Notes under the pieces: generated by a model | Seen by the model: only the letters and a program-made list of their open reading frames with translations | What the model was told of the DNA's origin: nothing | Databases searched by the model: none | Translations under genes and position numbers: made by a program | Shown here: positions 1 through 64,000 of the stretch, piece after piece | How the letters are laid out: every line of letters begins with the position of its first letter | How positions within the stretch are numbered: position 1 is the first letter of the stretch | From: Utricularia gibba | Lineage: Eukaryota > Plantae > Magnoliophyta | Length of the DNA stretch: 64,000 bases | NCBI GenBank assembly: GCA_002189035.1 | Contig: NEEC01000012.1 | Location: 1,860,001-1,924,000, forward strand | Direction: 5' to 3'

Positions 1-3000
1 TTTTTTTCTGAGTTCCTCCCTTTACATTTTTTACATCCCTCATTATCGAACATAGCTGAGCTGTCAATTCAGTTTGCCGCACCAAACTCTGCCAAGCTTA
101 AAACCATCCTCACTGGCATTTAAGCCTGAAGACATCTACAATGATAGATCATGTCAATCAAACTCACCAACGAGACAAAATACTCACAAGGAAGTTGAGC
201 ACTGAAAAATAGAACCCATTTTTCTGGGAGGACCTTTAATATACTTTCTTCCAAATTCTCGTAGGTGCTATAAAATCGTCTTGCATATACAGGATCATGG
301 AGTTCACTGCTACATACCACCGGAGAAAGCTAGCCAAGTCAATGTTTCTCATTGCTGTAAAATTGAAAAAGATTCGGATAAAAATATAACCAAAGAAATT
401 TGAAGTGGTATGAATGCGACCTTAGCACTTCAAACTTACATCGCTGAACAAGGAAATGACTAAGACGAGACTTATCAGAACGTTCAAAACGCAGTGCATG
501 GACCAACTGAAGAAGGTAGCACTGGAGCTCCCCATCATCAGCTCTTTCTAGAACACTCACAGCATATGCGCGGACCTGATGAAAAAGTCATACCATGGAT
601 CTCTTATGCCATTGAATTTATGAATCCAACTCAAATCAGCCATACTTTCAGCCAACAAACTGAGGTGATTATTGAATTTCATGAAGGCAATCATCTTGTA
701 GCCGAATTATGTGTACCAAATACTAACCAAGGATCTTTAAGTTAATGAACTGAAATGAATAAAACAGAACAAATATTAACTTCTTCACTCTCAAAAACTG
801 GTGATAGAAGCTCCAGCGCATCACAGACATCAATTGCTTCCCACTTGTTCATCAATTCCAAAGCCTGTTTGGCTTCCTGAGGAAAGAAGAAAAGGAAAAA
901 AGATCGCACTTAAAGGTTAATCAATTCAAAAAGACCAAACAAGAAGTTAAGGTTTATTTGCAATTTCCAGGAGCCAAATATTTGATAAATGCATTTGGAA
1001 TCTGAATGGCTTGATTTATCTTTTTGCCTTGAATTCATGAATTCCTTAATTAAATGGAGAATTCAACATGAATTTCAAGATAAAGTAGAATCACAAACCA
1101 AAAAGATAAAACACAGAATAACCCATAAATCTCCTTGCTCAGAGTTTTAAGAATACACGGATCTTCCCTCTTAAAAAAAGAAAAATAACGGCTCATGACA
1201 TAAAAACAAAGCAGTATCAAATCTTTGATGTGGTAATTTAAAAATGTCAGAAGAAGTATATGAGAAAACGCTTAAAAGTAAGGCTTATATGGTCATCAAC
1301 TCAACTACTGCACATCAAAATCATACCTGAACATCACTCCATTCAACACAGCGCAAAAATTTTGTCAGTGCCCTTTTATCAGACACCAATGAAAAACGAA
1401 ATTTCCAAAGGAGATGCTTCTCTTCTCCACTTAATGCCCTTGTTGGTGGATATTTAATATTCTCTGTATGGATCTATTAAATATCAGATGGTAAGTTGCT
1501 GACCCAAAAAGGCATAAATACATAGTAATTAGTGAAATCATTCCGGCGTTATAAGTCAAATCAATCAGCCATAAGCACCCACGTTAATTAAGAGATTTAC
1601 ATGAATGAGACATGCTTCATGGTCCACAAAAAGGATCACTGCATCTATGAAATTACAGTTGCATCCCTTAATGCATACGGTAGATGGCCAAAGTAAAGAA
1701 CATGCAGTGACAACAGGGCCAAAGATGGAAGAGCATCACGGGCTGAATTAGTAAAAAAATCATAAAACTTACTTTCTTTCTGTCGAGCTTGGTTTGAGGT
1801 CTTTATCAATAATTCCTCGATTTAAACTTCTTGCCAACTTAAGCTGCTTGTGTTCAGAAGGGTTGTTCTTTCCCACTTCAGGATCCCACACCATGACAAG
1901 CTCGTTTGTTGAAGCAATGGGAGATGGAATTAAGAATTTCGCACCTGACTCCTGTCCCTCACATAACAGTTAATTAAGTTTACGCATGCACCAGCAGATT
2001 TAGGAAAACTGTGGATTAAGTACCTGAAAAACTACTCGATGCTCAAAGCTGCAGAAATCAACAACAACATACAAATGAGCATTCCCATTTTTTAAGGTTT
2101 CTTGCTCCTTAATATTTTCCATAGCCTTGAATGTAAGCCGGTCCAGCCAATCAACTCTCTGAATTAACCCTCTCTCATACTTGTTTACAAGCTTCTCCAA
2201 ACGCTCCAATTCACCTCTCTCTTGTTTAGGGACCTAAGGTAGAAAACAAATTTCAGCGACTAAGGCATTTCGTATTCTAATTTGGAAAAGGAAGCGACAT
2301 CAGGTGATAATCTATTGAACCTTTCCAGGAGTAGTCGTGTTGATGGAACCATCTGCTTCTTTTCCCATCCAAAGTCTGAGCTTATGCTTCCCAGTTTTAA
2401 GCTGCTTTTCCTTGTTAAACAAATGAATTGCTGTCCCACCTACTATTTCCCCCTTGCCTCCACTTGAAACATCCCAGACCTTCACATGAATCCGAAAATC
2501 GAACTTGAATACAGAACACATGCTATAAGAGAAAACAGACATAGGCAAAGCACATTGGAGCTTACCGTGACAGCGAGTTGGGAACTCGCAGTCAAATCAC
2601 GGTATTTTGAACTCAGAGTAATTAGTTCATTCCAACAATATGACGACTCGATAGACACCAACCTATGATTTCATCACCATCACAACAAATGTTTTTTCCA
2701 TCAAATTAAAAAAAAAAAAAAAAAGCTAATAGATGCATCCATACAAAAATGTAACCTTGTTCTCATAGGGAGCCCAAATGGTTCCCCATCAATGTACAAC
2801 AAGCATTCCGCGTACAACTCTGGTTTTTTCTCCTCAACTGCACAGTCACCATCAGCTGAAGAAGACCAGTTTACAAAAATTCGATCAACATTCCACCGAG
2901 AACCCAACTAAAAGATGTAAAGGCTGCAAACGGGTAGCGTCCCGAAACAGCAGCAACTCAAAAACTCAAAACCGCAGAAACGCATTTAGCGATCAACCTG

Positions 3001-3147
3001 GGGCAGAGGCCCAGCAACCTGAACTCAATCAGCAATACCTGAATCTTCCGTTCTACGGTGAGGTACTTTTCCTTCCAATCGCTCAACCTTGAAGGTAACA
3101 GGAAGATTAATGTCGCAGGACAAGAAGAAACATTCGCTTCCGCCCAT
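1..3147 (-). CDS. VPS34: Phosphatidylinositol 3-kinase VPS34 (class III PI3K), 5' portion; multi-exon and runs off the left edge
   Basis: ATG at 3147 gives MGGSECFFLSCDINLPVTFKVERLEG. Later exons: EEKKPELYAECLLYIDGEPFGLPMRTRL, VWDVSSGGKGEIVGGTAIHLFNKEKQLKTGKHKLRLW, LEKLVNKYERGLIQRVDWLDRL, LERADDGELQCYLLQLVHALRFE. These are recognisable plant VPS34 C2 and PIK helical segments. Confidence 0.95.
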
Positions 3148-4191
3148 GCCCACGGATATTCTCTCCAGGTTACGATCGTCTGGCGTTGGCTAAACCACCA
3201 ATCCAGAGGTTTCAGAACACTAGAGACTCTTTAATAATCGATCATCCCAGGGAAAATTCAGTTCCCACTGTAGCAACAAGTTTTTTTTCCGGGAAGATAG
3301 CTGAAACCTGAAAATCGAAATCAAAGGTTCAATCTTTACCATCTGTGCCCTAGACCATAAAACCGCCCGGTCCAGCTCTCCAAAAACCCAGCCGGTTTTT
3401 CCAGTTTTTGACCGACTATTGACCAAACCACCTTTTTTTTTTTGGCCGCCCCCTTGGAATGAACGTGGGAAAATTAGCTTTTATAATTGAAAAATATACG
3501 TTAAATAATCAATTTTGATTTTTTAGAAACATATGTTCAACTCGAAATTAGAAACAATTCAATCCAAATCGAGGATTAAATTGAAGAATGAGTTTCATTT
3601 CTTTAAACAATAATTTTGTGTGAAATATTTTAAAATATAATAAAAGAATTAATGAAATGAATTTCAATGACTCTTAAAGAATTATTAATTCAAATTCAGG
3701 ATTAAATTTTTATTTACCGTTTTAGAACTTGTTCTATTCTAATAATTTACTAATTTATTCTCTTTCAAATTAAAAAATTCTTCTAAATTACCGTTTTTTA
3801 TTTATTCTAAAAATATATTTATATCATGTTATTAAATAATATAATAAATTTTATAGTATATATTTTAATTTAATTTAATTTAATAATATATTTTTATACT
3901 ATTACACAAAATATTTTTACAATATCAAAATTAATTCTATTCTATATAATTTGAAGTACAATTTTATTTTATAAAATAGTACCTTAGTATGATGCCATCA
4001 TAAACAAGGTTTTGTATTCATCCAAAAATTCAATGGTCCTCAAAGTTGATAAACCTTAATCATATTCTTTGCTTCTTCACTTGAAAAGGAATCATCTCCT
4101 TCACCTTTGCATCTGGCTACGAGTAGGCAGCATATATTCCAACCAAACCAAAAAAAAAAAAAAAAGCATTTCTCTGTGATTCTTCTTCCCC

Positions 4192-4954
4192 ATGAACAGA
4201 AGAAGCTCTGGATCAAGCAACGGCCTCTGGGCTCATCGGCCTCCATCTCCCCGACGGGTTTTCTCTCCTTCTTCTTGTCTGTGTTTTATTGAATAGTTGA
4301 ATACTCACTGTGTTCAAAACTGGCTTATTTTCAGTACCTCATCGGAAGAACAACTGATACATGGTGGTGGTTCGAGCAAACATTCATTGATCGGTATAAG
4401 TTTATGGGATGATATTTATGTTAAAATTTAAATCTGATGGATCGGATAAACACACACGTTAAGCTTAATTACATAAAAAACATAGATTATAATATAAAAA
4501 ATTAGACTCAATTAATTTGTAGTGATTATAATTTTTTATATATCAGTTTGATAATATGTAAGTTTGTGTATTCTAATAATTTGAAATTACTTATACCATA
4601 GAACAAATCTTTTTTTTTTTTTTTCTTGAACAGATCCCCGGCGCCGCTGGTGCCGCACTCCGATGAATCAAGAATTGGGGTGGAGCAGCAGCAGCAGCAG
4701 GTGCAGAACAGCGGTCTGAGGAGGAGTTCTACAGACCCCATCTCAACAACATCATCAAAAGGCTTGGGAGGAACGATGGTGTGGATGAGGAGGAGTGGGA
4801 GAGCTGCGCCATCTGCCTGGAGGACTTCGATACGCGGCAGTTCGTGATGGTGACGCCGTGCAACCACATGTTCCACCGTCACTGCATCGCTACCTGGATG
4901 AAGGGTAATCGTAGATGCCCCGTTTGCAGGGCTCCCGTCGGTGCCACCCCATGA
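4192..4954 (+). CDS. Small RING-H2 (C3H2C3) E3 ligase-like gene, three predicted exons (4192-4257, 4335-4393, 4634-4954), apparent 1-bp frameshift at 4677-4680
   Basis: One + frame encodes CAICLEDFDTRQFVMVTPCNHMFHRHCIATWMKGNRRCPVCR, stop 4952-4954. GT-AG introns join the upstream exons in frame. One extra G in the G4 run at 4677-4680 gives a continuous ORF (RIGGGAAAAAGAEQRSEEEFYRPH). The RING domain is solid; the upstream exons are less certain. Confidence 0.7.
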
Positions 4955-6124
4955 AAAAACCACTCCACATGATACACATGATAGTGGTTATATTATATGA
5001 TATATTAATATATAAAAAATTACAGATTATTAATAATTGATTAAGTTTAATTTTTTTAATATAATTTATATTGTTATATAATTAGATTTTATATGTAATT
5101 ATGTGATACAGTAAATATTGAACTATTTGGTTGAACTTTTGAAAAACAAAAAAAAAATAAAAAAAATTCCTCAAAAAATGAGAAAAAGAGGATACATCAT
5201 TCCACAAAAATTCTATTATAACCAAATCAATGAATATAATTATAAGTTGATAAATAATATTATGGTTGTGTACCTTCACCTCCATTTAGAGTTCTCATTA
5301 CCATCATCATAGTCGTGTATGTTTCCTTCACGACATTCTAAGGGAAGATAACGTTATAATATTGTAAGAAGAAATTAGGAATCCAAAACTTGGTCTAATC
5401 TTGCATTGTTGTAATTAATTCCTAGTCTTACAAGGTAGCGGTAGACTTGACTGGCTATCGTAATTTTACGAATTCGAGTACATTTTATTCGATTGTTATT
5501 GTTCTATAAAAGATGATCTCCCTTTTAATTATAATATTGGGATAAGAAATTAGGAATCCAAAACTTGAGTTAAACTTACATTTTATTCCTAGTCTTGTAT
5601 TGTTGCAACCAATTCTTAAACTTACATAACACCAGAAAGTAGTAGACTTAACTTGATCTCTTAATTTTATGAATTCGATTGCACTATAACACGCTATCAA
5701 AAGAAAAGGGTTTGTCAATTTTCCCAAATGGCAGGGACCAGCATCCTCCTCTACCCATTTTCGAGCATTATCAGTCAGTTAGATAACTTCCATCAAAATC
5801 ATAGAACATGAATACAGTAATTCCTTTACTAAGTAATTTATGAAAAATAAAAACAATTATTTAAATATAATATAAAATTTTTAATAGTTTTTATAAAAGT
5901 TATTGAATCTAATTCAAAAAATCATAGATTTAGATTGAATTGGATTTTAAAACAATGACCTCACCCCTTAATGCATGCAATGCATTATAGTGATGAGAAA
6001 CCTGAAATGACAACTAACCATAAACACAAATGCTTTTGTGTAGGTACATGTTTCTCCTACAAGGCTTTCCTGATCCATTTTACAGCAGGAAAGGAGGTCG
6101 CCAATGTGGGTGTGAGTAGTAACA

Positions 6125-9100
6125 TCATATCATCTTCTCAATGTCGTCCATTCTCTTCACCCTCTGCATTGATCTGATAACTAGACCAAGGAAGATACCT
6201 GCAGACACCACCATTACCACATAATCAACCTTTCAGAAGGACCGCCAGTCGCAACACTTGGTTGTTGCAGCTTTTCAGAAGCATTTCTGCCTCATGTTGT
6301 TTCATAGAGTTGGATAAGAACTAAGATAAAACAAGGTTATACTGATATCACAACTCACCACCCCCAATCAAAGCGACCTTCGATATGATGGCATAAGCGT
6401 CCTGGCTGCTCAAGCTCACCCCAATGTTAAACAGAGTACCCCTACCACTGTATGTATGGTTGCCATCTGCAGGATTGTTGCCTTCCGAGCTGCTCTCTCT
6501 GACTGAAAAACCAACATACCCATCAGTTCTTACGTGATTTGCTTATCTGGATAAAAAGTTGTATGCTCAAGGACGTGGATTATCCTTGGTGGGCTATAAG
6601 AGATTTCATTTGAAGAAGGTAAACCTCAAACCCAGATCGTGGATATAAAAAAAATAATATCAAGAGGAAGGTAAGCCTGAATCATGATTTTTATTTTGGG
6701 AGGTCATTTTGGCTCTAGTGCTGGGACTCTTACTACAGAAGTTAAGAGAGCAACATTTTTACCTCTAGCACTCGGATTCGGAGCTTGAGATCTCCTGTTT
6801 CAAGCTGATTCACTACATCTTCAATCTTCTTGATCCGTGAAGGCATTGAGATTGTGGAAAGCCTTGCCTGATAGATGATGCAAAATCAGTGTCTTGCCAT
6901 TAATCAGAGGGACACTGCTTCCTGTACTTCAATAGTTTATGAGGAGATTAGTTTACATCATCAGCTTGTTTCGTTAGCTCTTGAACAACCCGTGGTCCAG
7001 TATGTTTTTGCTGTATTGAACTTGATAGCTCCTGCCAGAGTTGAGTTCATGTAAGAGTTGAGAAAGGGATTAAGTGATTTCTGTAAGAAATGACGCAGAA
7101 CCTTCACGTAAGGAGCTGCAATCTCCGCAAAAGAAAAGTTGGGATTTAGACTGTATCCAATGCCTGCATGAGAAGAAAATGTTCAGTCCTCCAGCGGTAA
7201 GATAATACTCATCACCCAGGGATAAAGCAGAGGCATCACCTTCGACTGTTGAAAAAGCTTTTAATAGAAATATCAAGTTGGCAGGAAACCGGAACGAGTG
7301 ATCTGTTGCTATCGCCAGTAAATCCTGAAACAAAATCCTATCCCCATGTAGCATTTTTCGAGAACACCATGGAGAATTTTAAGTTTGAGAGCAACAGTAT
7401 TTCATAAAATGGAAACCAAGATGTGAATGTTGAAATAATTATTTAGTTTCCAGTTCTCAATATTTTGTACAGCATTCAAAGAGGGGCTGGTACCTCGCCA
7501 ATAGCTGATAGCATTTGCTGCTGATCAGGTCTTTTAGTTCGCAGATTATCCAACAAAAACTGTAGAAATTTTCTGACCTAAAACCAAAATAAAGATTAAA
7601 TATTAAAAATAATATCATAATCGAAGATTAGCCTTTGGTGAAAGCCATCTGACAGTATATGCATTAAAAGAACAGAGGAGTTGTTAATACAGATGACATG
7701 TCCCCGTTTCGTTGAAGCACTCCAAGATCCAATAGAATATCCATCACCTACAGTTTTTCATTAGATAAAAAGCTTCAATTATTCTCCATTAGGTCCGAAA
7801 CATCAGCTTCGTCTGCGGAGCATAACAAACGCAAGGTATGCAATCCATACTACACACATCAGCGAAGGAATGCATGAACTTGAACCTTTTTTACGTCCTT
7901 CTCATAGGCAGCATAGAAAAGATCAAGTAACTTCTCCCTGGTAAAATTCTTGATTTCTCCCATCATTCCATAGTCATAAAATATCAGGGATTCATCCACA
8001 TCAATAGCAAGATTTCCAGGGTGAGGGTCAGCATGAAAAAATCCAGTCTTAAGAATCTGAGACAGGGGAGTGGTCAATATAGTTATTAAACAGGAAACAT
8101 ACATATTGCAATATAAATTGCCATATGGCTCACCTGAATTAAGTAAGCTTCAGTGGAGCGTGATGAAATAGTCGCACGATTATAACCCCGTGCATCTATC
8201 ACATCGAGCTGGTTTATCTTGACGCCTAAATGCAATCCAATGTGCACAAAAAACCATCTTGGTTATATTTCTTTCATGGGAATAGGTGCGCAATGTTTCA
8301 AGAACAAGCAAGCCATTATCAAAAATAAGAAGTACCGGAACATATTCTGATGTCAGGACCTTTGATGATGTGTAGTCCCAGTATACCATCTAGGATGAAC
8401 CCCAAAAAAAGTCTTAAATCAGTTTTTGACACAGTACAGCTAAATGATGGTGAAAGCGGGAGAGATCATTTTCTAAAGAAGACTTACAGGTACTCGAACC
8501 CACTTTACATTGCGAAAGTCCCGACGAAATCTGTCAGCATTTTTTCCCTCTTTCACATAATCTATTTCTTGGTACAAGATCCTAGATATTACCCCAATGG
8601 AAAAGATATAAGTCATCGGATCTGGATCACCAGGATATCATCTGTATGATGATTTACAAATCTCTTGCAAACAAAAGCACTCACGCAGTTGTATAACTTA
8701 CTTTTCACATTCTTCATATATTTCAATCCAATCCCTGCCGCCAAGTGTTTCACTGCTCTGGAAGTACTCCGCGATCAGCTTTAAGTTTTCTACATTACAA
8801 TGATCACGCATTTCAGAAAACAAGCAATCAAAAACGAAGAAGCAAGAACAAGTAACCAAAATTACTAGAACTCACTGCAATCAATGTCAAAAAGCTTTCT
8901 TAGGCCAGGTCTTTGAACCTTCACAGCTACTTTCTGTCCACTGTGCAGGACAGCTCGATGTACCTAAAACAAATACAAAAATAAAGATTAAATTGAACAT
9001 GAGCAGGAGGGAAAAAAATAGGTATATCTTCTTGAAAATATGCACGTTTCTAGGGGAGAATATCCTTTCAACACAGGCAGTTAAACGTGATCGTATTTAC

Positions 9101-10070
9101 TCTTATTGCATATAGCCATTAATTTCCACCTCAAGGAAAGATGGAAACAGAAGTAAACACCTGTCCAAGACTGGCAGCTGCAATTGGCAAGTCTTCGAAC
9201 TCCTTGAACAAGAGATGTATAGGTGCACCCAACTCATTTTGAATGCAAATCTTTGCCCTAGCAGGTGAAAATGCAGGCACGCTATCCTGAATTATAAACC
9301 GAACTGTAAAGATATGTCCCAAATCCTGAATCATAGTTAGTCTACCTATTGATGAAGCAAACCTGCAATTTGGCAAGTTCTTCCACAAATTCTCTAGGGA
9401 ACAGATCAGATCTAGTGGAAAGTAACTGGCCGAGCTTAATAAATGTCGGTCCAAGTTGCACAACACGTTCTCTTACCCATACAGCTGTTCGTCTTCTTCT
9501 CTTTTCCTGAAGACCACATGGATCATACGCCAAAAGTCCAAATGCATATATATTACCAGGAAGAAACTGCTTCATATTCTACAGCAAGCTCACCCGCTTA
9601 TCTTCAGTGAATCCTCCTATGTATGTCAACTTTGCATCATCCAACAGAACAAGGACCCGAAGTGAAAGAACAAAGGCCCATACATCTATACTTCTCTGGA
9701 CTGAGTTATACCTTTCATTTGACCAACTGAAACCTTCCCTTACGGGTAATACTTTTTCATCCTCATTCCCTTGTGACGCTGGTGGAGCTCTATTTACATC
9801 CTTTTGTTCACTTTTGAAAGGCGAGATCTGTTTGTTGACCTCGGAAATTGGAAGCATTTTATTTGCATGTCCATTTATACCACTTTTTTTGAGCAGTTCA
9901 GCATTCTGCATTTTAGAGTACAACCTCCAGCGTCCTCTTCTGGTAGTTGGAGCCACTCTGTACAACTTGACATACTTTGTCCTTAAATGCCAAGGACTTC
10001 CTTCGACGTTCTGATGATTCAGTAGCTTATCAGATGACAAAAATGTTTCTGAAACCAATGTTGGCGCCAT
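6125..10070 (-). CDS. ABC1K7: ABC1/COQ8-like atypical kinase, plastid ABC1K7/SIA1 type; multi-exon, apparent 1-bp frameshift in the penultimate exon (~6439-6442)
   Basis: FSWSNERYNSVQRSIDVWAFVLSLR, VRERVVQLGPTFIKLGQLLSTRSDLFPREFVEELAKLQ, PIAAASLGQV, VAVKVQRPG, ILYQEIDY, GFFHADPHPGNLAID, and C-terminus GIFLGLVIRSMQRVKRMDDIEKMI* (stop 6125-6127). Confidence 0.92.
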
Positions 10071-12362
10071 CCAAGGGGTATGATCTGAGAAATGACTATT
10101 AAAACAATTAAAACATGAGCGGCTCAGCTCAGGTATTGAGGAACAACGGAGAGACTGGCCTGAACATTATAGACCAAACTCCCCTAAGCTCATATGCCCA
10201 ATCAAATATTACCTTGGCGTCTACCGAGCATCATTAACAAAATTGAATAACTTCAATGAAAAAAAAATTGATGGATTTGCTCCATCCTTAACTGTTACTT
10301 GAAACAAATAAGTAAACCTCTTATCATCCTCTAGTAATGCAGAAGTCAGAAACAATTCGTAGATCGTAAAAGACTTGCACCGCTGACAAAGCTCAGCTTC
10401 CCTTGATACATCATCAACGAGAAGGCAAGAAAAACTAACCTTTCAGTGCGAAATGAACGGAGAAAGACAGAGAATGATGCCACTGCACAGATCTCTGCCC
10501 CCCTTCGAAAATTTACATGAAGTTAAAACAAATTGTTTATGAGCACGCAAGAAGAGAGCTTCTTCAAGTCAAAGCAGGTGGTACACGGGATATGATCACT
10601 GTCATACATTTCAAATTATGAATCTTACACGTCTCATAAAAAAAAAGAAAATTGCTTCTGCAAGTGAATCGCTTGCCTTAGCAAGCAAACGATTGCGTTT
10701 AGAAATGATATACGGCATGAAACTTCCTTGGACCAAAGTACCCCAAGTAGTCGACGAAAAAAACTGTCGAAATCATGGGTTGATCGCAATGAAAGAACAG
10801 CCAAAACCAGTCCCTATTTTGCGAAAGAGCAATCATTCAGGTTGCCAATGACGAATCCATTTTACGTCCCATAATCGGAAGCAAATTCAATAATTGAAAC
10901 TAACAATCATTATTAGTAATGAATCTCCAGTACTCTTACTGCTACAGAATAGTTCAAGCAAGAACAAGAGCACCGACAGTTGGCGCCAGAAACACGAACA
11001 CCAGATATTGAAACTCCCAATGCTTGTCCTGTGGTTCCCGTGGAAGAAAATCAGGACGGCATTTCATCATCTTTGTACTGTACACCATAAACGAAATCAG
11101 CGCCGATGGATTTTGGACATTGACGAAGCGTCGATAGAACGCAGCCCGGCTCTTCCAATCTGTGCAGATTGAAAGCCATTTTACCCGGCACCAAGGGCGG
11201 CGATTGAAGTTCAAACGCTGGGCAATGGCATCCCACCTCAGTCTGCGCCATTGCCCGGCTTGGGAGTTTTTTTCCATGGAAAAATTTCAAAATTTGGTCC
11301 CTCACGTTTCATCAATTTCCACTTTTGGTCTCTATATTTCAAAATATTATTTTTAGAGAATTATTTTAATAAAAAAATCTGGTTTTTACAATTTTTTAAA
11401 GATTTACACATTTTTTGAAAAAGAAATGATAATAAAACCTTTTTGACATTTTGCAAATAACACACCAAAATAAAACTGTCTCGGGCCAGGTCCATTTGCT
11501 TAGCCGGCCGGGTCTTTTCTTTTGAAGCCCAGATCCATTCCTTTCGGGCATGTCCATTAATTTGAACTCATTAATCGGTTAAATTTTATTATTTTTTAAA
11601 TGGGAATCTGATATTAATAGAACCATTCTTTGAAAATTGGATTCAACCCATTTTTCAATTTATTCATGATTTTAAATTAAATCGTTTTTATAATAAATTA
11701 ATCAAAAATTATTATAAAATATTACGAAAAATAAAACATATTATATAAATTCATTTATTGCGATTTTTTTTATAAACATTGTTAAATTTAAAGTAATGTT
11801 TTGAAAAATTTTTAAAACCTATTTCTATTTTTCAGAAGTATAAATAGTTTTGTTTTAAAACAATTTTAATCATAAAAATAATTCTATCAAAAATACTTTT
11901 AAAATTATAACTACAAAAATTATTTTTAGAAAAATAATGAATTGGTTACTTTTATTTTTTATTTATACTTATCAAAAGTAATTTTAAAAAATAAAAATAA
12001 ATTTTAAAAATTTTCTAAAATATTGCTTAACTCTCTCATTCCATCGGAAATTTTAAAACACGATATAGCTGATTCTCTTACATCACATACAAGAACGAGC
12101 AAAAACCGCACGAAAGAAGAAGCCCTGGGTGGAGCTTCCATCTTTTCTGGGAGGACGCAGACGCCGCACCAGCATTGATCCTCTGCATCATCGTGACGAC
12201 TGCAGAACTCCACGCTTTGCAGTGCAGAGATGACAGCAGCAGGAACAGGCAACTGCATGCTGTGTATATTCATGGCGTTCAAATCTCTTAGAGTATGTAG
12301 CAGTATATGTACACTGTGCACTGTGTTGCCAACTTGTTGTCGCCGTCGTGGTGCAACTGGGT

Positions 12363-13190
12363 TCATGGTTCCAGCTTCAGGGACACGACTCGAGACTGCC
12401 GGTTACGCTTGGCAGCCCGGTTGAATGCAGCGGCAAGGCAGGGCGGTGCCCACCATGGCCGTCGCACCCTTTGATCCCCTTTCAAGCAGGCCACTGAAAC
12501 ACAAGAATGGCTCAGCAAAACCAATGGCATTGTCAGGCATCATCACAAAAATGAATTGGCAGTACTGAAAAATAGCAGATCAGAGTCAGCTAGACGTTTA
12601 AGACACAAAATGCGAGGGCAAGTGAAATGTGGGATGGGACCTTTTATTCGTCTAAGTTCTCTGCATAGGATTGTGAAATCCCCCCACTTCATGTGACACT
12701 TCCTTATGAATCGCAGTATCTGCTCGGTTGTGAACATCGACATACCTTCCAAATACTCACCATTGACCCCATTTTCTTTGAAAATTTGTCGATAGCCACC
12801 AAGATTAATCTCTTCTAGCCACAGGCCAACATCCTGATCAGGAACACAGAATCAACACTTCCGTCATGTACTCACACTGGCACAACGGAAGTAAGCGATC
12901 ATCAACAGCTCCATTGCGAATGAACATGAAAAATCTTTCGTATACGAGGGTGGAAAAAAGATGAAACTTAGTTCTATCCACAACAATAACGACAAATTAA
13001 AGATCTGGTTTCCCACAATCGGGGACCGGCACCGACATGACGCAGATTCTAGAGATTTAAAAAAAATGGCCTTGGGTTTCAGAATCACGTTTCTAGAACG
13101 AAAAAGAGAGGGCAAGAGATCAAATACCGCAACACTCCAAATGAAGAAATCGATAGGCTCCGGTGTCAACTTCTCTTTGTCCTTGCTCAT
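12363..13190 (-). CDS. Small sterile alpha motif (SAM) domain protein, 3 exons
   Basis: Spliced product MSKDKEKLTPEPIDFFIWSVA-DVGLWLEEINLGGYRQIFKENGVNGEYLEGMSMFTTEQILRFIRKCHMKWGDFTILCRELRRIK-VACLKGDQRVRRPWWAPPCL...RQSRVVSLKLEP*, matching the conserved small plant SAM protein family. Confidence 0.92.
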
Positions 13191-15035
13191 CGCCGCAAGA
13201 AGAACAATCCAACACTCCAAATGAATTCAAACACGAATGTCGAAGATAACAACAAATGCAGTCAGTTAATCGCCTCTCCCTCCCTGCCTCACTTTCACCC
13301 GTCCGAAGCAGAGGTAAGATCCATTGGGCCAATTGAACCTGGAAAAAGTAGCCCGGTAGCCCACACAATTCATAGGTCAAAACCGGGTCCGGGTCGACCC
13401 ATGACTAGCTCATCAGAACCAAAATAAATAATTTGGTAAAGTTTGGGAATCGCAGCTCAATTTACAGTTAGTATACATAATTTAAACTCCAAGTTTTAAA
13501 ATTGTAAACGCTTCAACTTGTTCTCTATAAACAGTTTGATCTCAAATTTATAAAACTATATATTTCATCCATTATATTAATAAAGTTAACCGAATTTGAT
13601 CCTAATATTATAATGATACATCATACGAAACACGATATAATCATTATTAATTTGAATTATATACTGCATAAATACAATATAATTATTGTTATTTCAAATT
13701 ATATGAGATACAAACGTGACATAACCTTAGCAGGGATATCATTGGATTCATGAAATTTTAGAATGTAAAAAGTTCTAACATGAAATTTTATTGGATTTGA
13801 AATTAGAGTTGGTTTAGGATAATGTAAACTGGTTCACTTTTTAAAACATTTGAAAGCCAAACGGTTTTCATTGCACAATTTTGATAATGTGATGTTTTTT
13901 TTTTCAATTTTGAAACTTGGAAATCAGAATCTTTATACTAAATTAAATTTGAGATGTTGTTTTACAGTTGTATCATAAATAATTGTGTTATTCATTCATC
14001 TTGTTTGGTTGCATGAAGTCATGACATGGGGCAACAGTTTCCAACGCAGTGGGACCCACTTGAAGAAAAAGTGGGCGTACCTTGCACCAGATAGAGAGAA
14101 GTCAAGGGTGCGCATGGCCTAACAAATAATTCCCTTAACAACTCGACGGAATATTGATGGATTCCCAACGCCCATCCCCAATTATTTCAGGTGCCATATC
14201 ATCCTCATCACCATCTCCTTTAAAATCATTGGTTGATTATATTTGATTTAATCTTAAATTATTATTAAATGAGTTCATTTTGTTTAAAATATAATTAAAA
14301 ATAATTCAAGGAGATGAATTCGACTTCTGTTTCAGAATTACAACCGAATTTAAAATTTTTTTAGAAATAAAAATGGGGATTTATCAGGGTCAATTTTGGC
14401 TTGAGAATTGGAACTATAATCAACATGGAATCTTGATGTCAGAAATGGGTGGACCCTTGACATACAAGCTACGTTTTCAACCCATCGGTTAACTATGAAA
14501 AAAGCGCATCGGATGATATATAAAATTATTAAATTATTTTATTATTTGTTTTATTTGACTTTGTCATTTTTATCATTTTATTTTATTATGAGTATTTTAT
14601 GATGAGATTATTTCAATTTTTATTTTAAAAAAATCGATTTATACTTTATACAGAAATATTTAAAATATATCTATCGGGTGAACCAATTCACCTCACAAAA
14701 ACAATCCGGTTATACATCCAGTTGAAAACGTAGATACACTACTGTTTGGATCGGTTCGACCGGGTTGATAACGTAGGCGCTATGAGTTCCATCCGGTTCA
14801 GCTCGAAGCACACGCTACTCGGTTCAGTTCATTCGATTTTACAGAATAACAAGAAACCCTGGGGAATTCCTTGTAGTTCCGAAAGGCGAAATCTGGAAGG
14901 TAAACAACAAGTCATGAACTGGGTTATCTACGTGAACAGAATCTGTATCTGTTCCTGATGACTGAGAAAGAGGCGAAGGGATTGAAGAAGCAGACTCCCA
15001 CCGATCACAGTTCGTGGAGTTTGATCTGAAAGGAG

Positions 15036-15677
15036 TCAGAAGATATCGAGAATTTCAGCAATGGCGTTGTTGCAGAGAGGGCAGTTACCTCTTTGAACCC
15101 ACACCTCCCTCGAGCACTGCCTGCAAAACGTATGCCCACACGGAATGAAGGCCGCCCCTTTGTGTCTCACCATACACACACAGCACTTGTTGCAGTCCCC
15201 GGTTTCCAATTCCGACGATCCTTCCCCGTTGATCCTCACCTCCGAATCCGCCCACATTTGCCGATCATTCTCCGCCAGAAGCGCCATCAACGACACCCTT
15301 GTTGGTTCAGGATCCGGCGGAGGGTCGTCGGAGGGAGCGGCCTGCGATTCCCCTCCGGCGCCTCGGCGGAGCAGACGGATCTTTTCGGTTAGACTGCGCC
15401 AGCTTTTTCTAGCGTCTATTTGGGAAGGAGGGGTTGAGATTCGTTCCTCGTTGATGGCGTCCAGCAACGTTCGGGTGGAATGGTTGCGCGGCTCGTCGGA
15501 AGGCTCCGACTCCGCTGGCGACGGCTCCGGCGCCGGAGTCAACCGCCGTTTCTCGGTCAGAACGGCGTAGAGAGTTAGCCCAGAGGATGAAGCATCCCGC
15601 TCTTCCTCCCTGAGCCTCAGCAAGTCTCCCAAGTTCCGGGAGTAGAGTTTTTCCCCATTAACGCCCAAAATCTCCAT
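15036..15677 (-). CDS. Intronless RING-HC (C3HC4) E3 ligase-like protein
   Basis: Single ORF of about 213 aa ending CCVCMVRHKGAAFIPCGHTFCRQCSREVWVQRGNCPLCNNAIAEILDIF*, with the RVSLMALL motif typical of this plant RING family. Confidence 0.93.
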   Translation of the reverse strand: MEILGVNGEKLYSRNLGDLLRLREEERDASSSGLTLYAVLTEKRRLTPAPEPSPAESEPSDEPRNHSTRTLLDAINEERISTPPSQIDARKSWRSLTEKIRLLRRGAGGESQAAPSDDPPPDPEPTRVSLMALLAENDRQMWADSEVRINGEGSSELETGDCNKCCVCMVRHKGAAFIPCGHTFCRQCSREVWVQRGNCPLCNNAIAEILDIF

Positions 15678-16061
15678 CAACCCACAGAACCAGATAAACC
15701 TTGGCGCTTGAAGAAATCAGATCTGATTCAGGCAAGGGATCTGGAGGATGGAGAAATGCAGAAAGGGGGCAGATCTGAGGCGGGATTCCGGCGGAAACTC
15801 GAGGGAATTGGGAGAAGAAAAAAAGGAGAAGGGAGAGCAGGAAAACAATGACACGAATTGGAAAGTAAAACCAAGAAGAGGAAGATATAAATGTTGTGGG
15901 CACGAGGTGCGTGAAAACGAATCCTAGGGAAAGCTAATGCTGTATTCCGATCTCGGTACCAGCATTTATTTACGGAACCAACGGAATTCGAAAATTCGAA
16001 ATTTCAGATGCTTGACCCTACTGCTCTTTATACTCGAACAAAAAGGAAGAAGGGAAGAATG

Positions 16062-18069
16062 CTACCAGGATCTCAACGCCTTGTGCATCTTGCTTCCGAG
16101 GTATCTCAAGCCACCAACAGCCCCAGCAGTCAGTAACCCAGCAACAGCTTGTCGCGCGCTCGACGCCATCACTTTGCGCCTTAGAATCTTCTGAATGGAT
16201 TCCACGCACCTTCTCCTGGTTGCCACTACACTAATTGCCTGCCCTGCAAACCGGTTACACCAGTGTAAGAAAATGCTGCAACGAGAAGCTCATATAACGT
16301 CACGGGGAGGCATCCATTCGTCACATACTAGACTTATCGAACACTTTGTCCTCCTCAAGCTTAATGCCCATCTGTAGACGGATTGGGGGAGGGAGATAAG
16401 ACACCAATGAACGAGTGCTGGACAGCCCACAGTCCTGATTTGACAAATCAAACCAAAACTCTTCTCTATTAATGCAGATAAATGAAAAGTACAATGGCTG
16501 AGAGACTTTTTCTTCTCATGGTTGAAGAGTCACATGGTACGAGTGGGATATTCTAACTAACCTGAATCATGTCTACTTTTTCACCCATGGAAGACGATAC
16601 TTGAAGCAAATCCCTTGCAGCGAGTTCCTTAATAACAGGATCATACATTGTTTGGAATAACTTAAATTGCCCATGAACAATCTTGTTGACCTGGAAAAAA
16701 AAATAGACTGGTTAAGCAGAAACATGTGACTATACGTTTGAGCATTTCACATTGGCACTACTCAGTTGAAGGAACTGCAAATTTATTAAGTTTGATGATT
16801 TATCCATGTTTACGGTAGGGAATCCAGAATAGAGTACAGAAAAACCAATATTTCATGATTCCTTCCGCATATTTGCCTTGTTTTTATCCTCCGCAAAATG
16901 CATTCGCAGGTCTCCCATGTATGAGAGACTGGATATTTGTGCATACAGCTCTTCCTGGAAAAAAGATGCCTAAGTATAATGGTTTTAAGCATAACATTCC
17001 AAGCTCAGTTGGAGAAACGTACTTCACTGAATTTTGATGGTAGAAATAGGAGAGCAGCAGCAGTTGCGGCCCTCAAATTTACAGAATTGAGTTCCATTAT
17101 CTTGGCGCGATCCAATATGGCAATGACCTATCATTGAGGCAGAAAGGAGTAAACATCATGGTAAAAAATCAAACAAAAACTGATAATGAAAAAGAAAAGC
17201 TGCAATATGCAATTACACAAAGCTTAACATACAGGTTTCTGCAAACGTCCACTGAGATAAAACCTTTCCCAGCCTGTGATGTCTTGGACCAGATCATGCA
17301 TCCGGACAACCCCATACTTCAGATTCTAAACATTTGCCGATTTCACAAATATTTATTGCAATAAACCGTGTTCAAGGCTTTTGACAAAAAAAAAAAAAAA
17401 AAAAAAAACGAGGCATATAAATGCAACTGCAACTTATGCAAAAAGAAGATACGTATTCTGAACAAGAAGAGATGGGAAGAAATTTAATACCAAATCATTG
17501 TGAGAAATAAATGGATTGAAGTGTACACCTACTCCAACATGATCAGCAACACCAGTTATCTGGAAGAACAAAGATGCCATCAAAGCATCAAGGGGCAAAA
17601 CGAAAACCAGGACCAACAAGAGACTAGAAATTGCATCTATTTAAAATAGCAAAACAATAGAAGAAGAATAAGCAGTACCAGCCGAGCACCTCCAAGTTGA
17701 AGTATCCGTGAAGCATAATGATTTCTATTTGTCTTCAGATTCTTCATTCGTTGCACCAAAAGCATCCATCAGTTTATGAAGTACAAGCATTACCTGACGG
17801 AGATACTTCATCATAATTTACCTCGTAATGCCATTGTAGAGGATCAGCCACACCAAGAATGTAGTCTATCATGGATGTCTGTATGTAACAAGAAACATAT
17901 ACACATACAAATTTTACAATGTCCAAGATTCCAAACGAATATTCAGTACAAGAAACAGAACCTTATAAACATTGTTTGAATGTAGAGAGGAACCATACAC
18001 ACAGCAAAATTCAACTGGAGGCAGAGTATCCAGAAAATTTGCATACTCAGGTTGCCTTTCAAGACCCAT
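16062..18069 (-). CDS. TAM41: Mitochondrial phosphatidate cytidylyltransferase (TAM41/Mmp37), multi-exon
   Basis: Exons read by hand: MGLERQPEYANFLDTLPPVEFCCVYGS, MIDYILGVADPLQWH, VADHVGVGVHFNPF, LKYGVVRMHDLVQDITGWERFYLSGRLQKP, ELYAQISSLSYMGDLRMHFAEDKNK, VNKIVHGQFKLFQTMY, RRKVMASSARQAVAGLLTAG. Confidence 0.93.
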
Positions 18070-19025
18070 TCGCATCTACCACCACTGATGCAACATGCAA
18101 GCGAAAGCCAGTATAAGATCAAATACATCACTATGGCTGCACATTCCATGTACAGGCTTGTTACACAACTTAGGAAAACAATGCTGAAAGGAAAATTCCT
18201 CCAACACATTTTATCAAACAGGTAATGTACACTAATTCCAAATCAGAAGTATTAACGCCAAATCTTACATCAGGGTCCGCTGATAACGTCATTCCATTTG
18301 CTCATAGGCGACGCGCTTCCAAGGCTCTAGAGGATACAGATTTAGAGCGTTTGTGAGGGGTCTGTGCCAAGTCCAACAGTAAAAGGCCCCGCAGTTTCAA
18401 AGGAGAAGTTAAGCACGCGGAACTCTGGCCCTGGGGTAATAAAAAATACCCAAAGCAATTATTATTATTTTTTATTATATATGAAAATATGTTTGGTTGC
18501 CGGTTGCCGCAGCATTTTTCTTGAATGTTACGTTTTCCTATCTGACCAAAGCAATCGCCGGAACCTTTCGATGTAAGATTCATTGAATAGAACAAGGGGA
18601 TTCATCATACGGACCCTGGATTTCGGAAAACAAGTCGGAAAACGGAGCTTCTTCCATGCTTGGCTGTTGAAATCCAGCGGTTATACTCTTGTTTTTGCTG
18701 TCGTGAGAGCTGCACTCTCCGATTCGAAGTTTGACTACTATTGATTCCGATGTGCTTTGGTCGTAAGAGGTTCAGTATTTGATTGATCTTCCGAGAGGTG
18801 CGTCCTTGATGCCGAGAGGTCATCCTAACCTTATACGCTAGTTTTGATTTCTGCTGGAAGTATGCCTTGTGGCAGAAGAAAGAACTAATAAATTTCTTTA
18901 ATTTCTCGTTTTATGTGTATGGCATCTGGTTCACGATTTTGTATGATGTCATTCAGGAAACCTGTGACTGTCATCTTTTTGACGCACAGGTGGCGGTTTA
19001 GTGTTGGAATTGTTGATACACTCCA

Positions 19026-22000
19026 ATGGATGACGAGGAGGAGGATAAAATTTTACTTAGTACATTGGGTGTTACATCGGCAAATGTAGAAGATGTTGAG
19101 CGAAGGCTTCTGGAAAAGGTTATGACACTTGTCCATTTAATTGTTCACTGGTCATGATGAAGTTTTGTTCTTTGTAGATAGTAATGGTGCTTGTTCAGGT
19201 AAAATTTATTGATATCAGTATTATTATTTCATACAAGGCTTTTCAAGCGGCAAATGTTTATATTGGCAAGCACCAAGTAGACTTGCACAGGCTGTCTAGG
19301 CCATTTATGGGTTTATTCATTTGACCGGTAACATGTGTCTGAATTTACGAACTCTTTTTACAGAGAAAAAATGATGTAGGCGATAGTGAACAAAATTGTG
19401 GATGTGTAGTGGAGGAAAGTCTTGTTGGAAGAAGGAATGAGGCGTCTTCTTCCAGACACGGAAACTTGGTTAATAAATTAAGAGCTGTTGAAGTTGAAAT
19501 TGAAGCTGTTGCATCATCAATAGAGCATTTGCAGAACTTCAAAAGAGATGAAAATCATACTGAAACAGAGCAGGGGAATGTCTCAGCTGAGATAAGCGGT
19601 TTTCCCTCGTCTGCAAATGATTTAAGTCTTCAGCAGGCTCTTGCATCTGATCGGTTGGAGAGCTTGATTAGAACAAGATCTAAACTTGAGAAAGAAATTT
19701 TAGATTCTTCTGCCAGTAGCCAGCATGATAAACTCATTCGAGATATAGTTAAGGGAGAGTCTGTACTCTCCAAGAGAGGCTTCCAAAAGGTTGAGGAGTC
19801 AAACAAGAATCGGAACAAAAAACTTAAAAAAGTTTCACTGGGTGAAGATGATGACTTTGATGACATTTTAAATGCTGCATCAACAGGGTTTGTGGAAACA
19901 GTGAGTTTTTGCTTTAACAACACATACTGTGATATGCTTTTTATGTAAAATTCACTAATAGGACATTATTCGTATTTTAAGGAAAGGGATGCATTGGTTC
20001 GAAAGGGAATTATGACCCCCTTTCACAAGCTTAAAGGATATGAACGAGGCATTCAACGACCAGGGTTGTCACAGAAATCTGTAGGCCATGAGGTCACAGA
20101 GGATGAAAGTTCTCTTACTAAAAGCATTGATAGAACTGTCCGGCTTATGGACGAGGCTTCGAAAGCACGTCCAACTACAAAGTTGCTTGACCCTGATTCT
20201 GCACCCAAACTTGATGCACCAACTTTACCTTTTCAGAGGTTAAGAAAATCTTTGAAGATCTCTCAGCCCTTCATTGACAAAGAGAGAAAAACAAAGAAGA
20301 GACGACCACAACCTGGAAAGAAATGGAAGGAATTGCTGTCCAATGAAGAAAGGATCATTGAAGAAGATGGTTAGTCAAAGCCATGAAACACGTCATTCAT
20401 TCTAGATATTATTTTAACTGTTATATTACTTTCTTCTGGATAAATCTCTTTTCATATCATCAGTATGGATTTTCCTTTTTTTTCCCTTCTACTAGTCTTA
20501 ATTTCTTTTACCTTGCTTCATCACATGAAGCTGGAGAACGTTCTGCTGGTGAAGATAATGGCCCTGAAGATGTAGAGGAAGTGGCTTACGAAGGTCGTTC
20601 TTTTGTAACTCTGGAAGGAGGGTTGAAGATTCCAGAATCAATTTTTAGCAAACTTTTTGACTATCAGAAAGTTGGGGTGCAATGGCTGTGGGAGCTTCAC
20701 TGTCAAAAGGCTGGTGGGATTATTGGTGATGAAATGGGTCTTGGTAAAACTATACAGGTGTTAGCTTTCCTCGCGTCATTGCATTTCAGTGGTATGTACC
20801 AACCTAGCATCATTATCTGTCCAGTAACACTTCTACGTCAGTGGAAGCGTGAGGCTGTGAAATGGTACCCTACTTTTTGCACTGAGCTGTTGCATGATTC
20901 TGCCGAGGCATCGCACAGAAAAAAGGCTTCAAGATCTCGTGACAGTGACAGTGGGACTGATAGTTATAGAGATAGTGATGCTGATGGTGATAGTGATAGT
21001 GAAGGTGATTTTCAAATTGATTGTGATGAAAAGCCATCATTCAAAAGTACCAAAAGGTGGGATTCTTTGATAAATCGCGTTTTGAGGTCTGAATCTGGAC
21101 TGCTGATTACAACTTATGAGCAACTTCGTCTGCATGGTGGCAAATTGCTAAATATTGAATGGGGATATGCAGTTTTAGATGAAGGACATCGAATTCGTAA
21201 TCCGAATGCTGAAATTACTCTTGTTTGCAAGCAGTTGCAAACTGTTCACCGCATAATTATGACTGGTGCTCCCATTCAAAACAAGCTGTCTGAGTTATGG
21301 TCCTTGTTTGATTTTGTCTTCCCTGGGAAATTGGGAGTCCTGCCAGTATTCGAGGCTGAATTTTCTGTCCCAATATCTGTTGGTGGCTATGCTAATGCGT
21401 CTCCGCTACAAGTGTCCACGGCTTACCGGTAGCTTGTATTCTTAGAAATTTTTTCGCTGTTTTCATAATGAGACGAGCTGCTGATGGCCAGTTTCCCTTT
21501 GAAAGCAAGCATATCTCTAAAACAGGGTTTTGGAAAATTCCTCTGCTAATGAAAATATATGTGCGAACTTGGTTTTTGCATGTTTTGTGTTTTAAATTCA
21601 AGAAATTTGGATGAAAGCCATCATTTAGAGAATGAAATCTCCTTGTTTAAGATGATTTTTCATAATTAAACATTTTATGTTAATGCAGATGCGCTGTTGT
21701 GCTACGTGACTTGATCATGCCTTACCTTCTCCATCGGAGGAAAGTGGATGTAGAGGCTCAGCTTCCAAAGAAGACAGAGCATGTCCTCTTCTGTAGTCTT
21801 ACACCAGAGCAACGGTCTATCTATCGTGCATTTCTTGCTAGCTCGGAAGTTGAACAAATCATAAATGGCAATAGGAACTCTCTCTCTGGAATTGATGTGA
21901 TGCGTAAGATTTGCAACCATCCTGATCTCCTTGAAAGAGAGCATTGTCATGGGGATCCAGATTATGGGAACCCGGCACGTAGTGGCAAGATGAAGGTTGT

Positions 22001-23620
22001 TGCTGAAGTTCTAAATGTGTGGAAGGAACAAGGGCACCGTGTTCTTCTTTTCTCTCAAACACAACAGATGCTTGATATTATTGAACAGTTTATGAATGCT
22101 GGTGGATATAGCTACCGAAGAATGGATGGCCTTACCCCTGTTAAACAAAGAATGGCTTTGATAGACGAATTTAACAACTCAGATGATGTATTCGTGTTTA
22201 TATTGACAACCAAGGTTGGTGGACTAGGGACAAATCTGACTGGCGCTAACCGGGTGATTATTTTTGATCCCGACTGGAATCCATCCACAGATATTCAGGT
22301 ATGAATTCTTAATTTCAGTTATCATTGAAGATTTTTTGTTCTTGCAACTCGACATCTAGTGGGGGCAATGCGCAAATAAGTGTGTATTTGAAATCTTAAT
22401 ATTGTTTGAGAACTTTAAGTAAATATACTACCTTTCTGTTTAATGCAGGCCCGAGAACGGGCATGGCGTATTGGTCAGAAAAAGGATGTGACAATCTATA
22501 GATTGATTACCAGAGGGACAATTGAAGAGAAGGTATATCAGAGGCAAATATTTAAACATTTCCTTACCAATAAGATATTAAATAACCCCCAGCAAAGGAG
22601 ATTCTTCAAAGCCAGGGAACTCAAGGATCTTTTCACGTTGAATGATGATGGTGATGGTTGCTCGACTGAAACATCCAGTATCTTCAGCCAGTTGTCTGAA
22701 GAAGTAAATGTTCTGGGAACGGGAAGAAATGAACAGAATGAAGTGAAACCTTCGCAAGTTGGCACTGCAGTAACTGATAGCTCTGCGGTCAATCTAGAGA
22801 GCACGAGTGGTCAAAATGACTGCAAGACTGATGAAGAAACAAGCTTTCTACAGGGTCTGTTCGAGGCTCATGGGATTCACGTAAGTTCGCCCGTGTTAAA
22901 ACACAGCCTGCTATGTTTCCAAGTATTTCCATCTCATTTATTTGTGCCTTCCTATTTGCTGCTATTTTCCAGAGTGCCGTGAACCATGATGCCATCATGG
23001 ACGCCCATGATGGGGATAAGTTGAAGCTCGAGGAAGAAGCAGCAAAAGTTGCTCAGAGAGCTGCAGAGGCCTTGCGGCATTCACGAATTCTTAGAAGCCG
23101 TGAAAGCATAACCGTGCCCACTTGGACTGGCAAATCTGGAGCTGCAGGTGCACCTTCTTCCATGAAAAGAAAATTTGGATTTACCGCATACTCCCAGCTG
23201 GTGAGTACTTCAAAACCTCCCGACGAGGCAAATGGAGTCTCAGCCGGTGCATCCTCTGGCAGAGCTCTATCCTCAGCTGAGTTGCTGGCTAAGCTGAAAC
23301 AAAGACAAGAACAGGCTAGCAATGAGGGACTCAAACAGCAGTTTGCCTCAGCCAGTAGCTCTAACAGTCGAGAGCGACATTCGAAGAGCTCAAGCAGCAG
23401 CTCAGGGTTACCACCGGAGCTCATGATTCGGCAAATCTGCACCTTTATCCAACAAAAGGGTGGAAGCTCAAGTTCATCCACCATAGTGGATCATTTCAAG
23501 GATAGAGTGCCGTCCAAAGATCTCCCTTTGTTTAAGAACCTTCTGAAGGAGATTGCTACTCTGGACAAAACGCCCGGAGGATCACATTGGGTTCTCAAGC
23601 CTGAATATCGAGATAAGTGA
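19026..23620 (+). CDS. CHR8: SNF2-family chromatin remodeller / transcription-coupled repair factor CSB/ERCC6 (CHR8)
   Basis: [147 protein letters not shown], and a C-terminal winged-helix-like [11 protein letters not shown]...WVLKPEY. Confidence 0.96.
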
Positions 23621-24395
23621 TTTCAACTTGAGAATTCCCATTTTGCTCATATTTTTTGAGAGCATGCCCGCAGAAGGTGTGATCCCTTTTTGGCTGTGGA
23701 GAAAGGATTTTTAGATCAGAAAATCAGGTGATTAGTGTCTGGCATTTTGAGGAATATTTAGAGGTGATTAATATGGGCTCTTTTTCTAATTATTCTTTGT
23801 AAAAAAGAACATAAAAACGGGTGGCAATTTCGGTTTAAAATCAGTGTTTTACCATTTCAACCATTTCAAGTAGTTCTAGTTAGACAGTGTGTAAAATGAA
23901 AATATGTTTATTGTGACATTGCATAGAGTGTCGATGACCATTGTATAAGATCGATATCTATGCTTCATATTTCGTTGCACGGTATTCATTGGCCCTTCAA
24001 CTAGAGTTGGGAACAAAACTATTTATGAGATCATCAATGCATCCACAAATTGATGATCACTCCTAATGCACTATCCATACCTTGGAGGTTGCTCTAAGTA
24101 TGCATGTTAAACCTTATTTGATAGTAAGGTATTAGTATGTTTACAAGTAGAAATTTAAATATATAAATAATATAGATATAATTAGTACTCATTTTATTTG
24201 TATACATCATTCGTATGTTCAAAAAATAAGTATGTAAATGATATAGATATATAATAATAATATACATATATTGATTAATCAAACAACGATGTATATGTAA
24301 ATTCAATTATAAATCTTCTATACTCAAACTATCAAACAGAGCTTGGATAGAAGAACACATCTCCCTAGTTAAATTTGTCTGCAATAACAATTTTC

Positions 24396-24620
24396 AGACA
24401 AGCCTAGAAATGGCTCCATTCGAGGTCATGTAAGAGTGTTGTTGCCACATGCGATGCATTGGGTAGCGAGAGGGAACATAGGATGTTGGGTCTCAATTGT
24501 GTCCCATAGGTAGAGAAAGCCACTCGTATTATTCTTGAGAGATTGTTAGTTGCACTACCGGTAGAAGAGTTGGGTAGATATTCAAAGGAAACCGTTAGAA
24601 TTCTAAATAAGAGAATGAGT
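24396..24620 (+). mobile_element. Degenerate Ty3/gypsy pol (post-integrase) fragment
   Basis: Broken frames give LEMAPFEVM* and GLNCVP*VEKATRIILERI, resembling the chromovirus MAPFEALYGR...GPELVQ...KIIRERL segment. Short and full of stops. Confidence 0.45.
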
Positions 24621-24629
24621 ATACTTAAA

Positions 24630-24933
24630 GGGCATGTTTGTTACAAGATATTATATAATGAGGGTTTTGGATTATTTATAATTGATGTATATTAAATATA
24701 ATATATTACACATTTTTATGTTTGGTATATATGATTGAGTTTATTTGTGATTAAACAAATTATACATTGATTTTAACAATCTTACCCATCCCCTCACGTT
24801 TCATTATTACTGCGTATGTGAAATTATTGTCAGTTGATTAAATCATTAGTGATTGTTCAATTATTCATACCAAACACATCAAAAATATAATTATAAGTAA
24901 AAATATTATTTATCTAACGTACCAAACATGCCC
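24630..24933. mobile_element. Tourist-like (PIF/Harbinger) MITE, 304 bp
   Basis: TIRs gggcatgtttgttac (24630-24644) and gtaccaaacatgccc (24919-24933) match at 14/15, with AAA on both flanks and an AT-rich non-coding interior. Confidence 0.7.
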
Positions 24934-25245
24934 AAAGATATTACTATAAAAGTAAATCATTTGAGCATGACGACTGAACAAGCCAATGATATTTTAAATA
25001 TTAAATTTCCTGAGGATTAAAAAACTATTTCGGAATACTAATTATACGATTTAGGTAAAAGGTTGGAACCATTTACGCAAATTTCCTTTTTTAGTATTTT
25101 TTTTTCGCAATTTCGTTCAATCTTGTATAAAATAAAAAGCATTTGATTGTATTTTGTAGAGCAGAAAGCAGCTTCGTTCCGACTAGCAGTTCGAGTTTAG
25201 GGCTTTCAGTTCTTCGCTACTGCGTAGTTCGTGGGCTGTTCATCG

Positions 25246-28200
25246 ATGGATCAGCAGGGAATGCTGGTAAACGATGAAGCTCACCTTCGCGGGATTATGG
25301 AAGCTATCGAGCGCGCCTGTCATGACGTTGAGGTTTTATCAAGATTCTGCATCATCTTGTGATTTTAGATAGTTCTTTTTCCCGAATTGGTGAACACTGT
25401 TGCTTTCAGGAAACCGTCCGTAGTATCCGCGATGAAGTTTTTTTTTGCATTTACTTGTTGCTAAGTTCATCGCCGAACACAGTGTGATTTATTTATGTTT
25501 TTGGCTGATACATTAGGTCCTCGAATTTTTTTGTACAGTGAGATTACTGCTGTGCTTTTTTCTTTTTTCTTTCTCAAATTTATAATAGTTAGTTCATGGG
25601 CACAGATGCAAATTAATAGTGCGGCGGCAGAAGCAACGTTGATGTCTTTATGCCAGTCTCAGAGCCCTTACAAAGCATGCCAATTCCTTCTAGGTATGCA
25701 TGGAAAAAGATGCCCTTATGCTATTTATGAATCATGAGGATGCATCCGTTTTTATAAAAAAAATTTTCTGTTGAGCTGTGGACTGTGTAGCGTAATGAAC
25801 TGTTACGGGATACTTTCGTTTTTTTATAGCACTTTATGTTAATTCATATGATATTTACCATTCGAAGTTGATAGCAAGCTTTCTGAATAAAAGCCCGAAC
25901 TAAATAAGGCCAACAGAAGAACATTGTAGAGTAAGGCCCTGTAACCCAACCCAAGGTTCAGGAAAATAAATGTGGTGGTATTCAACTGCAACCAGTGCAT
26001 TAAGGGCTTATTTCTCATGTTGTTTTCCAAAGGCCATTCTTGGCTCATCGTGATGGCCTTTTTTTGGTTTATTGTTCCTTTAGTAGTGTGAATGAGGACA
26101 ATATGCATTGCCTCGTTTATATTGCTATTCATCAATTCTCCTCAAAATTGAGTATGAACCTATCCTAAGCAGCGTTTTTGGAGATATGGTGGTGTGCATT
26201 GTGTGTGTTAAATGGTTGAAAGAGAAAATTCATTTTTTAAAAGATATAAATAACATGTTATGTATCTGTTTAACTTCGAAATTTTATTTTCTCATAAAGA
26301 AAGAAAGTCATATTGATGGTGATCTCATTATTGCTTATCCAGTTGTTAATTTCCCTTTGACAATTCAAAATCATTAGAATATTGACGCTAGAAAAATCAT
26401 TAGAATATTGACATCGTGCATGGAAAGTGATTCGCTAGTTATCTCAGTTCGCATAAAAAAATGTACAGCTCCTATATGTGAAATGCATGATTGTTCTATT
26501 GAATTCCTATATCCTTGTTAACCAGAAAAGGGGCCCTCTCCACTCAGCAATGGTTTACTTAATATTCAGAAAACTCTCAGATGGCACATGCAAGATTTCA
26601 TGCTGCTGGAGCTATTAGGGATGCTGCGATACGTGAATGGGAATTCCTTGGCGGTGATGACAAGAAAGGATTGATCAGGTACTATAGCAAGTTGAGCATA
26701 TACCTGTCGGTAAATGGAGTAAGTTATGCACATTGTATATTGCTTATTGGTGGGCTATTTTTACTTTTTTAACTCCTGGTCGATTGAGAGATGGTAGGTA
26801 AGGTGAAGAGAGAAAGTACCCAGGATCAAACCTTGATGTGATGTTCTAGTGATGAGATCCTTCTTAAATACTGGGGATAATTTCTGTTTAATCATTACTA
26901 GAATATCTCGATCTAAACTGCATAATTCTATCGTCCATCTTTAATGAAATTTTCTCAGTAGTAGCTATCTCGTATAGTATAACTGTATGCTTCCATTGAA
27001 TTTGTGAGAAATTGTAGGGGATTGTTTATTGCATGTTTATTATAATGCTCAATTCGTTTTGCGCAGTTTCTGTTTGCACTTCATTATGCAACATTCTAGT
27101 GCACCAGAGGGTTATGTCATTGAAAAGCTTGCATCAGTTGCTGCTCAACTGTTGAAAAGAGGCTGGTAGGCTCTCTGACCTTTAGCTACTGGTTAATATG
27201 ATCTTAATCATTCGCTCAAACTATTGATTTAATATTTTGAGAATGCTCATGCTGAGTAAAATTACTGCAGTTGGTCTTCAAAGAAACATATATCATTTCA
27301 TGGTAATGCTATTCAACGTGAACTTTGAAATGAGAACTTTATTCACTGTAAAATCTTGAAGTGCTATTGTTTCAAGGATAGAAAATTTGATACTTTATGA
27401 AACCTATAGATGCGAATTCCACTGATCAATGGATGATGTATGATAAGCATGTCAACGTACAATTCATTTTGGCATTTTGATAATAAATCAAATGCACATG
27501 AGTTTTGCCCATTAATTTCAGTAGTCTCAGTCTGCTACTAATTTGAATAAACTTGGTAATGAAATTTGGCTTTTCTTTATCATTTGAGCATTTTCCCATA
27601 CACTTTACCTGCTTGGTGAAAATGTAAATGCATCTTACATTGCGCTGTAAATTTCACCCACACTTAGTTATCGTGTGCTATAAATGAATTTTTCTTAACT
27701 ATTCATGCAGGCTAGGTTTCACAGTAGTTGAGAAAGAGACATTTTTCGTTGAGGTAATAGGGTGTTGGCTGATTCTGCTGTATCTTTTGTTATATTGTGT
27801 GTTAAATTATATATTGACATTTTGTTTATTAGCCTGACTACAAACCCAATAGATGTATTCTGCTGAAGCATGTTTTTTGGGTTTTAGTAGTCATGGGGTG
27901 ATGTATAGATGCTAATGATTTTTTATTGTATTAAATAATTATCAACTTTTCTAAAGGAACATGGGGCTTCTGAGGAACATGTTCAAATTGCTCTATTTAA
28001 TGACGGCGCTTCTCAGAAGTTCAAAGCTTAGTGTTTTTTGTTGTAGAATATCACTTATATGACATTGAAAGTTGTGAATTCTTCTCGTTTCAATTTATTT
28101 AGAAATTAAAGATCGATATTGGGATTTTTTATTGCTTCTCTTTATGTTTATATGCTAACAATTATGAGGAAACTGGTTGTTTCTTTCAGGTGAAAAAGGC

Positions 28201-31200
28201 TGTTGAAGGAAATCACGGACTGGATATGCAGTTTTCTGGAATTAGGTTTTTGGAATCTTTGGTATGTTTATTCTTGAAAATATACAGGATACTTCAGCTT
28301 TTGTTGTTTGTGTTAAAGTGTATCTTGTTTTCTGCAAGAGCAGGTCTCAGAATTCTCACCCTCTACATCAACTGCTATGGGCCTTCCTAGAGAATTCCAT
28401 GAGCAATGCCGATCGTCATTGGAGCATGATTATCTGAAGGTTTTTTCCTTGTTCCAGAATTTACATGAGCATTCTATGACCAATCATTTTTTTCTCTTCT
28501 TCAGTATTACTTCTCGCTTTTTGGGAGTCATGTCGTTACCTTGTTCACTTAACAGGCATTTTATACTTGGGCTCAGAATGCTGCTTTTTGTACGTCAAAT
28601 GCAATAATCGTATCTGACTCAGAAGTTCCAGAAGTGAAAGTCTGTTCAGCAGCTCTGAGTTTGATGCTTCAAATACTGAAATGGGAATTTCAGGGCAACA
28701 AGGGCAGTGAAAGTTTAAAAAAAGGGATTGATCAATTCAATGACACAAGGAAACCGGATGCTAACTCTTTGACATCTGGTTGCATTTTGGTGCAGGTGAG
28801 TTCAAAGAACAATCTCACTAGAAACATATATGCATCTAAGTTTTAGTTGTGCACTATACATTCAATTAAGAATGATCACACTACAAATTCTGTTGTTATA
28901 TCAAATTTGTGGTTGTTCCATGGCTTGATCAATTTTCCATGCTAGATGGAAAGGAATTTTGATGTATGATTCTGTATCTTTTTTTCTGTTTTGTATGATT
29001 GATATCTTCTTTAATTTTTAGTTGTCCGAATGTCATTCTTCTCAATTGTCAGATATCAATGTCTTTGAATATTTTTGTTTTTTTCCATTTTCTGGATATT
29101 TAAAAATCCATTTCTTGTCATTCATGAAGCCTGGCCCTGCTTGGTATGATGTATTGATTTCATCTGGCCATGTGGGATGGCTGATAAACTTCTATACAGT
29201 ATTGAGGAAGAAGCCTGGCTACTGCTTTGATTCCCCTGTTGAGCTTTCAGCACGTGAACTTTTAGTGCAACTTTGCTCCTTAACGGGAACCATCTTTTCA
29301 GGTAGACTTGAGCCTAGAGTATGTTCTTTCCTAGGATCTTTATATTTTTTCTGTTAGGATATCTCCATGGTGTCTCTATCTCCCTTTTCATTAAGTGGCT
29401 CATTGTCCTGTTTGATCTGAAGGTTAAGAAGAGTTGCTAATTTCAACCTGGGCGAGTGTACATCCATTTTGAAGAAGGCTTTTTCTTTTTTTTTTTTTTA
29501 CTTAGTGATCTTTTAGCAGTTACGTGAATGGTGGTGGTGTTTGATAATGACACCAATCTTCGTAAATGAAAAGACATGCAAATGTAAAGGTTTTCATGTT
29601 TCTTTACTTGGTATTTGTGATTTTGGGATGGAGCATATTTGGAATATGTGTAACTTGTACTTGAAACTGTAATCGGTTTACAAGATAAAATATCATTCCT
29701 TGTGGCTTCATAATATGACTTGGGTGCGTTGTCTTGTTGCTGTTGTTTATACCTTGGAGATGTATTCCTTGTTTTACCCTGTCGTGGTCATATATATACA
29801 AATTCCCATTGGTGTTTTGACAGTTGTGGTTGCTTAGTTTAGAACTTATCCAAATTGCCACTTATAAGAATCTAATTAAGTGCTGAAAAGAGACAGTTAG
29901 CAGAATAAGCCAGGGCTAGCATTTGTAATTTTGAGATCGTATCATCTTTTTTTTCTTCTTTTCAAAATTTTCACTTCAGCGTCAAGAGTTCTTTTTTCTT
30001 AAAAAAAATGTGATGTAGAGTCATTTAATCGTTTAGTGATTAGTATTTGTATTTGGAATTTAGATAAGGAGCATTCACAAAGGCAGCACCTCATGCAGCT
30101 CCTAGCTGGAATTGTAGAGTGGATTGAACCTCCTGATGCAGTTACCAGAGCAATTAAAAATGGAAAAAGTGAATGGTACATAATCAATAAAAATGTATCT
30201 TTGGTTTTTGTTTTGGTGTTCTCATTCCATGTTTTCAGGGAGCTGTTGGATGGGTGCCATGCACTTCTGTCAATGTCAAATGTCACAACCCCTACCATGT
30301 TTGATGAGCTATTGAAATCATTGAGGTCAGATGCCGAAAAATTATTGTGTTTTTTGATGTATCCATCTCTCTTTTCCCTGTACAATCTGAAAAGAATTTT
30401 ATGTTCCTATGGATTTTCCAAAACACAATGTTGCTGTCATGTGAAAAATTGACATTTAGAGATCTTCTTATCTATATACTTTTTCTTAAAAAAATTATGT
30501 CTGGTTTGTACTCCCCACTGGCAGCTGCCATCATATATGCAAGATTGGTTATCTGCAGATAATTTCATTAAAAACTTTTGTCGTGCCATATCGCAGACCT
30601 TATGGGACAATTACGCTATTATCTGCTTTGATGCATGAGGTCATTAAAGATGTCACAAATAATTATGCTGAAGAAGGATCCTGGAGCTGGATCGCACGTA
30701 ACATACTATTAGATACATGGACATTGCTTTTAACGGTACTTTGCTGCTTTAAAAATTCTCCTGTTTTTTTAAGGTTTAGGTTTAGCGTATCATACCTCTA
30801 AGGCAGGTGTTTGGTTTAGTCTATGTATGTTTATGGTGGACTGAATTCTTCATTCTACTTCAGCTCGAGTAATTATTGTGTTTGTAAACTGCAGCCATTA
30901 AATAGTGGTGGGCTGAAGCATTCAGTTGATTCTGACTGGGCTACTTCTGCTGCTCAAATTTTCAAAATGATCGTAGAATCTGAAATGATGGGTGATTTTG
31001 CTGTGTTGTTTCTTTATTTGATTTTTTCCTAAATTCCATCGGTGCTGAATTCTCATTCTTTTACGCTGTATCTTAAACAGCTGCTTCTGCATCGGCATTT
31101 AGTGATCATGATGAGGATGATGGCCATCTTGCTTCAGTTTCAGGTATCTTACCTGTTAGGTACATAAACCTGCTATGGAAAGCCAACAAACATTGTTTTC

Positions 31201-32337
31201 GTTCATGCATCTTCATGTTGATCATTTTCATATATTTCTTGGTTTAGCTATGGACGAGAGATTGAGTTCTTATGCTCTCATTGGTCGAGCAGCATTAGGA
31301 TCAGCTATTCATCTTCTCACTAAACTTTTTGAGGACCATGTATTGATGCTTCATCAGGTGATAATTTTTTTTTCTCCTTGATCGGAACTGACTGTTTTGC
31401 TACATAATTTATCTTAATCCAAAAATAATGAAATACATGCCTAGGATAATCTAGGGATGTGAAAGAAGGGCTGGTGACCATGGTTCTTCAATCATCATTT
31501 AGTGTGTGCCGCTCAAATAACGAAAACTATTTTTTAATTTCCAATTAGACGTGAAAATAACCGTTCACAATTTTTTAATGTAGGGAAAAGGTACAAGTGA
31601 TCCAACTGAAACTATGGAACGCCTTTATTCTCTATTAAAATTAGTTGGTCATATTTTGGCTGATGAAGGTCTAAGTGAAACTCCAATGGTAATGATGATG
31701 TTTCTTTGTTCTATTTTATTAGAAATATTCCTCTTGATATATTTTACATGGCTGGAAACATGTCAAGGTACTGAGTTATTTCAAGGAACGGGGACATGAT
31801 TAGTCTGTGTTCAGAAAATATATTGACCTTGTGGAATATCTGCCTGGAATAATATAAATGGTTCAGACTAGAAATTTTTTGTTCCCGTTCCATATCTTAT
31901 GTTGATCTCATATTATTTTGCCGCTTGGCCTATTTTGTGGTAGATTTTTTCAATAGAATTCATGTAGCATTTTGTATCACTTTCTATTAGTTAGTTTGGT
32001 CTTGATGCTTGTGTCTTCTCTGAGTCGATTTGTCTTCATTAGAGAATTTTTTCCTATACATTTCTTTGTGAGTCGTTCTCTTTCTATTACTATGGCGTAT
32101 TATACTATAGAACTTATTTACCTTTAGCTTGCTGATATATTTCCCCTGCAAATTTTTTAGGTTCCATTGGAGGTGGATCTGCATTTTTCTAATGAAAATC
32201 AGATAGAAAACCACCCTGTTATCAAAATTTCCAGGTGAGGCTGATCATGCTTCATTGGAGCATCGTAGCAGTTACTTTAGACTACTGCATTCTGTGATGC
32301 CGGATCATTTACCGCAGAAATTTATTTCAATAAAGTG

Positions 32338-32373
<36 letters not shown>

Positions 32374-35300
32374 TATATATATGTGTGTATTTGCATGAAG
32401 ATAATCCGTTATAAAAAGTGTTTATTAATATCAAGATAGATGTGTTTTTTCGTTTTATATTTTTCCCGCAAACGTTTATACTTTTTGGACTTAATACAGT
32501 TCAATCATAACATTTGCTGCTCAAAGTTTGGATCCTGAGGCCAGAATGTCTTTTTTTAGTCCAAGACTCATGGAGGTAACAATATGGCATCTTTCATTTC
32601 TGGTTTCTGTATGTACTTCTTTGATTAGTTAATGATGCAATTTGTGGTCACTGTGTTGCTAATATACCTGAGTCTTTATTCTAGGCAGTCATATGGTTTT
32701 TAGCAAGGTGGTCTCTAACTTACCTGATGCCCTCTGTGGACACTGGAGTCTCAGAAAACTCCAAATTTCTACACACGTTCTTTGCTGAGAACAATCAGGG
32801 AATGCTTGTCCTTGACATTCTTGTTCGTATCTCATTAAATACCCTTGTTTCATATCCAGGGGAGAAGAACTTGCAGGCATCAAATTGCCCTTATCTTTTT
32901 TACTCACTGTTTGCAGTGCAGAATGAATGACTGAATAAGTTTTAACAATACAGGCGTTAACTTGTCATCATTTGATCCATGCACTTGTGAAACGGAAAAA
33001 TATCGTTTCTTGTGTGGTGAAAATGGTAAGTAGCATTCTCTGATGTTGTCTGATTATTTATTTCACTTATTTTTTGAGTCCCTGGCTTCAAACGTGTGCT
33101 TGGTAACGGTGTAAATCATGGGGTGGAAAAAGGAGTTTTTTTTAAATATAATTAATATGAATTACAATGAAAAACATAGGGTGGGATACAGGAATTTTTC
33201 TATCAGGAGAATTAAAAATACACGAACTGCAAGAGGTAGTGTTCGTAGGACTTCAGCATGTAGGTGACTCCAAACCCTTGCTTACTGTTGATTCTGGGAG
33301 CTTGGTGTGGCTCGAATGCAACCGCACTGTCTGTATGAAAATGAAGCCCTTAATTCCATGCAGGACTCTGCGCTTGATGTTGTTTGTTTCCATGCAGGAC
33401 TCATGGCGTGACTTTGCACATGCTTTTTCTAGTGATAGAGCATTATTATCATTACATTCTGCTCACCAGGTACTCACGTTTAATATTCATTATGGTAGGA
33501 AGCGTTCTTTGTATCCTTTGCATGTAGGATAATATTTCATACTGATAGCATGATAAGCATAGTATGCTTAATCGTTGAGTTTCTCAAGATTATGCCAAGC
33601 CAACATGTTTTTCGCATTACCATGGATAGATGAATTCGTGTTTCAAGATGATTGTCTTCTGCAGTAGTGTTGATGTATTACAAGAGCAAATCTGATGACT
33701 CTTTCAGCATGGAATTCCTGTTTTTTTTTTCCTTCGTTTACATGCTTTTATACCTTCTTTGTTCTAAATTGTTTTTTTTTTTTTTTTACTGGAAGCCTGT
33801 TATTTGTCTTGTATTACTTTGCTGGAAAGAAACTAACTCTGCTTTTTTGCAGCGATCACTTGCTCAGGCATTTGCTCTTTCTGCTTCTGGAATCAAAGAT
33901 CCTCAGTTATTATTTGAGTAAGTTGATGCATGACTTTCAATATTTTCAGGTTCATTGCAGTTTTCATACTATTCTGCTTGTATAAATTTTTTGCTAACTA
34001 ACATTCATAGGTATCTGGAAAATTTGACAAGACACATGACAGATTATTTGGTGAATCTGTCAACACTAATGATCTAAAGGAAATTGCTCAGAAGCCTGAT
34101 GTCATTTTATGGGTACTGGTTGCTCAAATCATTCATTTTATATGTACATGGAGCATGTCACATCGTTAGCTTCTACCATAGGTTAGTTGTTCGTTGGAAC
34201 GGTTACGTGGAGTTGCAAGGTCATCACAACCTTCTACGCAGAAGGCTATATATCAGATTGGATCCGCACTGATGAGGCCTTTCATGGCCCTTCTTGAAGC
34301 CTACAAAGATGAGGTAACTTTAACTTTTTCTTGCAAAGAAATAAATGTTTTGTTTAATGTAAAAGTTATTTATTTTGTACTGGTGTTGGTAACATGGAGT
34401 GAGACTCACTTTTACGTGCGATGCATTGACATGGTTTTCCCTTTTTAGCACTGTTTCGTCACCTTGACCTTGCTATGCATGCAACACTTGGTTGATTTTA
34501 CCTCGTACATTTCTTCAAATCTTCCTTAATAAAAGTGGAAAAAATGATGGTGCAAATACCGTTTCCCTTAAAGGCCCCAAGTACTAGCTATAATATTGTT
34601 AGCACTGCCAGGTGTAGTATTTGGTGTATGCCCTGGAAGTGGCAAAACTGCAAGCATGTTCACAGCTATTATGGAGAATTTTGTTTTTGAATAACAATCT
34701 ATGCAACCCTTCTTTAATATTGTTCGCTCCATGTTCTATGGTCATTATAATTGTCGCATGGCTGTGATACAAGAATAATAATTTTTATTCATAGTTTGTA
34801 GTTTTCTATCTGCTACTCAAATTTGTTGCCGAATGGGTGGATGGCCAACTTATCTACTTGGAGGCTCGAGAAAGCGCTGCTGTCATTGACTTTTGCATGC
34901 ATGTTCTTCAGTTCTACTCATCTCACAATACCAGAAAGGTAACCTGATATAACAGAAGCTTTTTTTCAATTATATATCTATTCATGCATATAGAAATGCA
35001 CAACCAACAAAATTTCAATGTGCAGCATAGATGCGCATTTTGGAAACGACTATTCTACAAATTGTTTCTTTCATTATAGTCTTCACGTCATTTTTTTTCA
35101 TTATTTTTTTCTATTATTTTTTTAATTATTTTAAACAGTTCCTTGGATTCCTTATCTGCTTCACAGGTTCCATTAAGTCTCTCAAGTGCTTTACAAAATC
35201 AAGCAGATGTGGAGAAGTACAAGGATCTACGGGCACTTCTAAAACTTATCTCAACTTTATGTTCCAAAGATCTTGTAAAGTTTTTGATACTGCATCTATC

Positions 35301-37333
35301 TGTGTTTTCTAGTACTTGTTGTCTCCTTATTTCATTACATACGGTGTATGCCAAGAGATTTAGCCACAGGGATCTGCCTACGTGTTTTAATCAGATTTTT
35401 GACTTAGAGTTTTCCTTGTTACTTCGTGTTAGCAGCTAAAGTACTCATCATTAGGAGTTTTGTTTGTTTTCATTCAAACGCAAGCTTTTATGCTTGATCT
35501 CCAAGCATCGCATAACGTTTAAGTTCATGCATTTCTAGATACAGCATTGAAACCTGAAGGCAAAAAGCGTCTTCCAGGATGTTACTTAGGCTTATTCTTG
35601 TCATGTTCTGTGGTGTGGAATAGTTGTTTATAACCTCCTCACGCAATGAGTTTGATGTTTGGTATAAACCATCAGTAATCAGAAGATGCTCATTGGATGC
35701 TAACTTAGCAATCACTCAACATCGTTTATCTTCTTCCGTTATTAGTAATTAGTATTTTGAGAATTCGATTTTTTTGCAGGTTGACTTTGCTGCTGAACCA
35801 ATTGAAGCTTATGGTACAAGTATTTGTCGGGTAGTTAATGCAATATTTATAGCGTGATTCTTCATGTAATTTCTTTTTGACGTGCATTAAATATGCGAAG
35901 TGAACATACCAGATGATTTTTTTGCTATCAAAATTTCTTTTATAGGTACTATACACGGGTCTCTGTGTTCTAGCCCCATTGATCACTCCAGAGATGTTGA
36001 AGTACCCTAAGCTTTCTCACAGTGTATGCGTCTTTTCACTCTGGTTAAGACGCAGCAAATATGGAAGATAATACTTTTTTCTGTTCTGTGATAGTATTTC
36101 TCGCTGCTCTCACATATGCTGGAGGTTTATCCAGAAGTCCTTGCACAGCTAACCACAGAATCATCAAATCTAATATGTGGATCTCTTGATTTCGGCCTTC
36201 ATACATCGGTATAATAGTGAAATTATCCTTTTTTTTTTGTTTTGTTGTAGCTATTCCATTTCTTGCAGCGTGAATCTGGCTTGTACTGGTCCTTTTTATC
36301 TGTCTGCTTTTGGATAAGAAATAAACATTAAAACGATGGCTTTTGTTCACAATGCGGGGTTCAACATATGCATTATTTCATCAACACAATGATTGCTTTA
36401 ATCTGTACGCAACACACTACATGGTACCATTGAGGGAGTGCTGACTAGAAACTTTATTGTATTTCAAAAATGGAATTTGTTAGTATCTCCCACATTTGCG
36501 GAATGCTTGAAAGGAGCATCATTTTAGAGTTCGAATTACTTCATTGCCTTCTATCATCAATTTGAATTTTTGGTTATTGAATGTTCACATTTCTTATTGC
36601 CCGTCGAAAGTATCGGATCCTGATGTTTTACTTGCCATGTTACACCCTTTTCTCAGGATGTTGAAGCTGTTGATTTCAGTCTAAGAGCTGTTCAGGCGCT
36701 TGCATCTCATCACTACAAAGAAAAGTGTGCCGGAAAAGTTGGTTTAGGAGTGCATGCAACCTGTTACCACGATTCAGCTGGAAATTTCCATGAAGGAATT
36801 CTCACCAAGTTCCTACGTTCATTGATGCAACTTCTCCTCTTTGAAGATTACAGGCATGTGATGATGTATATAAACTTGTCATTGATTCTTATAAAACCCA
36901 AAATTGCTTTAGTCGAAGACCATTCCGCTTTCATGTACATTCCTATACTGTGTTCGTGGACAATGATCCCGAGAACCTCAGTCTGACTCTTGTCTTTCTT
37001 ACTTGCAGTACTGATCTGGTCAGTTCTGCCGCAGACACACTCCTTCCATTGATTCTATGCGAACCCGGTGTTTATCAGGTAAACTAACCTCACCATCATT
37101 GCAACACAGTTATGCTCTTTCATTCACCATTTTCTTGTTTTCAGAGTATGGCGAGTGAGCTAACGGAAAAGCAGTTGAATCCAGCGTTCCGATCCCGGCT
37201 AACGAATGCTTTCCAGTCCCTCACAACATCGAATGGCCTTTCTTCAACCCTCAACCGCCATAACAACCAAATATTCAGAAAAAACCTACACAGGTTTCTC
37301 ACAGAAGTCCGTGGGTTCCTGCGTACTGTCTAA
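25246..37333 (+). CDS. XPO4: Exportin-4-like importin-beta family protein, many exons
   Basis: AAAEATLMSLCQSQSPYKACQFLLENSQMAHARFHAAGAIRDAAIREWEFL, VSEFSPSTSTAMGLPREFHEQCRSSLE, WSWIARNILLDTW, MDERLSSYALIGRA, EDYSTDLVSSAADTLLPLILCEPGVYQ, FRKNLHRFLTEVRGFLRTV*. Not every exon was traced. Confidence 0.93.
32338..32370. repeat. Compound (CT)n(CA)n microsatellite in an XPO4 intron
   Basis: Directly visible dinucleotide run. Confidence 0.9.
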
Positions 37334-37759
37334 AAATCTTTGCCGTGAGTTGATTGAGATGCCCGAAGCCCCGAGGTTCTCTCGGAATCCCTCCCCGCCA
37401 TGGCATATCCTGCTTCTTTTTGGTAAGGCGTGATGAATGATGACTTGGGGGACGTGTGCTGCCTGCCCTCTCCATTTTTGTGCAGCTGCATATTCATTTG
37501 TTCAAATTCATGGTGTTTTGTCTGAGTTCCTTTTCTTGTAATTACGAATCATATCAAAAGTATTTTTTTCTTCCATGGTTTACATTGCTATTGCCATCGT
37601 GAACTGCATATGCTAGATAAAGTCTTTTGGATTGTAAAAAGCAATGGGAATCTTACACTTGCTGCAACAGTGCGACAAATGAAAGAATGTGTTGGTGAGC
37701 TACATGGCTAAATGTGTGATCCAGATTAACAGGAAAGGGGATTTATTTGTCCCTCAGGC

Positions 37760-38883
37760 TCAGGAGAAGGGGGACGGCAAGGCTGTGCAGTTGAGGGCGG
37801 CGAGGGTGGGCTGGATGAGGCTCTGCTCGATGCGGACGGCGATCTCCTGTGTGAAGTGGATGCCATCCCAAAACATGTGGTGTGCGGGGTCCGAGCACAC
37901 GGGCACTCCTGCAGTCCCGCAGAACCTGTTGCTGCTGTAGTCGTACTCTCCTCCGATGCCGCAGCACGCCTTCAGGGCGGTGTCCGCGTGTCCCTCTGCA
38001 ACACACGCCATAACCAGTCAAAAATCGGAACCACGGGTGTATCTATGTATGCATGTGCGTACCTTGATTTAATCTGTCGAGGACCTGCAAGAAGCCCTCG
38101 TCGAAGGCTCCGTAGATGAGGGTGACGTTGGGGAACTCCTGCCCCAAACTGTTGATGCCTCGCCGGAGATAATTGTTCTTCAGGTTGATGAGTCTGTTGA
38201 CGCTGTTGAGGCATCCCAAACGGTCGTACGCCGCGGGATCATCGGAGGGCATGGCGGAGAGGATGTAGGGGAAGCAGCCGAGGGGAGCACTTGCGGGGAT
38301 GACGATGAGCCTGGCGCCCATGGTGATGAGCTCCTGCAAGGCAAGCGGGGTTGGTATCAGTATGCTCTGAAGAACATGGAGGAGAGCTGGACAGAAATGA
38401 ATTGGTTAGTTAGTTACCCTGGTGGCCTTGATTTGTTCTCTGGTGATGGGGCCGATGTAGGACTGCGCTTCCTGGAGGGTTCTCCCTTGCGTCAAGGCGT
38501 ATCCGATGTCATTTGCCTCGAGGTCCCCCAAGAGCACGAGCGAATTGGCCAGCCTGTTGGGGATGCAGTCGGCCGAGGATGAGCCGCACACCGACCGGAG
38601 GTGGGTTCTGAACCATTCGAGCTGGGTGGTGAGGGAAACTGCGTAGGGCGGGATCCGAATGCCCCGGCGAGAGAAGAACCCGTGGTCCATCACCGGACTC
38701 CTGGCGACCGAAAAGATGACGCCGTTGCTGGAATTGGACCTCTCCGACAGGTAAGGAACTATCTCCGGGAACCCGAAGTCAAAGGCGGCGAAGTCGAAAT
38801 CAACGAGGCCGTCGGACCATCGCCCGTTGGGCGTGCCGGGATAAGTCCGGCCGTAGGGGGCACGCGTGTCGGGCAATGATCTC
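37760..38883 (-). pseudogene. GDSL copy A: 5'-truncated acetylajmalan-esterase-like GDSL gene
   Basis: Nearly identical to copy C from gagatcattg (RSLPDTRAPYGRTYPG) through both introns to PSPFS* at 37760. The start codon, signal peptide and block I are replaced by copia LTR sequence at 38884. Confidence 0.9.
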
Positions 38884-39115
38884 TAAACAAGCAAATAAAG
38901 AATAGCTAGAGGAAGATGAGCGCAGTAAAATATTTCCGTAAAAAAAATCAGCTCTATGCATGAAAAAAAACAGCAGTCTACAAGGCTTATTTCAAGAAGA
39001 CTAAAAACCAGAACACACGCAAAGAACGTGGGTATATCACACGAAACCTCCTCTGCACGCTTTTCTGCACATCAGCAGGTTTAGCCCAGCTATTCCATAA
39101 TAACGTTCCTCTTTA
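38884..39115 (-). repeat. Putative 3' LTR of the copia element (~232 bp)
   Basis: Begins right after the PPT (TAAAG...) and ends where identity to the GDSL gene resumes (...GTTTA). There is no second LTR to confirm it. Confidence 0.55.
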
Positions 39116-42100
39116 CTCCCTCCTCAAGCTGGGGAGGACAAGGTCGTAGCCCAAGCTTGCCGATGATAGTAAAAAACGGTAGAGAATCTAACGCCTTAGT
39201 GAAGACATCAGCAAGTTGCTGTTTAGAAGGCGTGTAGATGGGTAAAAGAAATCCAAGCTTGAATTGATCACGAACGACGTGGCAATTGATTTCTATGTGC
39301 TTCGTCCGTTCGTGGAAAACAGGATTTGCGGTAATGTGAATTGCAGACTAGTTATCGTAGTGCAAGGGAATAGGGAGAACGAAAGTCTCACCAAGTGACT
39401 GCGTCAATTGAACCAGAAAGATAACTCAATAAGCGTTTCAGAGCGATCCAATGTTCAGACCCCGGACAATGAACATACTGAGATAGCTGCTGCACCACAA
39501 AGTAAGATCAGGCCTTGTAAAATTCAAGTAAAGCAGCCGACCAACTAACCCACGATATTTCTCAACACAGATGGGATTAGAAACAGTATTGGCCGAGAAC
39601 TTAAAACTCTGTGGCATGGGAGTGACCACACAAGGAGATAAATCAGCACTCAAAGGCTGAAGAATATCCGAAATATACCGTCGCTGAGATAAGAAAAGCC
39701 CATTAGCAATTCGTGTGAGCTCAATCCCTAAGAAAAAAGTAGCGTCGCCAAGATCCTTGATAGTGAATTTGGCATGCAGATCTGTTTTAAGCTGGGTAAT
39801 GGCATCCAAGGATGAGCCCCCGAGAAGGATGTCATCCACGTAAATCAGAACAACGAGAATAGATATCGCATCCCGCCGCACAAATAGGTAAGTGTCCGAG
39901 GGGCATTGAGAGAAACCCAAGCTTACCAGAAATCGACTAATTTCAAGGTTCCACTGGCGCGAGGCTTGCTTAAGCCCCTATAAGGATTTACGCAGCAGGC
40001 AGACATCTCCCTCCTTGCACCCATATCCTTCTGGAGGGTGCATGTAGATCTCTTCATCCAGGAATCCATGAAGGAAGGCGTTGTTAACATCAATTTGATG
40101 CAGAACCCATGAATGCTTCGCAGTAAGCGCCAACAACAGGCGAATGGAAGTAGCCTTAGCAACCGGTGCAAAGCTGTCATGGTAATCCACCCCTTCCACT
40201 TGTGTATAACCTTTGGCTACCAAGCGTGCCTTGAACCGATCAAGATGCCCATCAGATAATCGCTTGATTTTGTAAACCCATTTGCAACCGATGGCACGCT
40301 TACCCTTTGGCAAAGGAACAACCCTCCATGTTTCATTGTGCTCAAGAGCCTTAATCTCTTGAGACGTAGCATCACACCAGTGGGGGAATCGTGATGCCTC
40401 TCTATATGTGCGAGGTTCAGAAAGGAGACACGGCTCTTCAGGGTCTCCCGCATCAACCTAAAAAATGTGGTAGTCACGCAACCAGTCAGGTGGGATATGG
40501 CTCCTCTGACTTCGCCTAAGTCCCGGATCAGGAGAAGGCACCAAACACGGCGAGGAGTGGTGTGTCCCACCGGACAGAGGGGGAGCATGTGTATTAATGA
40601 TGGGGTGCTCTGAATGATTAGACCCGTCAGGGAGAGAAGCATCAAGCACATCCGCTAGGTGCATCCCTCATAGCATCACGCATACCAAATAGGGACTCAG
40701 GCGGCATAGCAGCAACTGGGACCTCTGGGTCATCATTATCAGGAAACACTAATGGCAATAAAACCTCATGAGAGTCCAGATCGTGAATAACACTCTTCAT
40801 CGGAAATACTCCTTCATAAAATTTGACGTCGCGGGAAATGAACATTGTATGCGTCTCAAGATCATAGAGCTTATACCCCTTATGATCCATGGGGTATCCG
40901 ATGAAAATGCATTTGCACGCCCGACAAGCTAGCTTATTGCCCCGAGAATCCAAATTTGCTGCAAAAGCCAAACAACCAAATATCCGCATATGAGCTAGTG
41001 CTGGGGGTTGGTGCATAAGAACTTCAAAAGGAGTCACCCAATCAAGCACGGAGGAAGGGATGCGATTTATAATGTAAGTTGCAGTGAGAAGAGCTTCACC
41101 CCAAAAATTCTTCGGTACCCCTGATTGAAACATTAATGCTCGCGTAACCTCCAAGAGGTGGCGATGCTTCCGTTCAACTCTGGCGTTCTGCTGTGACCGC
41201 TGAGTGCATGAATATTGATGGCGAATCCCCTTCTGTGCACACAAATTCTGCAAGGCAGAGCTCATAAACTCTCCTCCTTTATCCGTGCGAAGATGCTTAG
41301 TAGTTAGGCGAAAATGATTTTCTACATACGCAAGAAAGGCTTGTATGTAATTATCAATCCCAATCTTATCGCGCAATAAGAAAGTCCATGTAGTGCGGGT
41401 ATGATCGTCCACAATGGTGAGGAAGTATCGCATTCCATTAAAGGTGGTAAGTTCATATGGCCCCCATAAATCACAGCGGAGCAGGTGGAATGCATGTGGC
41501 GCACGGGAAGTGCTCAAAGGGAAGGGGACTTTCTGAAATCGAGCATATTCGCAGACATCACAAGGAACACTAGATAAGCCACATGGAACATGCATATACT
41601 GAGATTTAGAATTTGAAATGTGCCCAAGGTAGCAGTGCCATAGAAGACGTTTATCACCACTATGCAAGGCATCAGCAAAGAAACACATAGAAGGTAGTAC
41701 CACATTAACAAGACTATTGCGGATAACAGGTTTGTGGGCTACTGCAGCATATGCCGAAATCACACTTGATTGGAACGACCTCTTGTCCACCACATAGAGG
41801 CCATCTCGCACACGACCAACCCCTAGGACCTCATGGGTATCCGGGTCCTGCACCAAGCAATGGTGACTAGAAAACACAACATTGATTCCAACATCATCTG
41901 CAAGCCTCTTGACAGATAGCAAGTTGTACTTAAAACCAGGCAGATACAGGACATTCTGTAGTTTAATCCGCCTAGTTGATGGTATGCTACCCATATGACT
42001 CACCGGGACAAACTGTCCATTAGGTAGAGTCACTTGTAAGTGAGCCACCTGCTTCATGCCCTCAAAACTGATGGTGGAACAACTAATATGGGTAGTGGCT

Positions 42101-43255
42101 CCAGAATCAATAATCCACTCCCATGGATTACATACAAAGCATGCAGATGCAGTGTTCATGACTCCTAACACCTGTGGAATCACCATGAAATTTATGATGA
42201 AGCAAGTCCCATGGGGAATGTGGAGAAACGAACAGGAAAGGTTCCTGGGAAACTGAAGAAAGGAAAGATGAAGGGCAACAGGCCGTGCTTGGATGTGAAG
42301 GAAGAAGCGGGCCACTCTTCAAAGGCCCATAAGGTGAACCACACCTACTGAGGCCCCATCCCAACCTGCCTACCCAACAATCAGCAACGGTTGCCTACTC
42401 TGGAGTTGAGGAATAGGCAACGGTCACAAAATCCGAACTCTATAAAAGATACACTCCGCTGTAGATCAAAAAGTAGGGTAATAACCCAAACTCCACAGAC
42501 ATCATTCCACAAATCTGTTCTTCTTTTCTACAACTCTTCAACACCATGGGTGACGTACCTGAGAATTCCAGTTTGGACAGATTGATTGATGGAGAAGATG
42601 ACATGTGACCTTCAGGGTTTTCCCTTGAGGTAGAAGGTGGAATGCTACCCATCAACTTTGTCAATTCTCGCTGAATGACCTGTAAACGATCAGTGGAGTA
42701 TGAGATATCAGAAGCGTATGAGAGAGACTCATCCAAAGGGGTCTCAACACAATGCACAGCAGGTCGATAAGAATTATAAGACACAGGCTGACGAGGTGCC
42801 AACGGCGCTTGTTGATACTGATTCCAAGGGGGGCGAGACTGCTCACAATGAGGTGATTGTGATTTCACATCTTGGGAACCATATTTACCCCCTTTTTTGC
42901 GCCACCAAGGGGGAGGTTCTTTGACCGTGAAGCAATTGTCAGATAGATGACCCTGCTTATTACAAATGGTACAGAACCTGTTATCACGACGCTATCCTGG
43001 TCCGGGATGTGTCCCAGGGTTGGGCTCTCGAATGGACTTAATCATCATGGCTGAGTTGGTGTGGATATTCACCACCTCAGGTGTCCTTCGACACATCTGT
43101 TGCTCAACATTCAAGAGGGCCCCATATGCCTTGGACACTATCATGAATTCATCCATGGCTAGTATCTGATTACGAATCCCATCAAATTTCGGGTGGAGAC
43201 CCAGCAGAAATTGAGTGAGCTTAGTTGATCCAAAGAATCTATCGGCATTTACTGG
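38884..43255 (-). mobile_element. Ty1/copia LTR retrotransposon (Ale/RE1-like), degenerate, truncated within gag, 3' LTR only
   Basis: Gag remnant KLTQFLLGL..IRNQIL; protease WIIDSGATTHI; integrase CDLWGPY/YFLTIVDDHTRTTW/QQNARVERKHRHLLEV; RT AIGCKWVYKIK/RFKARLVAKGYTQVEG/QIDVNNAFLHG/LIYVDDILLGG; RNase H ADVFTKAL; PPT gaggagggag. The frames are interrupted. Confidence 0.95.
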
Positions 43256-44000
43256 TATATTGCATTTGTGCCTTGGGATGAATTTCTCATCATAATGCAA
43301 GCAAAGGTTTTTGGCCTTTGGTTCTTCGAATTCCTTCCGTGGTAGCTGTTTTAGGGTCATTGATATGAGATTCTCCTTTTTTTGTAGTTTGGTTTTCTAT
43401 TTGGGTAGTCTCATTGTCCTGATGGTTTACATTCAAGTGTTCTTTTTCTCTATTTATGTTGATTTTGCCTACTCCTTTGAAGGTTCCGTTCTTGCTGTGT
43501 AGTAATAGCACCAAGCTCGTGGCATCTATAGTGTTGCAAGGATTCTAGAGTGTAACTTGATTCTTAAGGTCATCGGGTAATCCATTCAAGTATATGCGCA
43601 TTTTGTTCATGGGATCCAAGCTTTGAACTGTGACTGCCATTTCCCAGAAGCAATGGTTGTAGTGTTCTAAGCTTCCTATTATAGATAGCTTTGCGAAATG
43701 CATCATATTGGATGTCCAATTCTAAGAACCAAACTGTAGATTTCAAAATCTTTTGAACTCATGACATTTCAAACCGGGAGATTATTGCTCTGTAACCATA
43801 TAAACCAGTTTTGTGCTAAACCCTCTTGATACATTAGATCACACGGTGGTTGTTCTCATCATCTGTGCTATGATGTTTGAATGCATGCTCACATCTGTAA
43901 AGCCATCCTAAGGGGTCGGATTCACCATTATATTTGGGCACTTATTGACGTAATTGGTTGATTCTGGGTTTCCAGTAGTAAAATCTTTCCGATTGTATAA
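43255..44000 (-). mobile_element. Degenerate Ty3/gypsy gag-like remnant inside the left arm (mirror at 59170-59898)
   Basis: Broken frames include EFEEPKAKNLCLHYDEKFIPRHKC, a decayed gypsy gag knuckle-like (LC..CDEKF...HKC) segment. A more diverged third copy lies at about 53495-54110. Confidence 0.55.
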
Positions 44001-44137
44001 AGCAATGGGAAAACTTACACTTGCTGTAAGAGTGTGACAAATCAAAGAATGTGTTGTTAGCTAGCTACATGGGCAAATCTGTGCCATGGAGAAGGGATCC
44101 AGAAGAAGAGGAAAGGGGATTTATTTGTCCCTCAGGC

Positions 44138-45462
44138 TCAGGAGAAGGGGGACGGCAAGGCTGTGCAGTTGAGGGCGGCGAGAGTGGGCTGGATGAGGCT
44201 CTGCTCGATGCGGACGGCGATCTCCTGTGTGAAGTGGATGCCGTCCCAAAACATGTGGTGTGCGGGTTCCGAGCACACGGGCACTCCTGCAGTCCCGCAG
44301 AACCTGTTGCTGCTGTAGTCGTACTCTCCTCCGATGCCGCAGCACGCCTTCAGGGCGGTGTCCGCGTGTCCTTCTGCAACACACGCCATAACCAGTCAAA
44401 AATGGGAACGGCGGGTGTATCTATGAATGCATGTACGTACCTTGATTCAATCTGTCGAGGACCTGCAAGAAGCCCTCGTCGAAGGCTCCGTAGATGAGTG
44501 TGACGTTGGGGAACTCCTGCCCCAAATTGTCGATGGCTCGCCGGAGATAATTGTTCTTCAGGTTGATGAGCCTGTTGACGCTGTTGAGGCATCCCAAACG
44601 ATCGTACGCCGCGGGATCATCGGAGGGCATGGCGGAGAGGATGTAGGGGAAGCAGCCGAGGGGAGCGCTTGCGGGGATGACGATGAGCCTGGCGCCCATG
44701 GTGATGAGCTCCTGCAAGGCAAGCAGGGTTTGGTATCAGTATGATTTCAGGAGACTTCAACATAAATTGAAGGAGTGATGAATTAGTTAGTTACCCTGGT
44801 TGCCTTGATTTGTTCTCTGGTGATGGGGCCGATGTAGGACTGTGCTTCCTGGAGGGTCCTCCCTTGCGTCAAGGCGTATCCGATGTCATTTGCCTCGAGG
44901 TCCCCCAAGAGCACGAGCGAATTGGCCAGCCTGTTGGGGATGCAGTCGGCCGAGGATGAGCCGCACACCGACCGGAGGTGGGTTCTGAACCATTCGAGCT
45001 GGGTGGTGAGGGAAACTGCGTAGGGCGGGATCCGAATGCCCCGGCGAGAGAAGAACCCGTGGTCCATCACCGGACTCCTGGCGACCGAAAAGATTACGCC
45101 GTTGCTGGAATTGGACTTCTCCGACAGGTAAGGAACGATCTCCGGGAACCCGAAGTCAAAGGCGGCGAAGTCGAAATCAACGAGGCCGTCGGACCATCGC
45201 CCGTTGGGGGTGCCGGGATAAGTCCGGCCGTAGGGGGCACGCGTGGCTGGCAATGATCTCCCCATGGCTGGACAAGGACGGAGTTGCCGACGTCGGTGGC
45301 GCCGTCGCCGAAGTGGTAAAGGTAGGGAAACGGGCACACGGGGTTTGAAGGCAAGTGATTACTACTTCTGCTGCTGCTGCTGTTACCCGTCGTCTGGGAG
45401 GAAGCGAGAGCACAGGCACTGGCGAGTGCGACGAGCAGCAAGAGCCGAGAGAGGGAGCCCAT
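44138..45462 (-). CDS. GDSL copy B: secreted AAE-like GDSL/SGNH-fold protein lacking the catalytic Ser; 1-bp frameshift at about 45258-45263 (G4 vs G5), possibly a consensus error
   Basis: Signal peptide MGSLSRLLLLVALASACALA, YHFGDGATDVGN, GRWSDG, LGDLEANDI, ACCGIGG, WDGIHFT. The ORF splits at QPWG-DHC, where mirror copy E reads QPWGRSL. Confidence 0.88.
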
Positions 45463-45536
45463 GACGATGATGATGATGCTGTGTATGGGAATGCCGAATG
45501 ATGATGATGGGTCTCTGGTCGCAGAGAGCGCGCCTC

Positions 45537-45731
45537 TTTATAGGCTGCCGGAGAATGGAATTGGAGATGTCAAAGGCCATTTCACAGTTACGTGTTGATG
45601 AATTCAACATACGGCGTCGTGTGCTCCTCACGCGTACGGCTTCCATTCAAAGACCACCTAACCCCTGCACGCCACGTGCACTCAGTCCATATTAAATTTC
45701 TAATATTCTTATTTTACTGTATCTGACGTCA
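45537..45731 (-). promoter_or_regulatory. Proximal promoter of GDSL B (mirror 57422-57616 for E): TATA box, G-box CACGTG, palindromic TGACGTCA
   Basis: TATAAA 45537-45542 (minus strand) about 75 bp upstream of the ATG, CACGTG 45673-45678, TGACGTCA 45724-45731. Motif matches only. Confidence 0.5.
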
Positions 45732-47039
45732 CTACAAAATTAGTAAAAGATGAATAATGAACATCACCATTTTTCTCATGCATATATCTAATTTTTTATT
45801 TATTCATTAAATCATTTCGTGTAATAATTAGGAAATAAAAGTGGATGATGCCATGGCCATGTCATCCCAAATGGCAACCCTAGTGGTTGACGAGAATTCC
45901 CCATCCAGTCATGGGCGGCTAAATGGGCAATTCGCCCTTCTGCCCAGTGCTCCAGTTCTCCCCTAGGCCCACGTACTGTATCTGATCATTTATTGGGTTA
46001 TTTTAAATAATAACTATTTTAATTTATTTTAAATATGATTTTTCAAATTTTTTTTAATATTAATTATCACAGGATATCGTGGGATATTTATCAGATTTAA
46101 CATTGTATGTATTTTAAAGTTATCGCGTGTTTATTAAGTATGCTGTTGTACCCTATAAGATATTATGGTATAATATCTTTACAGAGTGTTATTAGATATC
46201 GTTGAATGCGATTGAACGAAATCGAATATAGTAAATTTTAAAATAATTTAGCTTAGAAAAATTGTAAATAAATATAAAAAATTGAAGCACATATAAATAT
46301 TTATTTTAAAAAATATTTTCAAACCTTAAAAATCAATTATTTTTGAAATACAGTTTTTAAAAATACATTTATATGTTTTGTAAACAATTTTTAAAATATA
46401 TATTTAATATTTTTATTAAGTGATAAAATCTTTTTTATTATTTTCTTATAAACATTATCTAATAATGAATATAAATATAAAATACTACATGATTTATATA
46501 AAAATGAAGTAAATGTATTTTGGTTATTTTTATCAATATATGCATATTTTTATTAATTTAACTCATATTTATTAATGTAAGATAGTTATTATTCAAACAA
46601 ATATTAAAAGATGGTGAAATTTGAAAATTTTGATGTTGTAGTATGATTATTCTTCAAAATAATCCATTGTTTATTTGATTTTCTACTGTACCATCATTTA
46701 TAATCATAAATAAATGCCATGATATTTGGAAGACTATAGCATTGAAGACCATAGTATTCATGAGCTTTTATAATATTTATAAAAGTATCTATTTTTAATT
46801 AAAAAAATTAGAAATAGAAATGTGAGACGATGGTTCCGATACAAAATGCTCAAAAGCAGATGCACGTTGTTTAGAAGGGGGGAAAAGACAGCGGTGAGAT
46901 TTGTATTTATTAATGTTTGAATCACTCATCGTATAAAATTCATACGCGGGCTGAAGACAAAGAAAAACACGACGAGAGGAGTAGAAAGTCAGCGGTCCAA
47001 TGAAAACGGAAAAGTTGACATTTTCCGTTCCCGGCAGCC

Positions 47040-47046
47040 TATAAAT
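47040..47046 (+). promoter_or_regulatory. TATA box of GDSL C (mirror 56107-56113 for D)
   Basis: cTATAAATag about 75 bp upstream of the ATG, in a ggcagcctataaa context shared with B/E. Confidence 0.6.
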
Positions 47047-47118
47047 AGGCGCGCTGTCTGCGACCAGAAACCATCATCATCATTCGGCATTCCCTTACAC
47101 AGCATCATCATCATCCTC

Positions 47119-48440
47119 ATGGGCTCTCTCTCTCGGCTCTTGCTGCTCGTGGCACTCGCCAGTGCCTTTGCTCTCGCTTCCTCCCAGACGACGGGTAACA
47201 GCAGCAGTAGTAGTAATCAATTGCCTGCAAACCCCGTGTGCCCGTTTCCCTATCTTTACCACTTCGGCGACGGCGCCACCGACGTCGGCAACTCCGTCCT
47301 TGTCCAGCCATGGGGGAGATCATTGCCCGCCACGCGTGCCCCCTACGGCCGGACTTATCCCGGCACCCCCAACGGGCGATGGTCCGACGGCCTCGTTGAT
47401 TTTGACTTCGCCGCCTTTGACTTCGGGTTCCCGGAGATCGTTCCTTACCTGTCGGAGAGGTCCAATTCCAGCAACGGCGTCATCTTTTCGGTCGCCAGGA
47501 GTCCGGTGATGGACCACGGGTTCTTCTCTCGCCGGGGCATTCGGATCCCGCCCTACGCAGTTTCCCTCACCACCCAGCTCGAATGGTTCAGAACCCACCT
47601 CCGGTCGGTGTGCGGCTCATCCTCGGCCGACTGCATCCCCAACAGGCTGGCCAATTCGCTCGTGCTCTTGGGGGACCTCGAGGCAAATGACATCGGATAC
47701 GCCTTGACGCAAGGGAGAACCCTCCAGGAAGCGCAGTCCTACATCGGCCCCATCACCAGAGAACAAATCAAGGCCACCAGGGTAACTAACTAACCAATTC
47801 ATTTCTGTCCAGCTCTCCTCCATGTTCTTCAGAGCATACTGATACCAACCCCCGCTTGCCTTGCAGGAGCTCATCACCATGGGCGCCAGGCTCATCGTCA
47901 TCCCCGCAAGTGCTCCCCTCGGCTGCTCCCCCTACATCCTCTCCGCCATGCCCTCCGATGATCCCGCGGCGTACGACCGTTTGGGATGCCTCAACAGCGT
48001 CAACAGACTCATCAACCTGAAGAACAATTATCTCCGGCGAGGCATCAACAGTTTGGGGCAGGAGTTCCCCAACGTCACCCTCATCTACGGAGCCTTCGAC
48101 GAGGGCTTCTTGCAGGTCCTCGACAGATTGAATCAAGGTACGTACATGCATACATAGATACACCCGCCGTTCCCATTTTTGACTGGTTATGGCGTGTGTT
48201 ACAGAGGGACACGCGGACACCGCCCTGAAGGCGTGCTGCGGCATCGGAGGAGAGTACGACTACAGCAGCAACAGGTTCTGCGGGACTGCAGGAGTGCCCG
48301 TGTGCTCGGACCCCGCACACCACATGTTTTGGGATGGCATCCACTTCACACAGGAGATCGCCGTCCGCATCGAGCAGAGCCTCATCCAGCCCACCCTCGC
48401 CGCCCTCAACTGCACAGCCTTGCCGTCCCCCTTCTCCTGA
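47119..48440 (+). CDS. GDSL copy C: intact ~389-aa secreted AAE-like GDSL/SGNH-fold protein lacking the catalytic Ser; exons 47119-47781, 47867-48137, 48205-48440
   Basis: GT-AG introns splice in frame to give CPFPYLYHFGDGATDVGN...PYGRTYPGTPNGRWSDG...QLEWFRTHLRSVCG...GDLEANDIGY...ATR|ELITMGAR...|EGHADTALKACCGIGGEYDY...CGTAGVPVCSDPAHHMFWDGIHFTQE. This is colinear with Rauvolfia acetylajmalan esterase as I recall it. Confidence 0.95.
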
Positions 48441-48606
48441 GTCTGAGGGACAAACAAATCCCCTTTCCTGTTCTCCTGGATCCCTTCCCCATTTGCCCCT
48501 GTAGCTAGCTAACAACACATTCTTTGATTTGTTCAGCGTTGACAGTAACCACAAATGCATTATCAGTTTCTTCGAAACGTGTCGTGTGTTATGCACCCGA
48601 TTCACA

Positions 48607-51600
48607 GAGATAATTACTTATCACACCAACGGTTAGATAGAGAATTCCAAGATGTAGCCAACTTTGTACTTAGTGCTTCATTTTATTTACACATCATCAT
48701 TTTTTATTTAATTTTTAATTCAATTAATATTTTATATTTATATTTTACACGAAAATTAAAAAAAATAATATATTATATTTATTTCTTTTTATATTATATT
48801 ATAATCAATTTGATCATCACAATAATACATATGTAACATTGATATTTTCAGATTTTAACATTAAAATTCTAAAAAATTTTAAAATTAAAAAACGAAGCAA
48901 TAGTACACATGTGATACTGACATGTTCAGATTTTAACATTAAAATTGTAAAAAAGTTTGGTGTAATATTAAATTCATTTGTTTTTTTTCCAATTCAAAAT
49001 TCAAAAACGAAGTATATAATGAAATACGCATCTCATATCATCATTCTTTCTCCTTTTCTTCCTCTTACAATTTCAATGGCTTCCTCTTGAATTGAGATCC
49101 AATTGTAATGGGGAGGTAACTTGTTTTATGGAAACAATGGTGTGTGCTATGATTCAGCACCACGATTTTCTGCTTCGATTATTCGAGATACCTCAATATC
49201 CATGCTGCTGTCGTTGATTTATGAAGTTATGCAACTATCTTCAAGTGAGTATTCTATTACCATCATTGTGAATTATGTTGCTATGGATTCAACAATGGGT
49301 TTTCAGAGGTACTGACATCCTCTTGATCAAACGGATGTTAGTTTGTCTTTGATTTTTAATCAAAGTCGTATAGTTTCAAGTGTTGATATGTATATTAGTG
49401 CAACTCCAAGCTTCATGAATTTGATCATTCAACAACACACTGGTATGTAATTTTTTTTTCCAAATAACATTTATTATTATTAGTTTTATATTATATTTAG
49501 GATATGTTTTTTGAATTCATATGATTAATTTGTGCTAATGATATATTTTATGTTTTATTTCTAGTTAATGTTGGAGAAGCATCAACCAATCATAATAATC
49601 CATGCACTTTACCAACATATCACAATTCTTCATCACCAGAATCACCTTGTGATGAAAACATATTATGGGATTTGGATCATTTATGTGAGAAAGATGGTAC
49701 TGAGCAAGCTGAAAACGAAATGATGCAAGAAGTTATTCCATCTCCACTTTCTTCAAGTGATGATGATGATGAACAAATAGAAGTCAGGTTTTATGAAAGC
49801 GATGTGGCAATGGAAATTCCAACAGCATTTGAGTTTGAGAAGACTTTAAACTTCTATGATGGGACAAACGGTGATCCATGCAAGGGGGTTTTCTTCAAAG
49901 ATAAAACTTCAATGAAGGAAGCATTGAATTATTATTGTATCACGAAGCTGAAAATGCCTTTTCATGTTGAGAAGAGCAATAACAAGCAGTATGAGATAAA
50001 CTGTATCAACCGAAATGCAACACCTCCATGTGAATGGCGTGTTAGAGTATGGAATAGCAGTGTCACTCAGTTTTGGACTGTGACACAATATGAGGGGCCT
50101 CATACTTGCTTTTCTAACAGTTCCAAAACTATTAGAAATGATAGCATTACTAGCAAATTTGTGTGTCTTCATATCATGAACAAGGTTAAAGCAAATCCAT
50201 GGATGTGTGTTTCTGATGTGATTGATGATATTAATGAAGTTTATCATTTCAAGATATCATATAAGCTTGGATGGACTGCTATTAGGCGTGATATTATGCA
50301 TATGTATGGTACTTGGGAGGAATCGAAGACAAAGCTCCCTTCTTATTTGTTATCTATTAAGGAATCTAACCCAAATAATTCATTTTTATTATTTTACAAA
50401 TATTGATGTTTGTTTACTAACATATTTGTTTTTATCACAGATACTATATTTGAATATGAGAATCTTCGTTCCCATGATGGCAAGCAAATGCTACACCATA
50501 TATTTTGGGCTTTTGGATCATGCGTGCATGGTTTTAGGTATTGTCGTCCAGTTATTACTGTTGATGGAACACATCTATATGCAGGATATAGATATCACCT
50601 TCTAATAGGATGCACACTTGATTGTGACCGTACTATAATTCCACTTGCATTTGCTATTGTTGAGGAAGAATCTTATGAATTCTGCTATTGGTTTTTTAAC
50701 CTTTTAGTTAAGCATATCGTGAAAGGACATCGTATTCGTCTAGTAACTGACCGTGGTGCAGGATTATTATCTGCAATTAAGGATATACCTGCTTTCAATG
50801 AGCCTATGGGAGATTACAGATTTTGTATGCAACATCTACTTGCAAATTTCATATCCCATTTCAGGTCGAAACATTTGGTTGATTTATTTTGGGAAGTTGC
50901 CTTAGGTTCAAAAAAGAAAAGTTTCAGATAGCTATGGAGAAAATCAGAAATAAGAATGAGGCAGCATTTGAGTATCTCCATGAAATCGATCCAAAGCGAT
51001 GAACATTATCATATGATGATGGCATTAGGTAACTTGAAATGGTATAATTTTATTAATATTATTACTATGTTAACCTTATATTTCTTTTTTTGTAGATGTG
51101 GTGTGCATACCACAAGTATCTCTGAATTATTAAACAGTGTTTTACGTGGGGCACAAAGATTACTTCCAAAAGCTCTTGTTGATGCCACTTTCGAGAGATG
51201 TGTTAAGATTTTCACAAATAGTAAAGGGGTCAATTGCTTACTCCATATTCACTATCTGTTTATAGGAAATGTGATGACAAATCAACCAACTACAGGATCA
51301 AGAAATACAATGCAGAGAAAATGAGTGACACTGTGATGTCTCTGAGTAAAAATTCTAGAAAAAACAAATATTATTATATTATTTATTTGACAGATTTGAC
51401 ATGTACTTGTGGAGAGTGGCAGCAAAAAGTTATTCCATGTTCACATGCCATTCAGGTAAGAATTATCTTTTGATATATCATGTGATTTGTAATATCATAA
51501 CAATTGTTAACTTTATTCCTCTCTTAGGTGTACAAGGAATTCAATGAAGATACAAGTTATTATATTTCAAAATATTATCAAGTGAAGATCCTTGCGAAAA

Positions 51601-52142
51601 TATACAAAAGACAATTTAATCCACCAATTCCTGAGAGTGGATGAGGTGCATCTCCATTTGATCTTGTTCACAATCCAGCAATAAGATTGAATATCAGAGG
51701 TTGTGCTAGATCAACACAATTTTCAAGTAGTTTAACTCATATACATTCGAAGAGAAGATCAAGATTTAATTAATTTTAATTTTAGATATTTTCGAGAATG
51801 CGTTTTCGAGACTTTGGGATTTTAATTTGAATAATATTGCTTATGCATTTATTAAATATTTTATTGCATAATTTTTGCATATATTTAATTATTATGTTTT
51901 AATTTATTGATTAATATAAATATTGTAATATAACTATATTGTAATATATTATATTTAAATTTTTCAATATAAAATATGATTAAATATATATTTTTTTTTA
52001 GAAAAGTATATATTTATATGATTTTTTGTACAAAAATAAATAATAAATAATGATGTGGAAATGAAATGTACCATTATAAGACAAAGTTGGCTACATATTG
52101 AAATTCTTTCTCCAATTGTTGATGTGATAAGGAATTTGCCCC
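48607..52142 (+). mobile_element. Mutator-like (MULE/MuDR) element, degenerate, with diverged TIRs and 9-bp TSD
   Basis: Transposase pieces FRYCRPVITVDGTHLYAGY...PLAFAIVEEE...VTDRGAGL...RFCMQHLLANF and SWIM-like CTCGEWQQKVIPCSHA, with stops. TIRs about 100 bp at 48607-48710 and 52035-52142 share ttatcaca and atgtagccaactttgt. TSD cgattcaca (48598-48606) / cgattgaca (52143-52151). Confidence 0.9.
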
Positions 52143-53099
52143 CGATTGACATATGTTGGATACGGGATATGAGTGATAAATATTAATAAGTACATTAAAA
52201 AATGAAAATTTAAAATTGAAATTCAATATTCCACATCTCATTTAATATTTTTTTATTTTTTTATTTATATTAAAAATAATAAAAAAGATAATTACCTTTT
52301 ATATAAATAAAATATTTATTATATTATTTGTAATTTATCAACAAAATTATATTTCATTCGATATATATGTGTATATATATAGATGTAACAACTCAATCAA
52401 GGCAACCTAAGGAACTGTACTATGAATAACATTAGCAACACAAACATATTCTACAAAAACCAATAACTTCGAAAATACATGTGATTGTTTACTCCAGATA
52501 CAACGGACCTCAATTATAATGCTTCTCTAGGTAGCCTTAGGCACGAGTTAGCACTTGAGTCACAAGTCAAATTTGATGAGTCAGGATAATAAAGATAACC
52601 CGTCCAGTCACGAGTCAAAAAGTTATACATTTGACTCGACTCTTATCATGAGTTATTTGGAGTCGAATATTTAAAATACAAACACTGTATTTAATCTATT
52701 TAGTACTTGTCATAATTTGTGAAAAAAATAACATCACAATTTATACAGTACCATTTGTTTTCCACTCAGTGTTTTTCCATAATTTAAAAAAATCAGTAGC
52801 ACTATCTAGAATCACATATACACTAAACCGATGCTTGTCATAACTTGTGAGATATAACAATATTATACAACGCAATATTTGTGTTTCTTAATGCTTATCA
52901 TATATATATATATTAAAAAAATACAAGTTGACTTGGATAAAAAAATATATGATTCAGTACGAGTCAACTCAAGAGTTACTCGAATTAACTCGTACTAGGT
53001 AGTAGTGCCCATATGTAAAAAAGATGGATAATAAATTTTGTGGAGCCCAAGATTGGACACTTGTCTCCTAGAACTATTTTGTGTTTTGTGTGCCTCGTG

Positions 53100-54110
53100 A
53101 TCTGAAGGCATAGCTTGAAGAAAGTACAAAGTCTCTTCTGTGATCAACACCACGGCAGCATTGGCGCTTGGAGACATTTCTAAGAATTTAATGGGTCCTG
53201 TTACTCGTTCTTGCACCATAAATACATCACATTTGGTATAGAGCAATCTTTCTGTACCTGTGAGATGGAAGAATTGAAGGAAATGATAAAAGCTCTTCAC
53301 ACCCAAATGGAACCATGCATGACTGCTTTAGAGCAGCAATTGGAGTCTCATCGTTGGGAACCATCTGTGGAGAGCTCCAAAACTTTACTTTTTGTTGTTG
53401 TTTTTCTTGCAGAATTGCTTGTGAGAGTTCATCCTATTTTGCTATCACCAATCATGTGGGAAAACAACTCGAAATGGAGAAACATGATGCCCCTTACTAC
53501 TAGCAACCCAGAATCAACCAATTACGTGTATAAGTGCCCAAATATAATGCTGAATCCGACCCCTTAGGATGGTTAACAGATGCGAGCATGCATTCAAACA
53601 TCATAGCACACATGATGAGAACATGCACCGTATGTTCTCAAGTAGCAAGAGGGTTTAGCCCAAAACTGGTTTATATGGTTACAGAGGAATAATATCCCGG
53701 TTTGAAATGTAATGAGTTCAAAAGATTTTGAAATCTACACTTTGGTTGGTTCTTAGAATTGGGCATCAGTATGATCCATTTCGCAAATCCATTTAAGATA
53801 GGAAGCTTAGAAGACTACAACCATTGCTTCTGGGAAATGGCAGTCACGGTTCAAAACTATAGATGCCAAGACCTTGGCACTGTTACTACACAGCAAGAAC
53901 TGAACCTTCAAAAGAGTACGTAAAAATCAACATAAAAAGAGAAAAAGAACACTTGACTGTAAACTATCAGGGCAATCAGACTACCCAAATTGAAAACCAA
54001 ACCACGAAAAAAGGAGAATCAAATACCTACCATGGAAGGAATTCGAAGAACCAAAGGCCAAAAACCTTTGCTTGCATTATGATGAGAAATTCATCCTGAG
54101 GCACAAATGC
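53100..54110 (+). mobile_element. Degenerate Ty3/gypsy gag-region remnant in the spacer
   Basis: Visibly homologous but not identical to 59185-59895, and extends further 5' with a decayed MEELKEMIKALHTQME... frame. Confidence 0.5.
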
Positions 54111-54454
54111 ATGAACCTATTTTTATTTTAGAATTCATTCACAATGAATTCCAAGATGATGGGGTATTCGAGGTGCATATGTTTTTTTCGATGAAAAAGG
54201 CCTATTTCGATCAAGTAAACTTTTAGCACATGAATCAATTAATCAACCAGTTAACCGATGTAAACCAATTGATTCCCAGAACACTTCTGCTTCATCAAGA
54301 AAACAGCACATAAAAATCTTTCAGTCAACACATACTAATGCTTTCCATATTTATTTCAGAGAACTGAAACCATAAAAAGCCAGCATACTAATGCTTTCGT
54401 GGTTCATCGCAACAAATTGTTAACTTGACTTGGCGAAAAAATGGCAACCGCAGC

Positions 54455-54525
54455 TTAATTCTTGCCAGCAAGATCCTCTAAGGTAATATTCAAAGAATCA
54501 GCAGACACCTTCTTGACTGTCTCAC
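54455..54525 (-). pseudogene. Duplicated 3' tail of the DNL zinc-finger gene
   Basis: Encodes ETVKKVSADSLNITLEDLAGKN*, nearly identical to the end of the gene at 60262-60330. Its 3' flank (to about 54110) also matches 59900-60260. Confidence 0.85.
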
Positions 54526-54712
54526 CCATATCCCGTATCCAACATATGTGAATCGGGTGCATAACACACGACACGTTTCGAAGAAACTGATAATGCATTT
54601 GTGGTTACTGTCAACGCTGAACAAATCAAAGAATGTGTTGTTAGCTAGCTACAGGGGCAAATGGGGAAGGGATCCAGGAGAACAGGAAAGGGGATTTGTT
54701 TGTCCCTCAGAC

Positions 54713-56034
54713 TCAGGAGAAGGGGGACGGCAAGGCTGTGCAGTTGAGGGCGGCGAGGGTGGGCTGGATGAGGCTCTGCTCGATGCGGACGGCGATCTCC
54801 TGTGTGAAGTGGATGCCATCCCAAAACATGTGGTGTGCGGGGTCCGAGCACACGGGCACTCCTGCAGTCCCGCAGAACCTGTTGCTGCTGTAGTCGTACT
54901 CTCCTCCGATGCCGCAGCACGCCTTCAGGGCGGTGTCCGCGTGTCCCTCTGTAACACACGCCATAACCAGTCAAAAATGGGAACGGCGGGTGTATCTATG
55001 TATGCATGTACGTACCTTGATTCAATCTGTCGAGGACCTGCAAGAAGCCCTCGTCGAAGGCTCCGTAGATGAGGGTGACGTTGGGGAACTCCTGCCCCAA
55101 ACTGTTGATGCCTCGCCGGAGATAATTGTTCTTCAGGTTGATGAGTCTGTTGACGCTGTTGAGGCATCCCAAACGGTCGTACGCCGCGGGATCATCGGAG
55201 GGCATGGCGGAGAGGATGTAGGGGGAGCAGCCGAGGGGAGCACTTGCGGGGATGACGATGAGCCTGGCGCCCATGGTGATGAGCTCCTGCAAGGCAAGCG
55301 GGGGTTGGTATCAGTATGCTCTGAAGAACATGGAGGAGAGCTGGACAGAAATGAATTGGTTAGTTAGTTACCCTGGTGGCCTTGATTTGTTCTCTGGTGA
55401 TGGGGCCGATGTAGGACTGCGCTTCCTGGAGGGTTCTCCCTTGCGTCAAGGCGTATCCGATGTCATTTGCCTCGAGGTCCCCCAAGAGCACGAGCGAATT
55501 GGCCAGCCTGTTGGGGATGCAGTCGGCCGAGGATGAGCCGCACACCGACCGGAGGTGGGTTCTGAACCATTCGAGCTGGGTGGTGAGGGAAACTGCGTAG
55601 GGCGGGATCCGAATGCCCCGGCGAGAGAAGAACCCGTGGTCCATCACCGGACTCCTGGCGACCGAAAAGATGACGCCGTTGCTGGAATTGGACCTCTCCG
55701 ACAGGTAAGGAACGATCTCCGGGAACCCGAAGTCAAAGGCGGCGAAGTCAAAATCAACGAGGCCGTCGGACCATCGCCCGTTGGGGGTGCCGGGATAAGT
55801 CCGGCCGTAGGGGGCACGCGTGGCGGGCAATGATCTCCCCCATGGCTGGACAAGGACGGAGTTGCCGACGTCGGTGGCGCCGTCGCCGAAGTGGTAAAGA
55901 TAGGGAAACGGGCACACGGGGTTTGCAGGCAATTGATTACTACTACTGCTGCTGTTACCCGTCGTCTGGGAGGAAGCGAGAGCAAAGGCACTGGCGAGTG
56001 CCACGAGCAGCAAGAGCCGAGAGAGAGAGCCCAT
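54713..56034 (-). CDS. GDSL copy D: intact mirror of copy C
   Basis: ORF-track translations are identical to copy C (224-aa and 98-aa pieces and the last-exon piece), including GDG. Confidence 0.95.
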
Positions 56035-57690
56035 GAGGATGATGATGATGCTGTGTAAGGGAATGCCGAATGATGATGATGGTTTCTGGTCGCAGACAGC
56101 GCGCCTATTTATAGGCTGCCGGGAACGGAAAATGTCAACTTTTCCGTTTTCATTGGACCGCTGACTTTCTACTCCTCTCGTCGTGTTTTTCTTTGTCTTC
56201 AGCCCGCGTATGAATTTTATACGATGAGTGATTCAAACATTAATAAATACAAATCTCACCGCTGTCTTTTCCCCCCTTCTAAACAACGTGCATCTGCTTT
56301 TGAGCATTTTGTATCGGAACCATCGTCTCACATTTCTATTTCTAATTTTTTTAATTAAAAATAGATACTTTTATAAATATTATAAAAGCTCATGAATACT
56401 ATGGTCTTCAATGCTATAGTCTTCCAAATATCATGGCATTTATTTATGATTATAAATGATGGTACAGTAGAAAATCAAATAAACAATGGATTATTTTGAA
56501 GAATAATCATACTACAACATCAAAATTTTCAAATTTCACCATCTTTTAATATTTGTTTGAATAATAACTATCTTACATTAATAAATATGAGTTAAATTAA
56601 TAAAAATATGCATATATTGATAAAAATAACCAAAATACATTTACTTCATTTTTATATAAATCATGTAGTATTTTATATTTATATTCATTATTAGATAATG
56701 TTTATAAGAAAATAATAAAAAAGATTTTATCACTTAATAAAAATATTAAATATATATTTTAAAAATTGTTTACAAAACATATAAATGTATTTTTAAAAAC
56801 TGTATTTCAAAAATAATTGATTTTTAAGGTTTGAAAATATTTTTTAAAATAAATATTTATATGTGCTTCAATTTTTTATATTTATTTACAATTTTTCTAA
56901 GCTAAATTATTTTAAAATTTACTATATTCGATTTCGTTCAATCGCATTCAACGATATCTAATAACACTCTGTAAAGATATTATACCATAATATCTTATAG
57001 GGTACAACAGCATACTTAATAAACACGCGATAACTTTAAAATACATACAATGTTAAATCTGATAAATATCCCACGATATCCTGTGATAATTAATATTAAA
57101 AAAAATTTGAAAAATCATATTTAAAATAAATTAAAATAGTTATTATTTAAAATAACCCAATAAATGATCAGATACAGTACGTGGGCCTAGGGGAGAACTG
57201 GAGCACTGGGCAGAAGGGCGAATTGCCCATTTAGCCGCCCATGACTGGATGGGGAATTCTCGTCAACCACTAGGGTTGCCATTTGGGATGACATGGCCAT
57301 GGCATCATCCACTTTTATTTCCTAATTATTACACGAAATGATTTAATGAATAAATAAAAAATTAGATATATGCATGAGAAAAATGGTGATGTTCATTATT
57401 CATCTTTTACTAATTTTGTAGTGACGTCAGATACAGTAAAATAAGAATATTAGAAATTTAATATGGACTGAGTGCACGTGGCGTGCAGGGGTTAGGTGGT
57501 CTTTGAATGGAAGCCGTACGCGTGAGGAGCACACGACGCCGTATGTTGAATTCATCAACACGTAACTGTGAAATGGCCTTTGACATCTCCAATTCCATTC
57601 TCCGGCAGCCTATAAAGAGGCGCGCTCTCTGCGACCAGAGACCCATCATCATCATTCGGCATTCCCATACACAGCATCATCATCATCGTC

Positions 57691-59088
57691 ATGGGCTCCC
57701 TCTCTCGGCTCTTGCTGCTCGTCGCACTCGCCAGTGCCTGTGCTCTCGCTTCCTCCCAGACGACGGGTAACAGCAGCAGCAGCAGAAGTAGTAATCACTT
57801 GCCTTCAAACCCCGTGTGCCCGTTTCCCTACCTTTACCACTTCGGCGACGGCGCCACCGACGTCGGCAACTCCGTCCTTGTCCAGCCATGGGGGAGATCA
57901 TTGCCAGCCACGCGTGCCCCCTACGGCCGGACTTATCCCGGCACCCCCAACGGGCGATGGTCCGACGGCCTCGTTGATTTCGACTTCGCCGCCTTTGACT
58001 TCGGGTTCCCGGAGATCGTTCCTTACCTGTCGGAGAAGTCCAATTCCAGCAACGGCGTAATCTTTTCGGTCGCCAGGAGTCCGGTGATGGACCACGGGTT
58101 CTTCTCTCGCCGGGGCATTCGGATCCCGCCCTACGCAGTTTCCCTCACCACCCAGCTCGAATGGTTCAGAACCCACCTCCGGTCGGTGTGCGGCTCATCC
58201 TCGGCCGACTGCATCCCCAACAGGCTGGCCAATTCGCTCGTGCTCTTGGGGGACCTCGAGGCAAATGACATCGGATACGCCTTGACGCAAGGGAGGACCC
58301 TCCAGGAAGCACAGTCCTACATCGGCCCCATCACCAGAGAACAAATCAAGGCAACCAGGGTAACTAACTAATTCATCACTCCTTCAATTTATGTTGAAGT
58401 CTCCTGAAATCATACTGATACCAAACCCTGCTTGCCTTGCAGGAGCTCATCACCATGGGCGCCAGGCTCATCGTCATCCCCGCAAGCGCTCCCCTCGGCT
58501 GCTTCCCCTACATCCTCTCCGCCATGCCCTCCGATGATCCCGCGGCGTACGATCGTTTGGGATGCCTCAACAGCGTCAACAGGCTCATCAACCTGAAGAA
58601 CAATTATCTCCGGCGAGCCATCGACAATTTGGGGCAGGAGTTCCCCAACGTCACACTCATCTACGGAGCCTTCGACGAGGGCTTCTTGCAGGTCCTCGAC
58701 AGATTGAATCAAGGTACGTACATGCATTCATAGATACACCCGCCGTTCCCATTTTTGACTGGTTATGGCGTGTGTTGCAGAAGGACACGCGGACACCGCC
58801 CTGAAGGCGTGCTGCGGCATCGGAGGAGAGTACGACTACAGCAGCAACAGGTTCTGCGGGACTGCAGGAGTGCCCGTGTGCTCGGAACCCGCACACCACA
58901 TGTTTTGGGACGGCATCCACTTCACACAGGAGATCGCCGTCCGCATCGAGCAGAGCCTCATCCAGCCCACTCTCGCCGCCCTCAACTGCACAGCCTTGCC
59001 GTCCCCTTCTCCTGAGCCTGAGGGACAAATAAATCCCCTTTCCTCTTCTTCTGGATCCCTTCTCCATGGCACAGATTTGCCCATGTAG
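57691..59088 (+). CDS. GDSL copy E: mirror of copy B, exon 1 intact; C4 vs C5 at about 59003-59006 removes the normal stop and extends the C-terminus (possibly a consensus error)
   Basis: 226-aa first-exon ORF with YHFGDGATDVGN. The last exon ends PSPSPEPEGQINPLSSSSGSLLHGTDLPM* instead of PSPFS*. Confidence 0.9.
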
Positions 59089-60261
59089 CTAGCTAACAAC
59101 ACATTCTTTGATTTGTCACACTCTTACAGCAAGTGTAAGTTTTCCCATTGCTTTATACAATCGGAAAGATTTTACTACTGGAAACCCAGAATCAACCAAT
59201 TACGTCAATAAGTGCCCAAATATAATGGTGAATCCGACCCCTTAGGATGGCTTTACAGATGTGAGCATGCATTCAAACATCATAGCACAGATGATGAGAA
59301 CAACCACCGTGTGATCTAATGTATCAAGAGGGTTTAGCACAAAACTGGTTTATATGGTTACAGAGCAATAATCTCCCGGTTTGAAATGTCATGAGTTCAA
59401 AAGATTTTGAAATCTACAGTTTGGTTCTTAGAATTGGACATCCAATATGATGCATTTCGCAAAGCTATCTATAATAGGAAGCTTAGAACACTACAACCAT
59501 TGCTTCTGGGAAATGGCAGTCACAGTTCAAAGCTTGGATCCCATGAACAAAATGCGCATATACTTGAATGGATTACCCGATGACCTTAAGAATCAAGTTA
59601 CACTCTAGAATCCTTGCAACACTATAGATGCCACGAGCTTGGTGCTATTACTACACAGCAAGAACGGAACCTTCAAAGGAGTAGGCAAAATCAACATAAA
59701 TAGAGAAAAAGAACACTTGAATGTAAACCATCAGGACAATGAGACTACCCAAATAGAAAACCAAACTACAAAAAAAGGAGAATCTCATATCAATGACCCT
59801 AAAACAGCTACCACGGAAGGAATTCGAAGAACCAAAGGCCAAAAACCTTTGCTTGCATTATGATGAGAAATTCATCCCAAGGCACAAATGCAAGATACTA
59901 TTTTTTTCAGAATTCATTGACAATGAATTCCAAGGCGATAGGGAGGCCGAGGGGCATTTGTTTTTCAATGAAAAAGGCCTATTTCGATCAAGTAAACCGT
60001 TAACACATAAATCAATTAATCAAACCAGTTAACCGATGTAAACCAATCGATTCCAAGAACACTTCTGCTTCAACAAGAAAACAGCACATACAAATCTTAC
60101 AGTCAACACATACTAATGCTTTCCATATTTATTTCAGAGAACTGAAACCAAGAAAAAAAAAAGCCAGCATTTGACTGCAGGATCAAGAAAGCCTTATCTC
60201 ATGCTCGTCGTTCATTGCAAGAAACTGTTAACGTGGCTCGGCCAAAAATGGCCACCACAGC

Positions 60262-61232
60262 TTAATTCTTGCCAGCAAGATCCTCTAAAGTAATATTCAA
60301 AGAATCAGCAGACCCCTTCTTAACTGTCTCCCCACGAGAAGCCAAAAACTCTTCAACACTTCCTGGATCCCCAAACCATCCCAGTCGATCAGCAATCAAA
60401 TGCAGATTGTTGCACCCATCACATCTTGCGATGACAATGCCTTTGTCGTACGATTCCCTGCAAGCTGTCTTAACTGATCGTGTATCACAAACTTTGCAGG
60501 TGAACACCATTACGAAATCATGCCTTTTAGACACCTTCAGCTTTGAATTTACTGCAGTCTCTATGCTTCCTGGAGTTGAAGCAGAACTCCCAGTTCCCGA
60601 TGCTGAGCTGCAGGTTCCGGCATCTGGTTCTCGGTGGGCAAGAGCAGTGTTGGATTCAGCAGGAGAGTGACATCTCCTTGTATACTGTCTATTGGTGTAA
60701 GGAAAATACGGTGACGAAGTACCAATCCATGAGATATCTGCAGCAGAAGATTTTCTCTAAAGTTTAAGGGAAAGTAATTGAAAGCGTTACTTGCATTTCA
60801 AATAAGTCTTAACCCTGCTAATTCCCGATACTCTAACATAAACCAGTGAACTTAGAGTGGACCTAAACTGTAACACTAACTGCCACAGCTCGAATGCACG
60901 CAATGATATAAAATAAGCCAAAATGAGCATATAAAATTCGATTCCATGAATCATGCTGATTTTCACTAAGCTTCATACATTTATCTCAGCTATAAATATT
61001 CAGAACCTTAAATTAACCCTAATGCAGATCAAATTGCATCCCCCAGTCCGTTCACTAAATCAAAATACAAACTTAACCAAACCCCAACTTCCGAAAAGGC
61101 AAACAAACCCATATATAAATTGCCATACAGACGTGTGACTTGTGAGAAAAGGATGCGACGTGGGTCACCTCTAGAAAGCCGAATTGGAGGAGATTTTGAA
61201 GCCAGGAGAGAGAGAACCCGACGAGCCGCCAT
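60262..61232 (-). CDS. DNL-type zinc finger protein (Zim17/Tim15/Hep1-like mitochondrial Hsp70 escort), 2 exons
   Basis: Presequence-like MAARRVLSLLASKSPPIRLSR splices in frame to ...RHDFVMVFTCKVCDTRSVKTACRESYDKGIVIARCDGCNNLHLIADRLGWFG...; zf-DNL CxxC..CxxC motif present. Confidence 0.93.
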
Positions 61233-62632
61233 CGGCTGATAAGCTGCTTTCTGAAGCGCTTTGCTCTGCCACGACCTCAAGTGTCTCAATTCATCGCTCT
61301 TTGTCTAAATGCAAATTAGGGCAGCGTAATGCACAAGAAATCAGTGGAAGAGGGGAGACTTGGCTTGGTACGTAGGTTCGGGTCGCCCGAGAGATTCAAA
61401 CCTTGCATAATGGACTACCGGGTTGGATATGTTACCCGAATCCTCACAAGCGAGATGCGGGCCATGGGCCGCGGATCATGCTTTCTAACCCTCAATTTAC
61501 GACGTCATTAAAATAATCAAATTTCAGTTTACTTTTTGCAATATTTAAATAAATTAGAAAAAAATGTTATTGGTCATTGTGGGATTATAGATTGCGGACA
61601 ACTGGTTTTCTGAAATTATTTTTTAATTATTGCATTTTCGATAAACTTTTATAATAACATATGTTTTTTTCAATTAAAATGAAATTTAACTAAAAAAGTA
61701 TTTAAATTATTTCCATTTAGATATATACATTATATAATTAAAATTTAAAGTATGTAAATATATAAGTTTGGATAAAATGGTAAAATTGGTAGTCATTATT
61801 AAGAAAAATGGAAAAATTAATCCTCATTTTTTAATGTTCATCCCATCGTTTAAAACTTATAGTGCAATTAATTCTCACTATTTTAAAATATTAGAAAAAT
61901 TGGTTGTTAAAAATTTAATATTCAATATTTGCTTAAATAGTTTGGTATTGGGCTAAACATGATTTTATTGATATTAGTTTGCAATAAAATCATTAGTTCA
62001 AGTATAAACTGAACTAGTAAAAAGTTCATGAAAAAAATATGTGGATTTGATTTTAGGATAAGGTGAATTTCAGCGATGAAGCAACATGTGAATCTTCTAG
62101 TGATATGAGGTTGTACGTAATGGTTTTGAGTAGATGATAATATGATGATAAGATTTATTGATTTTATGGTTAGTCATTGAAGTGAGTTATTTATCTTAGA
62201 TTAGATATTATCTCTTAAAATTGTAAATGTATTATTGATTCTTTATCTTACTTGTGAACGTTGTGTCAATCTATATTGATTGAGATCAATGGTGTATTAA
62301 AAAATTGATATTGGATTTTATGTAAGCCAAAGAAGTCTAGCTATCTGGGTGTATCATGATGAACAAATTATGTATTTCTTATTTTTTATATTCGTTAGCA
62401 TTATATATATATAAAATAAATAGTTTAATCCAACATCCGGAACATAACATAAAGTTCCAAACTTTTTAACATTTGAAAAATTTGTTCCTAATAAATATGT
62501 ATATTATTTATATTTATATATTTATTTACATTTTTTCTAATCAGAAATATTTTGGCATAGTATCATTGGGCCATACTCAATTACACTTGACAATGCCTAT
62601 CTAATAAACAATTATATTATAATATAACCATC

Positions 62633-64000
62633 TGATACGACCCTCCAATCAACAAGTGATTGGCAAACCAGATCTTGGTTGAAAAGAAACAATCCGTCGA
62701 GAAAAAAGAAGTTGGCCCTCAAGGATTAAAAGATCCTTGCAACCCAAACTATGAAATGGTACCACACTCACAGAATTAAGGAATAAATTGGGAGTGATAA
62801 ACCACACACTAGACACCACAAGTAAGGCTTGATAAGTCTAAGTTCTACAAGAACTCAAGGAAGGAGAATTTGCTCTCAAAAGTGATTATAATCAAAGTTG
62901 TCCAAAACAAGAGTAAGGCCCTTCTTATATAGCTGAAGGATTGGGCATTATTGGAGGCAAAGTAGTCATAATAATGTATTTGGTCGTAATGGGCATTCTC
63001 TAATCAAGTTGATCCACTTTCATAATGTTGAATTCCATCCCAAACACCTCATAGCTTGGGTGATTGGCCCATAAGCTCTTAAGCACTTCTTGATTCCTTA
63101 TTGCTCTTGATCTAGTGATTGGCCCAACTGAAATCAATGAAGAATTATTGATCTTGTGTCCTTTGTCTTCATTGGAATAATCAGTAGCATCCATGATCTC
63201 ATCATCCCCCCCCCCTTCTTTTAGCAGATTCATCCTTGAATCGTCACTATCTACATCACAAGGAACCAAGTCAGCAATATTGAATGTGGAATGCACCGAA
63301 AACTCACCTGGAAGATCAATCTTATATGCATTATCATTGATTTTCTCAATGACTTGAAAGAGTCCATCTCCTCTAGGTAAAAGCTTTGAATGTCTATTGC
63401 TTGGAAATCTTTCCTTTCGAAAATGTACTCAAACCCAATCTCCTGGTTGTAGAGTAACTTTCTTCCTATGCTTATTTGCTTTAGCTGCATACTCCTTGTT
63501 TTTGGCTTCCAATTGATTTCGAACCTTCTCATGTAGTGTTCTGATGGCTTCTGCTCTCTTAGCACCATCAAAACTACAAAATTCATCAGATGGCAAGGGC
63601 AACAAATCTATAGGAGCACAAGGATTAAAACCATACACAATTTCAAAAGGAGAACAACGAGTAGAAGAGTGTATTGCTCTATTGTATGCAAACTCAACAT
63701 GAGGTAAGCAATCTTCCCATGTTCTAATGTTTTTTTGATGATGGCACGAAGTAGGGTAGCTAGGGTTTGGTTTGTTACCTCGTTTTGTCCATCAGTTTGA
63801 GGATGACAAGTGGTAGAGAAAAGAAGCTTTGTTCCCAACTTACTCCAAAGTGTACGCCAAAAGTGGCTAAGAAACTTCGTGTCACGATCACTTACAATGG
63901 TAAGTGGCATACCATGAAGCCTAACAATCTCCCTGAAGAATAAATCAGCAACATGCGAAGCATCATCAGTCTTGTGACAAGGAATGAAATGTGCCATCTT
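62633..64000 (-). mobile_element. Ty3/gypsy chromovirus, CRM lineage: integrase, post-integrase region, PPT and 3' LTR (62633-63204); continues off the right edge
   Basis: [67 protein letters not shown]; KLLPRGDG; STFNIADL; PPT gaagggggggg followed by TGATGAG; the frame continues into the LTR with GPITRSRA; LTR ends TCGTATCA. Confidence 0.92.

Follow-up and report, generated by a model that had tools for sequence, protein, structure and literature searches.

A gene-bearing nested inverted duplication in a plant nuclear genome whose arms may be older than their identity

Two long inverted arms that match almost letter for letter could have been duplicated very recently, or could be older and have been kept alike by copying from one another. 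We asked which of these histories applies to a locus in a 64,000-nucleotide window of nuclear DNA from a Lamiales plant. The locus holds a real segmental duplication, inverted and nested: each arm of an outer palindrome of 16.6 kb (43255-59898) carries two lipase-like (GDSL) genes, a and b in the left arm and b' and a' in the right, as a first-pass annotation of this DNA had reported. That annotation had also described arms of equal length with paired coordinates summing to 103153, and a repeat search with exact global alignment reproduced both properties, placing the left arm at 43255-48606 and the right arm at 54547-59898, each 5,352 bp long. The only differences that it had listed between the arms were two opposite 1-bp homopolymer indels. 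Both are present in the alignment, one near 44147/59006 (G5 on the left, G4 on the right) and one near 45260/57894 (C4 on the left, C5 on the right), but a substitution at 43259/59894, 5 bp inside the outer edge, had been missed. These are the only mismatches between the arms, and across the 5,347-bp core there are 0 substitutions. With arms at least 99.9% identical on either side of a 5,940-bp spacer, the locus has the arm identity of a conversion-maintained palindrome.

Homology between the arms ends abruptly at all four edges. At the right outer junction (59898/59899), an older copy of sequence from the outer part of the arm and the right flank (59172-60334) can be aligned without a break. 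This copy, which we call X', lies in direct orientation within the spacer (53494-54528, + strand; 84-89% identity) and gives an outgroup for the outer edge of the arm. The sequence past the right arm was therefore contiguous with the arm before the palindrome formed; the right arm is the original context and its outer junction is ancestral. The left outer junction (43254/43255) is novel. There the left arm abuts a truncated copia-type retrotransposon fragment (38884-43254, - strand), and one ORF crosses the junction. The limits of this fragment are set by its two junctions, with Pfam support (RVT_2, rve, Pol_BBD and gag_pre-integrs) confined to 39441-42315, and no LTR-like direct repeats were detected for it. 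We rejected a simple insertion of the left arm into the copia element, since 52177-53493 is not the missing 5' part of that element; this interval consists of AT-rich non-coding sequence and a different retroelement-like ORF. The arm alignment shows no target site duplication (TSD) flanking the palindrome. The flanks and spacer had been taken as unique, which does not hold: the left flank contains a fifth GDSL copy, and both X' and a 25-bp stretch at 52152-52176 are repeats within the spacer.

Near its inner end, the left arm is interrupted by a 3.5-kb Mutator-like element (MULE; 48607-52142, + strand) with DBD_Tnp_Mut, MULE and SWIM domains. Its assignment follows from terminal inverted repeats (TIRs) of ~140 bp that are ~80% alike (115/143 in alignment), a 9-bp TSD and a MURA-type transposase, and its left terminus is of Mu type (GAGATAATTAC). 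The transposase frame contains in-frame stops, which do not date the insertion. The left arm ends in the left TSD copy (CGATTCACA; 48598-48606), which the right copy (CGATTGACA; 52143-52151) matches at 8 of 9 positions. Immediately beyond lie 25 bp (52152-52176) that mirror 54546-54522 at 24 of 25 positions, a remnant of the left arm cut off by the MULE; its partner (54522-54546) is found directly inside the current edge of the right arm. In the right arm the site is uninterrupted, with the 9-mer present once. Because mirror homology resumes past the TSD and the right arm retains this empty site, the palindrome is older than the MULE insertion. The position of the remnant's partner therefore places the original spacer at 52177-54521 (2,345 bp).

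The bases isolated by the MULE differ from their partners, whereas the core does not. The cut-off 34 bp contain 2 mismatches (5.9%) against 0/5,347 in the core (Fisher p = 3.9e-5), and with the TSD left out the contrast is 1/25 against 0/5,347 (p = 0.005). Genes a and b of the inner pair differ at synonymous sites to much the same extent (dS 0.064) as the remnant does from its partner (5.9%). The age signal of the arms amounts to 3 mismatches in all: that in the TSD is one base, and those at 43259 and 52172 each lie exactly 5 bp from the end of homology, where two edge mismatches are also expected from error-prone junction synthesis in a replicative (MMBIR-type) duplication. This pattern in the 34 bases that the transposon severed from one arm suggests that the arms arose earlier than their perfect identity would imply and have been copy-corrected against each other, and we infer that the contrast between core and remnant reflects age together with conversion. 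The earlier annotation had left the choice between a recent duplication and a homogenised palindrome; the MULE in the left arm and the difference between 2/34 and 0/5,347 partly support this framing and favour its second half. We hold with moderate confidence that the locus is an older inverted duplication, later made identical by arm-to-arm gene conversion whose extent was bounded by the transposon.

Under gene conversion, the head-to-head a/b pair and ~0.8 kb of 3' flank would have been duplicated in inverted orientation, the initial product having a 2.3-kb spacer and arms no shorter than 5,377 bp. A MULE would later have entered the left arm 25 bp short of its inner end, making the 9-bp TSD. 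Afterwards, a break in one arm may have been mended from the other arm, once or more, through non-crossover gene conversion or long-tract BIR/SDSA, after which the 5,347-bp core was identical letter for letter. As a block of non-homology, the 3.5-kb MULE would have terminated conversion tracts, and the 34 bp past it, like the outermost 5 bp of the arms, would have kept or accumulated differences. Crossovers between the arms could also invert the spacer. The first-pass annotation had anticipated such flipping, which is a sound expectation for structures of this kind.

A very recent inverted duplication without homogenisation is, in our judgement, unlikely. On this account, a replicative template switch or fold-back repair within roughly the last 10-40 thousand years would have copied 54522-59898, inverted, beside the truncated copia, error-prone synthesis would have left one mismatch near each new junction, and the MULE would have inserted afterwards. 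Such an event would leave zero core substitutions, even in the highly mutable AT-rich tracts, and no GC enrichment in the AT-rich inner spacer of the arms, both as observed, but the contrast of 2/34 with 0/5,347 (p = 3.9e-5) is unexpected under it. Edge mismatches at 5 bp from the end of homology, each with 4 matching bases after it, also agree with junction synthesis; the MULE, however, would have had to hit a specific 5.4-kb target, and the TSD to acquire a substitution, in a very short time. Both left-arm junctions are novel and the right outer junction is ancestral, as a copy made from the right would produce, although the copia does not continue at 52177 with its missing part, so that the left arm is no simple insertion into one pre-existing sequence. 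A fold-back or template-switch product would be uniformly identical up to its novel junctions and would lack insertions private to one arm. The locus departs from this pattern because the MULE is private to the left arm and mismatches are concentrated in the 34 bp that it cut off and in the outermost 5 bp.

We consider it very unlikely that the arms owe their identity to assembly, whether through a misjoined copy of one arm or through diverged arms equalised by long reads mis-assigned during consensus or polishing. The assembly does seem to contain 1-bp G/C-homopolymer deletions, pointing to error-prone long reads: compared with copies b and a/a', both arm indels are derived 1-bp deletions in G5 or C5 runs, one per arm. 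Because there are two such indels and zero core substitutions, they look like consensus errors rather than mutations. A different deletion in each arm means, however, that the arms were consensus-called separately, and arms called separately nonetheless agree in all substitution states. Had there been more than a few true differences, reads mixed at random would have left some discordant sites, and a 5.35-kb arm is shorter than a typical long read. A fold-back chimera of assembly would have a trivial spacer or none, and a second copy with no independent history; here the spacer is 5.9 kb long, and the MULE, its TSD, the diverged 25-bp remnant and the copia junction record a history peculiar to the left arm, as expected of a separate locus.

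Aberrant (alternative or sister-chromatid) MULE transposition as the source of the inverted duplication is extremely improbable. Although the MULE terminus falls exactly at the identity edge (48606/48607), the element has one 9-bp TSD on its two sides and the right arm joins the two flanking sequences directly, as after an ordinary insertion and not at a rearrangement breakpoint; the outer edges of the palindrome carry no TSD. A mobile element with 5-kb TIRs was likewise rejected, given the absent outer-edge TSD and the ancestrally contiguous right flank.

Gene b, the inner GDSL copy of the left arm (47119-48440, + strand), is intact in our splice model, with three exons (47119-47781, 47867-48137 and 48205-48440) encoding 389 aa. 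It falls in the Lipase_GDSL family ('acetylajmalan esterase-like'), and its homologues carry PF00657; the inner copy of the right arm, b' (54713-56034, - strand), is identical to it. The outer copies each contain a frameshift as assembled. In gene a of the left arm (44138-45462, - strand) the frameshift lies in exon 1, at the C4 run near 45260, where the ORFs split between VQPWG and RSLPATR. Copies b, b' and a' read through this site, and judged against the outgroup copies the 1-bp deletion is derived. Gene a' of the right arm (57691-59088, + strand) has an intact exon 1 and a 3' frameshift, where a G run two codons upstream of the stop has lost 1 bp, lengthening the frame by 24 codons as assembled; its end reads ALPSPSPEPEGQ..., whereas a and b read ALPSPFS followed by a stop. 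Both frameshifts are probably consensus errors. The fifth GDSL copy (copy 0; 37614-38883, - strand), in the left flank, is truncated in exon 1 (5'). It is 97.5% identical to b and has its 3' flank in common with a. We rejected the idea that it is a conversion chimera, with a b-like body and an a-like 3' flank, since a simple order of duplications explains it equally well. The proposal that the palindrome doubled GDSL dosage was right in direction, with four full-length copies in place of two, but incomplete in that it left out this truncated copy. Because the genes are constrained (dN/dS 0.16 for the a/b pair, consistent with purifying selection), the amplified copies are, judging from their sequences, probably functional. 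Elsewhere in the window, the apparent frameshift of an SNF2 gene, taken as a control for homopolymer errors, is an intron.

Membership of these genes in the GDSL/SGNH esterase-lipases is given by homology to Lipase_GDSL (PF00657). Homologues recovered by protein search at E = 1e-82 carry this domain, and the nearest atlas clusters are 95-98% Lipase_GDSL; the direct domain match was weak, with exon 2 scoring 21.5 bits, below the 23.6 cut-off. The nucleophilic Ser of block I (GDSxxDxG) is absent from the copies in the window, which read FGDGATDVGN. Among retrieved homologues with a locatable motif, 33 of 37 have FGDG (as FGDGxTDxG or FGDGxSDxG), and by this comparison the block I Gly is a trait of the subfamily, not a lesion of this locus. 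The best protein matches were 64-69% identical, with none above 69%. Contig searches with the ORF that crosses 43254/43255 and with the GDSL exon-1 ORF gave no matching record. The closest GDSL relatives are from Orobanchaceae, and the branch leading to the GDSL genes of the window is 0.71 changes per site long.

Each arm is itself palindromic. In the left arm, 44037-45560 and 47023-48532 are 94.8% identical and hold a and b as a head-to-head pair with 1.66 kb between them. Their common 5' region forms an inner spacer (45561-47022; mirror copy in the right arm at 56131-57592) that has 28% GC overall and a very AT-rich core (12-19% GC). The longest identical tract between a and b is 236 bp (permutation p = 1e-4). 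We rejected the patchy a/b identity as proof of conversion; constraint suffices, with differences clustered in the intron and UTRs and dN/dS at 0.16. As might be seen among inverted gene duplicates with interlocus conversion, Castilleja foliolosa has two GDSL genes in the same head-to-head arrangement, 1.65 kb apart, and the GDSL paralogues group by species both in C. foliolosa and in the plant studied here. In a comparison with the Castilleja and Rehmannia GDSL loci we found no flanking synteny, the GDSL genes alone matching, and common origin with concerted evolution is therefore indistinguishable from independent duplication.

The GDSL genes have a GC3 of 77-80%, as opposed to 29-30% in the Castilleja and Rehmannia relatives. 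We discarded this as independent proof of GC-biased conversion because GC3 reaches 67% in a single-exon RING gene of the window and the inner spacer remains at 28% GC, so that the signal is not peculiar to the palindrome. The inner spacer lacks GC enrichment, and long-continued GC-biased conversion across the whole arm is not evident. A broader proposal, that the locus is one of many small autosomal gene-bearing palindromes, often with GDSL pairs, that occur genome-wide in this plant and are continuously copy-corrected, with GC-biased conversion driving extreme compositional and protein divergence of the GDSL genes and their intron loss, is quite unlikely. If it were true, conversion rates would be high enough to wipe out divergence over kilobases, and the genome would offer a plant autosomal counterpart to the ampliconic palindromes of sex chromosomes, reshaping a secreted-enzyme family.

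If the arms have indeed been equalised by conversion, the locus is a compact, self-dating example from plant nuclear DNA of two arms correcting one another by copying: the MULE insertion provides a time point and the cut-off bases the expected divergence, of which the arms show none. Such loci would be useful for estimating rates and tract limits of non-allelic conversion in plants, and for asking whether heterology blocks conversion and whether spacers flip. For annotation, the window holds four probably functional GDSL genes and one fragment, and the two apparent frameshifts are probably assembly errors.

Several known systems resemble this locus in part. Inverted duplications can arise via fold-back priming or replicative template switching (PMC10622511; for a model of human inverted CNVs, PMC10766186). 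Products of template switching share with it an inverted copy and spacer, novel junctions on one side with ancestral ones on the other, and mismatches near junctions. Their arms, however, are uniformly identical once formed, whereas here the later transposon and diverged remnant argue that identity is secondary. The plastid inverted repeat, to which the locus had also been likened, likewise consists of two identical inverted copies kept alike by copy correction, with a segment between them that can flip. The DNA here is nuclear and carries nuclear genes (GDSL, MULE and copia), and size, context and replication are unrelated. The resemblance is an analogy only, holding loosely at the level of copy correction.

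The likeness to Y-chromosome palindromes, drawn in the same annotation, is fair as to mechanism. Sex-chromosome palindromes share with this locus long near-identical inverted arms, a unique spacer and multi-copy genes in the arms, and they too include nested or adjacent palindromes with common arm sequence. On human sex chromosomes, palindrome arms reach up to megabases. Those of the W palindromes W.P1 and W.P2 of Salix purpurea are 20 kb long and have been dated by retrotransposon insertions (PMC7023750); the arms here, at 5.35 kb, are far smaller than both. In willow the arms seem older than their identity, as judged from retrotransposons, and the MULE suggests the same here. Nothing at this locus points to a sex-limited, non-recombining region, and the GC-biased conversion described in X palindromes (PMC8981503) has no parallel here in arm-wide GC enrichment. 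The structure is nonetheless of a known kind, that of the mammalian X and Y and willow W palindromes, and not a new kind of thing.

An inverted-repeat scan and exact global alignment bore out the proposed inverted arms, the left at 43255-48606 and the right, inverted relative to it, at 54547-59898, each of 5,352 bp and separated by a 5,940-bp spacer. The arms differ at three sites: a G5/G4 run at ~44147/59006, a C4/C5 run at ~45260/57894, and one substitution at 43259/59894, five bases in from the outer edge. Both 1-bp homopolymer indels had been noticed in the first-pass annotation, which took them for the only differences; the substitution is additional. Homology ends sharply at all four arm edges. 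Window self-BLAST showed that each arm is itself a smaller palindrome and located the two GDSL genes expected per arm. In the left arm, the gene a unit (44037-45560, minus strand) and the gene b unit (47023-48532, plus strand) lie head to head, 94.8% identical, around a 1.46-kb inner spacer with an AT-rich core; the right arm carries the counterparts b' and a'. GC content falls to 12-19% at the inner-palindrome centres between the head-to-head genes (46100-46700 and 56400-57000), and these low-complexity stretches are identical from arm to arm all the same.

The genes belong to the GDSL/SGNH family, with homologues down to E = 1e-82 carrying PF00657 and Lipase_GDSL making up 95-98% of the nearest atlas clusters; Pfam gave a weak match on exon 2. 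All retrieved homologues are from Lamiales (Rehmannia, Striga, Castilleja, Phtheirospermum and Paulownia); together with the GDSL tree, these hits place the sequence in Lamiales, close to Orobanchaceae. Copy b is intact, with three exons encoding 389 aa, and the a'/b pair shows a dN of 0.010 against a dS of 0.064, indicating purifying selection. The block-I motif of all four copies reads FGDGATDVGN (in b, within 47119-47300), placing Gly at the position of the expected nucleophilic Ser. The motif could be located in 37 of the retrieved Lamiales homologues, and 33 of these have FGDG (as FGDGxTDxG or FGDGxSDxG), in taxa including Rehmannia, Striga, Castilleja, Paulownia and Buddleja, so the Gly is a subfamily trait and not a locus-specific loss. 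The window's GDSL coding exons (e.g. 47119-48440) have 61% GC and a GC3 of 77-80%; GC3 is 29-30% in the Castilleja and Rehmannia relatives (loci L001:6917-11675 and L002:10001-13181). The RING gene at 15036-15680 also has a GC3 of 67%, so that, by composition, there may be a GC-rich gene class in this genome. In the tree, a long branch (0.71 changes per site) leads to the window pair, which has three exons, whereas the homologous coding sequence of relatives falls into ~5 separate blocks.

The flanks and spacer had been described as unique, which self-BLAST contradicted: the left flank contains a fifth GDSL copy (37614-38883) that is cut short in exon 1, and the spacer holds X' (53494-54528), a direct copy of 59172-60334 with 84-89% identity. 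The X' alignment runs unbroken over 59898/59899, so the right arm's outer junction is ancestral, and X' shares the right arm's base at the edge mismatch. These ~1.1-kb direct repeats contain retroelement-like ORFs; X' lies beside the right arm, and its partner spans the outer edge and reaches a zf-DNL exon 364 bp past the arm. They may represent an old segmental duplication or two copies from one repeat family. At the left outer junction (43254/43255), the arm is joined to the gag region of a truncated copia, and a single ORF with two unrelated halves crosses the join; exact-protein look-ups for this ORF and for the GDSL exon-1 ORF returned no match. The flanking fragment, of copia type (RVT_2, rve, Pol_BBD), lies between the truncated GDSL copy and the left arm, and window self-BLAST detected no LTRs for it. 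Its RT, integrase and gag are on the minus strand. Within 37614-43254 the GDSL copy and the copia fragment abut each other, and neither their join nor that between copia and the left arm is transposon-insertion-like; the arrangement suggests a patchwork from repeated break repair. We rejected a simple insertion of the left arm into one pre-existing sequence, as the sequence right of the 25-base remnant at 52152-52176 does not supply the lost 5' portion of the copia.

The spacer also carries a Mutator-like element (MULE) with DBD_Tnp_Mut, MULE and SWIM domains. It begins at 48607 (GAGATAATTAC...), immediately next to the inner edge of the left arm, and runs to the end of its right TIR at 52142 (TIR match 115/143); copies of a 9-bp target-site duplication (TSD; CGATTCACA at 48598-48606 and CGATTGACA at 52143-52151) stand on either side. 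The remnant follows the right TSD copy and mirrors 54546-54522, the spacer bases bordering the right arm, at 24 of 25 positions, while the right arm is uninterrupted with the 9-mer in one copy. Together, the TSD, remnant and empty right-arm sequence indicate an ordinary MULE insertion into the left arm of a pre-existing palindrome, with original arms of at least 5,377 bp and an original spacer of 52177-54521.

The annotation had offered either a very recent duplication or a homogenised palindrome. The second is favoured by the MULE within the arm and by the 34 bases it separated, which hold two mismatches against none in the 5,347-bp core inside the edge mismatch (Fisher p = 3.9e-5; without the TSD, 1/25 against 0/5,347, p = 0.005). 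The remnant's 5.9% divergence is near the dS of 0.064 for the inner a/b genes. We therefore consider it probable that this is a real, older inverted duplication whose letter-identity is secondary. Arm-to-arm gene conversion after the MULE insertion, whether by numerous short tracts or in a single long-tract repair event, would have homogenised the arms, with the 3.5-kb heterology as inner boundary and the outermost 5 bp likewise missed. Crossover between inverted repeats inverts the sequence between them, and this outcome of the same intermediates would flip the spacer.

A very recent replicative duplication, the other half of that proposal, is unlikely, although it draws support from the position of two of three mismatches, each exactly 5 bp from a homology end and so where junction-synthesis errors might fall, and from the absence of GC enrichment over the whole arm. 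On this reading, the MULE must have inserted and the TSD changed in no more than a few tens of thousands of years, given an estimated upper age bound of ~40 kyr (0 differences in 5,347 bp, assuming 7e-9 changes per site per year).

Judged against the other copies, each arm has lost a single base, a derived change, from a run of five Gs or Cs, the left loss disrupting exon 1 of gene a and the right shifting the final two codons of a'. Mutation is an unlikely source of two indels unaccompanied by any substitution across 5.3 kb, and the pattern fits consensus errors of a long-read assembly; if so, the two arms are identical and none of the four full-length GDSL genes is broken. Such errors differ between the arms, which must then have been consensus-called separately. 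This separate erring, the 5.9-kb spacer and the independent history of the left arm make an assembly artefact or assembly-level homogenisation improbable. An in-window frameshift control in a plus-strand, multi-exon SNF2-family helicase gene (19409-23620), presumably ERCC6/CSB-like from its appearance by eye, was discarded, its frame change near 22975 being an intron acceptor. Aberrant MULE transposition is highly implausible given the intact TSD around a single insertion.

The inner a/b pair resembles a head-to-head GDSL pair 1.65 kb apart in Castilleja foliolosa (L001:6917-11675, GCA_046119335.1), whose proteins are 87% identical, and in the GDSL tree paralogues group by species. Concerted evolution of an old head-to-head pair may be at work here, but no flanking synteny was found between the window and the Castilleja and Rehmannia GDSL loci. 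At the larger scale, the locus works like the conversion-maintained palindromes of the mammalian X and Y and the willow W. GC-biased conversion has been described for X palindromes (PMC8981503), and the willow arms (~20 kb, with a ~3-kb spacer) are still highly identical despite being dated to millions of years via retrotransposon insertions (PMC7023750). The U. gibba palindrome is much smaller, and conversion was judged here from arms within a single genome; in kind, the structure probably belongs with these already known, conversion-maintained palindromes.

What the first reader, a model, noticed from the sequence alone, without database searches (positions are those of the whole stretch)
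44138..59088. Amplified secreted GDSL proteins that have lost the catalytic serine (candidate pseudo-enzyme or repurposed SGNH system)
Seen: B, C, D and E read YHFGDGATDVGN (Gly52 in C, codon GGC at 47272). All five copies read GVIFSVARS (Arg127, 47497) where this clade has GVNFAVAGA. Block III Asn (EAND, 47686) and block V DGIH (48333-48344) are kept, as are the Cys residues, several N-x-S/T sequons and, where the 5' end survives, the signal peptide. C and D are uninterrupted ~389-aa ORFs. Established: SGNH hydrolases need the block I Ser nucleophile and the block II Gly of the oxyanion hole; Arabidopsis MVP1/GOLD36 is a precedent for a Ser-less GDSL that works through protein binding; the AAE clade acts in specialised metabolism. 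Inference: two of the four SGNH residues are gone, yet the gene is intact and amplified. That suggests selection for dosage of a non-hydrolytic secreted protein: a ligand or lipid binder, a scaffold or decoy, or a His/Asp general-base catalyst with new chemistry.
Basis: partly seen in the sequence, partly recalled or inferred. Interest (0 to 1): 0.88.

Follow-up and report, generated by a model that had tools for sequence, protein, structure and literature searches.

The report
Serine-less GDSL protein family of Lamiales
These genes encode secreted lipase-like proteins that lost the catalytic serine long ago, belong to a conserved, much-duplicated subfamily found across the mint order (Lamiales), and are still expressed, so they probably do something other than ordinary ester hydrolysis.

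Summary
Every motif and coordinate checks out. RNA contigs confirm a three-exon, 389-aa gene.

The 'five copies' are only two distinct full-length sequences. B/E and C/D are 98% identical as protein and sit head to head. A 5,352-bp palindrome (99.94% identical arms) doubles them. Copy A is 5'-truncated but transcribed.

The main new result is that Ser-to-Gly is not private to this genome. Every close relative in the databases lacks the serine: 71 proteins from eight core-Lamiales families. They form one clade (support 100/100) on a long stem. Its sister is a canonical Ser-bearing Lamiales clade, and both nest among acetylajmalan-esterase-type GDSLs.

The clade retains Asn190 and Asp355-x-x-His358. 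It has also fixed new residues next to the old centre: His48, Ile122, Arg127 and Glu188. dN/dS is 0.12-0.29.

So this is an old, selected, neofunctionalised subfamily. I favour serine-independent catalysis (about 0.5) over a non-catalytic binder or companion (about 0.35). Neither is tested.

'Selection for dosage' is not supported: a recent inverted duplication or gene conversion explains the local copy number. I found no paper describing the clade.

Other first-stage notes of this scan flag similar GDSL palindromes and a Ser-to-Gly GDSL elsewhere in this genome. I did not check them.

The parts
37614..38883 (-). Copy A: 5'-truncated GDSL copy. It lacks the signal peptide and block I, is 97.5% identical to C, and its exon 3 is identical to C's.
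   Evidence: It is transcribed: a 677-nt RNA contig in run X1 carries A's private SNPs and A's own upstream sequence (38884-38913).
44138..45462 (-). Copy B (exons 44795-45462, 44441-44711, 44138-44373). It is the mirror of E, with a 1-nt homopolymer deletion (C4 at 45259) that shifts exon 1.
47119..48440 (+). Copy C: an intact 389-aa gene (exons 47119-47781, 47867-48137, 48205-48440). A TATA-like box lies at about 47041-47050.
   Evidence: Both introns are confirmed by spliced RNA contigs.
54713..56034 (-). Copy D: exons 55372-56034, 55016-55286, 54713-54948. Its coding sequence is identical to C's.
   Evidence: exact reverse-complement matches of all three exons
57691..59088 (+). Copy E (exons 57691-58359, 58443-58713, 58781 onward). 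It is intact through residue 388. A G4 run at 59007 then shifts the last residues and moves the stop to 59088.
43255..48606 (.). Left arm of the palindrome (holds B and C)
   Evidence: 5,352 bp with 3 differences from the right arm. No bridging contig was seen at either junction of this arm in independent DNA contigs.
54547..59898 (.). Right arm of the palindrome (holds D and E)
   Evidence: A DNA contig in X11 runs from the arm's inner end into the right side of the spacer. A contig in X15 runs from the arm's outer end into the right flank.
48607..54546 (.). 5.9-kb spacer with a degraded MULE transposase (49672-51473, +)
   Evidence: PF03108, PF10551

Best explanation
The locus encodes members of an old, core-Lamiales-wide subfamily of acetylajmalan-esterase-type GDSL/SGNH-fold proteins that go through the secretory pathway.

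Shown:
- A duplication within Lamiales gave one lineage that retained the canonical Ser.
- The other lineage replaced the Ser with Gly on a long stem branch.
- That second lineage also remodelled the residues around the former nucleophile and oxyanion hole: His48, Ile122, Ser124, Arg127, Glu188.
- It retained Asn190 and the Asp355-x-x-His358 dyad, expanded to many copies per genome, and has stayed under purifying selection.
- In this genome, two 98%-identical paralogs sit head to head. An inverted duplication doubles them, and the arms are kept, or only recently became, nearly identical.
- At least the C/D type and the truncated copy A are transcribed.

Inferred mechanism: the proteins cannot form the classical acyl-serine intermediate. 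I think they most likely still act on small-molecule esters in the apoplast or vacuole by a serine-independent route. In that route the retained His/Asp dyad acts as a general base on an acceptor hydroxyl (or water), and the new Arg/Glu/His residues bind or polarise the substrate.

The identity part of this statement is about 0.9 likely. The mechanism part is about 0.5; the confidence given for this explanation is that of the mechanism.
For: Clade:
- All close relatives carry G, A or D, never S, at the nucleophile position: 67 G, 3 A, 1 D.
- The group is one clade at 100/100 with a stem of 0.40. Its sister is a Ser-bearing Lamiales clade with a stem of 0.09. Both sit inside the AAE group.
- An exhaustive HMMER scan of 1.84 billion representatives listed 140 new ones. 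Of these, 98 have a recognisable block I with Ser. Non-Ser cases were only Lamiales-type clusters plus two sporadic ones.

Constraint:
- dN/dS is 0.16 (C vs E), 0.285 (Castilleja pair) and 0.124 (Castilleja vs Paulownia).
- Nearly invariant inside the clade: G50, D51, D55, G57, N58, N190, D191, D355, G356, H358 and 8 Cys.
- No reversion to Ser was seen, although GGC to AGC is a single transition.

Remodelling near the old centre, fixed in the clade and absent from the Ser group: H48 in 64/71, hydrophobic residue at 122 in 71/72, R127 in 53/70, E188 in 64/70.

Fold: an AlphaFold model of the Castilleja relative P0006 (pLDDT 75.6) is SGNH. Its best reviewed matches are AAE (42-44% identity, TM 0.83-0.85).

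Expression and gene model: spliced RNA contigs in four runs from three studies.

Precedent for serine-independent GDSL transfer: mutating the triad of SlCGT costs no more than 40% of its activity (review PMC13415971).
Against: - No assay, ligand, partner or tissue information exists for any member.
- Retained His/Asp does not prove catalysis. MVP1/GOLD36 is also a Ser-to-Gly GDSL. It is described as a pseudoenzyme lacking lipase activity, and it works through protein complexes (PMC4757993, PMC3498303).
- The structure model is of a relative, not the window protein. Its confidence is low over residues 44-106, which include the loop after block I. No coordinates were available, so I could not measure how close Arg127, Glu188 and His48 lie to His358.
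- Arg127 is Gly in the earliest-branching Sesamum group and in several later groups, so it cannot be essential to whatever the clade's founding function was.
- The very high GC3 of the window genes (0.80) suggests biased gene conversion, which can distort dN/dS.
Confidence: 0.5

Rival explanations
1. Non-catalytic protein (true pseudoenzyme). It acts as a secreted or vacuolar binder, decoy or 'companion' that regulates another protein. Candidate partners are a beta-glucosidase complex, as for MVP1/GOLD36, or the canonical Ser-bearing sister GDSL, as the non-catalytic CsSCPL5 does for CsSCPL4.
For: - It carries the same Ser-to-Gly change as MVP1/GOLD36, which lacks lipase activity and co-purifies with PYK10/TGG2 complexes.
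- Every Lamiales species sampled also keeps canonical Ser-bearing sister paralogs that could be partners.
- Non-catalytic companion paralogs are documented for SCPL acyltransferases.
- Two of the four SGNH signature residues are gone, and an Arg plus a Glu now sit where the oxyanion hole was, which could simply plug the site.
Against: - His358, Asp355 and Asn190 remain nearly invariant in about 70 proteins across eight families. A pure scaffold does not obviously need that.
- Large tandem expansions are more typical of specialised-metabolism enzymes, although defence binders expand as well.
- No partner is known.
Confidence: 0.35
2. Still an ordinary esterase or lipase that uses another nucleophile, for example a migrated Ser such as the clade-specific Ser124, or Thr54.
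For: Ser124 replaces Ala in 54 of 72 clade members, and Thr/Ser54 lies two residues after Gly52. The literature discusses migrated catalytic residues in nominal pseudoenzymes (abstract of PMC10211241).
Against: - Ser124 is Ala in Penstemon and Sesamum members.
- Thr/Ser at position 54 is also present in canonical enzymes, so it is not a replacement.
- Position 124 lies within the block II stretch, three residues before the oxyanion position. From general knowledge of the SGNH fold it is unlikely to reach the dyad. This was not measured.
Confidence: 0.07
3. Decaying or functionless copies: the locus is a young pile-up of pseudogenes.
For: - B has a frameshift in exon 1 and E a shifted C-terminus.
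- A is truncated.
- TEs (copia, MULE) surround the copies.
Against: - C and D are intact, spliced and expressed.
- Both frameshifts are single-base homopolymer changes, and for E's the available short-read contig shows the intact version.
- dN/dS is 0.16 within the locus and 0.12-0.29 between relatives.
- The clade is conserved across eight families.
Confidence: 0.03
4. This rival concerns copy number only. The left arm of the palindrome (B and C) is an assembly artefact or is specific to the sequenced individual, so the true locus holds one head-to-head pair plus copy A.
For: - The arms differ only by one edge substitution and two homopolymer lengths, which is the typical pattern of long-read consensus error.
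- In independent DNA runs, a contig runs straight through the arm's inner end into the right side of the spacer, and another runs through the outer end into the right flank. Neither stops at a branch.
- No contig was seen bridging either left-arm junction.
Against: - The window contains no N runs.
- The flanks of the two arms are unrelated, so the arms are not two haplotypes laid side by side.
- The spacer is 5.9 kb of distinct sequence.
- Coverage in those DNA runs is low, they may come from other accessions, and contigs show presence rather than absence.
- Other first-stage notes report further GDSL palindromes in this genome (unchecked).
Confidence: 0.3

Closest known systems
MVP1/GOLD36/ERMO3 (Arabidopsis At1g54030)
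   Same: It is a GDSL-family protein of the secretory pathway with the same Ser-to-Gly replacement in block I. It is described as lacking lipase activity and as a pseudoenzyme, and it acts through protein complexes (PMC4757993, PMC3498303).
   Different: - Independent origin: the Lamiales clade's sister and all outgroups carry Ser, so the loss happened inside Lamiales.
- MVP1 is not among the 30 best reviewed structural matches.
- The Lamiales clade is order-wide and multi-copy. It also changed block II (Gly to Arg, Asn to Ile) and block III (Gly to Glu).
- Its function and partners are unknown.
Acetylajmalan esterase (AAE, Rauvolfia serpentina) and the At5g03980 / At1g28570-670 group
   Same: It is the nearest characterised relative: 42-45% identity and TM 0.83-0.85 to the model, with a shared pattern of conserved Cys. 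The clade nests inside this group in the tree.
   Different: AAE has the full SGNH set (GDS, GVNFAVAGA, GNND, DGxH) and is a hydrolase. The window proteins lack the nucleophile and the block II Gly.
SlCGT (tomato chlorogenate:glucarate caffeoyltransferase), a GDSL acyltransferase
   Same: It is an apoplastic GDSL-like protein that has lost hydrolase activity. Its transferase activity largely survives mutation of Ser, Asp or His, so it is a precedent for serine-independent GDSL chemistry (PMC13415971).
   Different: SlCGT still has the triad in its sequence.
CsSCPL5-type non-catalytic companion paralogs of SCPL acyltransferases
   Same: It is a catalytically dead paralog retained next to active paralogs and required for their maturation or activity (PMC13415971).
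   Different: It belongs to a different fold family (serine carboxypeptidase-like). The comparison is an analogy only.

Membership tests
SGNH/GDSL hydrolase superfamily | SGNH (flavodoxin-like alpha/beta/alpha) fold | tested here: met
   The AF2 model of clade member P0006 matches bacterial and fungal GDSL structures (E about 1e-10; TM by target 0.67-0.73 for the top 25 matches) and plant GDSL models (TM about 0.8). The model is of a relative, not the window protein.
SGNH/GDSL hydrolase superfamily | Pfam PF00657 match above threshold | tested here: inconclusive
Of the exons tested separately, only exon 2 hits PF00657, at 20.6 bits against a cut-off of 23.6. Full-length relatives carry precomputed PF00657.
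SGNH/GDSL hydrolase superfamily | Block I nucleophile Ser (GDS) | tested here: not met
   Gly52 (GGC at 47272). Across the clade the position is G 67, A 3, D 1, S 0.
SGNH/GDSL hydrolase superfamily | Block II oxyanion Gly (GxNFAxxG) | tested here: not met
   Arg127 (AGG at 47497). Across the clade the position is R 53, G 16. The Asn of the same block is Ile/Met/Val in 71 of 72. Assigning this Gly to the oxyanion hole rests on analogy with E. coli TAP, from my own knowledge.
SGNH/GDSL hydrolase superfamily | Block III Asn (GxND) | tested here: met
   Asn190-Asp191 are retained (69/72 and 70/72). The preceding Gly is Glu188 in 64/70.
SGNH/GDSL hydrolase superfamily | Block V Asp-x-x-His | tested here: met
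   D355-G-I-H358 at 48333-48344. Across the clade, D is 66/69 and H is 66/69.
AAE-type GDSL subfamily (OG-GELP-C4g in PMC9602515) | Phylogenetic placement with Rauvolfia AAE and its asterid relatives | tested here: met
   In the careful ML tree, the clade plus its Ser-bearing Lamiales sister (97/80) groups with Ipomoea. The AAE+Coffea pair joins next, at 99/97.
AAE-type GDSL subfamily (OG-GELP-C4g in PMC9602515) | Ester hydrolase activity | not testable with these tools
   Needs an enzyme assay. The loss of the nucleophile argues against the classical mechanism.
GDSL pseudoenzymes of the MVP1/GOLD36 kind | Ser-to-Gly at the nucleophile with the rest of the fold retained | tested here: met
   The MVP1 change is documented in PMC4757993.
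GDSL pseudoenzymes of the MVP1/GOLD36 kind | No esterase activity; function through protein-protein interaction | not testable with these tools
   No biochemical data exist for any member of the Lamiales clade (literature searches).
GDSL pseudoenzymes of the MVP1/GOLD36 kind | Common descent with MVP1 | tested here: not met
   The Ser loss maps to a branch inside Lamiales, with Ser-bearing sister and outgroups. This is therefore an independent loss. The MVP1 sequence itself was not in the tree.

The most novel reading that the evidence does not exclude
The clade is a new catalytic class on the SGNH fold. It would be a serine-independent enzyme whose centre was rebuilt from the old Asp-His dyad plus clade-specific His48, Arg127 and Glu188. 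It would carry out an acyl-transfer, lyase or isomerase step in a specialised-metabolite pathway typical of Lamiales, such as iridoid or phenylethanoid esters.
Probability: 0.3. Interest if true: 0.8.

Novelty: new variant of a known kind. Interest (0 to 1): 0.55.

Why it matters
GDSL proteins without the nucleophile have so far been treated as rare one-off 'dead enzymes'. One survey counted 3 of 116 in Arabidopsis and said it did not expect many (PMC4757993).

This case is different. A serine-less lineage has been retained, multiplied and conserved across at least eight Lamiales families, with a rebuilt set of residues at the old active site. Databases label all of its members 'acetylajmalan esterase' or 'GDSL esterase/lipase'.

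Two consequences follow:
- Annotation is misleading for dozens of genes per Lamiales genome.
- There is a defined, testable candidate family for missing steps or regulators in Lamiales specialised metabolism or defence. A natural control is available: the Ser-bearing sister paralog present in each species sampled here.

Tried and rejected
- The full-length window protein could not be given to tools by reference because of its introns. I used exon references and database relatives instead. Pfam on single exons gave only one sub-threshold hit.
- A profile search of PDB sequences found only remote bacterial GDSL enzymes and no plant structure.
- The ESM Atlas look-up returned generic GDSL clusters only.
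- Synteny with the Castilleja and Paulownia loci: nothing outside the GDSL genes matches.
- Search for LTRs or direct repeats around copy A: none.
- The sequence into which the left flank continues in runs X10/X11 (after 43264) is not in the window. I read those contigs as another copy of a repeat or another allele, which is not informative.
- dS between the window genes and their relatives is saturated (the NG86 estimate fails) because of the GC3 shift, so no cross-species dN/dS exists for the window genes themselves.
- Horizontal transfer from a GC-rich donor was considered as an explanation for the GC3 of 0.80. I rejected it because the genes nest inside the Lamiales clade.
- Six completed literature searches (serine loss, Orobanchaceae, MVP1, haustorium, pseudoenzyme, iridoid/phenylethanoid) found no description of this clade. 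One search failed on a formatting limit.
- The organism's family could not be fixed. The window genes sit on a long branch near Paulownia, Orobanchaceae and Andrographis sequences.


Full report
WHAT IS THERE

The window is plant DNA: genes with GT..AG introns, plus copia and MULE elements. Five GDSL-type copies lie between 37.6 and 59.1 kb.

A self-comparison and an arm alignment show that 43255-48606 is the reverse complement of 54547-59898. Over 5,352 bp the arms differ by one substitution at the edge and two homopolymer-length changes. B (minus strand) therefore mirrors E, and C (plus strand) mirrors D. D's three exons are exact reverse complements of C's.

B/E and C/D differ by 5.2% as DNA. 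They sit head to head with 1.66 kb between their start codons. Copy A (37614-38883, minus strand) is 97.5% identical to C but begins just after block I, next to a copia element.

GENE MODEL AND EXPRESSION

C reads as exon 1 47119-47781, exon 2 47867-48137 and exon 3 48205-48440, giving 389 aa. Spliced RNA contigs carry the two introns (85 and 67 nt, both GT..AG): intron 1 in three runs and intron 2 in four, out of four runs from three studies.

Several RNA contigs match C/D with no or one mismatch. One 677-nt contig carries copy A's private differences and A's own upstream sequence, so the truncated copy is transcribed too. Other RNA and DNA contigs show mixed combinations of the C-type and E-type differences. 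These point to further alleles or paralogs, or to conversion mosaics.

CHECK OF THE OBSERVATION

- The protein has ten Cys and four sequons.
- Its N-terminus looks like a signal peptide by eye.
- B carries a one-base deletion in a C run in exon 1.
- E carries a one-base deletion in a G run just before the stop.
- For E's site, the only short-read contig that covers it shows the intact version.

THE KEY RESULT: AN OLD CLADE, NOT A LOCAL ODDITY

A search with exon 1 returned about 50 relatives from Lamiales, at 40-69% identity. Wherever the motifs could be read, they are FGDG..D.GN (two Salvia proteins have GDA, one Castilleja protein GDD) and mostly GVIFSVARS. Two more searches, with a full-length relative and with a profile of divergent members, added Sesamum, Erythranthe, Penstemon and Andrographis proteins of the same kind. 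Beyond them they found only Ser-bearing proteins, including Rauvolfia AAE itself.

An exhaustive HMMER pass over 1.84 billion representatives listed 140 new sequences. Of these, 98 have a recognisable block I with Ser. The non-Ser cases were only the Lamiales clusters and two sporadic sequences.

In a careful maximum-likelihood tree:
- The serine-less proteins form one clade (100/100) on a stem of 0.40 substitutions per site.
- The clade's sister is a Ser-bearing, Lamiales-only clade (100/94, stem 0.09), joined at 97/80.
- Ipomoea joins next, and then the AAE+Coffea pair.

The families represented are Orobanchaceae, Paulowniaceae, Phrymaceae, Lamiaceae, Scrophulariaceae, Plantaginaceae (Penstemon), Acanthaceae and Pedaliaceae. 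I saw no Oleaceae or Gesneriaceae member, but the searches do not prove absence. Most species contribute several copies, and some are adjacent on one contig by their locus tags.

SELECTION AND WHAT CHANGED

dN/dS values:
- 0.16 between C and E (9 non-synonymous, 17 synonymous differences).
- 0.285 between the two adjacent Castilleja genes.
- 0.124 between Castilleja and Paulownia.

Nearly invariant within the clade are G50, D51, D55, G57 and N58 (block I frame), N190 and D191 (block III), D355, G356, H358 and T360 (block V), and eight Cys.

Fixed in the clade and different from every Ser-bearing relative:
- Gly52 (67 G, 3 A, 1 D, no S).
- His48 (64/71, against Gln/Asn).
- A hydrophobic residue at 122 (71/72, against Asn).
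- Ser124 (54/72, against Ala).
- Arg127 (53/70, against Gly).
- Glu188 (64/70, against Gly).

Arg127 is Gly in the earliest-branching Sesamum pair and in some Salvia, Striga, Andrographis and Buddleja members. The Ser loss therefore came first, and the Arg is not indispensable. A long stem followed by tight conservation, with changes concentrated around the old centre, is the pattern expected for a change of function rather than decay.

FOLD

An AlphaFold model of the Castilleja relative P0006, built from a 28-sequence alignment, has mean pLDDT 75.6. Confidence is low over residues 44-106. The model is an SGNH fold. Its best reviewed matches are the three Rauvolfia AAE entries (42-44% identity, TM 0.83-0.85), followed by At5g03980 and the At1g28570-670 group. 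No coordinates were available, so the geometry of the new residues is not known.

HOW IT MOST LIKELY WORKS

Shown: the classical acyl-serine mechanism is impossible. The rest of the catalytic frame is conserved, new charged or polar residues sit beside it, and the proteins carry the marks of the secretory pathway.

Inferred: I favour a serine-independent reaction in which His358/Asp355 activate an acceptor hydroxyl or water that attacks a bound ester directly (about 0.5). The precedent is SlCGT, a GDSL acyltransferase with no hydrolase activity whose activity falls by no more than 40% when Ser, Asp or His is mutated (PMC13415971).

The main rival is a non-catalytic binder or companion (about 0.35). 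MVP1/GOLD36 has the same Ser-to-Gly change, lacks lipase activity and associates with beta-glucosidase complexes (PMC4757993, PMC3498303). Non-catalytic SCPL companions are also known. An ordinary esterase using a migrated nucleophile (about 0.07) and functionless decay (about 0.03) are unlikely.

COPY NUMBER

Arms that are 99.94% identical fit a very recent inverted duplication or ongoing arm-to-arm conversion.

In independent short-read assemblies, contigs leave the arm into the right side of the spacer and into the right outer flank. I saw none bridging the left arm's two junctions. Coverage is low and the accessions may differ. The arm flanks are unrelated and the window has no gaps. I put about 0.7 on a real palindrome.

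A head-to-head pair with about 1.65 kb between starts also exists in Castilleja. In both species the two partners are each other's closest relatives. That pattern fits either independent duplications or concerted evolution of an old inverted pair.

AN UNEXPLAINED SIDE OBSERVATION

The window's GDSL coding sequence has GC3 of 0.80 (exons 0.77-0.86). The Castilleja and Paulownia relatives have 0.32, and the neighbouring SNF2 and DNL genes in the same window have 0.33-0.40. The introns (0.46-0.47) are also richer in GC than the flanks (0.25-0.30). The window genes sit on a long branch (0.4-0.5).

GC-biased gene conversion in a long-lived inverted repeat would explain all three facts. This is inference, and it means the dN/dS values should be read with care.

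COMPARISON WITH WHAT IS KNOWN, AND NOVELTY

By descent the proteins belong to the AAE-type GDSL group. By signature they fail two of the four SGNH residues. They resemble MVP1/GOLD36 in the key substitution but arose independently.

Six literature searches found no description of this clade. A 2026 review of GDSL acyltransferases states that all characterised ones possess the catalytic triad. I rate this a new variant of a known kind: an order-wide, expanded, remodelled serine-less GDSL lineage.

Other first-stage notes of this scan mention further GDSL palindromes and a 'triplicated' Ser-to-Gly/Gly-to-Arg GDSL on other pieces of this genome. I did not check them.

Noticed in passing
47119-48440 (and the other GDSL copies) compared with 20383-22301 and 60265-60534: GC3 of the GDSL coding sequence is 0.80. 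The Castilleja and Paulownia relatives have 0.32, and the neighbouring SNF2 and DNL genes have 0.33-0.40. Introns (0.46-0.47) are also GC-richer than the flanks (0.25-0.30). This may be GC-biased gene conversion within the inverted repeats, and it may explain the long branch of the window genes.
   Followed up: partly
L001:6917-11675 (Castilleja foliolosa): Two serine-less GDSL genes (P0008 on the minus strand, P0006 on the plus strand) sit head to head with about 1.65 kb between their starts, the same layout and spacing as B/C here. In each species the two partners are each other's closest relatives. This fits concerted evolution of an old inverted pair or independent duplications. The flanking genes are not syntenic with the window.
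   Followed up: partly
37614-38913: The truncated copy A is transcribed from its own upstream sequence: a 677-nt RNA contig in run X1 extends 210 nt beyond the break. A copia element (RT at 39438-39920, integrase at 40642-42315, minus strand) lies directly upstream.
   Followed up: partly
47328, 47403, 47459, 47481: RNA and DNA contigs from public runs carry combinations of the C-type and E-type bases that match neither copy in the window. They may be extra alleles or paralogs, or conversion mosaics.
   Followed up: no
53494-54528, 59172-60334 and 43261-43981: A repeat of about 1 kb (84-89% identity) lies beside the 3' ends of D, E and B. It carries short ORFs that look like retrotransposon gag remnants, and it marks the outer edge of the palindrome arms.
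   Followed up: no
P0067 (database protein): A 402-aa member of the plant serine-less clade is filed under Acinetobacter baumannii as 'SGNH/GDSL hydrolase family protein, partial', on a 1.6-kb contig. This is almost certainly plant DNA contaminating a bacterial assembly.
   Followed up: no
P0242 (Salvia splendens, 691 aa): An annotated protein holds two serine-less GDSL units (GDA and GDG) plus an acid-phosphatase domain (PF03767). It is probably a gene-model fusion of tandem neighbours.
   Followed up: no
15036-15680, 19409-23620, 60262-60534: Other genes in the window are a RING-finger ORF (GC3 0.67), a SNF2-family helicase in several exons, and a DNL-type zinc-finger exon directly right of the palindrome.
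   Followed up: partly

Follow-up and report, generated by a model that had tools for sequence, protein, structure and literature searches.

A defective MULE at the edge of a palindrome of GDSL-like genes in Utricularia gibba suggests homogenization of the arms after insertion

How can the two arms of an inverted duplication be essentially identical when one of them, and only one, is bordered at the exact limit of that identity by a defective transposon? The question is raised by a locus on Utricularia gibba contig NEEC01000012.1 (1,860,001-1,924,000, forward strand); all positions given here are those of this 64,000-nt stretch, referred to as the window. The locus is a mirror-image duplication of lipase-like (GDSL-like) genes, 16.6 kb overall, with two arms, C and D, separated by a spacer of 5,940 bp (2,345 bp without the MULE, the right target site duplication (TSD) and the orphan stretches of arm homology). 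The GDSL ORFs carry the motif FGDGATDVGN, and the closest proteins to the palindrome genes are GDSL esterases from Orobanchaceae and Paulownia, at 67-69% identity. Distinct sequence flanks each arm on both sides, and alignments within the window found no homology between the outer flank of arm C and that of arm D. The features are listed below.

37618-38883, minus strand: copy A, a third, 5'-truncated GDSL copy outside the palindrome
39438-43254, minus strand: outer flank of arm C, occupied by a Ty1/copia element with a truncated 5' end (mid-gag, integrase, RT; Pfam rve, gag_pre-integrs, SH3_retrovirus, RVT_2) that joins the arm at 43254/43255
43255-48606, plus strand: arm C, 5,352 bp, defined as an inverted repeat and by BLAST/MAFFT against arm D; includes the intergenic region shared between G1 and G2 and a 74-bp 3' flank after G2
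43255-43981: outer X part of arm C, at the left end of the arm
44037-45560, minus strand: GDSL-like gene G1 of arm C (ORF)
47023-48532, plus strand: GDSL-like gene G2 of arm C (ORF; ATG 47119, stop 48438-48440)
48598-48606, plus strand: left TSD, cgattcaca, preceded by gcacc; last 9 bp of arm identity, equal to the single copy in arm D
48607-52142, plus strand: defective MuDR-type MULE, 3,536 bp, flush against arm C; TIR-L at ~48607-48805, TIR-R at ~51938-52142
~49570-51700, plus strand: MULE transposase exons, with TGA codons at 51001 and 51640 and frameshifts near 50909 and 51226
52143-52151, plus strand: right TSD, cgattgaca, matching at 8/9 positions (52148 is G, C in the other copies)
52152-52176, plus strand: C-side orphan, 25 bp; the reverse complement of 54527-54546 matches 52152-52171 at 20/20 positions, and 52172-52176 is an ambiguous 5-bp zone
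52177-53489, unstranded: unique spacer part S, AT-rich at the left, with an LTR-like right end (to ~53450) and a degenerate primer-binding site at 53453-53464
53490-54526, plus strand: X', a diverged direct duplicate (~1 kb) of 59178-60333 (X'')
54522-54555, minus strand: D-side empty site, in which the single target site (54547-54555) adjoins the 20-bp orphan (54527-54546), with an old junction zone (54522-54526) beyond the orphan
54547-59898, minus strand: arm D, 5,352 bp, mirror image of arm C, with G2' (54621-56130), G1' (57593-59116) and part of X'' (59178-59898)
59899-60534, minus strand: outer flank of arm D; X'' continues here as far as 60333, and the flank also carries the last exon of a DNL zinc-finger gene
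60262-60534, minus strand: that last exon, intact (zf-DNL, E = 5e-26)

The history of the locus is recorded most directly at the inner edges of the arms. The reverse complement of 54522-54555 runs uninterrupted through cgattcaca into the 25 bp of the C orphan, with one difference. A 9-bp TSD with 8 of 9 positions matched, a precise empty site in arm D and a further 20-25 bp of homology beyond the element show a normal insertion of the MULE into a sequence present as two inverted copies. Within the window, the 20-mer that opens the orphan has two exact occurrences (52152-52171, plus strand; 54527-54546, minus strand), and the chance expectation for such a match in the window is 0, even at three mismatches. 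The letters and coordinates quoted for both sites in the first-pass annotation proved correct on direct reading, as did its count of two mismatches (at 52148 and 52171) in the 34 bp of TSD plus orphan. However, the 52171/54526 mismatch falls in the zone 54522-54526, which fits X'/X'' and the C orphan equally (4/5 each), so that the firm orphan is 20 bp with 0 mismatches and only the TSD mismatch is firm. The internal clock that the annotation saw in the 34 bp retains this one tick and is very coarse, with a 95% range of 0.09-18% for 1/29. It should be mentioned that a homolog search with a 55-aa ORF spanning the right junction found nothing, exact look-ups of ORFs across the left MULE junction and the D junction returned no record, and a metagenome scan for the 29-base site pattern gave no match. 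The insertion site lies ~165 bp beyond the G2 stop codon, where 25-34 bp of arm homology are left on the inner side; for an insertion placed at random, the chance of lying so close to an arm end (34 bp or less) is 1.3%.

The arms themselves, described earlier as essentially identical, are even closer than that wording implied. Both BLAST and MAFFT give 0 substitutions across 5,347 bp (95% upper bound 0.07%). The sole substitution in 5,351 aligned bases, at 43259/59894, is 5 bp from the outer end, and the length differences amount to two 1-bp indels in G and C runs (44147; 45259/57894) that look like long-read errors. Arms C and D, long, inverted and more than 99% identical on either side of a unique spacer, have the form expected of a palindrome maintained by conversion. 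Beyond the MULE, 2/34 differences compare with 1/5,350 in the arms (Fisher p = 1e-4), or 1/29 with 1/5,350 for the firm part (Fisher p = 0.011). With divergence set at the 0.07% bound, the probability of a mismatch within the 9-bp TSD is 0.006, and that of two mismatches in 34 bp is 3e-4.

The MULE retains recognizable transposase domains (PF03108 DBD_Tnp_Mut, E = 9e-6; PF10551 MULE, E = 1e-9; PF04434 SWIM, E = 8e-7). Its reading frame is broken in three-frame translation by at least two frameshifts and by the two TGA codons, which bears out the stops reported earlier. The TIRs (48612-48805 versus 52136-51938) are 71-73% identical over 200 bp and ~80% over the first 100 bp (K2P 0.36), and 5-6 of the first 12 positions differ between the right and left termini. 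The annotation took this decay as a sign of age. However, contigs of other family members match TIR-L and TIR-R each at 90% or more, indicating that the 29% left-right difference is a family trait. TIR-vs-TIR divergence was rejected as a clock: a K2P of 0.36 cannot be reconciled with a 34-base flank that has 1-2 differences, the survival of 32/34 flank matches having p = 0.001 if the TIR difference arose in place.

To survey the family, contigs at 90% likeness or more from four read sets, all of them low-coverage contig sets, were aligned to the MULE and the spacer. Between 198 and 4,761 contigs aligned per run, and the summed depth over the MULE exceeded the spacer depth by factors of 3 to more than 100 (~1,000-3,400 versus 0-70 in run X4; 140-424 versus 0-50 in run X5). 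The family is large, with tens to hundreds of relatives. The longest aligned contigs differ by 2-10% from the copy at 48607-52142, and 49089, 49338, 50623, 51484 and 51801 are among the sites at which all contigs of all four runs differ from it. The 1-bp loss near 50909 is missing from most family contigs, and at ~51226 a few contigs have extra letters that this copy lacks. Between 15 and 30% of the aligned contigs are at least 99% alike, and many derivatives are internally deleted, with joints such as 48779>51044 and 49511>52016 (X4). Given this large family, the 2-10% distance of its relatives and the private lesions, the MULE is probably not a fresh copy. A homolog search with its 244-aa transposase ORF found nothing.

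The other side of the spacer holds a second marker of age. X' is 91.4% identical to X'' in the part that lies inside the arm and 89.1% in the part outside (K2P 0.09-0.12). Its end at 54526 falls within a truncated DNL zinc-finger last exon, at most 5 bp from the end of C/D homology, so that, judged from X', the inner edge of arm D is evidently an old rearrangement junction. Descent of C and D from the duplication that gave rise to X' would account for the common breakpoint; failing that, a ~10-bp coincidence in several kb is needed. We infer the tie between X' and the origin of the palindrome from this one common breakpoint. S has no homolog within the window. Loose contig ends at 53440 run on, in other copies, into a tRNA-Met-type primer-binding sequence. 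A hAT-like MITE seen by eye at ~52536-52995 was unsupported by the repeat finder and was dropped.

Three junctions (right MULE, S/X' and D) are confirmed by read-derived contigs. At the right end, contigs running from the MULE terminus through TSD and orphan into the spacer match at 99% (X3), 95% (X5) and 91% (X4); a 486-nt X3 contig spans 51936-52241 with two substitutions. The filled site has relatives far more diverged (5-10% contigs) than the arms are from each other, and the X4 and X5 bridging contigs could be paralogous copies rather than orthologs, the spacer being itself partly repetitive. X1 contigs cover 52491-54351, including the S/X' junction, with 0-1 differences. Across the D junction (54430-54660), the sampled 31-letter words were present at 16/16 in X7, 0.94 in X6 and 0.44 in X3.

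Several histories could place a MULE beside one of two identical arms. The arms may have been identical first, as a new duplicate or already homogenized, and a defective MULE of a degenerate family, moved in trans, may have entered arm C only in the very recent past; in that case the TSD mismatch would be a later point mutation or gap-filling error, and the orphan simply the last 20-25 bp of the arm. The firm 20/20 orphan is what a very young insertion would also give, and together with the ambiguous second mismatch it counts against old paralogs, for which the TSD supplies the single firm mismatch beyond the MULE. The large family, with its deleted derivatives and 15-30% of contigs at 99% likeness or more, makes a near-identical master copy possible as well. 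Nevertheless, such a recent insertion is unlikely. The TSD mismatch would have to arise within the time allowed by 0/5,347 arm differences (p ~0.006), the longest relatives are 2-10% off and this copy has private lesions, and the 91-95% bridging contigs imply an old filled site; the edge coincidence of 1.3% and the breakpoint in common with X' would also be left unexplained. No homogenization at all would be needed if arm D were new, formed by a recent inverted duplication that used a MULE-free homologous chromosome or sister as its template. This would account for an empty site in company with perfect arms, and the 4-bp near-matches at the junctions are possible microhomology. However, the junction at 54526 would then be young, yet the adjoining X' is 9-12% diverged from X'', including 404 aligned bases outside the arm, which should be near-identical if they had been duplicated in the same young event. 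A fresh duplication would leave all its products near-identical, whereas X' is at 89-91% and the TSD is mismatched. This history requires in addition a polymorphic insertion and alleles otherwise identical over 5.3 kb, and we regard it as highly improbable.

The identity could also have been made in the computer, by a consensus that leveled truly differing arms, or one mis-assembled arm, up to the MULE. The restriction of internal arm differences to homopolymer lengths is typical of long-read consensus, and the read-set contigs were checked at the junctions and in the MULE and spacer. Such an artifact is nonetheless quite improbable, because the flanks at both ends of each arm are distinct, short-read-era contigs of X7, X6 and X3 contain the D junction whole, and contigs cover the right MULE junction and the S/X' junction. 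In addition, TSD and orphan prove a real C-type copy adjoining the MULE, and collapse usually leaves one copy, not two identical ones.

From what the sequence shows (its anatomy, the empty site, identical arms, a MULE with many relatives and an old junction at the edge of arm D), we infer relative ages and a copying mechanism, and propose that the arms are probably old inverted paralogs, invaded by the MULE and then homogenized up to it. The order put forward in the annotation (duplication, then MULE, then arm reset) thus emerges from testing as the best supported, although the TIR decay and the 34-bp clock do not carry it. The one-arm MULE with its 8/9 TSD, its lesions and its 2-10% diverged relatives, the 91-95% bridges and X' point to old arms, and give no direct date for them. 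By this history, the MULE would have entered the 3' flank of G2 in arm C while arm D retained the empty site, and intrachromosomal copying between C and D would afterwards have made the arms identical. The 3.5 kb of MULE heterology would halt copying, so that identity would stop at the adjoining base, and the 34 bp beyond it would drift outside copying reach. Recurrent arm-to-arm gene conversion is our tentative suggestion for the copying; a single long-tract break-induced copying of D into C is a somewhat more doubtful one. The MULE may be kept in one arm because the inner homology is too short for conversion to erase or transfer it, and with such survivorship of edge insertions the 1.3% coincidence becomes expected. 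It is a rather speculative extension that homogenization of inverted gene-bearing repeats in this plant genome is so efficient that asymmetric insertions last only where the homology left on one side is below a minimal length, here 25-34 bp. One-arm transposons at arm edges and unconverted third copies such as X' would then calibrate, from within the genome, the rate and the minimal homology of intrachromosomal gene conversion in a plant autosomal gene cluster.

The full architecture, with 59178-59898 in three copies, could not be derived from one simple event and needs an extra assumption. In one candidate model, 54527-60333 was first duplicated in tandem and an inversion with a staggered break came afterwards, which gives the right order and copy numbers. 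This model predicts that the LTR/PBS end at 53450-53489 continues straight into the copia element at 43254; orientation and order agree, but ~600 bp of gag is absent, and the break must coincide with an older boundary at 59174-59178. A two-switch replication with later one-ended copying of 59178-59898 into arm C is a candidate of equal fit. The direct X'/X'' and inverted C/D copies with 4-bp near-match junctions recall template-switch inverted duplications (DUP-TRP/INV-DUP, fold-back; PMC10766186), although the copy order here (inverted, direct, direct) is unlike the classical product, and because the event is old, junction microhomology is not reliably readable.

Homogenization of palindrome arms by conversion is an already known kind of process, textbook matter for mammalian sex chromosomes; here it would come with its own time marker. 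To our knowledge, small palindromes that carry genes have been described less often from ordinary plant gene clusters. Human and ape Y palindromes P1-P8 are said, after work by Rozen and colleagues in 2003, to be kept alike by arm-to-arm gene conversion. The present locus shares with them gene-bearing inverted arms, a unique spacer, identity above 99.9% that ends sharply, and arms inferred to be older than their divergence. It differs in arm length (5.35 kb versus 9 kb to 1.45 Mb), in a plant host without sex-chromosome evidence, and in dating, which relies there on sister-species orthologs and here on a one-arm transposon and a diverged third copy. Multi-kilobase conversion tracts have been described in Y palindrome P6 (Hallast et al. 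2013, PMC3723533). In primate X palindromes, rearrangements cluster around the symmetry centre, in spacers and inner arms (Jackson et al. 2021, PMC8327919); similarly, the inner arm past the MULE is here cut to 20-25 bp, and the spacer consists of TE pieces and a duplicated fragment. The W palindromes of Salix purpurea also have highly alike arms that are old by transposon dating, from which gene conversion was inferred (Zhou et al. 2020, PMC7023750). That plant example has 20-kb arms in a non-recombining sex-determining region and was examined by LTR-pair dating and a sister-species test, whereas the marker here is a single DNA transposon at an arm edge in a GDSL gene cluster. The element agrees with the MuDR/MULE superfamily in its 9-bp TSD, long imperfect TIRs, DBD_Tnp_Mut, MULE and SWIM domains, multi-copy state with deletion derivatives and paralogous empty site; it differs as a dead copy (two nonsense codons, at least two frameshifts) with mismatched termini.

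A transposon in one arm orders events: the arms probably predate the insertion and their present identity postdates it, and the unconverted 1-kb third copy X' allows the structure to be dated roughly. As a single locus with a single firm clock mismatch, the palindrome has low quantitative value. If confirmed, the locus could yield the rate and minimal homology of plant copy-correction between inverted duplicates, a process that affects concerted evolution of tandem and inverted gene families, here of secreted GDSL-like proteins.

Conversion in primate X palindromes is GC-biased (PMC8981503). Here the arm X sequence gives no such signal against the unconverted X', with 15 AT-to-GC and 18 GC-to-AT changes, which are small numbers, and neither does copy A against G2. 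G1 and G2 within each arm are 4.3% apart though closer together than the arms, which indicates that conversion is not pervasive. Paralog exchange does happen in this GDSL cluster, as copy A indicates: it is a G1/G2 mosaic, with identities of 98.0% to G2 and 94.7% to G1.

At the inner end of arm C (43255-48606), gcacc is followed by cgattcaca (48598-48606). To the right of the adjoining MULE the 9-bp repeat reads cgattgaca (52143-52151), followed by a 25-bp stretch (52152-52176). On the minus strand at the inverted arm D (54547-59898), positions 54555-54522 contain the 9-bp site once, with the 25 bp directly after it and one difference from the C-side stretch. Read directly, the filled and the empty site described in the first-pass annotation are thus all present, in letters and in coordinates. 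The uninterrupted site in D indicates that two copies of the site already existed when the MULE landed.

Features in and around the palindrome
48607-52142, MuDR-type MULE of 3,536 bp, with DBD_Tnp_Mut and MULE domains, a SWIM finger and a 9-bp TSD
53490-54526, X', a direct, diverged duplicate of 59178-60333 (X'')
60262-60534, intact last exon of a DNL zinc-finger gene just outside arm D (zf-DNL E = 5e-26), into which X'' runs
48438-48440, plus strand, stop codon of G2 (a GDSL-like gene) in arm C, with the MULE ~165 bp downstream
37618-38883, copy A, a 5'-truncated GDSL copy outside the palindrome

Aligned over 5,351 bases of assembly sequence, the two arms show 1 substitution, at 43259/59894, 5 bp inside the outer end. 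Two further differences are of 1-bp length each, in a G run (44147) and in a C run (45259/57894). With 0 substitutions over 5,347 bp (95% upper bound 0.07%), the near identity of the arms is borne out in the assembly, and near-identical arms around a unique spacer are one of the defining features of a conversion-maintained palindrome. It is noted that the C run, 4 C at 45259 and 5 C at 57894, lies within exon 1 of G1, which has two overlapping frames in arm C (45094-45462 and 44783-45337) and one 226-aa ORF in D (57691-58371). This difference may be a real inactivating change, or else the assembly miscounted the homopolymer.

The first 20 bp of the stretch past the MULE, the orphan, occur exactly twice in the 64-kb window, against a chance expectation of 0 even with 3 mismatches. 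The proposed homology of 25 bp holds for these 20 bp, which are identical and make up the firm orphan, while the last 5 bp are ambiguous. Positions 54522-54526 match X'' and the C orphan equally well, each at 4 of 5 bases. This zone is a rearrangement junction, because X' breaks off at 54526, partway through a shortened duplicate of the DNL zinc-finger exon (54455-54526). The second mismatch (52171 vs 54526) falls inside the zone, the D letter being that of X'', and may be a junction effect and not a substitution. The outer end of the arms closes likewise, with one mismatch and then a 4-bp match. The truncated exon, the orphan and the arm end together form one in-frame fusion, a minus-strand ORF of 47 aa.

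The count of 2 mismatches in 34 bp is correct to the letter (2/34 vs 1/5,350 in the arms, p = 1e-4). As a measure of drift it shrinks to the TSD mismatch at 52148, the sole firm sign past the MULE, for a firm count of 1/29 (p = 0.011 vs the arms; 95% range 0.09-18%). At the upper divergence bound of the arms, such a mismatch, 1 in 9 bp of TSD, has p = 0.006. The 34-bp clock has one firm tick, and X' is the better yardstick. The arms are identical to the base beside the MULE and the TSD past it has drifted, and the identity was therefore most likely imposed after the insertion. Duplication, then MULE insertion, then a reset of the arms is our best reading of the locus, and one that we hold with reasonable though far from full confidence; the first-pass interpretation is partly supported, in its order of events and later homogenisation, without the support once drawn from TIRs and stop codons.

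X'' takes in 720 bp at the outer end of arm D and a further 435 bp past it. The K2P distance between X' and X'' is 0.091 inside the arms and 0.118 over 404 aligned bases outside. The latter value fits poorly with a recently formed arm D, in which case near-identity would be expected of these duplicated bases. C/D homology ends at 54522-54527 and X'/X'' homology at 54526; for two independent events, the chance of breakpoints at most 5 bp apart is ~10 bp in several kb. On an economical reading, the event behind X' and the junction would also have duplicated a unit starting at 54527, with C and D descending from its two copies and the ancestral left flank kept by C plus spacer. A shared origin of C, D and X' would make the arms as old as the divergence of X' from X'', and an independent age of the arms is suggested. 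In this architecture 59178-59898 is present three times, and 59899-60333 and the gene pair twice each; no single clean event giving all of it was derived, and there are two candidate histories.

At 53440 in the spacer, between the orphan and arm D, contigs from other copies depart from the sequence seen here and run into a tRNA-Met-type primer-binding site, so the right-hand part of the spacer resembles a 5' LTR with a degenerate primer-binding site (53440-53464). This end is cut off 25 bp on, at the start of X'. In orientation it would match the 5'-truncated copia (39438-43254), provided that the intervening segment had been inverted.

To place the MULE among its relatives, contigs of four public runs under the same species label were aligned to 48577-54576 (6,000 letters) at 90% likeness.

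Summed depth over the MULE and the spacer, and contigs on the stretch
Run X4: MULE ~1,000-3,400, spacer 0-70; 4,761 contigs
Run X5: MULE 140-424, spacer 0-50; 617 contigs
Run X3: MULE 9-68, spacer ~0; 198 contigs
Run X1: MULE 5-47, spacer 1-11; 198 contigs

Many contig joints mark internally deleted derivatives of the MULE (48779>51044, 49499>51765 and 49511>52016; runs X4 and X5). These joints and the depth excess over the spacer indicate that the MULE belongs to a large family. TIR-to-TIR foldback forms also occur (48649/52069 and 48717/52033, same two runs), and family abundance differs greatly between runs of one species label.

The TIRs of the MULE are 71% alike over 200 bp and ~80% over the first 100 bp, which had been taken as decay and thus as a sign of age. 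Each terminal region, taken on its own, has family relatives that match it at >=90%, so the 29% left-right difference belongs to the family and is not decay in place. The suggested TIR-vs-TIR clock was run and conflicts with the flank: had the difference arisen in place, 32 matches in 34 flank bases would have p = 0.001. Two TGA codons at tryptophan positions (51001 and 51640) interrupt the transposase frame, which is also shifted near 50909 and near 51226; the stop codons, also cited for an old insertion, do not date it. Most family contigs have an extra A after 50909, so at least the frameshift near this position is absent from most of the family, and a few have ~25 extra letters at 51226.

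The longest family contigs differ from the 48607-52142 copy by 2-10%, and at 49089, 49338, 50623, 51484, 51801 and other positions this copy has private changes, with a different letter in every contig of all four runs. Likeness classes of the family contigs, for example in X4 (703 at 99+%, 1,640 at 95-99% and 2,418 at 90-95%), contain no separate near-identical class. Contigs running from the right MULE end through the TSD and orphan and 55-65 bp into the spacer were found in X3 (486 nt, 2 substitutions), X5 (322 nt, 14 substitutions and 2 gaps, ~95%) and X4 (231 nt, 18 substitutions, ~91%). Because an unrelated flank would not align at 90%, relatives of the filled site exist at 5-10% divergence. 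Whether orthologs from diverged lineages or paralogous copies, they are suggestive of an old filled site. X5 has 1/16 words of the D junction and spacer contigs 95-98% alike, which fits a diverged lineage, though part of the spacer is an LTR-like repeat. An insertion much older than the last common state of the arms is the best reading.

That the identity of the arms is an artefact of assembly seems very improbable. Three junctions have support in read-derived contigs: the D junction (16/16 sampled words in X7, which may be the source sample, a fraction of 0.94 in X6 and 0.44 in X3), the spacer/X' junction (1 difference in an X1 contig covering 52749-53843) and the right MULE junction (an X3 contig). 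The TSD and orphan prove a C-type copy beside the MULE, and the flanks of the two arms are distinct.

Identity after the insertion could have come from recurrent arm-to-arm conversion or from one long-tract copying event; either would do, and the evidence between them is mixed. One event is favored by the zero substitutions in the arms and by the non-homologous joining of 720 bp of X in arm C to the truncated copia at 43254/43255, a join that a one-ended, break-induced copy outward from D would leave. Recurrent conversion is favored by identity that runs to the base at both homology limits, and by the edge position of the lone asymmetric insertion, as only 1.3% of random insertions would fall so near the end of an arm. 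Recombination has a minimal-homology requirement. An insertion with kilobases of homology on each side could be erased or copied across by conversion, and one with only 25-34 bp on the inner side would be beyond its reach, which would account for the escape of the MULE. Survivorship under active conversion would thus explain the edge position. No GC bias was seen in the few differences between the arm copy of X and X' (15 AT-to-GC vs 18 GC-to-AT). GC content is 46.5% in the arms and 29.9% in the MULE, and the GDSL-like exons are strikingly GC-rich beside the surrounding transposons.

In its behavior the C/D palindrome resembles the mammalian sex-chromosome palindromes maintained by conversion. 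Multi-kilobase conversion tracts are documented for human palindrome P6 (PMC3723533). In primate X palindromes the spacers and inner arms are unstable (PMC8327919), and here likewise inner-arm homology is lost past 25 bp. Among plants, the nearest counterpart is found in the willow W palindromes, whose arms are old by transposon dating and highly identical, with gene conversion confirmed against a sister species (PMC7023750). By this comparison the C/D palindrome is probably conversion-maintained, as in palindromes already known; the locus offers a neat and testable case of a known process and no new kind of palindrome.

Each arm carries two GDSL-like genes, G1 and G2, head-to-head and 95.7% alike over 1.5 kb. 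In a protein collection that has neither the host's own proteins nor those of close relatives, their best matches are GDSL esterases of Orobanchaceae and Paulownia (67-69% identity), which places the host in Lamiales. The GDS motif reads GDG (FGDGATDVGN; G2 47119-48440 and its copies), a predicted replacement of the catalytic serine by glycine. In the 3' flank of copy A, and at four informative sites as far as 37758, the sequence is G1-like; from 37805 onward nearly all sites are G2-like. Copy A is thus a recombinant or converted G1/G2 mosaic, evidence that paralogs in this cluster exchange sequence. Within each arm, G1 and G2 also form a smaller palindrome with 1.5-kb arms and a 1.46-kb spacer (44037-45560 vs 47023-48532; mirrored in D). 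The two halves of this inner palindrome remain 4.3% apart although the large arms are identical, and homogenisation has therefore been selective for the already identical pair.
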